Shown here piece by piece: positions 1 through 64,000 of a stretch of DNA of 64,000 bases. The notes under the pieces are model-generated. The model did no database searches, was not told the DNA's origin, and worked only from the letters and a program-made list of their open reading frames with translations. The DNA is taken from IMG/VR virus record IMGVR_UViG_3300030202_001399; one strand, given 5' to 3'. Numbering within the stretch: position 1 is the stretch's first letter; each line of letters opens with the position of its first letter. The translations under genes and the position numbers were made by a program. This DNA comes from an uncultured virus (IMG/VR IMGVR_UViG_3300030202_001399). Its lineage: Duplodnaviria; Heunggongvirae; Uroviricota; Caudoviricetes.

Positions 1-43
1 GTATTCTAAAGGGTCTATTTTTAGAACACTGAACCAACTCATC

Positions 44-391
44 TTAATCACCCGTATTTCCTCTAGACCTACTAGAGCCATATAATCTACTTCCAAACGC
101 TCTTTCAGCATCTCTTTCTGAGGTATCTTTGAAAGAAGAATCTGAATAATAATCAAACCTATTTTTATCTTGTAATTCTTCAACAGGGGTTGTTGGGTCA
201 TCGGGGTGATTCAACATTTCTACTCTAATTTTATCTCCTTCAATATCAACTACACGATATCTTGCACCACCCTGTATTCTACGAGGGTCATTTACAGAAT
301 ATCTTGTATCATAAGAATTAGAAACGACTATATCGCCTACTGCAAAATTTCTATTCTTTTTCAATACGTCTTCCCAACTTATCTTAATCAC
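44..391 (-). CDS. Hypothetical protein with SWEDVLKK N-terminal motif; possible SH3/KOW-like beta domain
   Basis: ORF overlaps the upstream ORF by 4 nt; 'FAVGDIVV...YRVVDIEGDKIRV' looks like a small beta-barrel; leader shared with neighbours. Confidence 0.65.
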   Translation of the reverse strand: MIKISWEDVLKKNRNFAVGDIVVSNSYDTRYSVNDPRRIQGGARYRVVDIEGDKIRVEMLNHPDDPTTPVEELQDKNRFDYYSDSSFKDTSERDAERAFGSRLYGSSRSRGNTGD

Positions 392-690
392 CTTCTTACC
401 AAACGTTGATACTCTCTCATATCTATTACCTTAAATGTTAATTCCCTGTCTATTTGGTTTCTGATAGAATCTATATCCTGATTTATCCTTTCTGGTCTAC
501 TATAAGTTGGAGGAAAATCAAAAACTGGGTGTGTTTTAAGTGAGTAAAGCATGTTTTGTATCTTTGCTATTGTTTGATTCCAATTCTTCATCGAATCTTC
601 AATATCGTCAATATCATAATCTACGAATGGATAACCTTCGTGCCTAAAAGGTTTCTTTGTTCTCTCTTTTATTATATCCTCCCAACTCAT
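388..690 (-). CDS. Hypothetical protein with MSWEDIIK leader
   Basis: Coupled ORF; conserved N-terminal motif. Confidence 0.7.
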   Translation of the reverse strand: MSWEDIIKERTKKPFRHEGYPFVDYDIDDIEDSMKNWNQTIAKIQNMLYSLKTHPVFDFPPTYSRPERINQDIDSIRNQIDRELTFKVIDMREYQRLVRR

Positions 691-1136
691 TTCAGCCCAC
701 TTCTTTTTAGTAACTCTATTTCATCTAGAACCTTTTTTGCAAACTCTCCTAGTCGTTCTAATTTTTCCTCTGTCATGTTGTCCATCCCCTTCTCTAGTGT
801 GTTTTTTGATAGACTCGATGAATACTTTGCTAAATCTTGAGTATATCTCATGAAATCTACCAACATCATTGATGGTACTGAATACTTCTTTATCGGTTTA
901 TGTGTGTAGATGTCTCCATCCTTGTGCATGAATATCTTACCATCTTTCTTCATCTGTGGTAAAACCTCATCCTTCAAGAACTTAGGGTCATCTTTGAAGT
1001 AAGACAATTCCAATAGGTTCTTCATTCCTAAAGCACCACCTTCTTTCTCTATCTCCTCAAGAACCATTCCCTCTGCTTCTCTAATTCTCATAGACATAGC
1101 AGTTGCTTCTGATTTCAATACGTCTTCCCAACTCAT
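687..1136 (-). CDS. Hypothetical protein with MSWEDVLK leader; possible winged-helix N-terminal half
   Basis: GGAGAGGTG SD-like sequence upstream; conserved N-terminal motif. Confidence 0.7.
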   Translation of the reverse strand: MSWEDVLKSEATAMSMRIREAEGMVLEEIEKEGGALGMKNLLELSYFKDDPKFLKDEVLPQMKKDGKIFMHKDGDIYTHKPIKKYSVPSMMLVDFMRYTQDLAKYSSSLSKNTLEKGMDNMTEEKLERLGEFAKKVLDEIELLKRSGLK

Positions 1137-1197
1137 TTTCGATACACCTCTCCCTGATTGTATAGCAACTCAAAATCAATCTCAGTAGTGTAATTCA

Positions 1198-1671
1198 TCA
1201 GTCACATCTCCATAGTTCCTCGTCTGAGATTAACTCATACTCGGACTCTAGCATGACATCCGACACATCGGCATACGATAATACTTCTGAATAACCAAGT
1301 GTTAACAGAAAGCCAATTAACTCAACCAAACTGGTTTCTTCTATTGGCCTCAGTATAGCAATCTTAGGATAATGAGACAACCGTTGATTTCTACGATATA
1401 CCATCTCCTTCAGAATGCCTTTCTTCCTGTGAACTGGTTTCACATAGTTATTGCCTATGAAATACCAAGTTCCCATATCAGCAAACGAGGTGTGAGCCAC
1501 TACTTCGTCATCTAGGAACTTCCCAATAACGAACAATCTCTCACAGACATGCTCAGGATAACCCTTCTCTAAAGCAGTCAGGAATCCATCTCCCCAACGA
1601 GTCTGAATTTCGCTCTCTCTCAAAAAGCCTGAGAACCATTCACCCTTCTCGTTCGTTTTTACAGGTAGCAA
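1198..1671 (-). CDS. GNAT-family acetyltransferase-like protein
   Basis: 'YVKPVHRKKGILKEM' matches GNAT motif A (V-x-P-x-x-R-x-x-G); 'LLTLGY' near the C-terminus. Confidence 0.6.
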   Translation of the reverse strand: MLPVKTNEKGEWFSGFLRESEIQTRWGDGFLTALEKGYPEHVCERLFVIGKFLDDEVVAHTSFADMGTWYFIGNNYVKPVHRKKGILKEMVYRRNQRLSHYPKIAILRPIEETSLVELIGFLLTLGYSEVLSYADVSDVMLESEYELISDEELWRCD

Positions 1672-2319
1672 TATGTTTATCCCCTTCTTTTTTCAAAAAA
1701 TGGCCCGGAATTTTTCTGCTACTAGCAAATTATTTTTTTTCTTTTGTTGTGCATTCCCAAGATAAGGATTTAACGAACGCCTGTTGTTACACAAGAATGT
1801 ATTTCTATTTGTATTTCCTGTTGTATTTAGTCGCACATTTAGTAGTGAACCTTTTTTTACAAACTTTCCTTTTAGGTGATTCTCCTTGACCATATCATAC
1901 AATCCGATAACACCCTAGTAGATTATTTTAACTCAAGAGATTAAAAAACAACAGGAAAAAAAATTTGGCATATGGTTGGATAAAAAACTGTTAGCATATG
2001 GTAGTATTTACTTTGTCAAAGCGTAGCGATGCTACCTCAAGAACTGAGGAGTCAGGACAGGGACAGTTGTTGCATGGTTAAGGATACATACCTGACTAAC
2101 TGCTTAGAATGTATTCCGGCTTCATCTAAGTCTAACTGCACTGCTACGCATAATCGCATGTCGAACTAACTGTTTGTCCATCATCCCCATTGTTCAAACA
2201 AGGCTGAGACTGCGAACTATTCTCATGAATCACCTTCGCTGGTGAAACCTCGCTTTCCCCTTAAGGGTGGAGTGGTCAGGGCTTACATCCCAAGTAGCCT
2301 TGTGAATGCCTGTTATGTA

Positions 2320-3069
2320 TTACTCTTCTTCCGAAGAGGCTTTGTCTCTTGCTTCTCTCAGCATCTCAATGACTGAGGGTTTGCATTCTGATGAATGCTT
2401 TGAAACAACATCGAAGTTGCAAGAGATGATTGGTTCTTCTGTTGAGAAGAGTTTCTTATCGAATGTCTCCGAGTAGATTACACTCTCAAAGACAGATTGT
2501 ATCTTCCCCATCAGTGGTGTGGGTAAGTCAACCAAATGCTGTTCAATAGCATCAGCCTTCTGAACTCTCTCAGTTGTCCATTCAGCAGTAAAGGTTAGTT
2601 TACTAGTGTATGTGTATGCTGTATAATCAACGAATAGTTTGACGTTCGCCTCTCCTACATCATTCTCAGAAACGATGTGGAACTTCTGAGAGTAAGAACC
2701 AAAATGATATGGTGCATCCAAGTAAAGGATGGTGCTTCCACGCCATTGTGGGTCAACAACTGTCTCTGTAATTTCCTCACTGACAACAGGCTCATCGTTA
2801 ACTTCGATGCCTTGTGCTACTAATTGGTTGATGACTGCTTGAGCCTCACTTCGATAGTTGAACACTAACTGACCGTTATACATCACAACTGTAAACTTAC
2901 TTTGAATGTTTTCAACAGTCTCAGATTCATAGGATGGTATCTCGGTATCCCAACTGTCCAAGTTGATTATGTTGTGCTTGGACAACTCAAGGTTAAGAAG
3001 TTCCTTCTCACTGCTGGTAAACCCGAATGGGTAAGATATCTCTACTGTTCTCTTGTGCTTCTGACTCAT
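2320..3069 (-). CDS. Hypothetical protein (249 aa)
   Basis: Long ORF, ATGA-coupled to the upstream ORF. Confidence 0.7.
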   Translation of the reverse strand: MSQKHKRTVEISYPFGFTSSEKELLNLELSKHNIINLDSWDTEIPSYESETVENIQSKFTVVMYNGQLVFNYRSEAQAVINQLVAQGIEVNDEPVVSEEITETVVDPQWRGSTILYLDAPYHFGSYSQKFHIVSENDVGEANVKLFVDYTAYTYTSKLTFTAEWTTERVQKADAIEQHLVDLPTPLMGKIQSVFESVIYSETFDKKLFSTEEPIISCNFDVVSKHSSECKPSVIEMLREARDKASSEEE

Positions 3070-3245
3070 TCAATCAACTCCTGTATGTTTGAGAGTCCTG
3101 CTCTCAACTCTGCTATCGCTAGGGATAGGTCATCACCACGAACCTTGAGGCTCTTGATGATAAGAACATGGTCAGAGCCTGATTTGGCATGACCAAGTTC
3201 CACTTCATAGGCGGGCATTTGTATGGGTACTTGTTGTGCTTCCAT
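3066..3245 (-). CDS. Hypothetical protein (start re-assigned to ATG at 3245, MEAQQVPIQ...)
   Basis: ATG directly follows the repeated promoter-like motif (...AAGGTC-ATG), as in the other cassettes. Confidence 0.6.
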   Translation of the reverse strand: MEAQQVPIQMPAYEVELGHAKSGSDHVLIIKSLKVRGDDLSLAIAELRAGLSNIQELIE

Positions 3246-3260
3246 GACCTTACAAATTAT

Positions 3261-3330
3261 CATCACCTTATGAGGTAAGGTCGCTGCGCTTCACAAAGTA
3301 TGCCTTACCATATGGTAGTGTTTACTTTGT
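3261..3330 (-). promoter_or_regulatory. Repeated cassette element: promoter-like motif plus palindrome (best copy)
   Basis: CATCACCTTATGAGGT at 3261-3276, then ACAAAGTA-N5-TACCATATGGTA-N5-TACTTTGT at 3293-3330. Confidence 0.8.
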
Positions 3331-3400
3331 CTCTCCGCACTACCTCAAAGGCTGATGAATCAGCCTAAGAGTGTAGGTGTAGAGGTGCAGGACTACCTAA

Positions 3401-3874
3401 TCAGTTGTCCCCCTTGTGAGCAGATACGAAACCTGCCTCAAGTTTGGTCATTAAGGTGTGAGCGACCATGTTCTCATTGCTTCCCCACGATGTTAGTGGT
3501 TCGTTGTTCTCATCCTTACGGCCTGAGAAGGTTGTGTGATATTCATATGCATCCTCCCCAAGAGTGATGGTTGTTATACCATCATGGGTAATCATCTGCA
3601 CAGTTTCAGCCCAAAGTGCTTGCAGTTCGTCAGATAGTCTTGCAACTCCCGATGCTCTGCTTGATGCTCTTCGTCCATTCAAAGGAGAGTCCTCAAATTG
3701 TGAGAGGATATCCTTGATAGTCCTTGACAGCCTTACTTGCTGTCGAGGGTCATTTGTTCCCTGAACTATGAAGTTCTTAGCCATATCAGCCGTGAACTTG
3801 TCATCAGGGGCAGTCAGTGTTTCAACGTAGTTAACTACGGTCTCGCTAAAGTCATTCCAATTTTCCATTGCCAT
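3401..3874 (-). CDS. Hypothetical protein
   Basis: 157-aa ORF with GGAG SD, downstream of a repeat element. Confidence 0.7.
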   Translation of the reverse strand: MAMENWNDFSETVVNYVETLTAPDDKFTADMAKNFIVQGTNDPRQQVRLSRTIKDILSQFEDSPLNGRRASSRASGVARLSDELQALWAETVQMITHDGITTITLGEDAYEYHTTFSGRKDENNEPLTSWGSNENMVAHTLMTKLEAGFVSAHKGDN

Positions 3875-3933
3875 TCATTTCATCTCCATTATAGTGTATC
3901 GCACCTCTACGACCTACATTAGTACACCAAGAA

Positions 3934-3992
3934 CATCACCTTATGAGGTAGTCTTTGACAAAGTATTGACTACCATATGGTGGGAACTTTGT
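3934..3992 (-). promoter_or_regulatory. Repeated cassette element
   Basis: CATCACCTTATGAGGT at 3934; ACAAAGTA-N5-TACCATATGGT..ACTTTGT at 3958-3992. Confidence 0.8.
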
Positions 3993-4159
3993 ATCCGATA
4001 ACACCTCGTAGGGTAGAGCAGACAGCCCCCTACTAATGAAATCCTTCCATTTCACTTCGGGGACTGCCTCCTCATTCAATTAACTCAATAATGAGAGGCT
4101 TCTTTCATATCTGCCGTTCTTAACCTGCCCATTATACTCAATTATTGAGCCTATCGAGT

Positions 4160-4465
4160 TTAAAATTGTCGAATTATTATTGAGTTATTACATTCAATCC
4201 AAATCGTATTATTGTCTAACCATTCCTTAACGTCATAGTCAGTTAAGCCCTTAACGTCATATGCTTCTTGAATCTCGTTGAAGTCCTTGTACTCTGTGAA
4301 GTCGCAACATATAGCGATAACGTCAAATTCTATTTCCTCGCCTATATCATCCTCTAACTCAATAAAATAATCATAGAGGCATTGAAGGCCGTTCCTGCTG
4401 AAGTTATCGGGGCGTATCTTCATGAATCCATCTATAAAATCGTATTCGCTTACGTTCTGTTTCAT
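4160..4465 (-). CDS. Acidic hypothetical phage protein
   Basis: 101-aa D/E-rich ORF; ATG immediately after the AAAGTC element of the repeat. Confidence 0.7.
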   Translation of the reverse strand: MKQNVSEYDFIDGFMKIRPDNFSRNGLQCLYDYFIELEDDIGEEIEFDVIAICCDFTEYKDFNEIQEAYDVKGLTDYDVKEWLDNNTIWIECNNSIIIRQF

Positions 4466-4480
4466 GACTTTATGGTTTTA

Positions 4481-4542
4481 CATCACCTTATGAGGTACTC
4501 CTCACAAAAGTATGTCTTACCATATGGTGGGGAAACTTTGTC
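4481..4542 (-). promoter_or_regulatory. Repeated cassette element
   Basis: CATCACCTTATGAGGT at 4481; CAAAAGTA..TACCATATGGT..ACTTTGT. Confidence 0.8.
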
Positions 4543-4578
4543 AGCGTAGCGGCACACCCCGAAGGGTGGCACGCTAAT

Positions 4579-4851
4579 CTAGTCAACTAAGTCATCACCA
4601 TGACAGTCTAACTGCCAAACGTATGAATCAACATCAACAGGCATCCACTTACCTGCATTGCACTTATCACAGGCAAAGTAGGCTTCAAACTCGTAGTTAC
4701 TCACCACGATATATTCACCTTCCTTAGTGTCCTTTGGTATTCTGACTCTAACTCTTGCATCCTCGACACTAACATGTTCATGCAGACAACCACTATACCC
4801 ATCTAGGTAAGCATGGTCAGCAGAAGTCATTCCATCAGGGTAGTTGCTCAT
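4579..4851 (-). CDS. Small putative Zn-binding protein (MSNYPDG...; CxH and CxxC)
   Basis: CLHEH and CDKC motifs; ATG at 4851 within the supplied ORF. Confidence 0.55.
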   Translation of the reverse strand: MSNYPDGMTSADHAYLDGYSGCLHEHVSVEDARVRVRIPKDTKEGEYIVVSNYEFEAYFACDKCNAGKWMPVDVDSYVWQLDCHGDDLVD

Positions 4852-4893
4852 TCCCACAACTCCCATGTATATTCATCAGTTTCAACTCTCATC

Positions 4894-5019
4894 TTAAGAA
4901 TCAAGATTCTCACCTTCCCATCCACAGCACTCACACCATGCATCCTCGATAAGTCCGAGGTATGCACCTGTAATTGTTACTTCTTTCTTGCATCCTTCAC
5001 ATTCCATTTCGTATTCCAT
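4894..5019 (-). CDS. 41-aa zinc-ribbon peptide (MEYEMECEGCKK...WCECCGW), not in the ORF track
   Basis: Hand translation; two CxxC motifs; ATG overlaps the TAA of the upstream ORF; GGAGG SD. Confidence 0.5.
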   Translation of the reverse strand: MEYEMECEGCKKEVTITGAYLGLIEDAWCECCGWEGENLDS

Positions 5020-5255
5020 TATTCTTCCTCCTTAAAATCACCATTCATCTCGAATTGACTATCATCACCATACATTGTTCCAAAGTAATAGATAGTAACA
5101 CCTTCAAACTTACCTGATAGTGTCTGAGGTTTCTTGTCCATTCTAACGTATTCATTGTATATCTCAAACACCTCTTCGTGTGTCAATTGTCTTGGCGACT
5201 TGATTTCCCACCTTCTCGTATCTACTGACCATTCCTCTATTTCATATGTACTCAT
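5019..5255 (-). CDS. Hypothetical protein
   Basis: Coupled to the 5252-5635 ORF. Confidence 0.6.
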   Translation of the reverse strand: MSTYEIEEWSVDTRRWEIKSPRQLTHEEVFEIYNEYVRMDKKPQTLSGKFEGVTIYYFGTMYGDDSQFEMNGDFKEEE

Positions 5256-5635
5256 TCTTCTTCACCTCTTTGCATCTTTCTCTCAAACTGACTGAAGTTC
5301 AACTCATTCAGTCTGACTAACCAGTTCTTGTATTCGCTGTTAAACTTCCGCTTGTTGTATGTGGTGGTATTACAATACCACTCAGCGTCCTTCAATCTTT
5401 CACAAAACTCGATAGTCATTATCTCGTAAAAGTCTTCCATGTCGTATACGTTATTCGCAAAGTTACATAGTAGCATTCTGCGTCTGAACTCCTCAACTGT
5501 GATTTCTTCCCACACATTGAATCCTACTCCGGCATTCGTTGCTAACATACCGAAACCGAACCCGTTAGTTAACGATAGTTCTCTCTCAGTAAATCCTTTG
5601 TCTATTCCATTCTCTATTCCTACTATAAGGGGCAT
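5252..5635 (-). CDS. Hypothetical protein
   Basis: ATG directly after the repeated promoter-like motif. Confidence 0.65.
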   Translation of the reverse strand: MPLIVGIENGIDKGFTERELSLTNGFGFGMLATNAGVGFNVWEEITVEEFRRRMLLCNFANNVYDMEDFYEIMTIEFCERLKDAEWYCNTTTYNKRKFNSEYKNWLVRLNELNFSQFERKMQRGEEE

Positions 5636-5651
5636 CGACCTTAGAAAAAAT

Positions 5652-5710
5652 CATCACCTTATGAGGGTCAACGGGCTACGCCCTCTACGAAAGTATACTG
5701 ACCATATGGT
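5652..5710 (-). promoter_or_regulatory. Repeated cassette element (degenerate right arm)
   Basis: CATCACCTTATGAGG at 5652; AAAGTA..ACCATATGGT at 5690-5710. Confidence 0.7.
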
Positions 5711-5774
5711 TGTGATAAAGTCAGACTTTACGCATGACAGCAGTTTTAGAGTGGTCTAGTGGGGTGGCACTTAC

Positions 5775-5803
5775 TTTATAAGGTGATGATTCGGAATAAG
5801 GTC
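5775..5803 (+). promoter_or_regulatory. Divergent copy of the promoter motif with a canonical TATA box
   Basis: TTTATAAGGTGATG-N9-AAGGTC, the same motif in the opposite orientation. Confidence 0.65.
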
Positions 5804-5944
5804 GTAGAGATTCATCTGTGGTATTTCACCATTGGTCTCTTATTTGTGCAGTAGTTTCTATACCCGCTTTTGTTAGACAATCGCTAGTTGTCCTTATTTA
5901 TTGATACCGCAAACTACTGACAATAGATAGAGTGTAATTCACAT

Positions 5945-6310
5945 TCCCTATATGTATAGTATATCATATATGTTATATGGATATCTTATCCCATATATAC
6001 ATACTACATATCGTAGTGTATTTACACAGAAATCTATTATTCTCATATATTCTCAATTTTATCATTGAGTGAGAAAATTAAAATGTGGCTAAACAGGCTA
6101 GAAATATAGATTATAATTAATATTATCATTTTATCAATATTATCATTATCTTATACTACTACTATATGTCCATATTCTTCTTCTCTCTCTCCTATGGAAA
6201 GCGTGATAAAATTGATAAAATGAGAAAATAGCACAAAAACGCTACACTGCTCTAATGTTGTATTTTATCAGTGAGTGAGAAAATATGATAATAAATGATA
6301 AAAGGACAAA
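5945..6310. repeat. AT-rich tract with iterated TGA(G/T)AAAAT-type and inverted TT(C/A)TCA motifs; origin candidate
   Basis: No ORF; lies at the coding-strand switch; GAGTGAGAAAAT occurs twice; many TGATAA/TTATCA copies. Confidence 0.45.
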
Positions 6311-6325
6311 CAGGTTGGAAATAAC

Positions 6326-6664
6326 ATGACAGAAAACAAGGAAAACAAATGGGGTGCGAAAGCACAAACAACAGAGAATGAAATCACTGGCAATGCCAGT
6401 TTAGATTCACAGAAGAGAATAGCAACGGTCTGCGATGAGATGAAGATGATGCTTCTTCAGAAGAACAATCAGTATGGAGATTCGGTATTGAATCCAATGC
6501 GATTCTTTTCTCATGCAGACCAAGAAGAACAAATCAAAGTCAGAATCGATGACAAGTTGAACAGGCTTGTCCAAGGTAATGACTCATTAGAATCAGATGA
6601 AGATATCATCAAGGACTTGATTGGATATCTGACTCTACTACTTGTCTCTAGAAGAGATGAGTAA
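6326..6664 (+). CDS. DUF1599 / nucleotide-modification-associated (MazG-like all-helical) protein
   Basis: 'LQKNNQYGDS...VRIDDKLNRL...DIIKDLIGY' pattern. Confidence 0.7.
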   Translation: MTENKENKWGAKAQTTENEITGNASLDSQKRIATVCDEMKMMLLQKNNQYGDSVLNPMRFFSHADQEEQIKVRIDDKLNRLVQGNDSLESDEDIIKDLIGYLTLLLVSRRDE

Positions 6665-6666
6665 TC

Positions 6667-7320
6667 ACACTCCACCAATGCTCGTAGAACCAAGAAGTCC
6701 TTAGCGGGATTTCGGTGAGCATGGAGATTCGGGGGTTTCCGAATAATTAGAAGGAAAGATACTAGGGTTGTAACAGAAACAACAAACGTCAAATCTAGCG
6801 AAGAGACTAGTAGTTGTGAAAAACGAGTTCGTCCAATGAGGCTTGGTTCACTGTACTCATTTGAGAAGCGGTGTGTTAAATTCCAAGTCGTGGAACAATT
6901 GGATGGCTTTGCGCTATAAAAAATAAAGCAGGTTAATTCGGTTACATAAACAATATTGGCTTTGTGTTCTACCACAGAGCAGTTCCCTACCCGTCGGTAT
7001 AGGCATAGCACTAACCTTCTTCCCCCCTCCAATTCAAACATCGGTTTACTGCGGTAAAAAAAGCAAATCAATAGCAGTGATGGGATTCATCTCCCCCATG
7101 CTTTTATCCGATATCACACTCGAAAGAGTATGGTGTTCGCTTGCGTAAGTCCTGACGAGGCAATAAGAACTTAATGAAGAGAATAAACCAGTTGCGGTGC
7201 AAAATCTTCGCCATACTATTCACACTCGTAAAGAGCAGAGTTGCTAACTAAAAAAGACAAAGCATATGCTGGGCAAGCATGTCAGCAAAGGGTCGTGGTG
7301 GCTCTAGTCTTCTCTGCTTT
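6667..7320 (+). ncRNA. Candidate tandem cluster of structured ncRNAs
   Basis: About 650 nt with no plausible ORF; many nested complementary stems; CACA(C/T)TC linkers between units. Confidence 0.5.
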
Positions 7321-7347
7321 CACATTCAATTAATAGGAGAAATAAAA

Positions 7348-7920
7348 ATGAATATATTTACTTTAGACAAAAGCCCGATAAAGAGTGCCGAACTAATGCT
7401 GGACAAGCATGTAGTCAAGATGCCAACTGAAAGTTTGCAGATGTTGTTTACAATAGTTGACCATCTAGGTTTGGAAGCAGGTTGGAAACCTGTGATGTTG
7501 AATCACCCATCTACTATTTGGGCGAGAGAAACAAGACAGAACTTCCAATGGTTGCGTGAGCATACCTATGCACTGTGCAGGGAGTATAGTTACAGATATG
7601 GTAGGATTCACAAGGTCGAAGTCTTGATGAACAGATATTCGACACAGATGGATGAGGCAGAGATGCTTCTTCCTGATGATGGTCTTACTCCGTTTGCTAT
7701 TGCTATCTCTCCACATATGGAGTGTAGGAAAGCAGATGGTTTTGACGACATGACAACAATCGAGAAGTATCGTCAATACTATCTTGATGACAAGTGGCGA
7801 TTCGCTATTTGGACTAGAAGAGAAGAACCTGAGTGGTGGCCTGAAGACCACTTCTTGAGAAAGTCATTTGACTATAAACAGGAGAGCGATGCTTTCCTAA
7901 CGAGGTTGGGATTAATATGA
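7348..7920 (+). CDS. Pyrimidine-dimer DNA glycosylase-like protein (DenV/EndoV-related family)
   Basis: 'MNIFTLD..P...A....DKHVVKM..E..QML', 'NHPSTIW', 'EY..RYG..H', 'YRQYY...K'; start re-assigned after GGAGA SD. Confidence 0.7.
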   Translation: MNIFTLDKSPIKSAELMLDKHVVKMPTESLQMLFTIVDHLGLEAGWKPVMLNHPSTIWARETRQNFQWLREHTYALCREYSYRYGRIHKVEVLMNRYSTQMDEAEMLLPDDGLTPFAIAISPHMECRKADGFDDMTTIEKYRQYYLDDKWRFAIWTRREEPEWWPEDHFLRKSFDYKQESDAFLTRLGLI

Positions 7921-8083
7921 GAATAATTAGAGTAACTAGAGCAACGGAAACGTGTGGTGTTTGTGACGGCACAGGAACGGCAGTTTTACAAACCGCAGAT
8001 GGTGAGAAAGAACCTGTCCCTTGTCTGTGTCTGTGTGAACCTGACTATGACGAGTGGTTAGCACTACACGGAATTGAAGAAGA

Positions 8084-8374
8084 ATGAAGGGATATATCCG
8101 ATTTACCAATGGTATTGTATCTATTGAAGAGATGCAAGCGTTTACTTGGAGACCATTGGATTCGGATGACCCACTAATGGATAAATTCAGGAACAAGGAA
8201 CATGCTCACATTGAGAAGTTCTTCAGTATCCTGATATTCCTTCGTGGTGGTCAGAAGTTTATGACTGCCACAACTAAGAATAACTTGAATGATATGATTA
8301 AGAGATTCAAACATAAGAATAATGGTGAACAATATGAATATAGTAATGAAAATGATGAAGATGAAAACAATTGA
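8084..8374 (+). CDS. Hypothetical protein; possible paralog of 18644-18874
   Basis: Similar pattern 'IFLRGGQKF' vs 'IHLRSGTIF'. Confidence 0.55.
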   Translation: MKGYIRFTNGIVSIEEMQAFTWRPLDSDDPLMDKFRNKEHAHIEKFFSILIFLRGGQKFMTATTKNNLNDMIKRFKHKNNGEQYEYSNENDEDENN

Positions 8375-8606
8375 AGAACAGTACAATGATTTGTCCGAAC
8401 TATGCAATCATGTAAGTTTCGCAGGAGACTTTGATGAGTGTGTTAGAGATGCTTGCAGTTTTTATTCGCAAGTTCTCATAGACAAAGAAGAAGTATATCT
8501 TAGATTAAGAAGAAGAAATAAGATGAAGAAACTAGTGTCGGGAATCTTAGGATTCCTACACACAATGATTCCCAAAGATGAATTTAATGGGAGGTATAAA
8601 CAATGA
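8322..8606 (+). CDS. Hypothetical protein (true start probably downstream)
   Basis: In-strand ORF within the operon. Confidence 0.45.
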   Translation: MVNNMNIVMKMMKMKTIEEQYNDLSELCNHVSFAGDFDECVRDACSFYSQVLIDKEEVYLRLRRRNKMKKLVSGILGFLHTMIPKDEFNGRYKQ

Positions 8607-8640
8607 AGATAAAAACAAGAATGAATGAAACAAACGTGAG

Positions 8641-8901
8641 GTGGATTTGATGGAAGAACTAGTTGAGTTTAGATTAGTTGATGACCCACAGTTACCACCG
8701 ATAATGATAACAATGACCGATGAGGATTCAGTCAAGGTTGTAATGAATGTGCAACACAGGATTTGGCTATCACTACATCGTAAGACAATAGGCGGTTCAG
8801 CAGAAGCACTGTTCGGTAAGATAAATGATATGCTAACTGCTTATCTCTTGGAGCAAAGAGCCTTCGAGAAGATGGATGAAAGTGATGACGAATATGAATA
8901 A
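8641..8901 (+). CDS. Hypothetical protein
   Basis: In-strand ORF. Confidence 0.6.
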   Translation: MDLMEELVEFRLVDDPQLPPIMITMTDEDSVKVVMNVQHRIWLSLHRKTIGGSAEALFGKINDMLTAYLLEQRAFEKMDESDDEYE

Positions 8902-9015
8902 AGAGATTGGAAGATGTGCAAAATGCAGGAGGATGGGAGTATTATGGAAATCCTACACTGGAAAAGGTGTTTACTGCAAGGCATGTTCCATGAAAGAATA
9001 TGTAGGTGAATAAAA

Positions 9016-10134
9016 ATGAATGATGAATATATAACAGCAAAAAGAGAATTAGGACACGGTAGATGGGATAAGAAACTCAAGGAGAATATGACTAACCTTT
9101 CTATCTCGGATAACTATGATGATGCGAAACATGAGTGGATTGCAACAGGAGAAGTTTGGTGGCAAGGTATTGGAACTCCAAGACCTGATTGGGCATTGAA
9201 TCATCCTAACCAATGCTTATGTGGTCATCGAATAGTATATCACTTTGAAATACATAACACTGAGACTGATGTTAGAGAGTGTGTTGGTTCAGACCACATT
9301 AACTCTTACATGATTCTCAGAGCGATTGTCGAAGAGACAGGTATGAGTGCAGATGCAATTACAGAAGACATGATTCAAGAATGGATTGATGTTCGTGTGT
9401 CTGCTCTGATGAAAGATGCTTGGTGGAGACATAATGGCGAGGACTTTGAAAGGAGATTCAATGAGATAAAGGAGTTGGATTTGAGAGTCAATGTTCGTAG
9501 GAATGGTCGGTATGTATTTGACCAAACTCTAGGAGTTAGTGTTGAAGAGACTAAGATTCGCAAGAAGGGTCGAGGTCAAGCAGGGACTAATGATTACGAG
9601 ATGGCTTCTATCGTTTGGCGATGGAATCATCCCGATAACCCGAAGGCTCAGATTCATACCAAGGGATTCCCTAATGAGAAACTAATGTCTGATTTGGATA
9701 TCTTTCACATGTTGATTGATAGACACAAGGCAACAGTCGCAGAGGAAGATGAGTTGATTGAGACTCAGCAATTGAAGAACGAGGAGTATCGAAAGCAGAT
9801 TCAGATAAGGAATAGTGTCCTACGGGAAAAGAAGGAGCATGAGTTTGCGGAGTCTTGCAGATATTTCGACATCCCTGTATTCAACTCTGATATGGGAATC
9901 AACACTTGGGAGAAGAGATTTCTGACAGATATGGAGAGTAGAATAATCAGACGTAGAGAACTCTCACAACGGCAAGTATCAAAACTGAAAACAATCATTG
10001 GTCGTTACAATGATAAGCCCACTGAGCGTCAGGTGAATTACCTGCGGGCTTTGGGGTATGAAGACGACATTTCTGAATTGACGAAAGGGAAAGTATCTTC
10101 ATTAATTGATGAACTAAAGGAGAAAACAATATGA
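9016..10134 (+). CDS. Hypothetical protein with N-terminal Zn-binding motif and C-terminal DUF3072-like helical motif
   Basis: 'CLCGH...VGSDHI'; C-terminal 'PTERQVNYLRALG...LTKGKVSSLIDEL'. Confidence 0.7.
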   Translation: MNDEYITAKRELGHGRWDKKLKENMTNLSISDNYDDAKHEWIATGEVWWQGIGTPRPDWALNHPNQCLCGHRIVYHFEIHNTETDVRECVGSDHINSYMILRAIVEETGMSADAITEDMIQEWIDVRVSALMKDAWWRHNGEDFERRFNEIKELDLRVNVRRNGRYVFDQTLGVSVEETKIRKKGRGQAGTNDYEMASIVWRWNHPDNPKAQIHTKGFPNEKLMSDLDIFHMLIDRHKATVAEEDELIETQQLKNEEYRKQIQIRNSVLREKKEHEFAESCRYFDIPVFNSDMGINTWEKRFLTDMESRIIRRRELSQRQVSKLKTIIGRYNDKPTERQVNYLRALGYEDDISELTKGKVSSLIDELKEKTI

Positions 10135-10352
10135 CAACAAAAAAGAAAGAAACGAAAAAGACCGAGAAGAAAGTGGATGACAAGGATGCTCGCATTGCAG
10201 AACTTGAGCAGTTGCTCTTGCAGAACAATGCGAACATTCAGACTCTAGTGAACACAGCGAATAATTACATCGCTCTGTGTCAACACTATGAGCAGACCAT
10301 CAACATACTGACTGGTCGGATTCAAGAAATAACAAGAAAAAAGAATGAATAA
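10131..10352 (+). CDS. Small coiled-coil protein
   Basis: Heptad pattern; coupled start. Confidence 0.6.
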   Translation: MTTKKKETKKTEKKVDDKDARIAELEQLLLQNNANIQTLVNTANNYIALCQHYEQTINILTGRIQEITRKKNE

Positions 10353-10369
10353 AAATGGAGGAATAAAAA

Positions 10370-10570
10370 ATGAAATTGTATATAGCAAATGAGACAGGAC
10401 ACACAGAAATGGAAGTGAACGCAACCAGCGTCATTGAGCAGATAACTGACCACCCTACACATTGGGTGTTTATCGATGGCGACATGGTAATGAGAGAAAA
10501 CATCCCTGATGTTAATTGGGATGAAGTAAGTGAAGTTCGTTTACAAGAAGCAGTCGTTGGCGGCTTCTGA
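10370..10570 (+). CDS. Ubiquitin-like (ThiS/MoaD/SAMP beta-grasp) protein with C-terminal GG-F
   Basis: 66 aa; 'WVFIDG' and 'EVRLQEAVVGGF' match the SAMP/ThiS C-terminal pattern; strong GGAGG SD. Confidence 0.65.
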   Translation: MKLYIANETGHTEMEVNATSVIEQITDHPTHWVFIDGDMVMRENIPDVNWDEVSEVRLQEAVVGGF

Positions 10571-10655
10571 GAACGCAGATAGTCTTAGCAGTAGTAGTTT
10601 GACTGCCGGATGGGTGCAACGCCTATCTAATTTGAAATCACAAGGAGATGAATAA

Positions 10656-12545
10656 ATGGAAATACAACAAGAGATACTATCAGATATCACTGTGCATATG
10701 AAGTATGCAAAGTGGAAAGAAGCAGAACAGAGAAAAGAGACTTGGGAAGAGATTTGTCATAGAAACAAGCAAATGCACCTAGACTCAATAGCAAAGAGAG
10801 GACTATCACATACGGCAGTTGAAACTCTCAAGAGTAAGATTCACGAAACATATGACAATTATGTTATCCCTAAGAAGATATTACCTTCGATGAGGTCAAT
10901 GCAATTTGCAGGGAAGCCGATTGAACTATCACCTAACCGTGTGTACAATTGTGCTTACATGCCTATTGACCATTACTTGTCATTCTCAGAAGCAATGTTT
11001 CTATTGCTAGGAGGAACAGGTGTTGGGTACTCAGTCCAAAGACATCATGTAGATAAATTACCTGAGATTAGATTACCTAACCCAAAGAGAACTTACAGAC
11101 ATCTAGTTGCTGACTCTATTGAGGGTTGGGCTGATGCAGTCAAGGTATTGTTTGAGTCTTACATTGGAAAGAGAGCAACAACAGTCAGATTTGACTACTC
11201 AGATATCAGACCAAAGGGAAGTCCTTTGAAGACTAGTGGTGGTAAAGCACCCGGTCCTCAACCTCTAAAGGAATGTCTAGTAAAGGTAGAAGGAATCCTT
11301 GCTAACAAAGACAATGGAGATAAACTAACTACATTGGAAGCACACGATATTGTTTGTTATATTGCAGATGCAGTATTAGCAGGTGGTATTCGTAGAGCAG
11401 CACTAATCAGTTTGTTCAGTGCTGATGACGATGATATGATAACATCGAAGTCAGGACACTTTTGGGAGAAGAACCCACAGAGAGCAAGAGCAAACAACTC
11501 AGTGGTTCTACTACGTCACAGAATCAAGAGGGACTTCTTCAATAATCTATGGAAGAGAGTTCAAGACTCAGGCTCAGGAGAACCGGGGTTCTACTTCACA
11601 AATGACAAGGATTGGGGAACTAACCCTTGTTGTGAGATAGCACTTAGACCTTACCAGTTCTGTAATCTAACAGAGGTCAATGTATCTAATGTTAGCAGTC
11701 AATCAGAATTGAACAAGAGAGTAGAACACGCCACGTTCTTAGGAACACTACAAGCATCATATACTGACTTCCACTATCTAAGAGAAGTATGGAAGAAAAC
11801 ATCAGAGAAGGATGCACTACTTGGTGTATCAATGACTGGTATTGCAAGCGGTAGAGTTCTAGATTTAGATATGGAATCGGCTGCTAACAAAGCAAGAAGC
11901 ACTAATGAGTTCTTTGCTAATGCGTTAGGTATTAACACAGCAGCGAGAATCACATGTGTCAAACCTGCTGGTACTACCAGTCTAGTTATGGGAACATCAT
12001 CAGGCATTCATGCTTGGTGGTCTGAGTATTACATTAGGAGAATCAGAGTATTGAAGACAGAATCAATCTACAATTACTTGATAACCAAGTTCCCTGATTT
12101 GGTAGAAGATGACTATCACAACCCTAATCAGGCTATCATCTCCATACCTCAGAAGACTCCTGCTGGAACTTCTATAACTAGAGAAGAGTCAGCATTAGAG
12201 ATGCTTGAGAGAGTAAAGAGAGTATCAGTAGATTGGGTTGTAACAGGACACAGAAGAGGTGTCAATACCCACAATGTTTCTGCAACTGTCAACATTCGTG
12301 AAGATGAGTGGGAAGATGTAAGAAACTGGATGTGGAAGAACAGAGATTTCTACAATGGACTATCTGTTCTACCATTCGATGGTGGTGTGTATAAGCAAGC
12401 ACCACATGAACCCATTAGCAAGAAGCAGTATGAAACAATGCTTGAACTTCTGACTGAGATAGATTTGACAGAAGTGATAGAGACAGAGGATAACACCGAC
12501 TTGCAGGGAGAACTTGCTTGTGCAGGTGGAGTTTGTGAAATATGA
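10656..12545 (+). CDS. nrdJ: Class II (adenosylcobalamin-dependent) ribonucleotide reductase
   Basis: YNC, 'GTGVG', 'RRAA', 'TNPCCEI', 'VKPAGT', C-terminal 'CAGGVCEI'; no beta subunit nearby. Confidence 0.92.
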   Translation: MEIQQEILSDITVHMKYAKWKEAEQRKETWEEICHRNKQMHLDSIAKRGLSHTAVETLKSKIHETYDNYVIPKKILPSMRSMQFAGKPIELSPNRVYNCAYMPIDHYLSFSEAMFLLLGGTGVGYSVQRHHVDKLPEIRLPNPKRTYRHLVADSIEGWADAVKVLFESYIGKRATTVRFDYSDIRPKGSPLKTSGGKAPGPQPLKECLVKVEGILANKDNGDKLTTLEAHDIVCYIADAVLAGGIRRAALISLFSADDDDMITSKSGHFWEKNPQRARANNSVVLLRHRIKRDFFNNLWKRVQDSGSGEPGFYFTNDKDWGTNPCCEIALRPYQFCNLTEVNVSNVSSQSELNKRVEHATFLGTLQASYTDFHYLREVWKKTSEKDALLGVSMTGIASGRVLDLDMESAANKARSTNEFFANALGINTAARITCVKPAGTTSLVMGTSSGIHAWWSEYYIRRIRVLKTESIYNYLITKFPDLVEDDYHNPNQAIISIPQKTPAGTSITREESALEMLERVKRVSVDWVVTGHRRGVNTHNVSATVNIREDEWEDVRNWMWKNRDFYNGLSVLPFDGGVYKQAPHEPISKKQYETMLELLTEIDLTEVIETEDNTDLQGELACAGGVCEI

Positions 12546-12826
12546 AGAGGCAAGAGATTCTAGCAATAGAAGAGGAAGTCATTCAGAGCATGAATAACAA
12601 CGGTGCTAGAGAAAGCATCGCAGGGTTCTACCAAAGAACTAGGTCAATGGGAAGACAATATCCATCGACACTACTACTTAACAGAATCAGATATTATATC
12701 CGTATGGGATATTGTGATTTAACAACTGAAGAGTTGGAAACATTGTACGATAAGAAAATGTACTACAAAAGAAACGGTGATGAAAATGAAAATAAAAATA
12801 ACACTACCAAGAGTAAGAACAGATAG
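12542..12826 (+). CDS. Hypothetical protein
   Basis: ATGA-coupled to the RNR gene. Confidence 0.55.
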   Translation: MKRQEILAIEEEVIQSMNNNGARESIAGFYQRTRSMGRQYPSTLLLNRIRYYIRMGYCDLTTEELETLYDKKMYYKRNGDENENKNNTTKSKNR

Positions 12827-14009
12827 AGAAATCACGAATGAAACTAGTTCGTTCCTATGTAAGACTAATCGTGATTTACGTCATATCCTACGCATGGATA
12901 GGCGTAACCAGTTCGGTGAATATATGTTTGATGCAGGTAGAAGCAGTGGTTCTACGAGGAAGTTTCATGAGAACAGATATTGGAATCTATTTGCATACAG
13001 AATGTACGATATGTTTGTGAGAACACATAGTAATAGTAAGTCTAACGAAATGACATGGATTACCTTCCGTTATCACAACGGAGACTCATCTATTATGTTG
13101 CGAAAGGACGGCAGTACATTATACATGAATGGGGTTAAGAAAAACCAAAACGATGTGGCAATTGCTCTTGCTAAGATAATTGCTTTTGGAGCGCAGAATA
13201 GAGATGCACCAGCAATGGAAGCCTACATCGAGAGGAATGTAACATATTCAGGAAACATACTGTATGCTCTAGAGAACAGAACACCATATTGGTTGTTTGT
13301 TGATGGGACACAACATAACGTAAAGATGAACACTACTCTCATTAGTAGAGATGAAGTAGCGTTTGAGGTATCGGAGAATGTTTGGGGTTCTCTTCCTCTT
13401 GATGAGGCTACCACGTTTATTGACTGTTATAGAAACCATGCAAGGAGGTCAAAGAAGTGGGCTAACATCAGTCCATCCAATTTATGGTTCAATATGTTTG
13501 GTACACACGCAACAGATAATCAAGAGGCACTAATGAAAGCGTGGCTCTTACAAAACAGAACTGATGTGATTGTCGAAGAGAGAGCATTCCATCTTCTACA
13601 AGACATGGACAGAAACTACGATGAGTTCACACTTGTTGACTTGCGTAAAGAACCATTCTCAACTATGAGTATAACCGAGAGGTCTAACAGCCTTAACTTT
13701 GCGATGCATGTAAAGGGAAGTCTAGGTGATTGGTTAGTATATCCAAACAGCAGAACATCAGGAACACAACGATGTAAAGCCATCTTCTTCAAATCTAAAG
13801 ACAAGGTAGATGGCCCATTCTGTATTGATGATATTAATGGTAAGAACGTAGTCGGAGACCAAATAGCAACGAGAGCAATGTTGTTGAAGAGCGATACAGT
13901 CGCTAAATCTATGGTCTCTACGTTGAGGAGTGTGGAGAAGTCTAGTTATCGCATACCCAACAGACAACTAAAGAACGCCAAATTTACGGAGAAGTTAACA
14001 TGGAGATAG
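12777..14009 (+). CDS. Hypothetical protein (410 aa) with a C-terminal Cys-containing domain
   Basis: Long ORF; 'HVKGS...FCIDD...GDQIATRAMLL'. Confidence 0.75.
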   Translation: MMKMKIKITLPRVRTDREITNETSSFLCKTNRDLRHILRMDRRNQFGEYMFDAGRSSGSTRKFHENRYWNLFAYRMYDMFVRTHSNSKSNEMTWITFRYHNGDSSIMLRKDGSTLYMNGVKKNQNDVAIALAKIIAFGAQNRDAPAMEAYIERNVTYSGNILYALENRTPYWLFVDGTQHNVKMNTTLISRDEVAFEVSENVWGSLPLDEATTFIDCYRNHARRSKKWANISPSNLWFNMFGTHATDNQEALMKAWLLQNRTDVIVEERAFHLLQDMDRNYDEFTLVDLRKEPFSTMSITERSNSLNFAMHVKGSLGDWLVYPNSRTSGTQRCKAIFFKSKDKVDGPFCIDDINGKNVVGDQIATRAMLLKSDTVAKSMVSTLRSVEKSSYRIPNRQLKNAKFTEKLTWR

Positions 14010-14890
14010 TATCAATGAAGTGTCCTGAATGTGAGGGATATGATTGGACATTTGATGATTCGTTAGGTGAAAATGTCTGTGATGATTGTGGGCTAGTACA
14101 AGTTGTTAGACCATTTGAAGAGACAAGCAGACTCACATCTACTTATGGACATACAAAGGAATTGGGTTCTCTGATTATAGAGACAAACTCAAACTATACA
14201 AGAAATCAGATGCACCGTATGAAGAAACATAACGTGTATGCATCAGCACTTTCAGAAGCAGATAGAAGAACGATAACACTGTGTAATATGATTCTCTCTA
14301 ATTATAGTGTAGGTAGTTCCATCAAATCCAAAGTGGATGTATATCTGAGGTCGCTTAAAGAAGAGCATTTGTTCAGAGGATGTACTGTCGAGCAAAGAGC
14401 AGCATCACTCTCCTTCTATATTCTAAAGGAGAGCGATATACCAATGAACATTAGAACACACAGTAAGTATTCAATGGTGGAGAGTAAGTATATCTCCCGT
14501 TGGGCTAAAAGAATAGCAAGACATTTCAGAAAGTCATACATTTTCGCTCAGGAAAACCCATTGCGTAACGCAACTGGTATAATTGATAGATTGGACAATG
14601 TTCCTGATGGTTATCGTCCTGATGCTCTTAGCATGATTCAGTTTCTAGAGAGATTCTACGAGGAGCAGAACATTCGTTTCTCTCCTAATAAGATAGTTGC
14701 TGCACTTTGGTTGGCAGGAAGGATGGGAAAACACGGAGTAACACAGAAGCAATTGGTGAAGTCATCAGGAAACACTTCTTCTGAAATAGGAATAAGAGAG
14801 CAGATAAGAGAAATGAAACGATTCTTTGGTTTATCTAGAGAAGAGTTGTACGGAATGTCCGTATCTGATTTTACAAATGGAGCGTATTAA
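14000..14890 (+). CDS. tfb: Transcription initiation factor IIB (TFB) homologue
   Basis: N-terminal Zn ribbon CPEC..D...GENVCDDCGLV, then two cyclin-like repeats ('FRG..VE..AA..FY', 'P..IVAALWLA...VTQKQL'). Confidence 0.85.
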   Translation: MEIVSMKCPECEGYDWTFDDSLGENVCDDCGLVQVVRPFEETSRLTSTYGHTKELGSLIIETNSNYTRNQMHRMKKHNVYASALSEADRRTITLCNMILSNYSVGSSIKSKVDVYLRSLKEEHLFRGCTVEQRAASLSFYILKESDIPMNIRTHSKYSMVESKYISRWAKRIARHFRKSYIFAQENPLRNATGIIDRLDNVPDGYRPDALSMIQFLERFYEEQNIRFSPNKIVAALWLAGRMGKHGVTQKQLVKSSGNTSSEIGIREQIREMKRFFGLSREELYGMSVSDFTNGAY

Positions 14891-14891
14891 A

Positions 14892-15134
14892 ATGGAAGAG
14901 TTAATTGAAACACTAAAGAAAATGCAATACCACTTCAGTAAGTTCATTGAAGAGTATGAAAGTCTACCACAGTTGAAGAATGTTGTTAGGAGAACTGTGC
15001 TAGAAGACGCAATCTCTGTTGTCGGTGCGACAATGGATGGTATAACAAATGAGATAATCGATGCATGGCATGATTATCAGCAACAACAAATAAACAATGG
15101 AGTATTAGATATAGGTGATGAAAATGATGAATAG
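14892..15134 (+). CDS. Hypothetical protein
   Basis: ATG at 14892 (MEELIETL) within the supplied ORF, just after the TFB stop. Confidence 0.5.
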   Translation: MEELIETLKKMQYHFSKFIEEYESLPQLKNVVRRTVLEDAISVVGATMDGITNEIIDAWHDYQQQQINNGVLDIGDENDE

Positions 15135-15720
15135 AAGAGTAATGATAATTGGAGCAGGAGGAATAGGTAGTTTTCTAACTCAGTTCCTCCAAAGACTAGG
15201 ATACAAGATAACCCTTTACGATGATGATGGTGTCGAAAAGAAGAATGTTGGTTATCAGAATTTTACAACAAGAGATATTGGCGAGAACAAAGCAAGAGTA
15301 TTGTCTGACAGGATATGGGATACTGACTCTAAAGGAACAGTAGCCGATGAGCCATACAGGGTTCTAACTGCAAAGCAATTGAATGGATATCACTTAGTAA
15401 TCTGTTGTGCAGATAACCTTGCAGTAAGGCGTTTGCTATATCAACAAGGCTTCGGAACAGATGCTAAGTTGAAGTGGTTAGACCTACGAGCGCAAGGCCG
15501 TAATGCCGCATTGATATCATACAAGATTGACCCGAACCTAATGGATGCCTTTCTTGCTGGTCAAGAAGGTTCATTCTCATGTCAAGCAACAGATTGGGAT
15601 GGTAGTTCAAAAGATATAGATTGTATGAATATAGCAATCGCAGGTATTGCTACACAGTGGATTCAGAAATGGTTCAACGATAATGATGATGTCATCGATA
15701 AGATGGTGTTGAATCTATGA
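15115..15720 (+). CDS. ThiF/MoeB/E1-like activating enzyme
   Basis: GAGGIG loop, 'YDDDGVEKKNVGYQ', 'NKA', 'CADN...R', candidate catalytic Cys in 'FSCQ'. Confidence 0.88.
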   Translation: MMKMMNRRVMIIGAGGIGSFLTQFLQRLGYKITLYDDDGVEKKNVGYQNFTTRDIGENKARVLSDRIWDTDSKGTVADEPYRVLTAKQLNGYHLVICCADNLAVRRLLYQQGFGTDAKLKWLDLRAQGRNAALISYKIDPNLMDAFLAGQEGSFSCQATDWDGSSKDIDCMNIAIAGIATQWIQKWFNDNDDVIDKMVLNL

Positions 15721-15881
15721 ACTGTGATTGTAAACCATGTGACTGTCACTATCCACTTGAGACCTTCTTAGGTCAGATGAGTAGTGCAGGGGCATTTATG
15801 CCACTGAAAGACGCAACTGTGGTTTGTGGTAGATGTAAACAGAATCTATCATGTAGAAAATGTAGGAGTGAAGATGAATGA
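15717..15881 (+). CDS. 54-aa Cys-rich metal-binding peptide, not in the ORF track
   Basis: MNCDCKPCDCHY...CGRCKQNLSCRKCRSEDE; ATGA overlaps at both ends. Confidence 0.6.
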   Translation: MNCDCKPCDCHYPLETFLGQMSSAGAFMPLKDATVVCGRCKQNLSCRKCRSEDE

Positions 15882-15942
15882 AATGTGAAAATTGTGGAAT
15901 GGAAATAAACGAATTAAGAATAAAGACAGAAGACTGTTGTAG

Positions 15943-16188
15943 ATGGGTGGTGATGAGATGAGAGCGAGTTCAAAGATACATGTTGAATATGAAGTATTGA
16001 AATATATAATGGATAGAATAGACTTAACAGAATTAGAAGAGAAGATGTGTCCTACGGGAGACAAGGTAGCCGAGAAGAGATTCAAAGATGGTGCTGACAC
16101 AGTATCCAACTTGGTTAACAATCTGATAGTCAGAAGACTGCATAGGTTGCCTAACACACATCCTGCATACAGGGGGAAAGAAGAATGA
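15943..16188 (+). CDS. Hypothetical protein
   Basis: In-operon ORF. Confidence 0.55.
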   Translation: MGGDEMRASSKIHVEYEVLKYIMDRIDLTELEEKMCPTGDKVAEKRFKDGADTVSNLVNNLIVRRLHRLPNTHPAYRGKEE

Positions 16189-16467
16189 GTAAGTTAGCAC
16201 AGTTAATAGAAGAGATAGAAGGGATGTTGAAAGTTAAGAAGGCTGACTTAGAGTATTATTGGGAACCCGACACAGAGGGTTGGGTTGAGGCACTTGAGTA
16301 TGTGCTAGGTCGCATGGATGCACAGGGGGAAGAAGAATGAGCATGTTAGATTTTGAGGAAGACTTTGTGAAGTTTCTCACAGAGAAGTTTGGTGAGAATT
16401 GGAGTTATCAATGGGAAGGAGAAGAAGGTGGGTTTTCGCTAGTTTTGCAGGTTTGGGGTGAAGAAGA

Positions 16468-16752
16468 ATGAAGTACATCTGCTTCTCAATATTAGGGAAG
16501 ACTCTTTGTGGTAAAGAGGATGAGCCTGTTCCTGAACACTTGGCAGATAGCAGAAGGTTCTGCAATGACTGTGTTCAAGTGATGTGGAAGGAACAGTATA
16601 GAAGGAGTGTACTGCTCCCCTTGCAACAAGGAATAGACATCAAGAAGGTACAGAAGGAAATAGAAGAAACAGAGGTTGTAGTCGAAGAACCTAGATTAGT
16701 CACACCAAGACGAATCAAACCACTTCGACATTATATGAAGGTGAAAGCATGA
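16468..16752 (+). CDS. Hypothetical protein with Cys motifs
   Basis: 'TLCG...FCNDC'. Confidence 0.55.
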   Translation: MKYICFSILGKTLCGKEDEPVPEHLADSRRFCNDCVQVMWKEQYRRSVLLPLQQGIDIKKVQKEIEETEVVVEEPRLVTPRRIKPLRHYMKVKA

Positions 16753-16991
16753 CAAAGGAAGATGGAAATATAGACGACATAAGCGAAGAAGACATAGGAC
16801 ATATGTTGACAGTAATATCAACAGATGGATACTACAAACAGGCGATGATTGTAAAGGTCGTTTGCCCTGTTTGTGGTGAAGAGTTCTTAGGAACTAAAAG
16901 ACATGCAGGTGGATTCATTGCAGGACATCGAGCATATCATGAGTTTGAGAACGAGCAGGATATGAGAGTAGAACAAATGGGAGGAATATAA
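16749..16991 (+). CDS. C2H2-type zinc finger protein
   Basis: CPVC...HRAYH. Confidence 0.6.
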   Translation: MTKEDGNIDDISEEDIGHMLTVISTDGYYKQAMIVKVVCPVCGEEFLGTKRHAGGFIAGHRAYHEFENEQDMRVEQMGGI

Positions 16992-16993
16992 AA

Positions 16994-17551
16994 ATGAAAA
17001 CAGATGAAACAGAATATGAAAATAAAGGAATAGAAGGATTAGAAATAAAGGATGAGAATTGGAAAGAAGATATCAAGACCGTGTTTAAGAACACACAGTT
17101 CTTGTATCCTTTTCCTGACCCTCAGACCGAGGCTTTCTTTACGGTGATTTGGAATAAGTCTCTTGAGGCTTTTGATTCACCAAGAGAAGTACAAGTAATC
17201 GTGGATGCAAAAGACGACCTGTATATCAGTGTAGGAACGTTTGGCTATGTTAGTTTCAAAGACCAAGAGGAACAACTAGGCGGTATGAAATTACCATTGA
17301 AGTGTTGGATACACACACACCCATTCGGTAGAGCATTCTTTAGTGGAACAGATTGGAAAACCATTCATTCATGGAGAGGAATGATGCAGAGTGCAACAGT
17401 TCTTGGAGATAACCAATTTATCTCTTATGATTGTAACAGCGAGATTGCAAAACATGTAGCGTATGCTTTGTACCAACAACATCCTGAAACAGAAGATAAG
17501 CCTGAGTGGGTAAAGGCAGCACAAAATGTATTAGAAGGTGAAGAGGAATGA
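16994..17551 (+). CDS. JAB/MPN+ (JAMM) metalloprotease
   Basis: Complete JAMM motif E...H-T-H-x7-S-x2-D (REV...HTHPFGRAFFSGTD). Confidence 0.88.
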   Translation: MKTDETEYENKGIEGLEIKDENWKEDIKTVFKNTQFLYPFPDPQTEAFFTVIWNKSLEAFDSPREVQVIVDAKDDLYISVGTFGYVSFKDQEEQLGGMKLPLKCWIHTHPFGRAFFSGTDWKTIHSWRGMMQSATVLGDNQFISYDCNSEIAKHVAYALYQQHPETEDKPEWVKAAQNVLEGEEE

Positions 17552-17904
17552 TTTCAGAAAGTGCATGGAAGACATACTGCGGTATAGCAGATGCTCATGG
17601 TCTTGAGTCATTTCAAGAATGTGAAGGGGTGGGTTCTGCTCCTATCACTATTACAATGAGGGCGCAGTTGAACAGGCAACGACATGCTATGGTATATTGG
17701 GTCGAACTACCTGATGATAAAGCAGAGCAGATGCATGAAGCAATTAGACAGGCACAAGCAGATGGAGATTGGCATGAGCCTCTTCTTCTTTTGAAGAACC
17801 CTGATTTTGTAGAGCATGTATCTTTTGAAGATTCAATGAAGAACAGTTGGGATATGATACCCAACGACAGACTAGACCCATATTGGGGCGGTGATGATGA
17901 ATGA
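17548..17904 (+). CDS. Hypothetical protein
   Basis: Coupled to the JAB gene. Confidence 0.65.
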   Translation: MISESAWKTYCGIADAHGLESFQECEGVGSAPITITMRAQLNRQRHAMVYWVELPDDKAEQMHEAIRQAQADGDWHEPLLLLKNPDFVEHVSFEDSMKNSWDMIPNDRLDPYWGGDDE

Positions 17905-18647
17905 AGTATTGGGCATTTGAAATGAAAGAAGGTAATGATAAACTAATTAGTTGCAATGACATAGAAAATGTATACTTGTTAGGACAACATCAACAGTATA
18001 ATGCATCAACTGGTGAAATCATCGATGCTATTTCTTCCATTAAAACTGAAGTTATTACTTCTACTAACCCTGAAAAGAATAAGAAAATTAAATCAAAGGG
18101 TAGAAAGGTGGAGAATAAAGTTCCTGTGAGACATGAAATACGTTCAGGTGGGAAGACTACTATTGCACACATCCCTGTTTCGGCTGAACAACGGTATGCT
18201 AACAAAAAGGCAAGAGAAACCGCAGAAGGAAAGATAGTTCAGATAAAGGACGGTGGTTATCATCATGATTTCCTTGTTGTGAGACACGTTGATGGCTCAC
18301 TATTCCTATTGAGAGAGGAACACACGCACAACGAGTATTGGGGTAAGTGGAAAATGAAGCCCGATGAGTGGATTCTTTGGAGTGATAACTATGCTCCTAA
18401 AGGAAAGAAAGGAACACCGCATGAACATCATCGCTCTTCTTGTTGTTATGCTCCTAACAGAAGGAGATTAGCAAACAAGCCATATTGTTTGGATTGTATA
18501 GATGATAATAAAACACAAAGAACGAACAGAAGAATTAACAACGGCGGTCCTGAAGCCAATCTGATATTCGACAAAAATGGCGAGTTGACAACGGCTTGGA
18601 CAGAAGCAAATCTAGACAGATTAAGAGAACAGGAGGATAACGAATGA
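17901..18647 (+). CDS. Hypothetical protein with a Cys cluster
   Basis: 248-aa coupled ORF; 'SSCC...YCLDC'. Confidence 0.65.
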   Translation: MKYWAFEMKEGNDKLISCNDIENVYLLGQHQQYNASTGEIIDAISSIKTEVITSTNPEKNKKIKSKGRKVENKVPVRHEIRSGGKTTIAHIPVSAEQRYANKKARETAEGKIVQIKDGGYHHDFLVVRHVDGSLFLLREEHTHNEYWGKWKMKPDEWILWSDNYAPKGKKGTPHEHHRSSCCYAPNRRRLANKPYCLDCIDDNKTQRTNRRINNGGPEANLIFDKNGELTTAWTEANLDRLREQEDNE

Positions 18648-18874
18648 AAGAAAGATTCTACAAATTAACAACAACAGCAGGACAAACTACACTGAATATG
18701 GCAGAGGTTTCTGCCTATTCTGTGATTGAGATTCAGGAAGGTATGTTGAAGAAGAACACCTACGAAGTAGAGATACATCTACGAAGCGGTACTATCTTCA
18801 CAACCAAGATGACAGAATCAGAGATGACAGTATGGGAGGATGTATTCTTCCCTAAGTCGGTGGTGAAGGAATGA
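18644..18874 (+). CDS. Hypothetical protein
   Basis: Coupled ORF. Confidence 0.6.
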   Translation: MKERFYKLTTTAGQTTLNMAEVSAYSVIEIQEGMLKKNTYEVEIHLRSGTIFTTKMTESEMTVWEDVFFPKSVVKE

Positions 18875-19038
18875 ATCTCAACGCTCAAGCACTGGCAGTA
18901 ACCTTTCTAGCAGGGAAACTTGATGGGCTAGAACTAGCACTAGAGATAATCAATAGAAGAGAGGTTGATGCACATTCAGTGCGATGGCTAGTGAAAGAGC
19001 GAGATAAATTAAGAAAGGAATTGGAGGAATTAGAATGA
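18871..19038 (+). CDS. 55-aa hypothetical protein, not in the ORF track
   Basis: ATGA-coupled on both sides. Confidence 0.5.
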   Translation: MNLNAQALAVTFLAGKLDGLELALEIINRREVDAHSVRWLVKERDKLRKELEELE

Positions 19039-19196
19039 AGAGATACAATAGACATGAGAGAGCAGTGGAAAGGAAGTTAGATGAAATAATTAAACTACTT
19101 TCTACTCAACCAAGAAATAGAGAGCATGATGATGAGCGAATGGCTATCATTAGAGAACAATACAAAGAAGCAATGAAATTGAGGGATGAAGAATGA
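19035..19196 (+). CDS. 53-aa hypothetical protein, not in the ORF track
   Basis: ATGA-coupled on both sides; GGAGG SD. Confidence 0.5.
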   Translation: MKRYNRHERAVERKLDEIIKLLSTQPRNREHDDERMAIIREQYKEAMKLRDEE

Positions 19197-19306
19197 AAAG
19201 AATAATGACTATGGAAAACAGCAGACAAACAACACTGGATGAGTTTGGTTTTGTCTTGGGAACAAGACAGACCACTCTAGAAGAGTTCGGGTTTGTCTTT
19301 GAATGA
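19193..19306 (+). CDS. 37-aa peptide with two tandem PIP-box-like motifs, not in the ORF track
   Basis: MKRIMTMENSRQTTLDEFGFVLGTRQTTLEEFGFVFE. Confidence 0.65.
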   Translation: MKRIMTMENSRQTTLDEFGFVLGTRQTTLEEFGFVFE

Positions 19307-19830
19307 ATATGGAGCAACATATTTATCCTTCCTATCTATGCGAGAGGACGATGAACATGAGTACCAACATCAACAAAGTAGTAGCCTTATTGATAGTAGC
19401 GTCATTCCTAGCGGGATGTACAGATGCTTTACCTGACCCACCTGAAGAAGAGTTTGAAGGCCAAGTAGGTATTGCAGATTGGATTAACATGACGGGAGAG
19501 TTTACTCTTGTCATGGACAACAGTAGTAATGAGTCATTCATACATGCCCCTACTATTTGGGTAGATGTAAACACAAGTTATGGAGCGATTGAACTTCAAT
19601 CCTTCACATACAATATAACACACCTATCCTTTGAGGTAGTGAATAACTCTGTCATATTCAGTAATTACAGTTGGGTAAACTGGCAGGGCTACTTAGTTCA
19701 AGAAGATAAATACTGGTCAAGTGGTTTTGCTCCTGAGTATGGTAATGCAACTCTGCACTTTGCAGCCTTCCCATTCGATGTCACAATTGAGTATGAAGTA
19801 GTTTACAGAGTGTGGGATGGCAGACAATGA
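19303..19830 (+). CDS. Predicted lipoprotein (start probably near 19351-19357)
   Basis: Hydrophobic stretch plus lipobox 'FLAGC', followed by a beta-rich domain. Confidence 0.7.
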   Translation: MNMEQHIYPSYLCERTMNMSTNINKVVALLIVASFLAGCTDALPDPPEEEFEGQVGIADWINMTGEFTLVMDNSSNESFIHAPTIWVDVNTSYGAIELQSFTYNITHLSFEVVNNSVIFSNYSWVNWQGYLVQEDKYWSSGFAPEYGNATLHFAAFPFDVTIEYEVVYRVWDGRQ

Positions 19831-20225
19831 AAAAGGCAGTAACTATACGCTTTCCTGCTCCGCTACCTGCGGAGATAGAATGTCCTATTTGTTTGGGAAA
19901 CAAGTGTGTAGTCTGTGAAATGTCAGGTAAGATAAAGGTAACAGTTGATGCTAAAGTACCAATCCAAAGACATCTCATTGTTCAGTACATTGCCGAGCAT
20001 ATGGATGAAGTGGCTAATGAACTATCACAGAAGTTTGGTCTAGTGCCGGACGTTCAAACAGAAGATATGTTTGAAGTGGAAGGTAGAACATATGAGTTGG
20101 TCAAGATTAGTAGTCTTGGTGGAGTAGTATGGGTAGCACATAGAATAGATGAGCAAGAGTCTCCACGATACTTTAAGTCGTGGAAGAACTTACAGCAGTT
20201 TAAGGGTGGTTGGCTTGAAGGGTGA
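19812..20225 (+). CDS. Hypothetical protein with a DnaJ-like Cys motif
   Basis: CPICLG..CVVC..SG. Confidence 0.6.
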   Translation: MGWQTMKKAVTIRFPAPLPAEIECPICLGNKCVVCEMSGKIKVTVDAKVPIQRHLIVQYIAEHMDEVANELSQKFGLVPDVQTEDMFEVEGRTYELVKISSLGGVVWVAHRIDEQESPRYFKSWKNLQQFKGGWLEG

Positions 20226-20451
20226 AAAAATAATAGTAAGAGTCCCAAGAAACGGGAATGAAGAATTGACAGTGAGAACGGGTAATTATTGGAATGTTGA
20301 CATAGTTGACATTCGTTGGTATGCTAACGGAACACCAACAAAGAAAGGCGTTAGAATGAACATTGAAGAAATGAAGGATGTCGCTAAGGCATTGAATAAG
20401 ATAATTGAGAGGAATAAAAATGAGTATGATAAGAATGAGCAGGATGTGTGA
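20149..20451 (+). CDS. PC4/Sub1-like ssDNA-binding transcriptional coactivator (start probably near 20206)
   Basis: 'VDIRWY....PTKKGVRM..EE' PC4 signature. Confidence 0.75.
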   Translation: MSKSLHDTLSRGRTYSSLRVVGLKGEKIIVRVPRNGNEELTVRTGNYWNVDIVDIRWYANGTPTKKGVRMNIEEMKDVAKALNKIIERNKNEYDKNEQDV

Positions 20452-21946
20452 ATCCCTAGAAGACAGAACACCATCAGAAAAGAGACACAGAATTTGTGCC
20501 ACGCTACCTCACTTTGAGGATAGAAAGGCAGCGATTAAGATATTGTCACTTGAGTATGAGATGAATAATATTGGAGAGAAGAAAGCAGTCAAATGGTTAG
20601 CGAACATCTTCGGTGTATTTGAAGATGAGATAGAGGACGTAGCCCATTCATGGTTAGATTTAGGGGAAGGAATGAAAGAGTTCCTCAGTGCAAATCGACC
20701 TGATTCTAATTTTACATTGGCTGACTTCTTGAGGCTACTAGAACTGGATTGTTCCTCTATGTCAAATGATAGTTATCAAACAATCAGAGAAGCAATCGGT
20801 AGTATGTCTGCTTTGGAAGTTAAGTGGTTTATCCGCTATTGGTTGAGAACCCCAAGAAACGGAGTCAATAAAAGCACTGTTGAAAAGGCAATGACTGATT
20901 ATTATCAGAGGGATATCAAAAGGTATTCAGTAGGACACTCTCTTACTAACTTAGTTGATTATCTAGAGAATGATTTAGAGCCGCCTGAGTTAGTGCATGG
21001 TAACTTCGTAAAGCCAATGTTGGCTAAGAAATACACAGGCAAACTACCTGAGCAGTTCGTTATGGACATCAAGTATGATGGTAACAGATATCAGATACAT
21101 AAGAAGGACGATGTAATCATCTTCAATCGTAAAGGTAAGATTGTCACCGAACAGTATGCTGACATCGTAGCGATAGTGAATGGATGGGAGTCTAATAATT
21201 TCATATTAGATGCTGAGATATACCCAATAACAAATGATGGTAGTCCTGCTCCACATCAAACTTTAGCAACTAGAGTTCATTCAAAGGATAAACAATTAGC
21301 GATAACAAAATGTCCAGTTCAACTAGTAGTGTTTGACTGTCTTCTATATCAGGAACAATCAATACTTAGTGACACATACAGTGATAGACTAGAGTATCTA
21401 GAAACTATTGTACCATCTGAGTATATTGCTCAAGCCTTTAGACATGGTAATGTTGAGGCTGCCTACAACGTAGCAATCAATGGTGGCTTTGAAGGTGTGA
21501 TGATAAAGGACTTGAATGCGGCTTATGAATCCAAGAGAACAACTGCTTTGCTAAAGTATAAACCACCAAGAGTAGAACTTGATGTTGTTATAACATCAGG
21601 GGAATATGGAAAGGGAAAGAGAGCAGGTGTGATAGGCACATACGGTGTTAGTGTTAGAGATGGCTCAGACTATGTGAACATCGGTAAGGTTGGTAGCGGT
21701 ATATCAGAAGAAGAGATGTATTCGCTAGATACACAATTGAAGAGAATCGTTGATAGTTTCAACGGAGGAACGTATTACTTCTTACCTAGAGTAGTGCTTG
21801 AGGTTACTTGTGATTTAATCAGTCAGAACCAAGACGGTACTTATGGTATGAGATTTCCAAGAATAGTGAGAATAAGAGATGACAAGTATCCTGCCGATTG
21901 CAATACTCTCGATGATGTGGAAGAATTGTGTAGCAACATATATTGA
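20405..21946 (+). CDS. lig: ATP-dependent DNA ligase
   Basis: KYDG motif I, 'LDAE', 'FDCL', 'EGVMIK', 'KYK', 'RFPR..RIRDDK'. Confidence 0.93.
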   Translation: MRGIKMSMIRMSRMCESLEDRTPSEKRHRICATLPHFEDRKAAIKILSLEYEMNNIGEKKAVKWLANIFGVFEDEIEDVAHSWLDLGEGMKEFLSANRPDSNFTLADFLRLLELDCSSMSNDSYQTIREAIGSMSALEVKWFIRYWLRTPRNGVNKSTVEKAMTDYYQRDIKRYSVGHSLTNLVDYLENDLEPPELVHGNFVKPMLAKKYTGKLPEQFVMDIKYDGNRYQIHKKDDVIIFNRKGKIVTEQYADIVAIVNGWESNNFILDAEIYPITNDGSPAPHQTLATRVHSKDKQLAITKCPVQLVVFDCLLYQEQSILSDTYSDRLEYLETIVPSEYIAQAFRHGNVEAAYNVAINGGFEGVMIKDLNAAYESKRTTALLKYKPPRVELDVVITSGEYGKGKRAGVIGTYGVSVRDGSDYVNIGKVGSGISEEEMYSLDTQLKRIVDSFNGGTYYFLPRVVLEVTCDLISQNQDGTYGMRFPRIVRIRDDKYPADCNTLDDVEELCSNIY

Positions 21947-21967
21947 CTCCTGTGATGTCGCAGTGCT

Positions 21968-22363
21968 ATGTATGGCAGGGATGTGTTGAATGGGATTCTA
22001 ATCTCAATAGGCAACCCTGAAGTCAACATAGTAAACAGCAACAAGTCCAAGTTAGGATATCGGGTTCGATTGAGAGTTTGTATACGAGGCGATGGTGTGT
22101 TCCTTTGGGGTATTCATCGCTCATTATTACAACATGAGATTGAATCTAACTACAAGGAATCAGAACATAGTGGTAGACCTAAACCCATTCTAGTAATTAG
22201 TGGATTAGATAATCTATCAAAACTTGTAGGTATGATGAATGATAAACTGATAGCAAATCATGATTGGGATACATTCACTACATCTCTCAAGATGATAAGA
22301 GAGAAGGAACACCTGAGAGCCGAAGGACTTGAGAAGATACTCAAGATGAAGGGGCTTATCTAA
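21968..22363 (+). CDS. Degenerate single-motif LAGLIDADG endonuclease-like protein
   Basis: 'LNGILISIGN', 'GYRVRLRVCI', C-terminal 'KEHLRAEGLEKILKMK'. Confidence 0.6.
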   Translation: MYGRDVLNGILISIGNPEVNIVNSNKSKLGYRVRLRVCIRGDGVFLWGIHRSLLQHEIESNYKESEHSGRPKPILVISGLDNLSKLVGMMNDKLIANHDWDTFTTSLKMIREKEHLRAEGLEKILKMKGLI

Positions 22364-22677
22364 TGTTATGCCCAAGATGCAATCTTAGAGAAACAGAGGC
22401 ATCTCTGTGTTCTGTTTGTATGTTGAAGGTTCAGATGAAGAAACCTGAGCATACAACGGATGATGAAATAATCAATCACCATGTTATGCAACGAATAAAG
22501 AAAGGTTGCAACGAGTGTGGTAGTCATTCATTCGCTTATGAAGCGGGAGTGAAAGAAGAAAACGAACTAAAGTGGTATGTCATTTTAGTTGACTGTGGGG
22601 TTTGTAACAAAGCCTACGAAGAAATAATGGAAGTGAGGGTTATCAATGAGCCTATTAAACATGAAGAATCAGAATAG
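22363..22677 (+). CDS. Double zinc-ribbon protein
   Basis: Four CxxC motifs. Confidence 0.65.
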   Translation: MLCPRCNLRETEASLCSVCMLKVQMKKPEHTTDDEIINHHVMQRIKKGCNECGSHSFAYEAGVKEENELKWYVILVDCGVCNKAYEEIMEVRVINEPIKHEESE

Positions 22678-23497
22678 AACAATAATAATAGTTGGCAAAG
22701 ACGGAACAGATAAATTACAAAAAGCGATGAAACTCGTTTCTGATAATCCTATCGTTCAGTATGCTAATGAGTTTGACATTGAAGATAATTACAGTATACC
22801 AGCAGACGTTGGTATTATCATTAGAGAGTGTAATTACAAACCTAATGTGGAATTGATTAGGAGAACAATACTAGAGTACAGAGGTCAGGTAGTTCTTACA
22901 TCTATCAATCAGAAGGATGTGCCTAAGAAACTATTCAATCTCTGTAAGTTGAAGCGTGGCAAGAAACTTGAGGTTGATGAGATAAAGGAAATAGCACCAC
23001 GTTCAGACGAGCCTCACAATTTTGATACAGATATATTCACCTTGGTTGGAGACTATCTTAGGAATCCTAACCGAGATATCATAATGAACAGTTTGAAAAT
23101 AAGCAAACCATCGGACACTCAGTTCGTATCATGGTTAGCACCAAACATACATCCCAACAAACTGATGTTTGTGGATGCACAAGTAAAGAGAAGGTGGAAC
23201 TCTGATTACTTTTACGAAATGCTTGCTTATTCTCATGATGGGAGAATGCAACGAAAGATGACTCCACCACAAAGAAAGACATATTCTACAATACCGAAAA
23301 TTCTGAGGAAGTTAAAAATGCGACATTCTCAGGTCTATCTTTTGAAAGACTTATTAAAAAACCCTGATTTTAGGGAGTATTGTAGAAAAACACTTTCTTC
23401 CTCTGAAACAAGAACATTAGGACTTGGAGAAAAGAAGAGGAGGAAAAAGACAACACCAGTTGTCGCCACTGTTGGATTGTCAAGGTGGCTAAATTAA
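22646..23497 (+). CDS. Degenerate RFC large-subunit-like protein
   Basis: Eroded P-loop 'IVGKDGTDK', adjacent to RFC small; basic tail ending in PIP-like 'LSRWL'. Confidence 0.55.
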   Translation: MSLLNMKNQNRTIIIVGKDGTDKLQKAMKLVSDNPIVQYANEFDIEDNYSIPADVGIIIRECNYKPNVELIRRTILEYRGQVVLTSINQKDVPKKLFNLCKLKRGKKLEVDEIKEIAPRSDEPHNFDTDIFTLVGDYLRNPNRDIIMNSLKISKPSDTQFVSWLAPNIHPNKLMFVDAQVKRRWNSDYFYEMLAYSHDGRMQRKMTPPQRKTYSTIPKILRKLKMRHSQVYLLKDLLKNPDFREYCRKTLSSSETRTLGLGEKKRRKKTTPVVATVGLSRWLN

Positions 23498-23506
23498 AAA
23501 TGAGGA

Positions 23507-24424
23507 ATGAAAATGTTATGGACAGAAAAATATAGACCAAAGAGAATTGCTGACGTTGTAGGACAATACAACTTCACGATAGACGCAGAGAGTTGGGTAG
23601 AACAAGGCAACATGCCTAATCTTCTACTCTATGGAATAGCAGGTGTAGGTAAGACTGCTGCGGGAATAGCAGTAGCCAATGATATACTAAAGGAGGATAA
23701 AGACAATAACTTCTTTGAGATTAATGCATCTGACGACAGAAGACTTGAGACAGTTAGGAATCAAATCAAGGAGATAGCGTCAACCAAGAAGATTGGTAAT
23801 GCACCTTTCAAGATTATACTTCTTGATGAGATGGATGGAATGACTAAGGATGCACAGAATGCACTGAAGAGAATAATGGAGAGGTATGCTGACAATTGTA
23901 GGTTCATTATCACATGTAATGAGAGACACAGAATCATACACCCATTGCAATCTAGGTGTGCTAACTATCGTTTTGATAGATTAAAGCCACAAACAATGCA
24001 TCTTTTACTAACGAAAATTTTAGAAAACGAGGAAATTACCCATGTATCTAGTGATGACTTGGAAACTTTCATAGACTCGCTACATGGAGACATGAGAAGA
24101 GGGCTTACTGAACTTCAGGCTGCTATCTACGGTAAGTCCTCACTATTGAATCAGATTGACAAGAATCTTGAACCATATACTGAAATAATGCAAATGATTG
24201 ATAATAATGAATATGAAAATAGTTTAGGTAAGGTGCATGAATTGTTATATAACTCAGTGGATATGAACACTATATGTGTTAATTTACATGATGTTGTGAT
24301 TAAAACAGATATGCCCGCAGCCAAGAAGTTCAAAACACTAAGGGTCATCGGAGAAGCAGAGTGGAGGAGTAGCAATATGACTCCGAAGTTGCTTGCATCT
24401 TGGATGATAGGACAGTTGATGTGA
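23507..24424 (+). CDS. rfcS: Replication factor C small subunit (clamp loader)
   Basis: WTEKYRP, GIAGVGKT, EINASD, LLDEMD, AQNAL, SRC motifs. Confidence 0.95.
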   Translation: MKMLWTEKYRPKRIADVVGQYNFTIDAESWVEQGNMPNLLLYGIAGVGKTAAGIAVANDILKEDKDNNFFEINASDDRRLETVRNQIKEIASTKKIGNAPFKIILLDEMDGMTKDAQNALKRIMERYADNCRFIITCNERHRIIHPLQSRCANYRFDRLKPQTMHLLLTKILENEEITHVSSDDLETFIDSLHGDMRRGLTELQAAIYGKSSLLNQIDKNLEPYTEIMQMIDNNEYENSLGKVHELLYNSVDMNTICVNLHDVVIKTDMPAAKKFKTLRVIGEAEWRSSNMTPKLLASWMIGQLM

Positions 24425-24509
24425 TGATTGAATTACTATTGGGGTTGGTATTTTTGAGACAATTGATTAGATGGTTAGATTCCCCAAAAAGGAGATTTTG
24501 AAATGAGGT

Positions 24510-24770
24510 ATGAATATGAAAATGGATTTGAACAAAGACGGTGTAGTGGATATTGAAGATGTTAAACATCTACTACTACGCTATGAGATAATAGCGTTAG
24601 GCGGTGCATTGCTGATTGTACTGCCTATACTAAACACGTTAGGTTATATCAGCGTAGATTCCAATTTCTTTTGGATATTGTGTGGCGTAGTCATGCTGAC
24701 AGAAGGACTAGTGGAAATAAGACATGAAAGAAAAAGAATGAAAACAAAGGAGGAAAATAAAAATGAATGA
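24510..24770 (+). CDS. Small membrane protein with an EF-hand/dockerin-like loop
   Basis: DLNKDGVVDIED followed by two hydrophobic segments. Confidence 0.6.
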   Translation: MNMKMDLNKDGVVDIEDVKHLLLRYEIIALGGALLIVLPILNTLGYISVDSNFFWILCGVVMLTEGLVEIRHERKRMKTKEENKNE

Positions 24771-25986
24771 TGAAATAAAAAATGAAATTGAAAAAGCAGC
24801 AGAACTGCTAGGGATGTCCCTAGACGATGCGACAGCGAGGTTCGAGGACATCTGTTCCAAGAACAACGTTGACGCAGATAAAGAGCCTTTACTGGCTCGT
24901 AGTCTTTGGCGACAGTTCTTTAGTAATTCTAGGAATGCACTGAAGAGACAACAAACACAACCAACAGGTCAGCAATCTGATGGACTATACAAGAGAGCCT
25001 TTGGCTTCTTTGTATCCCTGAATGATGCTATTGATATGTCTGCACGAAGCCGTGAGAGACTAACTAATGAGTACATGAGAGACAGTGATATGACCTACTC
25101 TCTTGGAAGAGTTGCTATCTTCACAGAAGATGGTGATGGCTACGAAGCACGAATGATGCGTGATGGCGAAGAGATTGTCAAGACAATGGGCAAACTACCT
25201 GAGAACCATGTAGAAGTTGACAGTGGAAGATTTATCGTACCACTAGATGCAAGACAGGGTGATTGGAATAAGAACTATGGAAAGCCACAGCCTGTATCTG
25301 AGTATCAGAGAAAGGGTGTATTCGTTGGCGAAGTGAATGGTAAGATGGGTAAGTATTTCTTCTCATACAAGAAAGAACACTGTGTTAACTTTGAACCTAA
25401 GACTTTCGAGTTTATCCACTTCGATGTGATACCGAACTCCAACAGGGACGATATGATTCACGGTGGAGCAAATACAACACTAGAGTCTCTAGTATACAAC
25501 GCAGACTTGACTGATGATATGAAGAGAGATGTGTCTACCATAGATGTATCAGAGGCTATCATGGAATACTGTCAGGGTAATTACAGTCCACTGATTGCAT
25601 TGGACAAGTATCACCAAACTGCTAACAACAAAGCAAATTGGGATGATAAGTTTGTCTTCACAGATGGAACTGTCAACAGTATCAACGTAACCCCTACGTC
25701 AAACGGTAACAGGATAGTAAACCTTGATGACCTTAACACGGACTTTGACTTTGATAATGACGGGTGGAGTGGAACTACATGTTGGATTCCTGAGAACATA
25801 CCGATTAACTTCGGAATTGGCTCACAGGTTCTTGTCGTTGGTAGAACTTCACAAGGAACTGACCAAGAAGGAAACATCCGACCTGTCAGTATTAACGTTA
25901 CAGGACTACATGTAATCAACAGCAGAGGGGGAATTGCTGAAGAAGTAGAGTTTGTAGACGAATCAGAAGATTGGTTCTTTGAGTAG
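24763..25986 (+). CDS. RPA/SSB-like OB-fold ssDNA-binding protein
   Basis: OB-like C-terminal region ('GTVNSI...NLDD...GSQVLVVG..S'), acidic aromatic tail, replication-cluster context. Confidence 0.6.
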   Translation: MNDEIKNEIEKAAELLGMSLDDATARFEDICSKNNVDADKEPLLARSLWRQFFSNSRNALKRQQTQPTGQQSDGLYKRAFGFFVSLNDAIDMSARSRERLTNEYMRDSDMTYSLGRVAIFTEDGDGYEARMMRDGEEIVKTMGKLPENHVEVDSGRFIVPLDARQGDWNKNYGKPQPVSEYQRKGVFVGEVNGKMGKYFFSYKKEHCVNFEPKTFEFIHFDVIPNSNRDDMIHGGANTTLESLVYNADLTDDMKRDVSTIDVSEAIMEYCQGNYSPLIALDKYHQTANNKANWDDKFVFTDGTVNSINVTPTSNGNRIVNLDDLNTDFDFDNDGWSGTTCWIPENIPINFGIGSQVLVVGRTSQGTDQEGNIRPVSINVTGLHVINSRGGIAEEVEFVDESEDWFFE

Positions 25987-26268
25987 GTGTATGCAATGGA
26001 ATACAGTATAACTACTGATTCCAACGGGGGTCTCGTTGTTCATGGGAGGAGTTTTGCTTTTCTCATGGATGACGTAGACTTCCTAACTTGGAAGTACAAT
26101 CCCGATACGGGAGACTATTGGACGAAGTTTCACTTCGTATCAAAGGATGTTAGGCTAAAGGTATCCCTAGCAGAACTTAACGAACTACTAAGTAAATGGA
26201 AGGGTATTACATTCAACCCTAATGAATATAACAATGGTGATAGAAATGAGTTGGACAACAACAGATAA
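25987..26268 (+). CDS. Hypothetical protein
   Basis: In-operon ORF. Confidence 0.55.
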   Translation: MYAMEYSITTDSNGGLVVHGRSFAFLMDDVDFLTWKYNPDTGDYWTKFHFVSKDVRLKVSLAELNELLSKWKGITFNPNEYNNGDRNELDNNR

Positions 26269-27109
26269 AACAAAAGCAGTAACAACGAAAGAGTCTGATA
26301 AGGGGCAATACGCTCTCCGAAAGGAGGCTATGCTTCAACAGATTAAGGAGCGACAGGAGAATAACAAGTCGTTCCTATGTCTTGGTATTTGGGGTGAACC
26401 CAAGTCAGCAAAGTCAGCAACCGCTATGGATTTGCTAACTGAGGAAGACATAAAGAATGGGCAACATGTTCTAGTGTTTGATTTTGACAATAGAGCAATA
26501 GATGTGAAGCGTAATCATTACGATAACATTGAGAATCTAATTGTCTACAATCCTATTGTAAGAAAGGATGGTAGCCTAGTTGACTTCGATGAAACGATGA
26601 ACAATGCTAGAGCATTCTATGAGATGGCAAAAGAGTATCTTGCTGAAGACAAGTTGAAGGCAGTCATCGTAGATGGAGCAGATAAACTCCTGACTGATGT
26701 ATGTGAAACTAAGATGCGTGAGAAGCATGGTATGGATGCTGATACAGTAATCAAGCAACCGCCTTATGTTTGGGGAGATAGAAACACCCCTTACAAGAAC
26801 TTCTTGCATAAGCAGATACTAGAGATGCCTTGTCATCGAATAGTGATTGCTCACTCTAAAGACAAGTATGCGGGTAATCCAAACCCCGTTGGTGTAGAGG
26901 CTAACTGGCATTCTACAACAGAAGATATCTTCACTGCAACAGTGAGAATGTCGAGAGACATCAGGAAGAATGGTGCTACCTTTACCGCTATGGTCGAGGC
27001 AAGTGCTAGGAAGCCTGAGATGATTGGAAAGAGATTGAGAGTCTTGACTATCGAAGATGGAAAGATAGATTGGGCAGGATTCCCTGAAATCAAAGCAGGA
27101 GAACTTTGA
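26222..27109 (+). CDS. RecA-fold ATPase (Sak4/AAA_24/RadB-like)
   Basis: Walker A variant GEPKSAKS, 'VFDFD', Walker B 'VIVDG', 'VIAH'. Confidence 0.7.
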   Translation: MNITMVIEMSWTTTDKTKAVTTKESDKGQYALRKEAMLQQIKERQENNKSFLCLGIWGEPKSAKSATAMDLLTEEDIKNGQHVLVFDFDNRAIDVKRNHYDNIENLIVYNPIVRKDGSLVDFDETMNNARAFYEMAKEYLAEDKLKAVIVDGADKLLTDVCETKMREKHGMDADTVIKQPPYVWGDRNTPYKNFLHKQILEMPCHRIVIAHSKDKYAGNPNPVGVEANWHSTTEDIFTATVRMSRDIRKNGATFTAMVEASARKPEMIGKRLRVLTIEDGKIDWAGFPEIKAGEL

Positions 27110-27122
27110 ACGTAATGTAGAT

Positions 27123-27941
27123 GTGGGTAGGGGGGAAACCCCCTATCCCTTCTGCCATTTAGGAGGAATGAAAATGAGAATAGAAATAAACACAAAAACA
27201 CTAACAAACGCAATAGAAGATGTATGGATGAAAGGTAAGTATCACAACGGAGAGTCAGCAAAGAACAGTCAGTTAACTGACTATGCTATGCTTGAACTAG
27301 TACAGGATAACTTACTGAATCTGTACAATGCAGATAATCAAACCATCTGTCGAGTATCTATTCCTGTAATACGAAACACAGGAAGAGATGAACATAATAT
27401 GATGGTTGTTGAGATAGATAAGATACTAAAGTATCTGAAGACATTCACAGGAGATACTGTTCTGTTAGAAGTAGCAGACTATATTCTGCTGCAATCAGAA
27501 GGTGGTGGTAAAAGAGCAAGCCTTCCACTGGTTGTGAATCACCCAAATGCATCAATGATTGCTAGGATACAGAACTTCACAATCACACCTGAGAAACCTG
27601 TGTTTAGCAGTGTCAACTTTGAGACTGTAATAACAACAGGGTCTAACATACTTACAGATGCAATCAAGACTTGTGATGTAATCAACAATGCAAAGTATAT
27701 GTTTAACACAGATGGTGAAGATTTTCACATATGCAGTAGAAAGTCTGACATTGATATGGTAGACGTAGAAGTATCTACTCTATCTATTAGTGGTGAAGCA
27801 TCAACAGTAGAGATAACTGGTCAGTTCCACAAGTTCTTTCGTGGTACTGTACCTGTCACTATCTATTTGAAAGACGAGTCTCCTGTCATTTGGGCAGGTG
27901 AAGATAGAATATTAATCAAAGCCCCATATATTACACGGTGA
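27123..27941 (+). CDS. pcn: PCNA-like sliding clamp (start probably near 27168)
   Basis: About 255 aa with a two-domain clamp pattern; C-terminal 'IYLKDESPV...ILIKAP'; directly upstream of polB. Confidence 0.7.
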   Translation: MGRGETPYPFCHLGGMKMRIEINTKTLTNAIEDVWMKGKYHNGESAKNSQLTDYAMLELVQDNLLNLYNADNQTICRVSIPVIRNTGRDEHNMMVVEIDKILKYLKTFTGDTVLLEVADYILLQSEGGGKRASLPLVVNHPNASMIARIQNFTITPEKPVFSSVNFETVITTGSNILTDAIKTCDVINNAKYMFNTDGEDFHICSRKSDIDMVDVEVSTLSISGEASTVEITGQFHKFFRGTVPVTIYLKDESPVIWAGEDRILIKAPYITR

Positions 27942-27945
27942 TTAC

Positions 27946-29625
27946 ATGATAATAGCAAACACGAAAGACGGCATTCTTCTAAGATGGAGGGATGAGGAAG
28001 ATAGAAGAGTAGAGAAGTCTATATCATTCAAGGAGTTCAGTCCGTATTTCTTTATTCGTAGTGCCGATTATGCGGATGATAATTCAACTGGTCTAATACC
28101 AGTGAAAGAAGGCTACCGAGGAAAGGAAGGTATAATGGTTCAACTTTACTTTGAACAAGGTGACTGGAAGAACCTTGAAGGAGAACAATTGACAAAGATA
28201 ACATGGTCTCCTTCCAAGACAGGTAAAACAGAAGCAGGAGCAATGACACATAAGGTGAAGACACATTACCATGACAGAGACATTCAAACATACGAGGCAG
28301 ATGTACAACATCATTACAGATATGCTGTTGATGAATTAGAGACAATGCCTGAATACAATCTACGCAAGTGGTATTGGGATATGGAATGGATGCAAGGAGG
28401 AGAGCATGATGGAGCGATTACTGCTATTGTAGTGTATGATAACTACGATGATGAATACTACACACTGACTTGGCAACCTGACTCTGATGAGTCTGAGAGA
28501 ACAGTTCTTGAGAGATTTATTCTGATGATTACAGAGAAAGACCCTGATATGCTTATCTCTTGGTTCGGATGGAAGTTCGATTTGCCCAAGTTGATTGAAA
28601 GACTTCAGGTAAACGGAATCGACCCAAGACTTCTCTCTCCAATTCAGGAAGTGAAAGGAGTAGAATGGGATATCAAGGGAAGAAAGGTTATCTTGAAGAA
28701 CAAGCAGATTGAGAATTACTCACCTATTGCACAACCAATCAAAGGTAGGATTTGTGTTCCACTGGATTTAGCATTTGAAAGACAATGGAATGATGCTCAA
28801 AGAGGGACACTACCTTCTCTATCTCTAGACTATGTATCAGAAAGCGTATTGGGAGAGAAGAAGTTAGTTAGCGAGAAGTTTCCTGATAAGAACGAGTTCT
28901 TCAGAAGAGGTTGGCAAGAAGACTCTGAAACATATCTAGAGTATGCTGTTAAAGACGTTGAGTTAATCAAGAGGATAGACGATGAGAACTTCACTACTGA
29001 AGCAATACTCTCGTTACAACGTTTGCTGATTGCTCCCTTCGATGCTTGCTTCTATGCTTCCAACATGGGTGGAATATACTTCATGCGGAATGCCTCATGG
29101 AAAGCCCCTACGGGCAGAAAAGGTGACAGGGTAGAGTATGATGGTGCAATGGTCTATGACCCTCTCAGTGAGGCTACAAATGGTCTTCATTTGGGTGTTG
29201 CAGCATTTGACTTTGCTGGTCTATATCCATCTATGATGATAGCAAGAAACATATCATGGGAAACCAAGTCTGCAACCATTACTGAGTTTGGTGTAAATCT
29301 GAAGACTCCTAAAGACTTCTCTGAAATTAAAGACCATGACATGAGATACTACAAGACTGATAGTTTAGGATTGTTACCAAAGGCTGTCTTGGAACTAAAA
29401 CAGTTGAGAAACGAATACAAAGTGAAAATGAAAGAAAGTGAAAGTAAAAGTGAATATGTGAAATGGAACAACAACCAACTTGCAGTCAAGAGATTGATGG
29501 CATCATTCTATGGTATCATTGCGTATCAGGGATTTGGTTGGGCTGATGTTGACCTAGCAGCGAGCATTACTGCTAGTGCAAGAGAAGCAATTCGCATTGC
29601 AGCGTTCAAAGTGAGGGAATTATAA
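27946..29625 (+). CDS. polB: Family B DNA polymerase, N-terminal part (exonuclease plus motifs A and B)
   Basis: ExoI 'WDME', ExoII 'FDL', ExoIII 'YAVKD', 'FDFAGLYPSMM', 'KRLMASFYG'. Confidence 0.92.
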   Translation: MIIANTKDGILLRWRDEEDRRVEKSISFKEFSPYFFIRSADYADDNSTGLIPVKEGYRGKEGIMVQLYFEQGDWKNLEGEQLTKITWSPSKTGKTEAGAMTHKVKTHYHDRDIQTYEADVQHHYRYAVDELETMPEYNLRKWYWDMEWMQGGEHDGAITAIVVYDNYDDEYYTLTWQPDSDESERTVLERFILMITEKDPDMLISWFGWKFDLPKLIERLQVNGIDPRLLSPIQEVKGVEWDIKGRKVILKNKQIENYSPIAQPIKGRICVPLDLAFERQWNDAQRGTLPSLSLDYVSESVLGEKKLVSEKFPDKNEFFRRGWQEDSETYLEYAVKDVELIKRIDDENFTTEAILSLQRLLIAPFDACFYASNMGGIYFMRNASWKAPTGRKGDRVEYDGAMVYDPLSEATNGLHLGVAAFDFAGLYPSMMIARNISWETKSATITEFGVNLKTPKDFSEIKDHDMRYYKTDSLGLLPKAVLELKQLRNEYKVKMKESESKSEYVKWNNNQLAVKRLMASFYGIIAYQGFGWADVDLAASITASAREAIRIAAFKVREL

Positions 29626-29825
29626 TGCCAATTAAGAGTGCAACAATAGATTTAGCAAAAGTATCTGAAGAAGACACTAAATCTGAGACTGAACTTAGAA
29701 AACAAGCGTTCACACAGATTCTAAAGGATACTAGACTGGTTATTAAGATAATAAGTCGATTACTAATCGGTTTCGTGTTTGTATACGGTGCTGTATCAAT
29801 ATTACAGGATGTGAATCTAATATGA
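29625..29825 (+). CDS. Small membrane protein inserted between the polB halves
   Basis: C-terminal hydrophobic helix; TAATG coupling. Confidence 0.6.
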   Translation: MPIKSATIDLAKVSEEDTKSETELRKQAFTQILKDTRLVIKIISRLLIGFVFVYGAVSILQDVNLI

Positions 29826-29938
29826 GTATAGAAGAGTGGTCACAAGACCGATTTGCAACACTAGCACTACTCAGAACTGTTTTTGGTCTTGTGAAAGTGA
29901 TTATTGCGGCTATTATAGCAGTGGAGTTGTTAACATGA
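29822..29938 (+). CDS. 38-aa membrane peptide inserted between the polB halves, not in the ORF track
   Basis: MSIEEWSQDRFATLALLRTVFGLVKVIIAAIIAVELLT; ATGA overlaps at both ends. Confidence 0.55.
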   Translation: MSIEEWSQDRFATLALLRTVFGLVKVIIAAIIAVELLT

Positions 29939-30870
29939 AGGTGGTTTACGGACATACTGACTCAATTTACGTTGATATTGAGGACAATAGCATTGAAACT
30001 GCTAAACAAACTCTAAAAATACTCAATGACCATGTTAGGAAGGCATTTCCTAACGTTATGGGACTAGAAGAACATCCTGTGACCCTAGAGTTTGAGAAAT
30101 ACTTCCGAACTTTAGGTGTTGGGGCAACAAAGAACAGAAATGCTGGCCTAATTACTTGGAAAGACGGTGACTTCCTCGATGAAGAGGAGTTTACGATGAC
30201 TGGATTCACTGCTAAGAGAGTTTCATTGACAAAACTAGCAAAAGAAGTACAACTTGCTGTTCTAAACATGTGGGTAGAAGGTAAAACAGAGCAAGAAATC
30301 GTTTCTTACTTGAATGACAAGTATAATTCTGTTATGAGAGGCAAGATTCCTCTATCAGATGTTCTACAAAGAAGCAGATTTCGTGAAGAGAGATTCAGAT
30401 TAGTCTGCAAGGATTGTAATCCGAAGGCTAGATTCGACAAAGGATGGAACAACAAGTCCGTAAGTGTATTCGATTTGATGAATCACGGAGGGTGCATAGA
30501 TGATATGGGTAGAGTGATGGAGCATACCAACTTCGTAACTGTTGGTGGTAAAAGACCAACGTTTGGTTCAGGAGTTGAAGGTGTCTTGTTTAGTCATTCA
30601 CAAGGATATGAGAAGATAGAGGACACTTATCTATACCTTAGAATTAAGGATTGTAGAGAACATTATCTGCATCCAATAACTAAGCAGTTCACTACCCCTA
30701 ATTATGTGTCTAGGTTAACTGCTGATGAGTTCAGTGATTTTAGTCCTGATTGGTCTCACTACGCAGAATCAGTAGTGAAGAAAGCAGAGCCTATCTTCAG
30801 AGCAATGGGGTGGGATATCATGCAGATAAAGAAAGACACACAACAATCATCTTTGGAGGAATGGTTTTGA
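29935..30870 (+). CDS. polB: Family B DNA polymerase, C-terminal part (motif C plus thumb)
   Basis: Starts MKVVYGHTDSIYV; 'LEFEK', 'KNRNAG'; C-terminal PIP box QQSSLEEWF. Confidence 0.9.
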   Translation: MKVVYGHTDSIYVDIEDNSIETAKQTLKILNDHVRKAFPNVMGLEEHPVTLEFEKYFRTLGVGATKNRNAGLITWKDGDFLDEEEFTMTGFTAKRVSLTKLAKEVQLAVLNMWVEGKTEQEIVSYLNDKYNSVMRGKIPLSDVLQRSRFREERFRLVCKDCNPKARFDKGWNNKSVSVFDLMNHGGCIDDMGRVMEHTNFVTVGGKRPTFGSGVEGVLFSHSQGYEKIEDTYLYLRIKDCREHYLHPITKQFTTPNYVSRLTADEFSDFSPDWSHYAESVVKKAEPIFRAMGWDIMQIKKDTQQSSLEEWF

Positions 30871-31247
30871 GGAGTTTCTACAACAGTCTATCTTGGACTA
30901 ACAAAAGAAGAATAGACAAATGGAGTGCTAGGTTTAGTGCTATCAAAGACTGGATAACTCCCAAGGCAAAGAAGATGGTATCCGAAGTAGAGATACCAAA
31001 GATAGAGATGCCTAAGATGGAGATTCCAAAACTAAGAAAGGAAAAAGACGTAGAAGTAGTAACAGAGATATTTCCTGATGACCATACGTTCATCGGTTAT
31101 AGAATAGAAAAACATTCTAAGGGTGATAAGATTGTCATGATACAAGAACCCCCACACCCAACAGAGTGTACTTGCAAACAATGCATGGACAAATTAGGGG
31201 ACGAAATCATGAGCAGAAGAAAGGTGAATACAGATGAGACAGAGTAA
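30750..31247 (+). CDS. Hypothetical protein (start probably near 30860)
   Basis: EIPK repeats; CTCKQC. Confidence 0.5.
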   Translation: MVSLRRISSEESRAYLQSNGVGYHADKERHTTIIFGGMVLRSFYNSLSWTNKRRIDKWSARFSAIKDWITPKAKKMVSEVEIPKIEMPKMEIPKLRKEKDVEVVTEIFPDDHTFIGYRIEKHSKGDKIVMIQEPPHPTECTCKQCMDKLGDEIMSRRKVNTDETE

Positions 31248-32115
31248 TACGAATGAATACACATACCAATGGAATACAGAAAACTATGGGAAAGAAGGAG
31301 AACCAATACTGAAGATATCAAAGTCTTCATTAGGTTCTTATCAATGGTGTCCTAAAAGATACGAGTTTCAGTATGTCGAAAGAAGACCAATAGAAACAAC
31401 TGAAGTTATGCTTAAGGGGAGTATCATACACAATGCTAGAGAAGCATTCTTCAATGCGTTCGATGTTAAGAAAGCAGAGAACCTTTCCCATACAGAATTA
31501 GTTAACTACTGTATGAGTTTACATCCCATAGATGACTATACAGAAATGTATGAAGCAATGTCTATCTTTGAAGCAAATAGATTTATGGAATCAAGAGAAG
31601 AAGGAACTATTGATGATTTTGTTCCTGTTGTGAATGAAGTAATGCTAGATGCTAAAATAACAATTAGAAAGGATGAGAACCCTAAGTATGAATTATCACA
31701 AGACTATACTGTTCACTTACAAGGAATCATTGACAGGATGTTCAAGGAAGGAGATAGATACATCCCTATGGAATTGAAAACTGGTGGATGGAAAGACTGG
31801 AAGAAAACTATGATGAGAAAGGAGATGGCTTTCTACAAGATTCTATTTGAAAATACACCTAATGAAGAGTTAGAAGCAATGGGTATTGACCCTAGTTTAC
31901 CTATCTCTCATTGGGGGTGGTATTATCCTGCTGCTAACTACATCTACGTTGAAGATGCAAAGAAGAGTAGTATGACTGCTGTTAAGAAAGGAATAGCAGA
32001 AATGATTCATTCATATGAGACTGGTATCTTCCCAACTAAGTATTTCGCAAAGACATGTTCAAATTGTAGTTTCTTCGGCATATGTGATGCTGCTAATACG
32101 GAGAGTTGGTTTTAG
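31234..32115 (+). CDS. Cas4/RecB-like PD-(D/E)xK nuclease with Fe-S cysteines
   Basis: 'CPKR', 'GSIIH', 'GIIDR', 'ELKTG', 'CSNCSFFGIC'. Confidence 0.85.
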   Translation: MRQSNTNEYTYQWNTENYGKEGEPILKISKSSLGSYQWCPKRYEFQYVERRPIETTEVMLKGSIIHNAREAFFNAFDVKKAENLSHTELVNYCMSLHPIDDYTEMYEAMSIFEANRFMESREEGTIDDFVPVVNEVMLDAKITIRKDENPKYELSQDYTVHLQGIIDRMFKEGDRYIPMELKTGGWKDWKKTMMRKEMAFYKILFENTPNEELEAMGIDPSLPISHWGWYYPAANYIYVEDAKKSSMTAVKKGIAEMIHSYETGIFPTKYFAKTCSNCSFFGICDAANTESWF

Positions 32116-32177
32116 TGAAGTGGAAAGAATACTTTAGGCGGAAGAAAGAATACAAAGAAAGGAGGAAAAAGAAATGA
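32115..32177 (+). CDS. 20-aa basic micro-peptide, not in the ORF track
   Basis: GTG start overlaps the Cas4 TAG; TGA overlaps the next ATG; MKWKEYFRRKKEYKERRKKK. Confidence 0.45.
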   Translation: MKWKEYFRRKKEYKERRKKK

Positions 32178-32548
32178 TAGATAAAATGGTAAAAGAAGAA
32201 TTAAACCAAAAGATTTGGTCTTTCACAGAGATAGCAAATGTATCTGAGACCGTTGAAAACTTAGCAGAGGCTGTCTATGAGAAGATGCCTACTACTGATA
32301 AGTTGAAGATGGTTTGGGATACAGATGTATTCGCAGAAGAGAGAACACCGTTTGGGCAGATATACATGAACACAGTCATGTCAGAATTAAGAATAAGAAT
32401 AGCAGAAATTGTAAGAGCAGAATTGCTTGAAGCAAAAGTCTCGTTTAAGGAGGTTAATAAAAATGAAAATGCCAAGAGAAGTGTGGGCAGGAAGTCATCT
32501 AAGAAACGCACCACAAATGAAAAGAAGAGTAGTGAAGACGAAGAGTGA
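32174..32548 (+). CDS. Hypothetical protein
   Basis: GGAGG SD; in operon. Confidence 0.6.
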   Translation: MIDKMVKEELNQKIWSFTEIANVSETVENLAEAVYEKMPTTDKLKMVWDTDVFAEERTPFGQIYMNTVMSELRIRIAEIVRAELLEAKVSFKEVNKNENAKRSVGRKSSKKRTTNEKKSSEDEE

Positions 32549-33473
32549 GTTTGTTAATTGGTTCAACTCGTTCAACGGGAAAATGAACTGTTATACGACA
32601 GTCTATGACTTTGAACACTTCAAGAATGAAGTAAAGATGGAGAACTCTGTGGTATTGGATAGAGCATTCTTAGATTTCGATGCTCATGATGAACCGTTAG
32701 AAGATGCTTATCGTGACCTTAAGAAAGTAGTATCAGATTTAGTTGCTGAAGATATCGTCTTCAAAATGTATTTTAGTGGAAAGGGTTTCCATGTTTTTGT
32801 TTATGGAGAACCCGTTGATGATATCCGATGCATTCAACAGTATTATTCCAAAGTCAGTGATGGTGTGCCTACGCTTGATAGAACGGGCATACAGACTAAT
32901 AGGTTGAGAAGATTACCAAACTCTATGAATCTAAGTAGTTCTGATGAAAATGGTAATCCTTACTTTTGTATTCCCCTACTTGTGAGTGATTTGGATGGTA
33001 GTCTAGATGTTATATTGGAGATGGCTAAGAAACCTAGAAAGATAGTATCAAACAACGGAACTAACCTAGTAGTATTTCCTGAGATGCAACCAATCGAGAT
33101 GAGTGATATAGAGGTAGACATTCCAACACCTGTTGGTAAGATACCAATACTTCCTTGTATGCACAATGCAATTATGGTGGAGAATCCTAGTCATTATGCT
33201 AGAGTATATCTTGTTCAGTGGTATCGTGATTTACTGAGCATGGGTAATAGGAATCCAACTCCTGAGCAGAACAAACAGATTACAACCAATATAATGAACG
33301 AACTAGAAACAATAGCATCAAAGCCGGACATATGGCTTGATTGGAATGCTCCTACCACAGAGCGATATGTTAGAGGGATTGTGGACAAGGGTTACAACGC
33401 ACCTAGTTGTGGCAATGTTCTAATCCCACAAGGATTCTGCGTAGGAAAGTGTTGGAGGTATCATGATGGATAA
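32463..33473 (+). CDS. Archaeo-eukaryotic primase, PriS fused to a PriL Fe-S domain
   Basis: 'FLDFD', 'FSGKGFH', 'RLRRLPNS'; C-terminal 'LPCM...HYAR...YNAPSC...FC..KC'. Confidence 0.85.
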   Translation: MKMPREVWAGSHLRNAPQMKRRVVKTKSEFVNWFNSFNGKMNCYTTVYDFEHFKNEVKMENSVVLDRAFLDFDAHDEPLEDAYRDLKKVVSDLVAEDIVFKMYFSGKGFHVFVYGEPVDDIRCIQQYYSKVSDGVPTLDRTGIQTNRLRRLPNSMNLSSSDENGNPYFCIPLLVSDLDGSLDVILEMAKKPRKIVSNNGTNLVVFPEMQPIEMSDIEVDIPTPVGKIPILPCMHNAIMVENPSHYARVYLVQWYRDLLSMGNRNPTPEQNKQITTNIMNELETIASKPDIWLDWNAPTTERYVRGIVDKGYNAPSCGNVLIPQGFCVGKCWRYHDG

Positions 33474-34155
33474 ACTAAAGATTGACAGTAGAGAAGACTC
33501 TGAACTCTCAGAGTTAGTAGAAAAGTATTGTCAAGACATGAACATACCCTATGAGAAAGAGTGGTTAGACATCGGAGACTACACCTTTGCTGATGTATGC
33601 TTTGAAGCGAAGTCAACATTTGATTTCCTTTCATCTGTGATTAACAAACGACTTTGGAATCAGTTAGATAACATGGATGCGAAGTTCGTCAATAACATTG
33701 TAATTGTATATGGCAGTTTTAATGATGCTCTAGAGAATCACTTGCATTATGTCAATAACAAAGCAGGTCAAGCAAGGATGTTAAGAAACAAGTTTGATGG
33801 AGCATTTGGTAAGATAATACTCGATACAGATGCTAATATTATTTGGGTATCATCTGCTAGACAAGCAGCGAGATTAATTGCTGTTGTCTGTAAGATGCAT
33901 CCAATAGACAGGGAGATTCATACTCCAAGTATTATACGAAAAAGAATAGCAACAACTGATTTGCGAGTTGATGTGCTATGTACAATAAAGGGCATCAGCC
34001 CAAAGAAAGCAAAACTCCTGATAGAAAGGTTTGGCTCTATCATGGAGATAGGAGAAGCATCCATCGAGGAGATATGTGAATTAGATGGATTCGGAAAGGT
34101 GATTGCCAAAAGGCTAATCGATGTGCTAAACAAAGAAGAAAAAATGGTGATATAA
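33463..34155 (+). CDS. XPF/ERCC4 (Hef-like) structure-specific nuclease
   Basis: 'IDSRE', 'GDY', 'EAKS..DF..S', tandem HhH motifs. Confidence 0.88.
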   Translation: MMDKLKIDSREDSELSELVEKYCQDMNIPYEKEWLDIGDYTFADVCFEAKSTFDFLSSVINKRLWNQLDNMDAKFVNNIVIVYGSFNDALENHLHYVNNKAGQARMLRNKFDGAFGKIILDTDANIIWVSSARQAARLIAVVCKMHPIDREIHTPSIIRKRIATTDLRVDVLCTIKGISPKKAKLLIERFGSIMEIGEASIEEICELDGFGKVIAKRLIDVLNKEEKMVI

Positions 34156-35622
34156 ATGAATGATAAATATGAATATGATGAAGACAGACTGTATTATGAA
34201 GGACTAAGCGATGAAAACGTTTTACCCATAGAAAGAAAAAACAACTTGCCTAAGATAGTGGAAGAGTATGTTAAGAGTGCAGCAGATATGTCAAAGTATA
34301 ACGAGATACCAGCAGCAATTGGTTTCTTTGTTATCTTAGGACAGTTAGCAAAAGACATGGTTGTTATACCAAGTGGTACTAGAAGAGATGACACTAGAAT
34401 ACAATTCATTTGGATGCAGACATCAGGAACAGGAAAAACAGAATTGTATAACTTCTTTGGGCCTGTTGCTAGGGAATCTTTCAGAATGATAAATGCAAAA
34501 CACGGAACTGAGTTCAATGTCTTTTCTGTGGATGATGCTACTGATGCTGCCTTGATAGGGTCTAACACAAAGGAACGAGTAGCAGTTGAAGATGATAATG
34601 GCAACACTACTTGGGAAGAACAGATTATCAAAATCGATGGTGGTCTAGAGGGAAGCGGATTGATTGCCTATGATGAGTTTGAATACTCAGGAGTTTTCAA
34701 AGTGTCTCAACACAAAGAGAATGTTATCATGTACTTGAATAAGTTAATGAATACTCTTTGGGGAGAGAACTGGATTATAGAAAAGAAACTAAAGGAAGGA
34801 GATATGATTGAGTGCAGAAGTCAAAGAAGTCTATACTCAACCACATATATCCCTAAGACCCTAACAAATGTGATTGCAGAAAAGGGAGTAATACAGAGAA
34901 CTCTAATTTACATCAATGAAGTTCCACAGGAAATACAGGATGAATTAAGAGAAATGATACTGGATGAAATAGGAACAATCAAACCAAGAAATGCTCCTAT
35001 CCAAAGATTCGCTAATAATTACGTTTTAATCTATGACGCATTAAAAGAACGGTTTGAAGATGCAGGTCGTGACCCACTTCACACAATCAGATTCGGTAGA
35101 GGATTTAATGATGCTCTAAAGAATGAATCTAGAAAGATGAGAAACTATGTAGCATCAAGCAGACCTGAAGTATTCGAGATTGCTGGTAACTTCATCACAC
35201 GGCTAAATCAGACTATGACTAGGCTTGCAGTATTGTGTTGTATTGCTGAAGCACCGAACATCAAAGACACAGAGAAAAGGTTCATTGTAACTGAAAGGCA
35301 TGTACGTCAAGCCTCTTCTCTCATTCGACAATGCTATAAATCGCTGGTTACGTGGCTCGATGTAGCCTTGAAGGTGAAGACTCATGCTTTGCATGAGAAA
35401 GTAAATGTTAATGCGTTTAAAATGGCCTACAATAAGTTGTTAAGAGAAGATGATGAGGGTTGGGTAAACAAGGCACTACTGTTAGAAAAAGTGAGGAAAG
35501 ATACGAAAAAAGGTCAAGCAACCATTTACAGACAGTTTAAGGAGATTTCAGATATGTACGATAACAAGAAAATCGGTATCAGGGCATATGTGAAGATGAA
35601 AAATAAGGAGGAAAAACAATGA
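34156..35622 (+). CDS. MCM-like AAA+ helicase (lacks the typical MCM N-terminal domain)
   Basis: Walker A 'SGTGKT', 'ATDAALIG', Walker B 'AYDEF', C-terminal wHTH-like region. Confidence 0.7.
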   Translation: MNDKYEYDEDRLYYEGLSDENVLPIERKNNLPKIVEEYVKSAADMSKYNEIPAAIGFFVILGQLAKDMVVIPSGTRRDDTRIQFIWMQTSGTGKTELYNFFGPVARESFRMINAKHGTEFNVFSVDDATDAALIGSNTKERVAVEDDNGNTTWEEQIIKIDGGLEGSGLIAYDEFEYSGVFKVSQHKENVIMYLNKLMNTLWGENWIIEKKLKEGDMIECRSQRSLYSTTYIPKTLTNVIAEKGVIQRTLIYINEVPQEIQDELREMILDEIGTIKPRNAPIQRFANNYVLIYDALKERFEDAGRDPLHTIRFGRGFNDALKNESRKMRNYVASSRPEVFEIAGNFITRLNQTMTRLAVLCCIAEAPNIKDTEKRFIVTERHVRQASSLIRQCYKSLVTWLDVALKVKTHALHEKVNVNAFKMAYNKLLREDDEGWVNKALLLEKVRKDTKKGQATIYRQFKEISDMYDNKKIGIRAYVKMKNKEEKQ

Positions 35623-35870
35623 CAAAAAAAGATACATACGAACATCAGTTCTTGGTGTTCAACGTTAGTGACGGCCCGAAAGTGATAAATGAGTCCCTGA
35701 ATACATATGGGAAAGATGGATGGTATCTATCGACAATGATAACAGTTGGCGGTGGAGAGCATCTAGTAGCATGGATAGTTAAACCAAATCTAATCCTTGC
35801 TCCAAACCCAGCAGAGGCACAGGCGAAGAAACTAGCATCTCTTTGGACAGGGGACAGTGGTGACGAGTGA
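35619..35870 (+). CDS. DUF4177-like small protein
   Basis: 'LNTYGKDGWYL' pattern. Confidence 0.55.
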   Translation: MTKKDTYEHQFLVFNVSDGPKVINESLNTYGKDGWYLSTMITVGGGEHLVAWIVKPNLILAPNPAEAQAKKLASLWTGDSGDE

Positions 35871-36460
35871 ACGTTTTAGCCCTTGACATTGAAACCAAAA
35901 ACTACTCACATGAAATAGGTGGGTGGGGAAACACACACATGTTTCAAGTTTCTACTGTTTGTACATGGGATGGGAATACAGGAACAGTCTATATCGATGA
36001 ACCAATATCATCTATTAGAAAATCCAATGTTATAGTTAAACCTCTATCAGACTTAAAGTTTGATTTAGATAATCACCGACAGAACGATGGAATACTATTA
36101 GGGCATAACATTGTTTCATTCGACTTAGCAGTTCTAAAGAACGCAATGGATATCTACTGCATTAAAGAGTATCTAGACAAGAAAGCATATATCGATACCA
36201 GTAGAATACTAAACAAAGAGTATGGGGAAAGATACAGTCTGTCTAATCTTGTCCATCACACATTGGGAGCAGAAAAACTGATGGACAGTGCTGACGCTCC
36301 TTTGGTGTGGAAAGCCGGAAGGTACAGTGAAGTAGCAGATTACTGCCTTAAAGACTGTGAACTTGTCTATGACTTATGGATATACGGCAAAGAGAATAAT
36401 CTTGTAAAAGGATTCTCAATAGAAGAAGAAGAAGCAAAAGAATTGGAGGTGAAATGGTAA
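35867..36460 (+). CDS. DEDD / RNase H-like 3'-5' exonuclease
   Basis: 'LDIET', 'GHNIVSFD', 'YCLKD'. Confidence 0.85.
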   Translation: MNVLALDIETKNYSHEIGGWGNTHMFQVSTVCTWDGNTGTVYIDEPISSIRKSNVIVKPLSDLKFDLDNHRQNDGILLGHNIVSFDLAVLKNAMDIYCIKEYLDKKAYIDTSRILNKEYGERYSLSNLVHHTLGAEKLMDSADAPLVWKAGRYSEVADYCLKDCELVYDLWIYGKENNLVKGFSIEEEEAKELEVKW

Positions 36461-36604
36461 TGAGTCCTTATGAATGGTTAGGGTGGATTATTTTCATAAT
36501 CATCATTTCTCTATTATTCTTCGCTGCGTTCGGTAACAGCAAGTACACCGAATCAAACATCGAAGAATACATGGAGAACCTGATTGAAGATGAACGTGGT
36601 CGAA

Positions 36605-36742
36605 GTGGCACTCGCTAAGTTTTGCTTTCAGTGTTCTAGGGAAACTATCCCTAGAAGAATAGAAGGCAAAGTAGTCGGTTCTTCTGAGACTTTGCACATT
36701 TGGCAGTGCAGAGAATGTAAAGCATTGTGGTCTAGTAATTAA
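36605..36742 (+). CDS. 45-aa zinc-ribbon protein, not in the ORF track
   Basis: GTG start; CFQC...WQCRECKALW. Confidence 0.5.
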   Translation: MALAKFCFQCSRETIPRRIEGKVVGSSETLHIWQCRECKALWSSN

Positions 36743-36795
36743 TTTTACTAGGCCACTTTGCTTTTTTTTTGGTTTTTTATTTTGTCAATTTTTGA
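36732..36795 (+). terminator. Oligo-T terminator of the replication block
   Basis: CTAGTAA..TTACTAG hairpin followed by long T tracts. Confidence 0.6.
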
Positions 36796-37222
36796 CCAAC
36801 AGCATTGCACTTAAAGACGCAATTTATTTTTACCTCCTAGTGTGGAAACTACACTATGGTATTAGTAGATGACCGAATTATAAGTGCGGTAATTGAGAAA
36901 CCTCTAGAAATCGACACATCATTTCTTAGTTTTGGTTTGTTATTTCTAGTAGGTGGATGTATAGGATTACTATTGTGGGTGAGTAGAAATGAGTAAGAGT
37001 TACACGAAAACAGCGATGTTTATTCGATGTCTCAATGAGATTTTTGAAGATTGGGATGTAACTGAATGATTATATGGGAACTGTGTCACGCTCTGTGGTG
37101 TTGGAGTAGATTCAGACCATGAATACAGAGTTCGATTTGGGCGTATGTTTTTCTTGTGAATGGATTAGACCAATTGTATTTTCAAGACAGGGCTGTTTTT
37201 GTACTTATTGTGGGGCGTATAT

Positions 37223-37519
37223 ATGAATTGGTTTAGTATAGTCAAACGTAGTTTAGTAGATGAGGTCCGTGATTATTGGAAGGGCCAAGGAATCTTACAC
37301 GTTATGTATAACCGAAGTAAGTATGGGCCAGCAGACCCACCAAATTCTAATGTTAAGCGATTTTATGTCAATAAAACCGAGCCTGATATCCACGAACTTG
37401 TAGGGCATTTTAAACATGAGTCAGATGATGCTGAGATTATTTATGCCGTTAACAAATATGGAGAAGATGTATCTAACTATTTTGTTGGGGTAACTGAGTT
37501 TAAAATCAGAAAAAGGTGA
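37223..37519 (+). CDS. Hypothetical protein with MNWFSIVKR leader
   Basis: ATG inside the supplied ORF; leader resembles the MSWEDIIK motif. Confidence 0.55.
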   Translation: MNWFSIVKRSLVDEVRDYWKGQGILHVMYNRSKYGPADPPNSNVKRFYVNKTEPDIHELVGHFKHESDDAEIIYAVNKYGEDVSNYFVGVTEFKIRKR

Positions 37520-37523
37520 TTAA

Positions 37524-37802
37524 ATGAAACAGTGGCTGATTAGAAAGTTGATTGCCTTCATGGGTAACACATATGTTTGGTTGGACAAGAAGTTGGTTCA
37601 TCCTGATGGGCCAGTTCTCGGTTTGGAGATAGATGATGACTTTGCAGGTATGAGTAGGTATGAGTTGTGTTGTCATATAGAGGATAAGTTCGGGTTGGAA
37701 AGGGACTCCTTTTGGAAGTTAGAATCAACACAGAAGATTCGTTTTTGTTCGCAGACTGCGAGAAACATCCTGACACCTAAAAAGAAAGGAAGAAAGAAAT
37801 AA
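37524..37802 (+). CDS. Hypothetical protein
   Basis: GGTGA SD; converges on the tail module. Confidence 0.55.
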   Translation: MKQWLIRKLIAFMGNTYVWLDKKLVHPDGPVLGLEIDDDFAGMSRYELCCHIEDKFGLERDSFWKLESTQKIRFCSQTARNILTPKKKGRKK

Positions 37803-37804
37803 TT

Positions 37805-38353
37805 CTAAGCAGTTTCCCAAAATCCTATGTTATCAGTGTACTGCGAATATCTATTAGTAATGAGAGCCTTATATTCCTGATAGGTTAATGAGTTATCCCA
37901 TAACCAAGTATCTCCCCACACCGTATCAAAAGAACTACCTGCTGGTGGAGTCCAAGTCTCAAAGTCTGCTATTACTAGATTAAAGGTATCATCCTTGGCG
38001 CAATGCTCCCAAACTAGGTCAGCCACATCTTGCTCTAGTTCTATGATAGTGACAGATGTAACATTTGGGTTATCTATCAAAGCCTGATGTATCATGCCTA
38101 ATCCAAGACCTCCTATTAGCACATCACCTGTTGCGTTATCCCACAGCCATTGATGTTCATTGTATTCTGCTTGTGAGTTTTGCATTATTGGCATGGGACA
38201 AGTATTCTTGATTAACACGGTATGGTTGTCATAGGGTTCTGCCTTCATGTTCAGATATGTCTGCCACATCTTGTATTGTGTCTGTCTATTGTAATGGGCT
38301 ACTTGATATGCACCCGTTGACCCTTCCGGTATGCTAACTTCTATTCTTGTCAT
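37805..38353 (-). CDS. Class I SAM-dependent methyltransferase (spermidine-synthase-like fold)
   Basis: 'VLIGGLGLG', 'VTIIE', 'AD', 'FDTVWGD'. Confidence 0.8.
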   Translation of the reverse strand: MTRIEVSIPEGSTGAYQVAHYNRQTQYKMWQTYLNMKAEPYDNHTVLIKNTCPMPIMQNSQAEYNEHQWLWDNATGDVLIGGLGLGMIHQALIDNPNVTSVTIIELEQDVADLVWEHCAKDDTFNLVIADFETWTPPAGSSFDTVWGDTWLWDNSLTYQEYKALITNRYSQYTDNIGFWETA

Positions 38354-38362
38354 TTTATCACT

Positions 38363-38941
38363 CTAGTTGGTAAAGTTATATGTAATAACTTGACTGTTTG
38401 CGTTTGTTGTACCGTTGCTGTTAGTAGCAGACGCTGATATCACGAATGCTAATACATCGCCGTCTGAAGGATATATTATCCCTCCCCTTCCTCCTCCGAA
38501 TGTGAGAATACCATTCTTAACTATACCAAGTGTTCCAGTGGCATCTTGCGAAGTCGAAGCCGTACCGCTTACTGACGCTGTTCCAGCACTAAGACTTGTG
38601 CTTAGGTGTGTCGCTATGTCCCATGCGAAACTTGTTGCTCCTGTTGCTCTAATGTATCCCTTCACTCTTATGGTCGCTTGACCGGAAAGACCACTAAAGG
38701 CTTGGTCTAGTTCAGTCAAATCAACATCTACTTCGTCTGAGTTGCTACTGAACCCTGAACCATCAAACGCCATTAAAGCAAAAGCAACTGATGTTTCTTC
38801 TGCCGTTACCGCATTATTGTAGTTACCACTTGATGAGGTAGCGATACTAACTGATGTCGGTGCGCTACTACCACCTCCACCTCCACCGCCACCTGATTGA
38901 CCTTGCTGTGCGACTGTTCCTAAGACTGCTGGCATCGGCAT
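38363..38941 (-). CDS. Putative virion protein with a poly-Gly linker and beta-sandwich domain
   Basis: G8 tract; S/T-rich beta pattern; position after the fibres. Confidence 0.6.
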   Translation of the reverse strand: MPMPAVLGTVAQQGQSGGGGGGGGSSAPTSVSIATSSSGNYNNAVTAEETSVAFALMAFDGSGFSSNSDEVDVDLTELDQAFSGLSGQATIRVKGYIRATGATSFAWDIATHLSTSLSAGTASVSGTASTSQDATGTLGIVKNGILTFGGGRGGIIYPSDGDVLAFVISASATNSNGTTNANSQVITYNFTN

Positions 38942-38945
38942 GATT

Positions 38946-41900
38946 TCACCCTAATACTACCCACTCACTAGCACTGACTGCAATGCAGGTCTTTGCTTCG
39001 TATCTTGTAGTAATTGTTTGATTGCTGGTTGAGCCGTTCATTGTATCCGACCCGTTTGCTGCGATAGTTACTGTTCCCGTTGTGTTGCTGATGATAACAT
39101 ACTGGTCTCCCCTTTCGGGAGTAGCAGGTAGTGTGAATGTCATTGCACTAGTCGCCATTAGGTACAGACCAGCGTAGTCATCGTAGTCCAATGTTTGATT
39201 GCTGCTAAAAGTCCGTAGTTGTCCTGCCTTTGCTGCAACACCCGCAGCAGGAGTGTCACCGTGAGCGAGATTGTTAGAACCAACTGATAGTAGCCTTTTC
39301 TGACTGTCCTTGACTAGGATGGATAAGTACATCTCACCATCAGCGTTGCCGCTGGTTTGGTCAGGCACTAGAACTCCTATCCTAGCATAGTCCCTCAAAT
39401 CATGTATCGCTGTTTCGCTACCTACCTCTAGCATACTTGAGTCTGCACCCATGAACTTAATCATTCCAATATTGTCATCGTCAGCAACCTCGGTATCAGA
39501 AGTGTTCCTTAGCAAAGAGATGATTGGTGCAGCATCAGCAGAGGAATCAATATTAGTGAATACGAATTGTCCTAGCCCTTTCGCTTTGAATGACATCCCA
39601 ACATCATCCTCATCCGAAATCGCCTCGAATCCCGGCCCAGTCATACGACCTGCTCCGGCGGTGTTGTATGAGTTGTGAGTTACATCTGTACCGAACAGAG
39701 TACCGCCAGTGGTATCTGAGATACCATTCCATATCTTGATGTACGAGTTTGCATTTGCTGTCTTACCAAACAGTAGTTGCTCATTGCTAGAATCGTCAAG
39801 GATACCATGACCGTCATCAATCAGAATGTTCTGACTGTTAGTATCCAAGTTACCACCGAGTTGTGGGCTAGTGTCATCTACCAAGTCAGACAAACCACCA
39901 CTGCTACTAACAACGAGGTCAATTGTTCCATCAGAGTCCTGATAGGTAGCAGTAATGTTGGTTTCCGTATTACCTGAGAACATACCGCCTACAATATCTT
40001 GAACTTGCTCTGTTGATAATTGTGTATTTGTGTTAGTGGTGAAAGTTAGACTATTCTGCATATAATCTTGTAGAACAGACACATCCATCCTCTTCAGAGT
40101 TCCAGCGTCACTCAACACTAATTCATCAGTTGATGCTAGACCACTTGTTAGAGCAGTCGCACCTGTGATATCTGATACAGAGAAGTTCATGTCATCTGCA
40201 ACTAGGTCTATTGTGCCATCGCCATCCTGATACGTTGCCGACACTCTAGTTTCTGTATTACTGCTAAACATAGCCCCAACTATATCTTGAATTTCTTCTG
40301 TTGTTGGAACATCACTTGTATATGCAACAGTAGAGGCAGTTCCCCAATTCGTATCATCTTGGTCTGCTCGGTAGTGATAGATTCTCTTTGTGCTGTTCTT
40401 AGCGAATGCCAATAGGTTTGCATCTCCACCTGTATGTCCTGTGAATGTATCCAATACTAAAACATCAACATAATCACCAGCGTTAGTGGTTGAACCATCC
40501 TCTAATCCTGTCTTTGTTGAGAATCTTCCTGATATTTCTCTAATCGTATTTGCCAAGTCTTCAGGAGCAAAGTCCCTATCATCATCTGTTTTCAAGTATG
40601 GAGCGTGTAAAGTTCTGAAATCCAAGTCGAATGGGTCTGCATCTGAACCCGGAGATATATCAGAGTAGTTGATGTCTACACTTGTATCTCCACTGTGGAA
40701 CTTAATCTCTTCAGCGTCTGATATGGATACTTCAGTGCCATCATCATCTTCTAAAACAAATGTCATTTGAGTACCAACTAGGTCAATCGTTCCATCTCCA
40801 TCCTGATATGTAGCAGAAATATTTGTCTCAGTATTGCCAGTGAACATCGCTCCTACAATATCTTGAACCTGTTCAGTAGTTAGTGTGGCAGTGATAAACC
40901 CTGAAGAACTGTTATCATAGTTAGACAGGTCATTGTCTACTACTAAGTCAATAGTACCATCACCATCTTGATATGTAGCGGTAATCAGAGTTTCCGTGTT
41001 CGATGAGAACATTCCTCCTGCAATATCTTGTACTTGCTCATTGGAAAGTTGCGTGTTTGTGTTTGTCGTGAACGTTAGATTGTTTTGCATGTATGTCTTT
41101 AGTCTAGACATTGTTGCCTTTCTGTTAGTGCCACCTGCACCATCATCAACTATCATTAGGTCAGCATCCACTAACGCTGCATTAATGTCAGTCATCCCGT
41201 CAATATCCAAACCAACAGTAACAGTATCCGTAGACCCTACTACTGTGGCAATTCCATCTCCACCCGCTATGTCTAATGTGTTACCATGAGCGATGGTTTG
41301 GTTGCTACCGGAATCACCTGTCAATGTGAACGTAGTCAATTGGTTAGTGTTATCATTTGCAGTCATATCATCTACAACTAAGTCTATCGTACCATCACCG
41401 TCTTGGTAAGTCGCACTTATTCTAGTCTCAGTATTAGAACTAAACATAGCCCCGACTATATCCTGAACCTGTTCCGTAGACAACTGAGTGTCAGATAACT
41501 GACTAGTTAGAGCAACTGTTCCAGTAGCATCCGGTAGAGTGATTGTTCTATCAGCAGTAGGGTCAGTAATAGTTAGTGTTGTCTCATTAGTATCAGAAGT
41601 AGCACCCTCAAACACAATTGCGTTTGCTGCCTCCATAGTTACAGTATCAACAGTCGTTGTTGTTCCAGCGACATTCAGGTTAGGAACAAGTAATGTTCCT
41701 GTGCTTGGGTTATATCTCAAAGCACCAGTGTCATCCAGTAAACCATTTGACTCATTATGGAATACAACAGGGAAGTTAGTATTCGCAGTGCTATCTGTTA
41801 CTGTTACAGTTGTTGCTACTGCGGCAGTCCCGCTAGTGTTCTGATTACCAGCAGTGTTAACTCCGGGTAGATTTATGTTTGCAGTTCCGTCAAAACTAAC

Positions 41901-44534
41901 ACCACCGATGTTCCTTGCTGTTTCAAGTGCGGTTGCAGTGGCTGCGTTACCTGTTGTATCTTGATTAAGAGTTCCTACAACTAAGTCTATTGTACCGTCT
42001 GCATCTTGATAGGTTGCTGTAATACCCGTTTCAGTATTGCTACTAAACATTCCACCTGCTATATCTTGAACCTGTTCTGTGCTTAATTGAGTGTTAGTAT
42101 TGGTTGTAAATGTCAGGTTATTTTGCATGTAGGTTTTCAGTCTACTCATTGTTGCCTTGCGATTCGTTCCTCCTGCTCCGTCATCTACAATCATCAAATC
42201 AGCGTCAACTAATGCAGCGTTGATATCCGTCATGCCATCTATGTCTAGACCAACTGTTACTGTATCTGTTGACCCAACAACGGTTGCTATACCATCTCCA
42301 CCAGCGATGTCTAGTGTATTTCCATGTGCTATCGTTTGATTGCTTCCTGAATCTCCTGTTAGAGTGAATGTTGTGAGTTGGTTGGTGTTAGCCGTCATGT
42401 CATCCACTACCAAGTCGATAGTGCCATCTCCATCTTGGTAGGTAGCAGATATTCTTGTTTCCGTGTTGGATGAGAACATAGCCCCAACGATGTCCTGTAC
42501 TTGTTCATCTGACAGTTGGGTGTTGGTATCTGCTGTCATATCGTCTACAACGAGGTCAATAGTACCGTCACCATCTTGATACGTTGCACTTATTCTTGTC
42601 TCTGTGTTTGAACCAAACATCGCACCTACGATGTCTTGAACATTCTCAGTAGACAATTGTGTATTGGTATCTGTTGCTGCGATAGTTACCGTATCACTGG
42701 ATGCGTTTGTCGTCAGTGTAACATTAGAACCCGCAGCAAAAGTAAGAGTATCTGTTGCTGAATCTGCTACGACATTATCTTGCCCACTAACGGCTATCGT
42801 CTTGAATGCTTCACTCGCACCTGACGATGCGGCTGCTGCTATCGTAACTGCTCCACCTGATTCTGATATTGTGATATTGCTACCTGCTGTAAAAGCAAGA
42901 GTTTCGTTTGAAGCAAGAGTGTTGCCACCAGCAGTGACTGGTCTGAAGGTATTCGTATCAGATACAGAATTAGTGATTGTTACTGCACCACCGCTTTCAG
43001 AGATAGTGATTCCAGTTCCGGCAGTAAAGGCTAGGGTTTCTCCGTTTGCTAATGTGTTACCGCCAGCAGTTACAGTTCTAGGTGCAGTCAGATAAGATTG
43101 CAAATCACTGATTTGTGATTCAGTTATTGAAAGAGCAGCCTGATGCTGTGTGACGTTACTCTCTGCTACTCTTGCATCTGCAAATGTACCTGATGTTATC
43201 TTACTCGTAGCAAGATTTGGTATATCGCTTGCTGAAAGTCCATCATCGAGTATGTTTATTTCCGCTAGTGAAGCAGTGATACCTAGATTGGTCAGAGCGT
43301 TTCCTTGTTGTGTAGAGTTTAGTCCTTGGTTACTAACATCAACTCTCAGTCTGTTTCCTAGTGAAGTAGCAGTTGTTGTAGAGAAGGAGGCATCGTCACC
43401 AAGAGCAGCAGCAAGTTCGTTTAAGGTATTGAGAGCAGATGGTGCTGAGTCTACAAGTGATGCAAGTTCATTATCCACATATGCCTTTACCGACTGTTGA
43501 CTAGCAGCAGCAGTAGCACTGTTAGAACTCATGTTATCTTGGTCTAGAAGAGTTAACTGTGTATTGGTATCAGTTGAGGCAATAGTGACTGCTCCTCCGC
43601 TTTCTGTTATTGTCACATTAGAACCAGCAGTGAAGGCTAATGTCTCTGAACCTCCTAATGTATTACCACCTGCTGTCACAGTTCGGAATGTGTTTGTATC
43701 TGCTGTCATGTCATCTACGACTAAATCAATAGTCCCATCTCCGTCCTCATAGGTTGCAGATATCCTAGTCTCTGTATTGGAAGTGAACATAGCACCGACA
43801 ATATCCTGCACTTGTTCGGTGGTTAGTTGGGTATCAGAAAGAGAAATAGTACCGTTACTAGAGGGAATCGTAAGGTCACTAATCACATTGTTATCGCTAC
43901 CAACAAAAGATAGAGTTGCTCCACTTGATGCTGCTGCTCCGGTTGTTACTCTAAGGTTAGTAGTAGTTGCTCCAACTAGTTGAACACTGTTAGCAAGCGT
44001 CTTATCTCCTGTGGCGTTCAAGTCTATTGTTCCATCACTATCCTCATATGTTGCCGAGATACCTGTCTCTGTATTAGAGGAAAACATTCCTCCAACTATA
44101 TCTTGAACGTTCTCAGTAGTGAGAATAGTATCAGTGGTGAATGTAAGGTTGCTCTGCATGTAAGATTGTAGCACACTGACATCCATTCTCTTCAATGTAC
44201 CAGCATCACTGAGAACCAATTCATCAGTAGAAGCAAGTCCACTTGTCAGTGCTGTTTGTCCTGTGATATCTCCTACAACGAAGTTAGATGCTCCTGAAGT
44301 AACGAAGTTTTGTGCGGCTATGTAATCGAAAACCGCATCACCAGTGACTAGGTTAGCATTACCATCAGCGACTGAGCCAGTTGTTGCGGCTATCGTGGAA
44401 TCGAATGACAAAGTACCATCATCATTGATTGTAATTGTCTTAGTAGAGTTATCAGCACCAGTGACTTCTATCTTTGGTTTTGCACTCTGTCCTGTGTTTG
44501 GTGTAATTAGAATGTCCTTATCTGAGTTAGCCAT
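38946..44534 (-). CDS. Long repeat-rich tail fibre/adhesin (1862 aa)
   Basis: Many 'TQLSTEQVQDIVGAMFSSNTETRISATYQDGDGTIDLVV' repeats; 'APSALNTLNELAAALGDD' fibre motif. Confidence 0.85.
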   Translation of the reverse strand: MANSDKDILITPNTGQSAKPKIEVTGADNSTKTITINDDGTLSFDSTIAATTGSVADGNANLVTGDAVFDYIAAQNFVTSGASNFVVGDITGQTALTSGLASTDELVLSDAGTLKRMDVSVLQSYMQSNLTFTTDTILTTENVQDIVGGMFSSNTETGISATYEDSDGTIDLNATGDKTLANSVQLVGATTTNLRVTTGAAASSGATLSFVGSDNNVISDLTIPSSNGTISLSDTQLTTEQVQDIVGAMFTSNTETRISATYEDGDGTIDLVVDDMTADTNTFRTVTAGGNTLGGSETLAFTAGSNVTITESGGAVTIASTDTNTQLTLLDQDNMSSNSATAAASQQSVKAYVDNELASLVDSAPSALNTLNELAAALGDDASFSTTTATSLGNRLRVDVSNQGLNSTQQGNALTNLGITASLAEINILDDGLSASDIPNLATSKITSGTFADARVAESNVTQHQAALSITESQISDLQSYLTAPRTVTAGGNTLANGETLAFTAGTGITISESGGAVTITNSVSDTNTFRPVTAGGNTLASNETLAFTAGSNITISESGGAVTIAAAASSGASEAFKTIAVSGQDNVVADSATDTLTFAAGSNVTLTTNASSDTVTIAATDTNTQLSTENVQDIVGAMFGSNTETRISATYQDGDGTIDLVVDDMTADTNTQLSDEQVQDIVGAMFSSNTETRISATYQDGDGTIDLVVDDMTANTNQLTTFTLTGDSGSNQTIAHGNTLDIAGGDGIATVVGSTDTVTVGLDIDGMTDINAALVDADLMIVDDGAGGTNRKATMSRLKTYMQNNLTFTTNTNTQLSTEQVQDIAGGMFSSNTETGITATYQDADGTIDLVVGTLNQDTTGNAATATALETARNIGGVSFDGTANINLPGVNTAGNQNTSGTAAVATTVTVTDSTANTNFPVVFHNESNGLLDDTGALRYNPSTGTLLVPNLNVAGTTTTVDTVTMEAANAIVFEGATSDTNETTLTITDPTADRTITLPDATGTVALTSQLSDTQLSTEQVQDIVGAMFSSNTETRISATYQDGDGTIDLVVDDMTANDNTNQLTTFTLTGDSGSNQTIAHGNTLDIAGGDGIATVVGSTDTVTVGLDIDGMTDINAALVDADLMIVDDGAGGTNRKATMSRLKTYMQNNLTFTTNTNTQLSNEQVQDIAGGMFSSNTETLITATYQDGDGTIDLVVDNDLSNYDNSSSGFITATLTTEQVQDIVGAMFTGNTETNISATYQDGDGTIDLVGTQMTFVLEDDDGTEVSISDAEEIKFHSGDTSVDINYSDISPGSDADPFDLDFRTLHAPYLKTDDDRDFAPEDLANTIREISGRFSTKTGLEDGSTTNAGDYVDVLVLDTFTGHTGGDANLLAFAKNSTKRIYHYRADQDDTNWGTASTVAYTSDVPTTEEIQDIVGAMFSSNTETRVSATYQDGDGTIDLVADDMNFSVSDITGATALTSGLASTDELVLSDAGTLKRMDVSVLQDYMQNSLTFTTNTNTQLSTEQVQDIVGGMFSGNTETNITATYQDSDGTIDLVVSSSGGLSDLVDDTSPQLGGNLDTNSQNILIDDGHGILDDSSNEQLLFGKTANANSYIKIWNGISDTTGGTLFGTDVTHNSYNTAGAGRMTGPGFEAISDEDDVGMSFKAKGLGQFVFTNIDSSADAAPIISLLRNTSDTEVADDDNIGMIKFMGADSSMLEVGSETAIHDLRDYARIGVLVPDQTSGNADGEMYLSILVKDSQKRLLSVGSNNLAHGDTPAAGVAAKAGQLRTFSSNQTLDYDDYAGLYLMATSAMTFTLPATPERGDQYVIISNTTGTVTIAANGSDTMNGSTSNQTITTRYEAKTCIAVSASEWVVLG

Positions 44535-47500
44535 TAGTATTCAACCTCCATCTTTCCGACATCCTTTCTCTCACCGTGTATTATGTAGAAGCAGTCAATG
44601 CCCTCATCTGCTGCATTAGCCACGAACACTTGGTTGTCTTCTATCTTTTCTACGAAGAGCATTTGGAAATCGCCGTTTGGAGTCAATTGTACTGTTATTG
44701 TATCTTCATCGACTAGTTCTGTCCAATACTCAGGAAGTTGTATTACATCTCCTTCTAATCTGCCTCTATGATACACCCCATGTTCCGGCCCTTCAAGAGA
44801 ACCATGTTGTAGTGTCTTTCCTTCTTTTGTTGGATGTGGAATTACGAAAGACTTGGTTGTAGCACCGAATGAGCCATTGACTTGTAGTTTGAATCCCGGT
44901 GAGGTTGTTCCAATACCTACTCTTGTATTCGTGGAGTCAACGTGTAATGCATCCGTATCAACTGTCATGTCCCCTGATACAGTAAGTGAAGATAGTGTTC
45001 CAACGCTTGTTATTCCTGATTGTGCTGCATCTACATTTAGTGTATCGCCACTTAATGTCAATCCAGTTCCAGCAGTTAGGTTAGTATCATCCGAGATGTC
45101 TATTGGGTCTACTGTAATTGCCTGACCACTGATACTCAGATAGTTTCCACTACCTGTGAGTGTGACGTTAGTGGAGTTATCTGTTCCAGCCGCATCAACA
45201 CCTAATGCAGTTCTTGCGGCAGATGCTGAAGTAGCCCCAGTTCCTCCCAGTGAGAGAGGCACAGTTCCAGCAGTGATTGCCTGTCCTGATAAACTGAGAT
45301 AGTTGTTTGATACAGTCGCAAGAGTCACATTCGTTGAGTTGTCTGTTCCTGCGACATCCACATTCAAGTTAGTTCTAGCATTAGATTGCTGTGTTCCACT
45401 AAGTCCCTGTGAAGCGGTATCTACTCTGAGTCTATTACCTAATGCAGTAGTAACTGTTGAAGAAAAAGTAGCATCGTCATTTATCGCTGCTGCTAATTCG
45501 TTGAGTGTATTCAATGCACCCGGAGCAGAATCTACTAGACTTGCTACCTCAGTATCGACATAAGCCTTGATTGATTGTTGGGTAGCAAGATGTGTTGCTG
45601 AGTTAGAAGCCATATTGTCTTCGTCTTTTACTGGAACTACGAAGTCAAGCGTTCCATCTCCGTCTTCATATGTGACACTAATGAATGTCTCAGTGTTACC
45701 TGTAACCATTCCACCTACGAAGTCTTCTACTTGCTCTTGAGACAATTGCGTATTGGTGTTAGTAGAACTGAAATCCAGTTTACCGTTTGTGTCATCATAA
45801 GTTACAGTAATGTTGGTCTCAGTATTACTGCTTACCATAGCACCTACGATATCTTCAACTTGTTCTGTTGTTAACTGAGTGTTCGTATCTGTGGATGCTA
45901 TTGTTAGTGTACCACTTGCGTCATCATATGTTTTGCTTATATTTGAACCAGCGACAATTACACCATTAACAAAATCCTCTACTTGCTCTTGAGTTAGTTG
46001 CGTATTAGTGTCAGTGCTTACAAAGTTTAGTTTGCCTCCTGTATCGTCATATGTCACTGAGATATTTGTCTCGGTGTTGCTACTTACCATTGCCCCTACT
46101 ATATCTTGTACTTGTTCTGTTGAGAGTTGCGTATTAGTGTCGGTAGATGCGATTGTAACTGCACCCGCACTTTCAGATATCGATATATTAGAGCCAGCAG
46201 TGAATGCAAGTGTCTCACTGTTCGCTAGTGTGTTTCCACCTGCTGTAATGCTTCTAGGTGCGGTTAAGTATGATTGAAGGTCGCTTATCTGAGACTCAGT
46301 AATAGATAATGCTGATTGGTGTTGAGTTACACTTCCTTCAGATATCCTTGCATTTGCAAATGTTCCTGAAGTAATTTTACTAGCAGCGAGGCTTGGTATC
46401 CTTGCTGTGCCTAACGTACCGCTTGTTATCTTGGAAGCAGCGAGGCTTGGTATGTCACTTGCAGATAGCCCGTCATCTAGGATGTTTATCTCTGCTAGGC
46501 TTGCAGTTATTCCCAAGTTTGTTATTGCATTACCTTGTTGTGTAGCAGTTAGTCCCTGACTGTTGGTATCTACTCTAAGCCTATTACCTAATGAAGTAGA
46601 AGTGGTAGTTGCAAAGTTAGCGTCATCTCCTAGAGCAGCAGCCAACTCATTCAGTGTATCTAAAGCAGCCGGAGCAGAGGAAATCACTCCTGCCACTTCT
46701 GCGTCAACGTATGCTTTTATTGACTGCTGACTGGCTACCTTTGTTGCTGAGTTAGATGCCATATTATCTTCATCTAACAAGTCAGATGAGATTGAGTAGT
46801 TGTTAGCACTAGCAGCAATACCGTTTAGTTTCGTGTGGTCAGCATCTGTGAATACGTTTGAGTCTGATGCAGATTCAACTAGAGTCCTAATTTCTGCGGC
46901 AGTTTGGTCAGCAGTAGCAGCAGTTTCAATCCCTGCTAGTTTGTCAAACTGGTCATCAGTCATTAAACCATGAGCAGAGGTTGTTGCATCGGGTATCGTT
47001 GCTGTTATTGTAGAAGAGTCAGTCTTTGTCAGAGTCAAAGTATTGCCACTGTATGACACTGCATTGATAGGTTGTGTAGTGCTATCAATGATTATTCTCT
47101 CGTTTATTCTACTAACAGTTATACTTCCACTGCCTTCAAAGTTTACAGAAGTAAAACTGCCGTCTGTTCCAGTGAGTTTCAATCTCTTTGTGTTATTGAC
47201 TCCTGTATCCTCCACACTGAATGCATATTGTGTATCGTTTGCATCAAATGAAACTAAATCGACATAACTCTTCACAGCCTTTGCAGATGGGACAGTATCA
47301 TGGCTACCACTTACAGCAGTGATATCTGTATCTAGAGCAGTTATACCTGCAAGGTCTGCAATAGTAGCAGACGTAGTTAGATAGTTACCAGCCGCTTGTT
47401 TTGCATTTAGTTGAGTCTGTATTGCAGATGTTACACCATCCAAGTATCCAATTTCAGCAGCAGATACACCAGTCACACCATCTAGTATGTTTAGTTCTGC

Positions 47501-50500
47501 GGCTGAAGCAGTCACGCTTAGGTCACTAAGGCTTTCTATCTTGGCATTCAATGCAGTTGTCAATCCTGTGACTTTGCTTTGTGCGATAGCCAACAGTTTG
47601 TCATTTGCAATAGAACCAGCAAGTTGTGTATTGCTTATACCACCGGATTTCACCGTGACTGCTCCGCTACTAACGTCAAAGTCAGCACTAGCGAATGATG
47701 CAACTCCCTTGTTCGATGCAGTGGCTTCTTCTGCATCTATTGTGAGACTTCCGCCACCATCGTTGTATGTTGTAGTGATTCCCTCTCCATCAACAATCAG
47801 AGCATTTACTCTATCATCTACTCTCTCATCTGTATAGTACAGATTTGCTCCTTCTGCTACGTTTGCAGTGGTTAGAGTGATACTTCCACCTAGAGCAACA
47901 GTGCTACCATTCACTGTGACAGACGAATTAGCGAGTTTGCTGTTTGCTATACTTCCGGCTAGTTGTGCATTGGTTACTGAGATGTTACTGACATTAGTTG
48001 CGAAGTTAGCACCTGCTGTTGCACCAGTTTCTATTCCTGCTAACTTAGTATTCAAGGTAGATGTGAAGTTAACATCTGATTGACTATCGGCAGATAGAAC
48101 TCCTGTAACTGCATTGATTGTTAGATTGCTACCTACTTTTATTCCACCAAGAGTAGATGCCGAAGCATTGGCAAGATTGAAGTTATTGGCGTTTGCCTCT
48201 ATCCCATCTAACTTGCTTTTCAATGTGTTTGTGAAGTTGTTCTGTGTTAGACCACCATCACCAACGCTGTATGTTGTATCAGTGACTGTTTCTGTTGCTG
48301 ATGTTAGATTGGTTATATGACCATTTGAATCCAAGGTTATTGATTGAATGTAGGTTCTGCTTCCTGAGTTGTCAACACTGCTGGCTGCACCGGAAATGGT
48401 GGGGTGTGCGGTTAAGAAACCACTGTTAGAATTACTATAATTAGCCAAATCAGTATCTACATTTAGAGTGTCACCACTTAGGCTAATATTCGTTCCTGCC
48501 ACTAGATTAGTATCATCAGAAATATCCACTTCACCAACAGTAATCTGCTGACCATTCAGAGTTAGATAGTTCCTGCTTCCTGCTAACGTGACATTTGTTG
48601 AGTTGTCTGTTCCACTGACATCTACTTGCAGGAGACTCCTAGCAGCAGACGCTGAGAGAGTTTCAACAGAGCCAGCATTGCTACTGCTCCTACCAAGTAC
48701 AACTCCTGAGTCTACGTTCTGTATCTTGTCAAATGTAACAGCATCATCTGCTATTCTTGCGGTGGCAAACGTGCCACTCGTAATCTTGCTTGTAGCGAGG
48801 CTAGGAATACGAGCATCTGCGAATGTTCCACTGGTTATCTTGCTTGTTGCTAAGTTAGGTATGTCTGATGCTGCAAGTTGAGCAAAGACATTTGATAGGT
48901 TGATTTTCTTTAGTCCACTGCCAGTATCGTTATACATCAAGAAATCATTTGTCTTGTGTATTCCATTTTCAGTGCTTAGTTCCGTAATGTCTACGTTTAT
49001 TGTTGCTCCTGAGTTAGACAATCCTGAGCCGAAAGTCAAAGAGGCTTGTTTCCCTGCTAGGTCTGAGACTAGGTTTGTTATCTTGGATTGAGCAACGCTT
49101 CCTGCTAGTTTCGCATTAGTTACTGCGCTATCTGCTATTACAGCAGTTCCAACTGCATTGTCTGCCATCAGAGCAGCAGTGATTTGGTCATCCTGTATCA
49201 TAGCGGTTAGAATAGCATCGTCTGCAATCTTAGCGGAGGTCACAGCATCATTCGCTAGTTTAGCAGTAGTGACATCGGAATCTGCAATCTTACCAGTTGT
49301 TACACTTAGGTTTGCTAGTTGTGTAGTGCCTACTGACGCACTTTGTATCTCAGTTGCACCGACTGTATTTGCACCAATCGCAGTAGATAGCGTGACATTT
49401 CCTGAACCATCGAAAGAAACAGCACTAGCGGTCACATCGCCTGATAGTGCAAAGTTCCTAGCGTTCGCTAGAGCAGTAGCAGAGGATACAGTTCCAGTTA
49501 GATTACCAATGAATGTTCCTGCAACGAATGTCTCAGAGCCAACTGTCCATCTTCCTGCACTCTCATCCCAAACTAATGTCTTGTTAGTTTGACTACCTCT
49601 TTCCACCTCTATCCCTGCATCATCAGATGCTGCTGGTGTTCCTGTTTGGTCTGAGTTTAGAGTAATTATTCTATCTCCTATATTGACAGTATTTGAGAGT
49701 ACAGTAGTGGTAGTACCACTAACAGTCAGGTCGCCACCGATAGATAAATTTCCTACACTGATAGTATCATTTGAATCACCAAGACTAAAAGTTCCTAGAT
49801 TCACATTATGCAAAGCAGTCTTCACATTGTCTGTATCTGTAACATCTGCATTTGCTTCAATGCCTAGCATCGTCACAACATTGGCAGGACTTATTTCCTC
49901 GATGTTTCCAGCACCGGAGGAGTCTCTTCCAAGTATCCGGTTTGTAGCAGATACATTCTGCATCTTGGCGTATGTAATTGCATCATTAGCCACATCTGCT
50001 GTTGCGATTGTTCCATCTGCTATCATGGCTGATGTGACTTGTACTTCTTCGACTGTTCCAGTAGATGCCTTCCCTAAGACTCGGTTTGCTGTACCAATGT
50101 CTTGTATCTTATCATAGGTTACTGCGTCACTTGCAATCTTAGCAGTCGTCACATTTCCATCTGCAATCTTAGCAGTTGTTACGTTTGAGTCAACGATGCT
50201 TGCCGTAACAACAGCACTGGATGCTAACTTAGCCGCAGTCACTGCATCATCTGCTAAATTGCTTGTTCCTAAGTTAGATATCTCACTAGTTAAGGCTAGT
50301 GTTCCTGTGCTAGAAGGTAATGTAATAGTAGCAGAACCTTTGGTTAGTGTTCCATCATTGTTGATTCGCATTGTCTCAGAACCACTGTTGATTGCGGAGA
50401 ACTGTCGAGTTGCTTGCTCGTAAAAGACGAATTGATGTAACCTACTAGTGGAGTTGTTTGCTTCTGCGGTATCGACTTTAACCACTATCAGTGGTATGTC

Positions 50501-50896
50501 TCCTGTTGCTAGTTCTGCAACTGTGGCTGCACTAGTGGTCGCCTTTCCAGTGACAGCACCATGCCTCCATGCCAATACATTTGATGAATTAACCACTATC
50601 AAACCATACCAATCATTAGAGTTAGCAGCAATAGTAGCGACAGTAGTTGTTAGAGTAGCACCACTGACATCTACTAATTTACCATCTCTGAGGACTTTAC
50701 CTGCTGCAACTTGGAAATGTGTCCTGCTACTGGTAGTTCCTTGAGTCAAACCGAATCCGCTTATTCCTCTGTTCTCACCAGTGGCAGCGTGTAGTGCTTT
50801 GATGATTCCTGAGTGTATGTTGTCTGTTCCATCCTTCAGTTGTGTGCTAGATGGATTGGTCGCTAGTGTTGAAATTATACCCGGATTTGTTGTCAT
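44534..50896 (-). CDS. Long repeat-rich tail fibre (2120 aa)
   Basis: 'VTTAKIAD' repeats, 'LDTLNELAAALGDD', 'VGIGTTSP'; C-terminal 'FVIPHP...LQHGSLEGPE' domain. Confidence 0.85.
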   Translation of the reverse strand: MTTNPGIISTLATNPSSTQLKDGTDNIHSGIIKALHAATGENRGISGFGLTQGTTSSRTHFQVAAGKVLRDGKLVDVSGATLTTTVATIAANSNDWYGLIVVNSSNVLAWRHGAVTGKATTSAATVAELATGDIPLIVVKVDTAEANNSTSRLHQFVFYEQATRQFSAINSGSETMRINNDGTLTKGSATITLPSSTGTLALTSEISNLGTSNLADDAVTAAKLASSAVVTASIVDSNVTTAKIADGNVTTAKIASDAVTYDKIQDIGTANRVLGKASTGTVEEVQVTSAMIADGTIATADVANDAITYAKMQNVSATNRILGRDSSGAGNIEEISPANVVTMLGIEANADVTDTDNVKTALHNVNLGTFSLGDSNDTISVGNLSIGGDLTVSGTTTTVLSNTVNIGDRIITLNSDQTGTPAASDDAGIEVERGSQTNKTLVWDESAGRWTVGSETFVAGTFIGNLTGTVSSATALANARNFALSGDVTASAVSFDGSGNVTLSTAIGANTVGATEIQSASVGTTQLANLSVTTGKIADSDVTTAKLANDAVTSAKIADDAILTAMIQDDQITAALMADNAVGTAVIADSAVTNAKLAGSVAQSKITNLVSDLAGKQASLTFGSGLSNSGATINVDITELSTENGIHKTNDFLMYNDTGSGLKKINLSNVFAQLAASDIPNLATSKITSGTFADARIPSLATSKITSGTFATARIADDAVTFDKIQNVDSGVVLGRSSSNAGSVETLSASAARSLLQVDVSGTDNSTNVTLAGSRNYLTLNGQQITVGEVDISDDTNLVAGTNISLSGDTLNVDTDLANYSNSNSGFLTAHPTISGAASSVDNSGSRTYIQSITLDSNGHITNLTSATETVTDTTYSVGDGGLTQNNFTNTLKSKLDGIEANANNFNLANASASTLGGIKVGSNLTINAVTGVLSADSQSDVNFTSTLNTKLAGIETGATAGANFATNVSNISVTNAQLAGSIANSKLANSSVTVNGSTVALGGSITLTTANVAEGANLYYTDERVDDRVNALIVDGEGITTTYNDGGGSLTIDAEEATASNKGVASFASADFDVSSGAVTVKSGGISNTQLAGSIANDKLLAIAQSKVTGLTTALNAKIESLSDLSVTASAAELNILDGVTGVSAAEIGYLDGVTSAIQTQLNAKQAAGNYLTTSATIADLAGITALDTDITAVSGSHDTVPSAKAVKSYVDLVSFDANDTQYAFSVEDTGVNNTKRLKLTGTDGSFTSVNFEGSGSITVSRINERIIIDSTTQPINAVSYSGNTLTLTKTDSSTITATIPDATTSAHGLMTDDQFDKLAGIETAATADQTAAEIRTLVESASDSNVFTDADHTKLNGIAASANNYSISSDLLDEDNMASNSATKVASQQSIKAYVDAEVAGVISSAPAALDTLNELAAALGDDANFATTTSTSLGNRLRVDTNSQGLTATQQGNAITNLGITASLAEINILDDGLSASDIPSLAASKITSGTLGTARIPSLAASKITSGTFANARISEGSVTQHQSALSITESQISDLQSYLTAPRSITAGGNTLANSETLAFTAGSNISISESAGAVTIASTDTNTQLSTEQVQDIVGAMVSSNTETNISVTYDDTGGKLNFVSTDTNTQLTQEQVEDFVNGVIVAGSNISKTYDDASGTLTIASTDTNTQLTTEQVEDIVGAMVSSNTETNITVTYDDTNGKLDFSSTNTNTQLSQEQVEDFVGGMVTGNTETFISVTYEDGDGTLDFVVPVKDEDNMASNSATHLATQQSIKAYVDTEVASLVDSAPGALNTLNELAAAINDDATFSSTVTTALGNRLRVDTASQGLSGTQQSNARTNLNVDVAGTDNSTNVTLATVSNNYLSLSGQAITAGTVPLSLGGTGATSASAARTALGVDAAGTDNSTNVTLTGSGNYLSISGQAITVDPIDISDDTNLTAGTGLTLSGDTLNVDAAQSGITSVGTLSSLTVSGDMTVDTDALHVDSTNTRVGIGTTSPGFKLQVNGSFGATTKSFVIPHPTKEGKTLQHGSLEGPEHGVYHRGRLEGDVIQLPEYWTELVDEDTITVQLTPNGDFQMLFVEKIEDNQVFVANAADEGIDCFYIIHGERKDVGKMEVEY

Positions 50897-51258
50897 TAGT
50901 TACCCACCTCTACTCGTATTGTGAACGAAACCGTATCTCCACTGGCTACAACACCAGTATTCGTGAAGGTGACTCGGCTCAATAACGTGCCGTTTCCGTT
51001 TGTTGTTCCTGTGACAAAGATGCCTATTTCAGAAGCACCGGAAGGAGGAATCTGCGCTCCTGTGAAATCAACATTGTATATCAGAGTAGAACCCACTACT
51101 GTTGGGGTCTGACCAGTCTTCTGAAAGAAGAAGTTGTTCAATCCTGTTTGGCTTGCTGATGTGCTATCCCCACCATCTCCTATGGCAATAACATTGTATT
51201 GTCCCGCTATTAGTGTCGCTACTGCATTTGCTCCTTCGTTTACTACTGTCATCTTCAA
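50896..51258 (-). CDS. Small tail/baseplate protein resembling a fibre N-terminal anchor domain
   Basis: 'IAIGDG...EIGIF...LLSRVTF'. Confidence 0.6.
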   Translation of the reverse strand: MKMTVVNEGANAVATLIAGQYNVIAIGDGGDSTSASQTGLNNFFFQKTGQTPTVVGSTLIYNVDFTGAQIPPSGASEIGIFVTGTTNGNGTLLSRVTFTNTGVVASGDTVSFTIRVEVGN

Positions 51259-54200
51259 TCCTCACTTGTATAATATCCTATAACCTGTCCTGCTGTTGTC
51301 TCAAATCCTAATGTCTCACCAAATCCAAACAGGTCATCGAAGCCCATGTTGGCTGTCTCACCTGTTCCTGTGATTGTGTACTGTACTAATGTAGTCTTTA
51401 ACGATATAGAGTCGCTTATCGTTTTTCCAGTTGAAACCTGTTGTGAGTTCCTACTGAACAACGTGGAACTTGAGGCACTCTGTTGTGTGCCAATTTCAGA
51501 TAGTCTTTCTGCTATCGTCTTGTCGAATGTGCCTACTGTCATGGTTAGTGTGGGAGTTAGAACGTTCTCTATCTCAAATATGATGTAGTCATTAGGAGGA
51601 ATGTCATATTGTGGGAAGTCTAGGAAAACAATGTCTCCTGCTTCTAGTGTTTCAAGTCCTTTCTTCTCAACATTCAATGTTATTTTTCTAGCATCGGATG
51701 AGTGGAGTTCTAGAAGTTCAATTGCTTTTACCTTGGCATCTGTAATGCTTCTGATGTTAGCATCAATGAACTTAATGTGAGTTCCAGTGTCATCACTGGA
51801 AACACTTGTTTTGATTCTATCACCAATAACAGTGACTTTATTGGCCCTCGCAAAGAGAGAACTATTTTTCTTTACAGAGAAGACTCTATGACTTCGATAA
51901 GAAATTCCCTGTTTTCTCAACAAGGGTGCAGAGTTTAAGTCACGAAATACCACTTTTTTGTTATTGACACTAAAATCTAAGTTCTTCTTTCCTGCTAATT
52001 TGTTTAACATTTGGAAAGCAGATGCTTGAACAAAATTATCGGTAGAAACGAATGTTTTCTTGTTGAACTTAATTATCTCATCATTAACAAGAGGAACGAA
52101 CCATAAATCGACATCTGTATCAGTAGTATCTACATCGTTAACAGTGATAGTAGTTCCACTAGTAGAGGAAACAGAACCGATTGGATATCCTTCATGTGTG
52201 AATATTATATCACCATCTGCAATATTCTCTACTGTGGCTTTGCAAGTAATGACATTGTTGGAGACAGAACTCACGATGTTTCCAGTGAACTCTGCTTGGG
52301 TTTGAACCATATCAACATCGAGACCCGCTTCTTTTATGATACGCTCAATCTCCGTCTCTACCTCTTCACCGATAATCATACTAGTGCCAATGTGACATTT
52401 GGATATCTTGTCCAAGTTAGGCTTTCTAGACAACTCTAAGTCTATCACTTCACCAAAGGATACAACACCATTTCCAGTGAGAGTTCCTTCGTATGTCAGT
52501 TTGAACTCATCTCTCCTGATGGATGTAGGAATATCTTTACTGGTATTTGATACTGTTATTGTCTTTCTCTCTGAGTTAGTTCCATCTGTGATGAAGCAAT
52601 CAAACGTATCTCCATCTGAGTATGGTAGATTAGCGAATGACTGTGCTACCGAAGAAGGGACTATTCTCTGAGTTCCACTAGGGGCTGTATCTAAGTTCAT
52701 TAGAACATATGCACTGAATACTCCCTCATTGATGTAGTTCTTAGCATGGATTGTCTCTCCTATCGCTCCCGTTAGGAAGTTAGATGATGTCTCACTGTAA
52801 TCTAATCCAGTGGAATGAAGTCTGTTCAAAACTATCTCCTTTGGTGTGTTCTTGAATGTCGTTTCTGCTAGTCTCATTATTCGGTATCGTGGCCCTAAGC
52901 CTATTCTGAAACTGCCTGATGTTTCTTCAGTTGGTAAATTTGTATCAACTGTAATTGTATGAACTACTGAAGTAGCATTACTCTGTGTTTGATTTGTTGT
53001 GTGACTGAGTATCTTAGCAAGGTAGCCTATGTTTCCTCCTGATGACTGTAAGAAAGCATTAGGATGAATGCTACTGTATGCTGAATTTAATCCGCTTATA
53101 CTACCAAGATTAATGTCAGAAGTTTCCTCCTGTTGCCTTTCTGCAACTAGATAGTAACCAGTTAGATTGGGAACGAAGTTCAGCCAAGCGTGGTCAGATT
53201 GATTTGTGTTGCTTGTTGTGTTTAGTGTTATAGTGATAATCTTGTTAGTTGCTCCTGAGTCTATTGATACAGCAGTTGAACTCACATCCAAGACGGGTTT
53301 TATCATCATCTGCGCTCTGTATAATCCACCAGTATTACTTGCATGAGTAGTAGTCATGGCTTTGTGGTGTGTGAATGTATCTGTTGTAAGTGCATCTCCT
53401 TCCTTGTCAGACAGGAAGTATTGCGCCCCTGCATCAACAAAATTCTCATTGCTAATGAACTGTGATACTCCGGCTCTAGCATGAGTGCCTGATAATGCGA
53501 AGGCTTTCTGATTCGTATTGTCCTTGAAAATCATGGTGTTAGGAGAATGCTGGTCTAGGTCAGTACCAGCACTGTATGAACCAAACGCAGTAACTTCATC
53601 ATTAGACCCTAACAAAGCACTGGTTTGAAACATGTCTTCGGGAATACTTGGCCCTTCCTTGCTGACATGCCTTATGTTTCTGAAAACACCTATGCAGTTG
53701 TCATACACATGGTCATCTCCCTCCAACCCATAACGCTGAAGTTCATCACCTGCTGATGCATTCATATCCCCATGAACTAGCCCCGCAATAACCCTTGATG
53801 AGTTCATGTAGACTCTTGATGTTGGAGCAGTAATACCGTTGGCGGTATGCCACATAGTAGGTCTGTGATACGGGCTTTGACCACAGACATCTGAATTGAC
53901 ACTACCGATGTTGCCACTTGTTCTACTCTCAAATGGTAATGGTAGGAAGATGCTAGGAGGATTGAACTCATCTCCTCCCGAATCCTCAAGCAAGGCATAC
54001 TCAAATACGCTACCTTCGGTGCTTAGGTTTGGTCGGGCTAAATACACACTAGTAAAGTCAATTCTAGGCACATCTACTGTGTTGCCACCGACAGAGGTGG
54101 TGTGTGTCTTTTGGAATCCCTCATCATCGAACTTACCTATTTTCATTGACATTGGTTGGTAGTCCCTTATCAGATAGCATGTGGTGTTCAGGTCTGCTGT

Positions 54201-57200
54201 GCTTCCTGTCACATTCACTAGTGCTGATTGGTTTGAGCCACTCGTCATGTTCGTGATGGTGGCATTTACTACAAACACCATGTCTCCTGTATCCCTTCTG
54301 AAGAAAGCATCACCTGCCGCTAGAGAGAGTGTACCTCCACCACTGAAGGTTATCGACCTGTTACTACCACTGCTTCCTATGGTGACTGAGGGATTCTGTG
54401 TGTTGTTGAAAGTAGTATCCAGTTGTGTGAATATCTGATAGCCTGAGATATCAACAAGAGAATCGGATGGAGAGGGCAATGAGTCGGGGTCAACCGGGTT
54501 GAAGTGCCAGTCGAATGTTGCCTCTATGAGTCTCGCTATTCCAAATCTCTTAATCTGATTCGTGGTCTTGTTTGCAGATTTGATGCTAACTCTCTCAAAG
54601 TTATTGTCCCTCTTATCTGCCATCAACGTCTTTCCTGTGTATCCTGAATGAGATACCTGAGTGGATGACTTCGACCCTTCTGCCTCCACTAGACAAGCAA
54701 AGTCCTCAAAGTTCAATGTTGAGTTTCCAATATTGTTGTATCTCAATTTGGAGTATGGAAACAGGTCTCCCGTAACAAGCAACTCGTAGTTCTGTGCTTT
54801 TGGAGCGTGGTATTTTATCTTGCCAATGTCTTCCTTCCTAGCACTGTTGTCTGCTACTGCTCCCTCTCTGTTCACTATATGCTTCGGTAGTTTACTTCCT
54901 GTTGCTAGACCTGCAAAGACACTGCCAGTAGAGTATCTCAATACATAGTCATCATCAATCATATTGCTTCCCAACACAGGAGTAGTGCTTGTAGAGTAGG
55001 CAGGTTTGGAAAAGTCATAGTCTGTGTATGTTATAGTGCTGCCACTAGTTCCTAGAACAGCAACCTGCTCACCTATTCCCTGCGTAGAAGTCAAATCAGT
55101 GACTACTCCGTTTCCCTTTATCGGATATGCAACTGAGTATCCTGTTATCGCTTGAGGGAAATCAGCATTGGTGTATATTCCAGCATCCGATTTGGTTAAC
55201 GCACCTTCACTCAACTTCTGCAAGTCCCAATACCTGTATGTCTCTCTAGGAGTATAGATATCGTCTAATCCTATGAGGTCTAAAGTGCCTGTACTGCCAG
55301 TCTGTGTATCTGCTCTATGAATGAACCCACCTGAATTCACATTGTTGTTAACCAAGTAGAGTGAGCGTACATTTGTCCTACTCTCGCTTGTATTGTCTTC
55401 TAGTCTTCCCATTACAATAGGACAAATAGGGGCTATTGACATGATGAAGCCTCCATCATCCTTGGATATTGTTTCAATAACATCAAACATCTCCGAGGCA
55501 TATGTCATCTTGTTAATCTTGGTTGTCGATACTCCTGTCTCCTTTGACAACTGTATGGCGAAAGACGAGTCTGCATCCAACGTGCTTGTGTTCAGAGAGT
55601 TGATGCTTATTGGGTTGGAGATATTGTATCCTAACGTTCTGTCTTCTGCAAACGAAGCGGTATTCGATGTTGATTCTAACTTGGTTCTAGTGCCTGTTCT
55701 ATCGAACGAGAACGAGTCAGAGAAGACTAACCCCTTGTCACTCACTCTTGAAAAGTCAGTAGCAGAGTTAGTTATCAATGGGTTACTACCAATAGCCTTC
55801 TTACCTGCGAAGTATGTTGCTTCAGCATGAGGGTCATAATAATAGATGTCAGTATCTGCACTTGTTGATAGATTCACTAGAGGCTTATGAGTCAGAGTTG
55901 TAGATTGGTTGTTTCCTGCTACCGATGCTACCTCTCCAATGAAAATCATATTATCTGCTTCAGTGGTGCTTCTAGTAAACAACAGGGTTCTTGCTAAGGC
56001 AGTTGTATCCCAATCAGTTATTGAGTCATGGTTGAGAACCTTGCCACTCACACTGTTGACAACCATCGTTGCGGTATTTGTTGCGGGAACAATAGGATTC
56101 AATGTGCTGTATGCCATATCCTCAGAGAATAACAAGTTCTTGTCTATCAGGGTGTTTAGTAGGGATGCATTGCTGTCCCTTCCCTCTACAACCAATGTTG
56201 AAAGCCCATTCTCGGCATTTGTTTCAGTGAGTTCTACAATACCGTCAAACACTTCTTCTTGGAGACTATACCCATCATTGTAATAGTAGAATCTAGGAAC
56301 GCTGGTATTCTGATAGAACTTTCTACTAGCATCTTGGAACTTCACATACTCCATGTCCTTATCGATGTAGTCCACATGATTCTGATGACCACTTAGAGAT
56401 GTGAATACCACTTTACTATCAAAGAACTTAGACTGCTCTTTGGGTATGGTTGTTCCTGATATAGTTAACCTATTGCCATCAGCATAAACGACCTGTGTAT
56501 CTGAATCGAAGTTCTCTGTATTCAACACGCCAGTCCAATGAGCAATCTCCACATCTGCGTTATCGAACTCATGCACAGTTACAGCAACAGTAAAGGAAGT
56601 AGCATTGAGCGTCTTGTTCGCCTTCACAGTGACATCTTGTGTTCCTGAAGACTTGCTTTGTATTGCATTTATCACATAATAGTAGCCATCTACCTTGATG
56701 ATAGAATCACTAGCGAGTTTCGTAGAGAGGGCGTAATCGTGCGTATCTAACATATCTGTGAATCGAATCTCATTCGCACCATCTACCTTGGATGCCTTAA
56801 ATGGAAGAGGCTTGAATGATACCTTGTCACTGAAAGCCGTTTTCATTGCCTTCAATGTCTGCCCCTGTCTTATCTTGAAAGGCAACATACCTGAGTTATT
56901 CATAGCCATAGTCTTGAACATCTTGCTCATCTTATTCTGAGGACTGTTGACGATGACATCAGTAGTAAGTGGAATCACATCATTCCTGCGGGGTCTAGGG
57001 TCTGCTGTTATGTATCGTGAAGGGCCAGTGCGATTACCGTCAAGAGTCGATGATGTTGCTGATGTACTATCAGAGGTATGTCTCTTCATGTTTGGGAATG
57101 CCTTATGCCAAAGGATGGGATTAAAGTTGCCATCACCATCATCAGTTGTCCTTAGATTATCCACAAGAGTCGCATCTAGTTTCCTTCTACCGATATTAGA

Positions 57201-58448
57201 TATCACTCCCTTTTGCTTTGCTTCTGTTCGGAATACTATATTCTGTATTCCTTTACCATAACGAAGAATAAATCCTCCTCCACTAGCATTCCATGTAGAT
57301 GACGATGCTTGCCTAGAGAAATCCAGTTCAATAGAGTTATCACTAGTATTGATTGTTTTTACATTTCCTACAAAATCATCTGTGGCATCATCGAACAATG
57401 ACATTCCTTGAAAGACTGTATTCATAAAAGTGGAATAACTGCCAGTGCTAACGAATAGTTTCTTTGATGAACTTCCTTCTTCAAACGCTGAGTAAGCATT
57501 ACTTGTATTCAGGAATCCTACTTGATTTTGGTTTCCAGCCCCATGATTGTAATCCCACCATCTCAATCTAGTGACGGTGTATTTCTCCATGTAGTCCAAC
57601 TGGTCATCCTGCTCCAACCTGTCATTGTAGAAGTAGAACGTTGGTCTATCGACTCTGTTTAGCACATCATAGTTGTCTGTCGAAGCCTGATTATCACCAC
57701 GAAGCCCATAACTCACAGCCATGACATCGGTATCTGTCTTCGCTGGCCCTTTGAATATCTCAAAGTTAGTTCCCTTTGGAACTGGTGCATGATACTTAGG
57801 GCTAAACTCCAAACCGTCACCAACCTCATCAAATGTTGATATTCTAGTTATCTTAGCGAAATGCGGTCTTGCAGTATCTGATTGTGTGGAAGAATCGTAT
57901 ATCTCAGGGTTTAGGAGAACAAAGTAATCATAGTTCTCTATGTCCAATGCCACAACATCAGTAGCAGGGTAGTCAATGACAGATGCACCTAATGATGTAT
58001 CTGCATATACAAACTTTCTATTTGTCTCGCCTGTGCTAACACTAGTATCGAATGCCTTTATCTTGAAAGGAGGGGTTGTCTCCTTGGTCGTAGCATAATT
58101 AGCGATGGTCTTGTTCTTAGGGAGAAGCCTATTTCCTATTTGGTCAGCCTTGTCATTTGATATAGAGCCACCATGAGACCCCTTTCTAATCTCGGTGAAT
58201 ATGACAGATGCAATTACATCAGTTATAGCCGTTCCTGTTCCGCTAGTCTCAGACTCTACATATGTTGCTTTCAAAACAGGATTGACTGATACATCCTTGA
58301 ATGCCTTTCCAGTAGAGAACTCAGTAGTCATACTGGCGTAGGCTTCGTTGGCATCATCCTCGTTAACTCCTGATTTCAAGGGATAGAGAATAGTTCCATT
58401 TGTCTTTGCCATCTCAATCACCAAAGGAGTAGTAGAACAGAGTATCAC
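51255..58448 (-). CDS. Giant tail tip/hub protein (2397 aa; start probably 58412)
   Basis: Hub-like segments ('VFDGIVE...VEGRD'; 'NKVTVIG...LEAGDIVFLDFP...IFEIEN') flanking large insertions. Confidence 0.65.
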   Translation of the reverse strand: MILCSTTPLVIEMAKTNGTILYPLKSGVNEDDANEAYASMTTEFSTGKAFKDVSVNPVLKATYVESETSGTGTAITDVIASVIFTEIRKGSHGGSISNDKADQIGNRLLPKNKTIANYATTKETTPPFKIKAFDTSVSTGETNRKFVYADTSLGASVIDYPATDVVALDIENYDYFVLLNPEIYDSSTQSDTARPHFAKITRISTFDEVGDGLEFSPKYHAPVPKGTNFEIFKGPAKTDTDVMAVSYGLRGDNQASTDNYDVLNRVDRPTFYFYNDRLEQDDQLDYMEKYTVTRLRWWDYNHGAGNQNQVGFLNTSNAYSAFEEGSSSKKLFVSTGSYSTFMNTVFQGMSLFDDATDDFVGNVKTINTSDNSIELDFSRQASSSTWNASGGGFILRYGKGIQNIVFRTEAKQKGVISNIGRRKLDATLVDNLRTTDDGDGNFNPILWHKAFPNMKRHTSDSTSATSSTLDGNRTGPSRYITADPRPRRNDVIPLTTDVIVNSPQNKMSKMFKTMAMNNSGMLPFKIRQGQTLKAMKTAFSDKVSFKPLPFKASKVDGANEIRFTDMLDTHDYALSTKLASDSIIKVDGYYYVINAIQSKSSGTQDVTVKANKTLNATSFTVAVTVHEFDNADVEIAHWTGVLNTENFDSDTQVVYADGNRLTISGTTIPKEQSKFFDSKVVFTSLSGHQNHVDYIDKDMEYVKFQDASRKFYQNTSVPRFYYYNDGYSLQEEVFDGIVELTETNAENGLSTLVVEGRDSNASLLNTLIDKNLLFSEDMAYSTLNPIVPATNTATMVVNSVSGKVLNHDSITDWDTTALARTLLFTRSTTEADNMIFIGEVASVAGNNQSTTLTHKPLVNLSTSADTDIYYYDPHAEATYFAGKKAIGSNPLITNSATDFSRVSDKGLVFSDSFSFDRTGTRTKLESTSNTASFAEDRTLGYNISNPISINSLNTSTLDADSSFAIQLSKETGVSTTKINKMTYASEMFDVIETISKDDGGFIMSIAPICPIVMGRLEDNTSESRTNVRSLYLVNNNVNSGGFIHRADTQTGSTGTLDLIGLDDIYTPRETYRYWDLQKLSEGALTKSDAGIYTNADFPQAITGYSVAYPIKGNGVVTDLTSTQGIGEQVAVLGTSGSTITYTDYDFSKPAYSTSTTPVLGSNMIDDDYVLRYSTGSVFAGLATGSKLPKHIVNREGAVADNSARKEDIGKIKYHAPKAQNYELLVTGDLFPYSKLRYNNIGNSTLNFEDFACLVEAEGSKSSTQVSHSGYTGKTLMADKRDNNFERVSIKSANKTTNQIKRFGIARLIEATFDWHFNPVDPDSLPSPSDSLVDISGYQIFTQLDTTFNNTQNPSVTIGSSGSNRSITFSGGGTLSLAAGDAFFRRDTGDMVFVVNATITNMTSGSNQSALVNVTGSTADLNTTCYLIRDYQPMSMKIGKFDDEGFQKTHTTSVGGNTVDVPRIDFTSVYLARPNLSTEGSVFEYALLEDSGGDEFNPPSIFLPLPFESRTSGNIGSVNSDVCGQSPYHRPTMWHTANGITAPTSRVYMNSSRVIAGLVHGDMNASAGDELQRYGLEGDDHVYDNCIGVFRNIRHVSKEGPSIPEDMFQTSALLGSNDEVTAFGSYSAGTDLDQHSPNTMIFKDNTNQKAFALSGTHARAGVSQFISNENFVDAGAQYFLSDKEGDALTTDTFTHHKAMTTTHASNTGGLYRAQMMIKPVLDVSSTAVSIDSGATNKIITITLNTTSNTNQSDHAWLNFVPNLTGYYLVAERQQEETSDINLGSISGLNSAYSSIHPNAFLQSSGGNIGYLAKILSHTTNQTQSNATSVVHTITVDTNLPTEETSGSFRIGLGPRYRIMRLAETTFKNTPKEIVLNRLHSTGLDYSETSSNFLTGAIGETIHAKNYINEGVFSAYVLMNLDTAPSGTQRIVPSSVAQSFANLPYSDGDTFDCFITDGTNSERKTITVSNTSKDIPTSIRRDEFKLTYEGTLTGNGVVSFGEVIDLELSRKPNLDKISKCHIGTSMIIGEEVETEIERIIKEAGLDVDMVQTQAEFTGNIVSSVSNNVITCKATVENIADGDIIFTHEGYPIGSVSSTSGTTITVNDVDTTDTDVDLWFVPLVNDEIIKFNKKTFVSTDNFVQASAFQMLNKLAGKKNLDFSVNNKKVVFRDLNSAPLLRKQGISYRSHRVFSVKKNSSLFARANKVTVIGDRIKTSVSSDDTGTHIKFIDANIRSITDAKVKAIELLELHSSDARKITLNVEKKGLETLEAGDIVFLDFPQYDIPPNDYIIFEIENVLTPTLTMTVGTFDKTIAERLSEIGTQQSASSSTLFSRNSQQVSTGKTISDSISLKTTLVQYTITGTGETANMGFDDLFGFGETLGFETTAGQVIGYYTSED

Positions 58449-60960
58449 TGTAATTAGGAGTCAGAGTAGTGATGGTAGGACAAGGAGTAGCAGACTTGTG
58501 AAATGCAATCTCATAGAGTTCTCCCATGAATTGAGTGGCCTTTCTAGCAGTAGCAGATAGAGTTCCATTCTGTCCTATGAAGCAGTCACCCGGACTTGTA
58601 TCCAATCTGAACTTACCGATGTTTACCTTTGCTCTCTTCACTGGTTGATTATTCAGATACAAGGTGATGGTATTCCCATCAAAGGACATGCCAACCTTAC
58701 TTGGTTGCTCCAAATACAGAGCCTCCTTCTGTTGGTCTCTGTATATCGTTCCTGTGACTGTTGTAGCAGGAGCAGATGCAAGTGTAATCGTGTTTCCGCT
58801 TACTGAAGAAACAGTTCCTATGAGTGTCCCGACATTGTTGTATATCTCATTACCAGCACCTATTCCATCTGCTTCACCTGACCCTACATTGATATCATTG
58901 GAGTTAGTGCTGAATGCTACTATTGTCAATCCTGAACTTATGCCTGTATTGCTGATTGCTTGGTCTCCTGCTGATGCTGCCACGATGGTTAGTGTACTGC
59001 CACTTCTAGTCACCGTCAGAGAACCATTGTGACCTGAAGACCCTGCGATAACTGTTCTTAGATTATCAGCAGTCGTTTGTGTATTTCCCACTACGTTTGT
59101 AAAGAAGACAACATCATTGCTTCCTTCTGTTGTAGTAGAACCATTGGTCTCACTGTTATCTCCCTTGGTTGGTTTGTACTTCTTGACGAGACCAGCACTG
59201 TCCTCTAGCGTGATGAATGCGGTTGGTGTGCTTGCGGCAGAATAGTTGGAGAATTGACTGCCACTTACTGTGATAATACTAGAATAGCCACTTACTCTTG
59301 CTAATGTTTGACTTGATTGAGTTGCTCCGCTAGGTGAAGTAACCGTAACTACATTACTACTGGCTGCTGCCTCAGTTCCCCCAAAGCCAGTTCCTGTGAA
59401 TGCAGCATTGATTGCTCCTGCTAGATAACCAGCAGTGACACTTGTATTACCTCCTATCAGAACTTTGTGAACAGGACTAACGCTTGTTGTGCTGTTAGTA
59501 TCCAATGCTCCATTTGTAAAACTACCACTAAAGAACTTGAAGTATTTAGCAGCCGTTAAAGTGCCATTTGAGTTTCGTAATCTGACTGTCATGTAGTAGT
59601 CTACATTACTAGCACTCGTAGCGTTCGTACCTCCTGAGAAGGTACTAGCAGTTAGTTTACTGCTATTCGCAATTGTTGAACCAATAACAGGGCCAGTGTT
59701 AGGCGTGGTACTGTGGTTTCCTGCTGTTCCAGTGGCATCCTGTGTTAATGAAATAGTTCCTGTCGTTCCACTAGTGCTGGGTGTTGTAGCAGTAATATCC
59801 AATCCTGAACTTGGGTTGCTTCCACTACCATTTTGAGAATTGATTGCAGTAGTTAACATGAATCTAAAATGAGCGTCACTTGTGTTAGAGCCACCAGCAT
59901 TACCGCTCTGAGGAACGAACACATCGACATTGCTATTGTCTTGAACGTATCCCAACCCTGTAACAAGCACATCCCCATCAGCACCAGCATCTATTGCTTC
60001 AGTGAGCGTTAAGGCTCTAGCACCACTTCCCTGCATGTCACTAGGCCAGCCACCTGAACTAGAATTATCTGTATAAAAGAACCTGAATGTCTTATTGGAA
60101 CTAGTACCTGAGCCTGTTTGCCTGTTTCTGAGAATGATGGCATTGTTGTTACTAGCAGCCGTACTCGCTGTTATAGGAGTAGGACTCCAACCACTACCGA
60201 ATATTATTGACCCCGTTGCACTAGTACCACTCGTTCCAGCAACGTCTAGATGGGAAGAACCGGGAACAGCATCCACAGTGAATGTGGCAGTACCCTGTAC
60301 TTCAGCAGTGTTTGTGAAACTAGCCAAGTTACCTGTGACTTGTGTTGTTGCTGTTGGAAGAGAACCTGTTGCACTACTGGTTATTTTCGTCTTGTCTGTT
60401 GTTATGCCACTGTAAAGGCCATTAGGGTCATAGTATCCAGTCAGTGATTTCTTAGATACGAATACTGGCTCACTAGCAACCGTGTGGCTTATCGGAGTAC
60501 CGATGGAGTCTGTTAGTTCTACAACCAACTTGTACTCTGCTGGCTGATTGAAGTTGGAGGATGTGGTGTTCTGCAAGTAGAACTTCAGATAATCGTTGCA
60601 GAATATCATCATCTTATGTGAGTTTCTCCCTGCACCAAAATAAGACACACTCTCATAATTGGAAGTTGCATCTGCTTGGTCGTCTAGTGATAGGTTTGGA
60701 CTAGGAGGAGTCTTTGTGCTATCGAGCCTTCCTTGTCCTGATGTTCTGTGTCCAAGACCATTCACATCATAGGGTGTGACTATCGCTTCGATGCTGAACG
60801 GCCCTCCGTAATCCCATAGAGGATGTCTTGATTCGTCTATCGTATTGCTTCCAGTCAAGTCGTTGCTGTTGTAGTCATCATACTCTATCTTCAGATGTCC
60901 ATCGCACATCACAGGAAATATCAATGCTCTTGTATCTCCTACATGTGCTGTTGTTGCCAT
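58414..60960 (-). CDS. Tail protein with a LamG/concanavalin-like domain split by a long S/T/G-rich insert
   Basis: 'FSIEAIVTP' at the N-terminus and 'FDGNTITLYLN...FIGQ...FMGELYEIAF' at the C-terminus. Confidence 0.6.
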   Translation of the reverse strand: MATTAHVGDTRALIFPVMCDGHLKIEYDDYNSNDLTGSNTIDESRHPLWDYGGPFSIEAIVTPYDVNGLGHRTSGQGRLDSTKTPPSPNLSLDDQADATSNYESVSYFGAGRNSHKMMIFCNDYLKFYLQNTTSSNFNQPAEYKLVVELTDSIGTPISHTVASEPVFVSKKSLTGYYDPNGLYSGITTDKTKITSSATGSLPTATTQVTGNLASFTNTAEVQGTATFTVDAVPGSSHLDVAGTSGTSATGSIIFGSGWSPTPITASTAASNNNAIILRNRQTGSGTSSNKTFRFFYTDNSSSGGWPSDMQGSGARALTLTEAIDAGADGDVLVTGLGYVQDNSNVDVFVPQSGNAGGSNTSDAHFRFMLTTAINSQNGSGSNPSSGLDITATTPSTSGTTGTISLTQDATGTAGNHSTTPNTGPVIGSTIANSSKLTASTFSGGTNATSASNVDYYMTVRLRNSNGTLTAAKYFKFFSGSFTNGALDTNSTTSVSPVHKVLIGGNTSVTAGYLAGAINAAFTGTGFGGTEAAASSNVVTVTSPSGATQSSQTLARVSGYSSIITVSGSQFSNYSAASTPTAFITLEDSAGLVKKYKPTKGDNSETNGSTTTEGSNDVVFFTNVVGNTQTTADNLRTVIAGSSGHNGSLTVTRSGSTLTIVAASAGDQAISNTGISSGLTIVAFSTNSNDINVGSGEADGIGAGNEIYNNVGTLIGTVSSVSGNTITLASAPATTVTGTIYRDQQKEALYLEQPSKVGMSFDGNTITLYLNNQPVKRAKVNIGKFRLDTSPGDCFIGQNGTLSATARKATQFMGELYEIAFHKSATPCPTITTLTPNYSDTLFYYSFGD

Positions 60961-60968
60961 TCATTCAC

Positions 60969-61742
60969 CTACATGTTGTTGATTGGGTTTTCTGCTAGAA
61001 CCTTAGCAACCTCAAACTCCAAGGTGAAAGGTACAGCGTTTGCTTGCTCACCTGCGAAGGTGGTGTTGAAGGAGCGTATGAATCCTGACATTCCTGTTAT
61101 CTCATCCACATCTGAAACATCTGAGAATGCTGAGAGGGGAGAGATGTCAATCAAATCTGAAACTCCTGTTGTCGAGTCTATGAAATCGTTTGCTGCTCTT
61201 TTGAATCTCTCATCGTATCTCCTATTCTCATAGGTAAATGGAATGAGTGGTAAGTCTGACATATCTTTGGTCTCTGTTCCTATTACTCCACTACCGGGGT
61301 TGTGGCTTTCATGGTACTCAAAGTTGGTATCGATTCTGCTAGGCATCAGAATGATAAGTTTGTTCATCGACTGGTCATCTTGTGCTGCACTGCTATCAAC
61401 ATAGGAATGTATCAGTTGAGCCATCTCAAATGGAGTTAGTATCCTCTCTTTAGCAGATGCACTTCCCTCCCCTGTGTCCTTGGATATCCTTTGATTCAGG
61501 AGTGTTCCTGTGAGGCTTATCGCCTTGTTTGATATACCCATATCAAAGGCAAGAGTCTCTGACTTTCCGGTTGCCATAGAAGCAAAGGGAACTGGTAGAG
61601 TGGGAACTGTCTTGCTTGTGTTGATTCCTATCTCCGTCACGAACAGTGGTATTCTATTCACTGCTCTGTCTCCGCCTATCTCGTTCCTTCTTTGCAGTTC
61701 TAGAAAAACGCTGAAGTTGCTGTAACTGTCACTTGTTGCCAT
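60969..61742 (-). CDS. Putative distal tail protein
   Basis: Immediately after the tape measure gene; beta-rich. Confidence 0.5.
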   Translation of the reverse strand: MATSDSYSNFSVFLELQRRNEIGGDRAVNRIPLFVTEIGINTSKTVPTLPVPFASMATGKSETLAFDMGISNKAISLTGTLLNQRISKDTGEGSASAKERILTPFEMAQLIHSYVDSSAAQDDQSMNKLIILMPSRIDTNFEYHESHNPGSGVIGTETKDMSDLPLIPFTYENRRYDERFKRAANDFIDSTTGVSDLIDISPLSAFSDVSDVDEITGMSGFIRSFNTTFAGEQANAVPFTLEFEVAKVLAENPINNM

Positions 61743-63748
61743 TAAAATTTCACCACCGATGTCGAAGTTCTATTCATTCTAGTATTGATTTCTCTTGCTA
61801 CCTTGTTCGCTATGTCTCGTATCTCAGTATCAGAAGCACCTACTCTTCCGGTTACTTGTACTGTAATGTTGTTAGTTACACTGCCTCCACCCATCATCGA
61901 GCGGGTATCTGAGTTGTTGTATACTCTAGAGCCTTGAGGTAATCTGACTAGTTCCGGTCCTCTCTCCCCTACCATGTGCATACCAGTCTTTGGAACGATA
62001 CCTCCTTGTGCAAAACCAAAGACTCCCCCAATCTTGTTACCAAGTTTCCTTATACCATCTCCTACCTTCTCTACTGCTTCAGGAGATACAGCCTCTTTCA
62101 AAGCGGTCTTTATTTCTGCAAGGGTTGGTAGGTTTATGTTGTCGTAAAGGAAATCTTTGACACTAACAAATACGTCATATATCCCTCCTAAGACTTTTCC
62201 TATTGCATCTGCATGTGGTATTAGTTTGTCTGCTAGGAAGATTATAGCAGCCATTGCTGCGGCGAATAGGATAGCAGGAAGACCAATGAAGAGTGCTGCT
62301 ATTAGAGCGATGCCTAGTGCTATCTTTGCTACGACCTTGACTACATGTAAACCAGCAGCAACAATCGCTCCTCTAGTGGTAGCAAAATCTTCTCTAATTT
62401 CCTCTAGCCTTGTATTGAAAACATTGCGAATAAACTCAACTGCTCCCATAATAACAGACCCGATAGTGGCTACCAATACCCCTGCTAGAATCTGCAAACT
62501 AGCAACAAGAAGTTGTCCAACACCAGCAACCACTTCTACGATATTACCATCTTGAAAGGCAGACCAAATATTGTTCAGTGCTTCCACGAAACTATCAATG
62601 CCAGTCGATATGATGCTTAGACCAACACCGAAGGTTTCCTTCATCACTTTGAATCCTTTGACGAATGCTTCTTTGTTCTCTTCAAACACATTCCTCAAGA
62701 TGGTTAGCCCTAGCATTATGAGAAGTAGATATCCTGCTGCCATGAACATCGTTCTAACGATGGACATGATTCCCTTTGCTATTCTCCCTGCGAATTTTGC
62801 AATATCTGTTAAGGGCTTAAACACAAACTTACCTGCTCTTCCAATAAATCTCAAAGTCCTTTTACTCCGTTTGTTACTATCCTTTTCAAGGGCTTGCAAG
62901 GCTCTCAGTTGTGCTATATCCTCTTTACTACTGAACCCCTTTCTGCCGCCGCCTGTGATACGTTCTTTGCCTGATTTGTCTGTTACTATTTTCATATCCC
63001 TAGATAAACCAGCCTCGTCAAATCTTTTATCTAACTCCTTCTCACCTACACCAAACTTACTTTCAGAAATTGCTGCTGCTGCATCAGTTACCTTTGTGTA
63101 CTGTTGTCCCACGAAATCCTTTGCAAACTTTGAAGCCTCTTTCATTTTATTGCTGATTGCAACTGATGCCTTCACAGTCAACATATTAGCAATGATACCC
63201 TCTTTTCTTCTTCTCGCTCCCTTAGTTGCAGCCTTCTCCAACTTCTCTATGTCCTTTACCTGCTTGTCCATCAGTTTAGACATCTCTCTGAGAGCCTTGT
63301 TTTGGTCTTGATGTTGAAACAGCAATCCTCCGAATATCTTGGATTGCTTTCTGATTGCCTCAACTGCTGCTTCTCTTTTTGCACCAGTGGCTTTCTCAGC
63401 CTTTTCTATGTTAGCCTGTATGTCTTGTATCTCTTTGGAAGTATCTGCAATCTCCGCATAGACCTTGAGTTGCTTTACTTCCTCTAGTCTTCTTCGCTCT
63501 GTCGAACTAGCCATCTCATTGAGAAGGATGACAGTAGCCTTGATTCTATTCTGTACTCTCCAAAGCCCTGTTCCTGATATGAATCGAGAGAAAACCTCCC
63601 AATTCTTTGAACCCATTATTGCATTGGTGCGACTTAGAGTGGCTTGCATGGCTCGCATGTTCTTTGCGCCATCGATGATGGCTCGGTCAATACCCTCAAA
63701 CTCCTCACGGAGATTCTTGATATCTTCCTGCGTATCCGACATTACCAC
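61742..63748 (-). CDS. Tape measure protein
   Basis: Helical, hydrophobic segments; 'FAQGG...VGERGPELV' C-terminal motif; follows the chaperone genes. Confidence 0.8.
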   Translation of the reverse strand: MVMSDTQEDIKNLREEFEGIDRAIIDGAKNMRAMQATLSRTNAIMGSKNWEVFSRFISGTGLWRVQNRIKATVILLNEMASSTERRRLEEVKQLKVYAEIADTSKEIQDIQANIEKAEKATGAKREAAVEAIRKQSKIFGGLLFQHQDQNKALREMSKLMDKQVKDIEKLEKAATKGARRRKEGIIANMLTVKASVAISNKMKEASKFAKDFVGQQYTKVTDAAAAISESKFGVGEKELDKRFDEAGLSRDMKIVTDKSGKERITGGGRKGFSSKEDIAQLRALQALEKDSNKRSKRTLRFIGRAGKFVFKPLTDIAKFAGRIAKGIMSIVRTMFMAAGYLLLIMLGLTILRNVFEENKEAFVKGFKVMKETFGVGLSIISTGIDSFVEALNNIWSAFQDGNIVEVVAGVGQLLVASLQILAGVLVATIGSVIMGAVEFIRNVFNTRLEEIREDFATTRGAIVAAGLHVVKVVAKIALGIALIAALFIGLPAILFAAAMAAIIFLADKLIPHADAIGKVLGGIYDVFVSVKDFLYDNINLPTLAEIKTALKEAVSPEAVEKVGDGIRKLGNKIGGVFGFAQGGIVPKTGMHMVGERGPELVRLPQGSRVYNNSDTRSMMGGGSVTNNITVQVTGRVGASDTEIRDIANKVAREINTRMNRTSTSVVKF

Positions 63749-63964
63749 TCACTTCTTCGTACCTTCTTTCATAGCCTCCGATTCCAGTCTCTTTATCTCT
63801 CCATGTATCTCTAACATTTCCTTAATCACTGTCGCTGGTGTATCATAAGCCTCCAATGGGTTGAGCGAGAAAGTAGCACAGTATGTATAGAGCATAATCT
63901 TCATCCCTATATCTGTACTTACACTACCTCCCTTCAATGCCCTTCGGATTAGTTTTCGTTTCCC
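63749..63964 (-). CDS. Tail assembly chaperone, -1 frameshift extension (gpT-like)
   Basis: Frame opens just before GGGAAAC and runs into the supplied ORF 63749-63937. Confidence 0.7.
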   Translation of the reverse strand, partial: GKRKLIRRALKGGSVSTDIGMKIMLYTYCATFSLNPLEAYDTPATVIKEMLEIHGEIKRLESEAMKEGTKK

Positions 63965-64000
63965 GTATCATCCCCCATGACATCCATGAACGGATTAGGG
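63949..64000 (-). CDS. 3' end of tail assembly chaperone (gpG-like), truncated by the window edge
   Basis: ...PNPFMDVMGDDTGNEN* containing G GGA AAC in frame. Confidence 0.55.
   Translation of the reverse strand, partial: PNPFMDVMGDDTGNEN

Follow-up and report, generated by a model that had tools for sequence, protein, structure and literature searches.

The locus and its setting

The window, by which we mean the whole 64,000-nt stretch of viral DNA analysed here, contains a protein-free gap of about 680 nt at 6665–7347. A small ORF lies upstream of this gap and a Pyr_excise-like gene downstream, and between them a series of folded units is punctuated by a short recurring linker. By position, the features are as follows.

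6326–6664: upstream ORF of 112 aa, PHROG 1485, a family without assigned function
6666–6672, + strand: linker 1, CACACTC; CUC(C) at 6670–6673 pairs with GGAG at 6723–6726
6670–6726, + strand: hairpin H1, a three-tiered stem with an invariant UAGCG loop cap; 5' part of a ~357-nt RNA
6731–7025, + strand: domain L, ~295 nt and multi-branched; the largest structured domain, within 6727–7039
6842–6887, + strand: optional peripheral hairpin within domain L, absent or truncated in 11 of 23 sequences
7029–7036, + strand: degenerate linker (CCAATTCA) between L and H3, a fifth border
7040–7112, + strand: unit H3, a Y-shaped hairpin; UCUCC in its apical loop is almost invariant
7115–7121, + strand: linker 2, CACACTC, followed by CUC-GAAA-GAG
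7127–7217, + strand: unit B, an exchangeable cassette with a near-invariant interior
7221–7227, + strand: linker 3, CACACTC
7234–7318, + strand: unit C, base helices AGCAGAG/CUCUGCU and AAGAC/GUCUU and a variable interior
7321–7327, + strand: linker 4, CACATTC, directly before the ribosome-binding site
7336–7339: ribosome-binding site GGAG, preceding the ATG at 7348 of the Pyr_excise-like gene
7348–7920: Pyr_excise-like ORF of 190 aa, downstream of the gap

The original prediction, made from the letters of the window, had described about 650 nt without a credible ORF, and 6665–7347 indeed holds none: each frame on both strands carries 6–17 stops, and the longest ORF on the + strand has 33 aa. 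No frame is free of any of the three types of stop codon, so that hidden coding and an alternative genetic code can both be rejected for the gap. Internal indels in pairwise comparisons with relatives are multiples of three in 31 cases and not in 102. The four linkers named at the outset (CACACTC at 6666, 7115 and 7221, CACATTC at 7321) all lie on the + strand, and the four closing stems are all present as named. What the prediction overlooked is 6727–7039, which is no spacer and holds the largest structured domain, together with the fifth border at 7029–7036.

Family B DNA polymerase is split over two ORFs of the window (27946–29625 and 29836–30870), and the cultured viruses that match it best, at ~24% identity, are tailed viruses of haloarchaea. 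Other genes encode an RFC-like clamp loader, an ATP-dependent DNA ligase, a TFIIB-type zinc ribbon and an ERCC4/HhH nuclease, as well as a class II ribonucleotide reductase and giant tail-fibre-like ORFs. The accessible part of PMC5434244 describes group B magroviruses as viruses of Marine Group II archaea with two tRNA genes and a split DNA polymerase, the latter unique among archaeal viruses. Because the split polymerase and the archaeal replication genes fit this description, we infer that the window virus is a marine archaeal virus resembling a group B magrovirus. Its RNA is then to be considered in terms of archaeal transcription and RNA processing.

Cumulative GC skew reaches its minimum and turns at ~6000, and AT-rich GTGATAAA repeats near the same position give this region a promoter- or origin-like character. 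Among the ORFs scanned, neither a cas gene nor another partner gene is found near the array. The longest antisense targets within the window measure 12–13 nt, which is near chance.

Conservation and covariation among relatives

Homologous loci were collected through the two flanking proteins and through a conserved-core pattern in metagenome contigs, the pattern yielding 41 loci. Their nhmmer scores are graded, from 534 down to ~18, and each of five related virus records (5/5) carries one array locus per genome. Relatives are ~70–88% identical to the window over the entire neighbourhood, so the gap sequence is not unusually conserved and the signal lies in the pattern of change. Two alignments were built, one of 8 sequences and then one of 23 distinct homologues, drawn from viral and metagenome contigs of marine origin; the structure was derived by RNAalifold on the former and counted on the latter.

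Over the 23 homologues, 92.3% of 2465 cells hold standard pairs, compared with 81.2 ± 0.4% after shuffling and 39.5–46.8% when the partners are slid, and 60 of 117 pairs have changed on both sides (36.5 ± 2.9 in shuffles), figures that overstate independence because the 8 sequences are nested in the 23 and the sequences are related, even though the gap to the slid controls is still large. All five measures exceed every shuffle, with 0 of 500 reaching the observed values. Cells with G·U number 246 against 30 with A·C, an excess which marks the + strand as the folded RNA strand. Structured non-coding RNAs in the gap are real, and the covariation is strong, as the test on homologous regions of related viruses had been meant to reveal. 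At the level of single stems, compensating changes uphold 6670–6726, 7040–7112 and the base helices of 7234–7318, and 7127–7217 is too conserved to judge.

Folding energy, the other check proposed, is only modestly better than in shuffled sequences. It is clear for H1 (z = -3.08), lower for B (-2.09) and C (-1.87), and weak for H3 (-1.21), domain L (-1.10) and the whole gap (-1.41).

A second, diverged lineage of arrays, here called type 2 (L012, L013, L122, L138, L140, L110 and L091), has a ~390–410-nt RNA between two linkers. nhmmer connects it to the window RNA at E = 7e-7 to 1e-4, and it keeps the UAGC-capped 5' hairpin and the core motifs in matching order. Both RNAs contain the strings AGAUAC-GG, GAGUUCG-CC, GCUUUGCGCUAUAAAAAA-AGCAG and GGCAUAG-AC and a hairpin of the GUGUU-CU-CAC type. 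The type-2 consensus fold, drawn from seven sequences, has compensating changes in 21 of 109 pairs.

Outside this set, the cultured-phage collection gave no DNA match, and the nearest record (G001) gave no match either. Scanning prokaryote genomes with the core pattern gave five bacterial hits, which are taken as chance since none fits the RNA profile, and exact-pattern scans of viral contigs returned one contig beyond the homologues already collected. Single-linkage clustering of the inter-linker segments merged nearly all of them and produced no usable module map.

A large RNA at the head of the array

H1 and domain L form one RNA of ~357 nt. The size of ~60–100 nt originally given for the units consequently fails for the first RNA. 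In helices 1–4 of H1, both sides have changed in 14 of 21 pairs, and the TAGCG loop is invariant in 23/23 sequences; the same capped hairpin heads the type-2 homologues.

According to RNAalifold, domain L is closed by two stacked long-range helices, GGGG 6731–6734/CCCC 7022–7025 and AGAAGG 6749–6754/CCUUCU 7015–7020. Helices 5 and 6, which make up the GGGG/CCCC pairing, are 95.7% and 100% paired, and in the long-range helix 7 five of six pairs have changed on both sides. Unpaired strings that are invariant within the domain include AAGAU, UAUAAAAA, AGCAGG and GGCA-AG-AC. Judged from its distribution among relatives, the hairpin at 6842–6887 behaves as an optional arm of the large RNA. In L101 it occupies a different place in the RNA.

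The smaller units

Unit H3 is kept in all type-1 arrays. Its helices 19–23 are 82–95% paired and show some covariation, such as pair 501/559, which is AU in 12 sequences and UA in 8.

Unit B comes and goes. It is carried by the window, L085, L128, L091, L012 and L018 (6 distinct copies plus that of the window) and is missing from most type-1 relatives; L081, L083, L084, L001 and L086 also have no copy; where it is missing, the slot holds another cassette, a small hairpin or nothing. The copy in L018 is 87% identical to that of the window, compared with 67–68% for the flanking genes. Among the 6 copies 1 of 27 pairs covaries, a degree of conservation at which covariation does not inform the fold.

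Unit C is present in nearly every array, with 24 distinct copies of 71–183 nt measured from AGCAGAG to its 3' strand. The base helices are 92.2% paired (40–58% when slid) and 5 of 15 pairs have changed on both sides; of five shuffle measures, three are significant and two are not. An internal loop carries 5' UUUU..UAAAAAA. Its position is close to the 3' end in every array, with one more unit following it in L012. Taken together, the array consists of a constant core (H1+L, H3 and C) and an exchangeable slot.

The linkers as unit borders

A linker precedes every non-tRNA unit and another follows the last one, and the unit borders are conserved across relatives. This holds also for the degenerate copy between L and H3: in relatives the column at 7029–7036 reads TTACATTC or CACACATTC, a full linker. 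Relatives differ in content directly 3' of linker 2, and cassettes are swapped or lost exactly at linkers. The extended consensus is W-W-U-C-A-C-A-Y-U-C. Over the whole window the 7-mer is not enriched (25 matches, 26.8 expected). In related arrays, which are redundant and total ~99 kb, ACAYTC has 176 copies on the RNA strand and 32 on the opposite one.

The linkers had been proposed as separators of the units. As borders they stand in all relatives; as pure spacers they do not, since their CUC supplies the opening strand of the helix in the unit that follows. This pairing covaries in H1, reading CUCGA/UCGAG in L086 and UUCAAC/GUUGGAA in L108, and in type 2 the linker CUCAAC pairs with GUUGAG ~135 nt downstream. 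With the 3' CUC paired, the single-stranded part of the linker is UCACA. In type-2 arrays a TATAAT-like box precedes the first linker by ~23 nt, and this linker could mark the start of transcription. A separate promoter before each linker was considered and rejected, as an A/T-rich box ~26 nt upstream is absent at linkers 2–4. Excision through an archaeal bulge-helix-bulge was likewise rejected: CACAYUC has the same sense on both flanks of a unit and so cannot pair with itself, and the flanks cannot form the outer helix.

Traces in marine metatranscriptomes

Parts of 6300–7400 are contained in 24 marine metatranscriptome runs from 12 studies, in all cases as contigs. Those of four runs (X1, X3, X5 and X9) were placed on the window. 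In X1 a 388-nt contig is identical to 6670–7026 and starts at ~6668–6670. In X5 a 523-nt contig spans 6524–7023 and continues with extra letters that we take to be Illumina adapter sequence, in which case the sequenced fragments would have ended there. The whole of a 437-nt contig in X9 corresponds to 6681–7117 and runs through H3. X3 has a 19.7-kb contig over the entire region, which comes from a relative whose content is swapped from 7121 to 7341. Carried-over DNA may be its source, as DNA can occur in RNA libraries. In these four runs, contig cover does not include 7132–7279 (units B and C), and no back-joining joints are reported among their contigs.

Contig ends fall at ~6668–6670 (in linker 1), 7023–7026 (where the helix that closes L ends) and 7117 (in linker 2), and short contigs from three marine metatranscriptome studies stop within or beside linkers, although assembled contigs cannot prove true ends, strand or level and the ends in X1 and X5 carry loose letters. 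This hints weakly at two discrete species, the ~357-nt RNA and a longer one that also contains H3. With its start inside the upstream ORF, the X5 contig fits co-transcription of that ORF with the array. Contig depths in X5, which cannot rank genes, are 33 and 196 for array contigs and 2–3 for the coding flanks.

Relation to known RNAs

At gathering score none of 4227 Rfam families matches the window, nor does any at E up to 0.5 window-wide. Relaxing E over the gap gives chance-level hits only (CRISPR-DR52 at 18.9 bits, U6 at 13.8 bits). The view that these are structured non-coding RNAs of no recognised family is thereby borne out, given the strong covariation. RNase P, SRP, group I introns and ribozymes have no Rfam covariance-model match in the window, and several look-alikes were rejected individually. 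By eye, unit B contains CUGACGAG of a hammerhead and is missing the GAAA after stem II, and P/Q/R/S-like strings of a group I intron occur in the wrong order. For a GGAAAG resembling RNase P CR-I, only AAGAU is conserved among relatives, and a C/D-box reading of unit B has the wrong spacing. Tan1, an abundant Marine Group II RNA, looks unrelated by eye in its printed sequence (PMC5069720). Literature searches found no magrovirus non-coding RNAs other than tRNA; the accessible text of PMC5434244 and PMC11706807 mentions none besides tRNA, and the supplements may list some.

The closest likeness is to manA (RF01745). In both RNAs a 5' hairpin is followed by a G-rich/C-rich helix that encloses the core, as seen in the manA consensus line. 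After the G-rich strand, manA has a joining strand GUGaCUGAAUAA/GUGaCUGAAUAAaCUU and the window RNA, after GGGG, has CCGAAUAA/GUUUCCGAAUAAUU, a short match made by eye; its AAUAA varies little or not at all across the 23 sequences, and type 2 reads AUGACUGAAC or AUGACGGAG. Both are virus-borne structured RNAs from marine sequences. One relative carries a sub-threshold manA 3–4 kb from its array (46.5 bits, with a gathering cut-off of 55.2 bits), and hairpins of this magrovirus manA-like RNA have U-UAGC-G caps like those of the window RNA. According to the accessible part of a preprint (10.64898/2026.07.01.735769), manA RNAs form decamers and a 60-mer cage.

From this it could be argued that the ~357-nt RNA is a very divergent, enlarged manA that assembles into RNA-only multimers or cages, a reading supported by the common layout, in which the joining strand may be of the GAAUAA type in both, and by the capped hairpins, and one we consider unlikely. 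Four scans with the manA model were negative: two with E up to 10, over 381 nt and over 1401 nt, one of the whole window with E up to 0.5, and one with E up to 1 that covered 10.5 kb of type-2 arrays. nhmmer profiles of the window RNA do not reach the manA-like RNA at 1501–1735 of L146. The interior differs as well. manA has a UAAgG hairpin, a three-hairpin junction and two 3' hairpins, whereas the window RNA has another set of helices in another order, and it is larger (~357 nt versus 192 model positions). A kissing pair within the molecule, between the UAGCG loops and a CGCUA loop, is mismatched in 5 of 23 sequences without a compensating change and was rejected. Moreover, manA resides in cyanophage, and the window RNA sits in a linker-punctuated array of an archaeal virus. 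We file the ~357-nt RNA as a new family that resembles manA in design without being a member of it.

GOLLD and ROOL, two large RNAs from phages and prophages, often lie near tRNA genes and multimerise. The window RNA resembles them in being large, multi-domain and virus-associated, with optional peripheral hairpins and, in L018, tRNA neighbours; in contrast to them it has no Rfam model match and is smaller, and those families are bacterial. To our knowledge, neither has been described within an array with a border motif. Another viral polycistronic RNA locus is the tRNA cluster of phage T4, in which host nucleases process a single precursor into tRNAs and small stable RNAs. The window differs from it in having no tRNAs, a conserved linker motif, a ~357-nt member and an archaeal host. 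With CRISPR pre-crRNA the array has in common a precursor with a short recurring signal at every unit border; here, however, the signal is only 7–10 nt long, the units are unrelated structured RNAs instead of spacers, and no cas gene is nearby.

A proposed co-transcribed array of viral RNAs and its alternatives

How could such an arrangement work? We propose, with a probability of roughly 0.6, that the gap encodes a co-transcribed array of stable viral RNAs which is cut at the linkers and combines a constant core with swappable cassettes. Transcription would run rightward from the promoter- or origin-like region near 6000 and would take in the small upstream ORF, giving one early transcript. 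This transcript would carry a fixed series of independently folding RNAs: the ~357-nt RNA, H3, one or no cassette (B here) and C. Before each unit stands WUCACAYUC, of which the single-stranded UCACA would be the likely point of cleavage or initiation and the YUC starts the first helix of the next unit. Endonucleolytic cutting in UCACA would release the stable folded RNAs and leave a short leader on the downstream mRNA. That RNA contigs start or stop in or beside linkers fits a precursor being cut in this way. β-CASP enzymes of the aCPSF1 or RNase J type prefer single-stranded CA, and a host enzyme of this kind might be the nuclease, although this is a guess.

As to function, the large RNA would most likely be a trans-acting structured scaffold, self-assembling or protein-binding, and not a leader of the next gene. 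We hold this view weakly, as it is drawn by analogy from the reported manA cages and the multimers of GOLLD and ROOL. A more elaborate version is doubtful: a dedicated archaeal-virus RNA operon, cut by a UCACA-YUC nuclease, in which the ~357-nt RNA would be a cage-forming counterpart of manA, GOLLD and ROOL that assembles during infection, and in which cassettes (B, D and others) might tune the system to hosts or their defences.

A rather improbable alternative is that the whole gap acts in cis, as a riboswitch or attenuator leader that controls the Pyr_excise-like gene and the replication operon. The array is always directly upstream of the ribosome-binding site, unit C is a constant component that stays near the 3' end (with the further unit of L012 behind it), and manA itself entered the literature as a putative 5' UTR element (Weinberg et al. 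2010, PMC2864571, as far as its accessible part goes). Against this reading, the next gene varies among relatives and in L085, L086 and L012 an extra ORF comes first. The units come and go, and the array of L018 even contains tRNA genes. In the predicted folds no unit sequesters the GGAG site, and an oligo-T terminator is absent after every unit. The confinement of RNA contigs to the RNA part weakly points the same way.

The elements might also act as DNA, either as mobile cassettes with terminal inverted repeats inserted at a CACAYTC target or as single-stranded hairpins of a replication origin near ~6000. Relatives with and without a cassette differ exactly at the motif, n units are accompanied by n+1 motifs, unit B has diverged less than the genes beside it and the cumulative GC skew turns close by. 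All copies, however, have a single orientation and order, and the ORFs scanned include no transposase or integrase. Covariation extends beyond the unit ends to many internal and long-range helices, and the 246 G·U against 30 A·C cells point to one transcribed strand. We regard an explanation at the DNA level as very improbable.

The original prediction had named tRNA mimicry among other roles. That the units are such mimics, or tRNA genes in decay or disguise, is scarcely credible. L018 does have true tRNAs in its array, and unit B closes with a 7-bp stem after which a single A stands. No unit passes a tRNA test, however: ARAGORN reports 0 in the window, also with introns allowed and thresholds lowered, Rfam RF00005 is negative for the window and for 14 of 15 related arrays, and a cloverleaf is absent from every consensus fold. 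As a positive control, 2 tRNAs (tRNA-Leu and tRNA-Lys) were found in L018, the sole Rfam matches in the related arrays. ARAGORN also finds no tmRNA in the window.

Implications

The locus shows that these viruses have invested a conserved, single-copy and early-positioned stretch of their genome in folded RNAs, the largest of which equals a small ribozyme in its number of conserved helices. For RNA catalogues the locus represents a new family, or a set of families, from an archaeal virus, and for archaeal RNA biology its linker offers a candidate processing signal. We know of no cultured representatives of the host archaea or of their viruses. The RNAs are short enough to be synthesised in vitro, so that the host need not be cultured, and the locus allows testing whether the cage-forming habit of phage RNAs reaches the viruses of archaea.

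Sequences around and within the RNA array

The array of linker-separated, structured non-coding RNAs (window 6665-7347) lies close to a region that is probably its supply, as a promoter, an origin or both, and one of its hairpin units, H3 (7040-7112), carries a strongly conserved loop.

5950-6320: AT-rich divergent region at the switch of gene strand
7084-7095: near-invariant apical loop of H3, UCAUCUCC

Within the divergent region the cumulative GC skew, computed along the window, reaches its minimum, words like GTGATAAA recur, and TTATCA-TGAGTGAGAAAAT is present twice. The virus's own genes use GGAGA(U) ribosome-binding sites, to which the H3 loop UCAUCUCC is complementary; the loop also bears a loose likeness to an anti-Shine-Dalgarno end, a match of sequence that could be due to chance. 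The pentamer TAGCG, which as UAGCG caps hairpins of the array's ~357-nt RNA, was counted 76 times on both strands of the whole window against 42 ± 6 expected, a number reached by no shuffle; the surplus copies are scattered through coding regions.

RNA genes in related viruses and a possible one elsewhere in the window

By its motifs, the nearest known relative of the ~357-nt RNA is manA (Rfam RF01745). A manA-like RNA and two tRNAs were found at loci of related viruses, and the window itself contains another low-coding stretch.

L146 (record G006) 1501-1735, minus strand: manA RNA below threshold (46.5 bits; cut-off 55.2)
L018 2512-2598: tRNA-Leu(UAA)
L018 2887-2963: tRNA-Lys(UUU)
Window 1672-2319: ~650 nt within the leftward gene block, where the gene strand carries no ORF apart from one of 69 aa

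The manA-like RNA has hairpins with UAGC caps and is situated 3-4 kb away from the RNA array of that virus; searches of four other related records and of the window gave no manA match. Both tRNAs are set among the structured units of the L018 array, and the CCA end of tRNA-Lys is encoded. The low-coding stretch, which partly overlaps a locally GC-richer segment (2001-4000), could harbour another RNA gene.

Coding context

14000-14890: 296-aa ORF with an N-terminal TFIIB-type zinc ribbon
27946-29625 and 29836-30870: family B DNA polymerase in two ORFs, ~210 nt apart
38946-58448, minus strand: three giant ORFs in a row (1862, 2120 and 2397 aa)

The middle giant ORF matches tail-fibre families. 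Comparison of the largest (2397 aa) with PHROG and Pfam matched no family. The 296-aa product is possibly an archaeal-type viral transcription factor. According to Philosof et al. (PMC5434244), a split family B DNA polymerase is a hallmark of the group B magroviruses.
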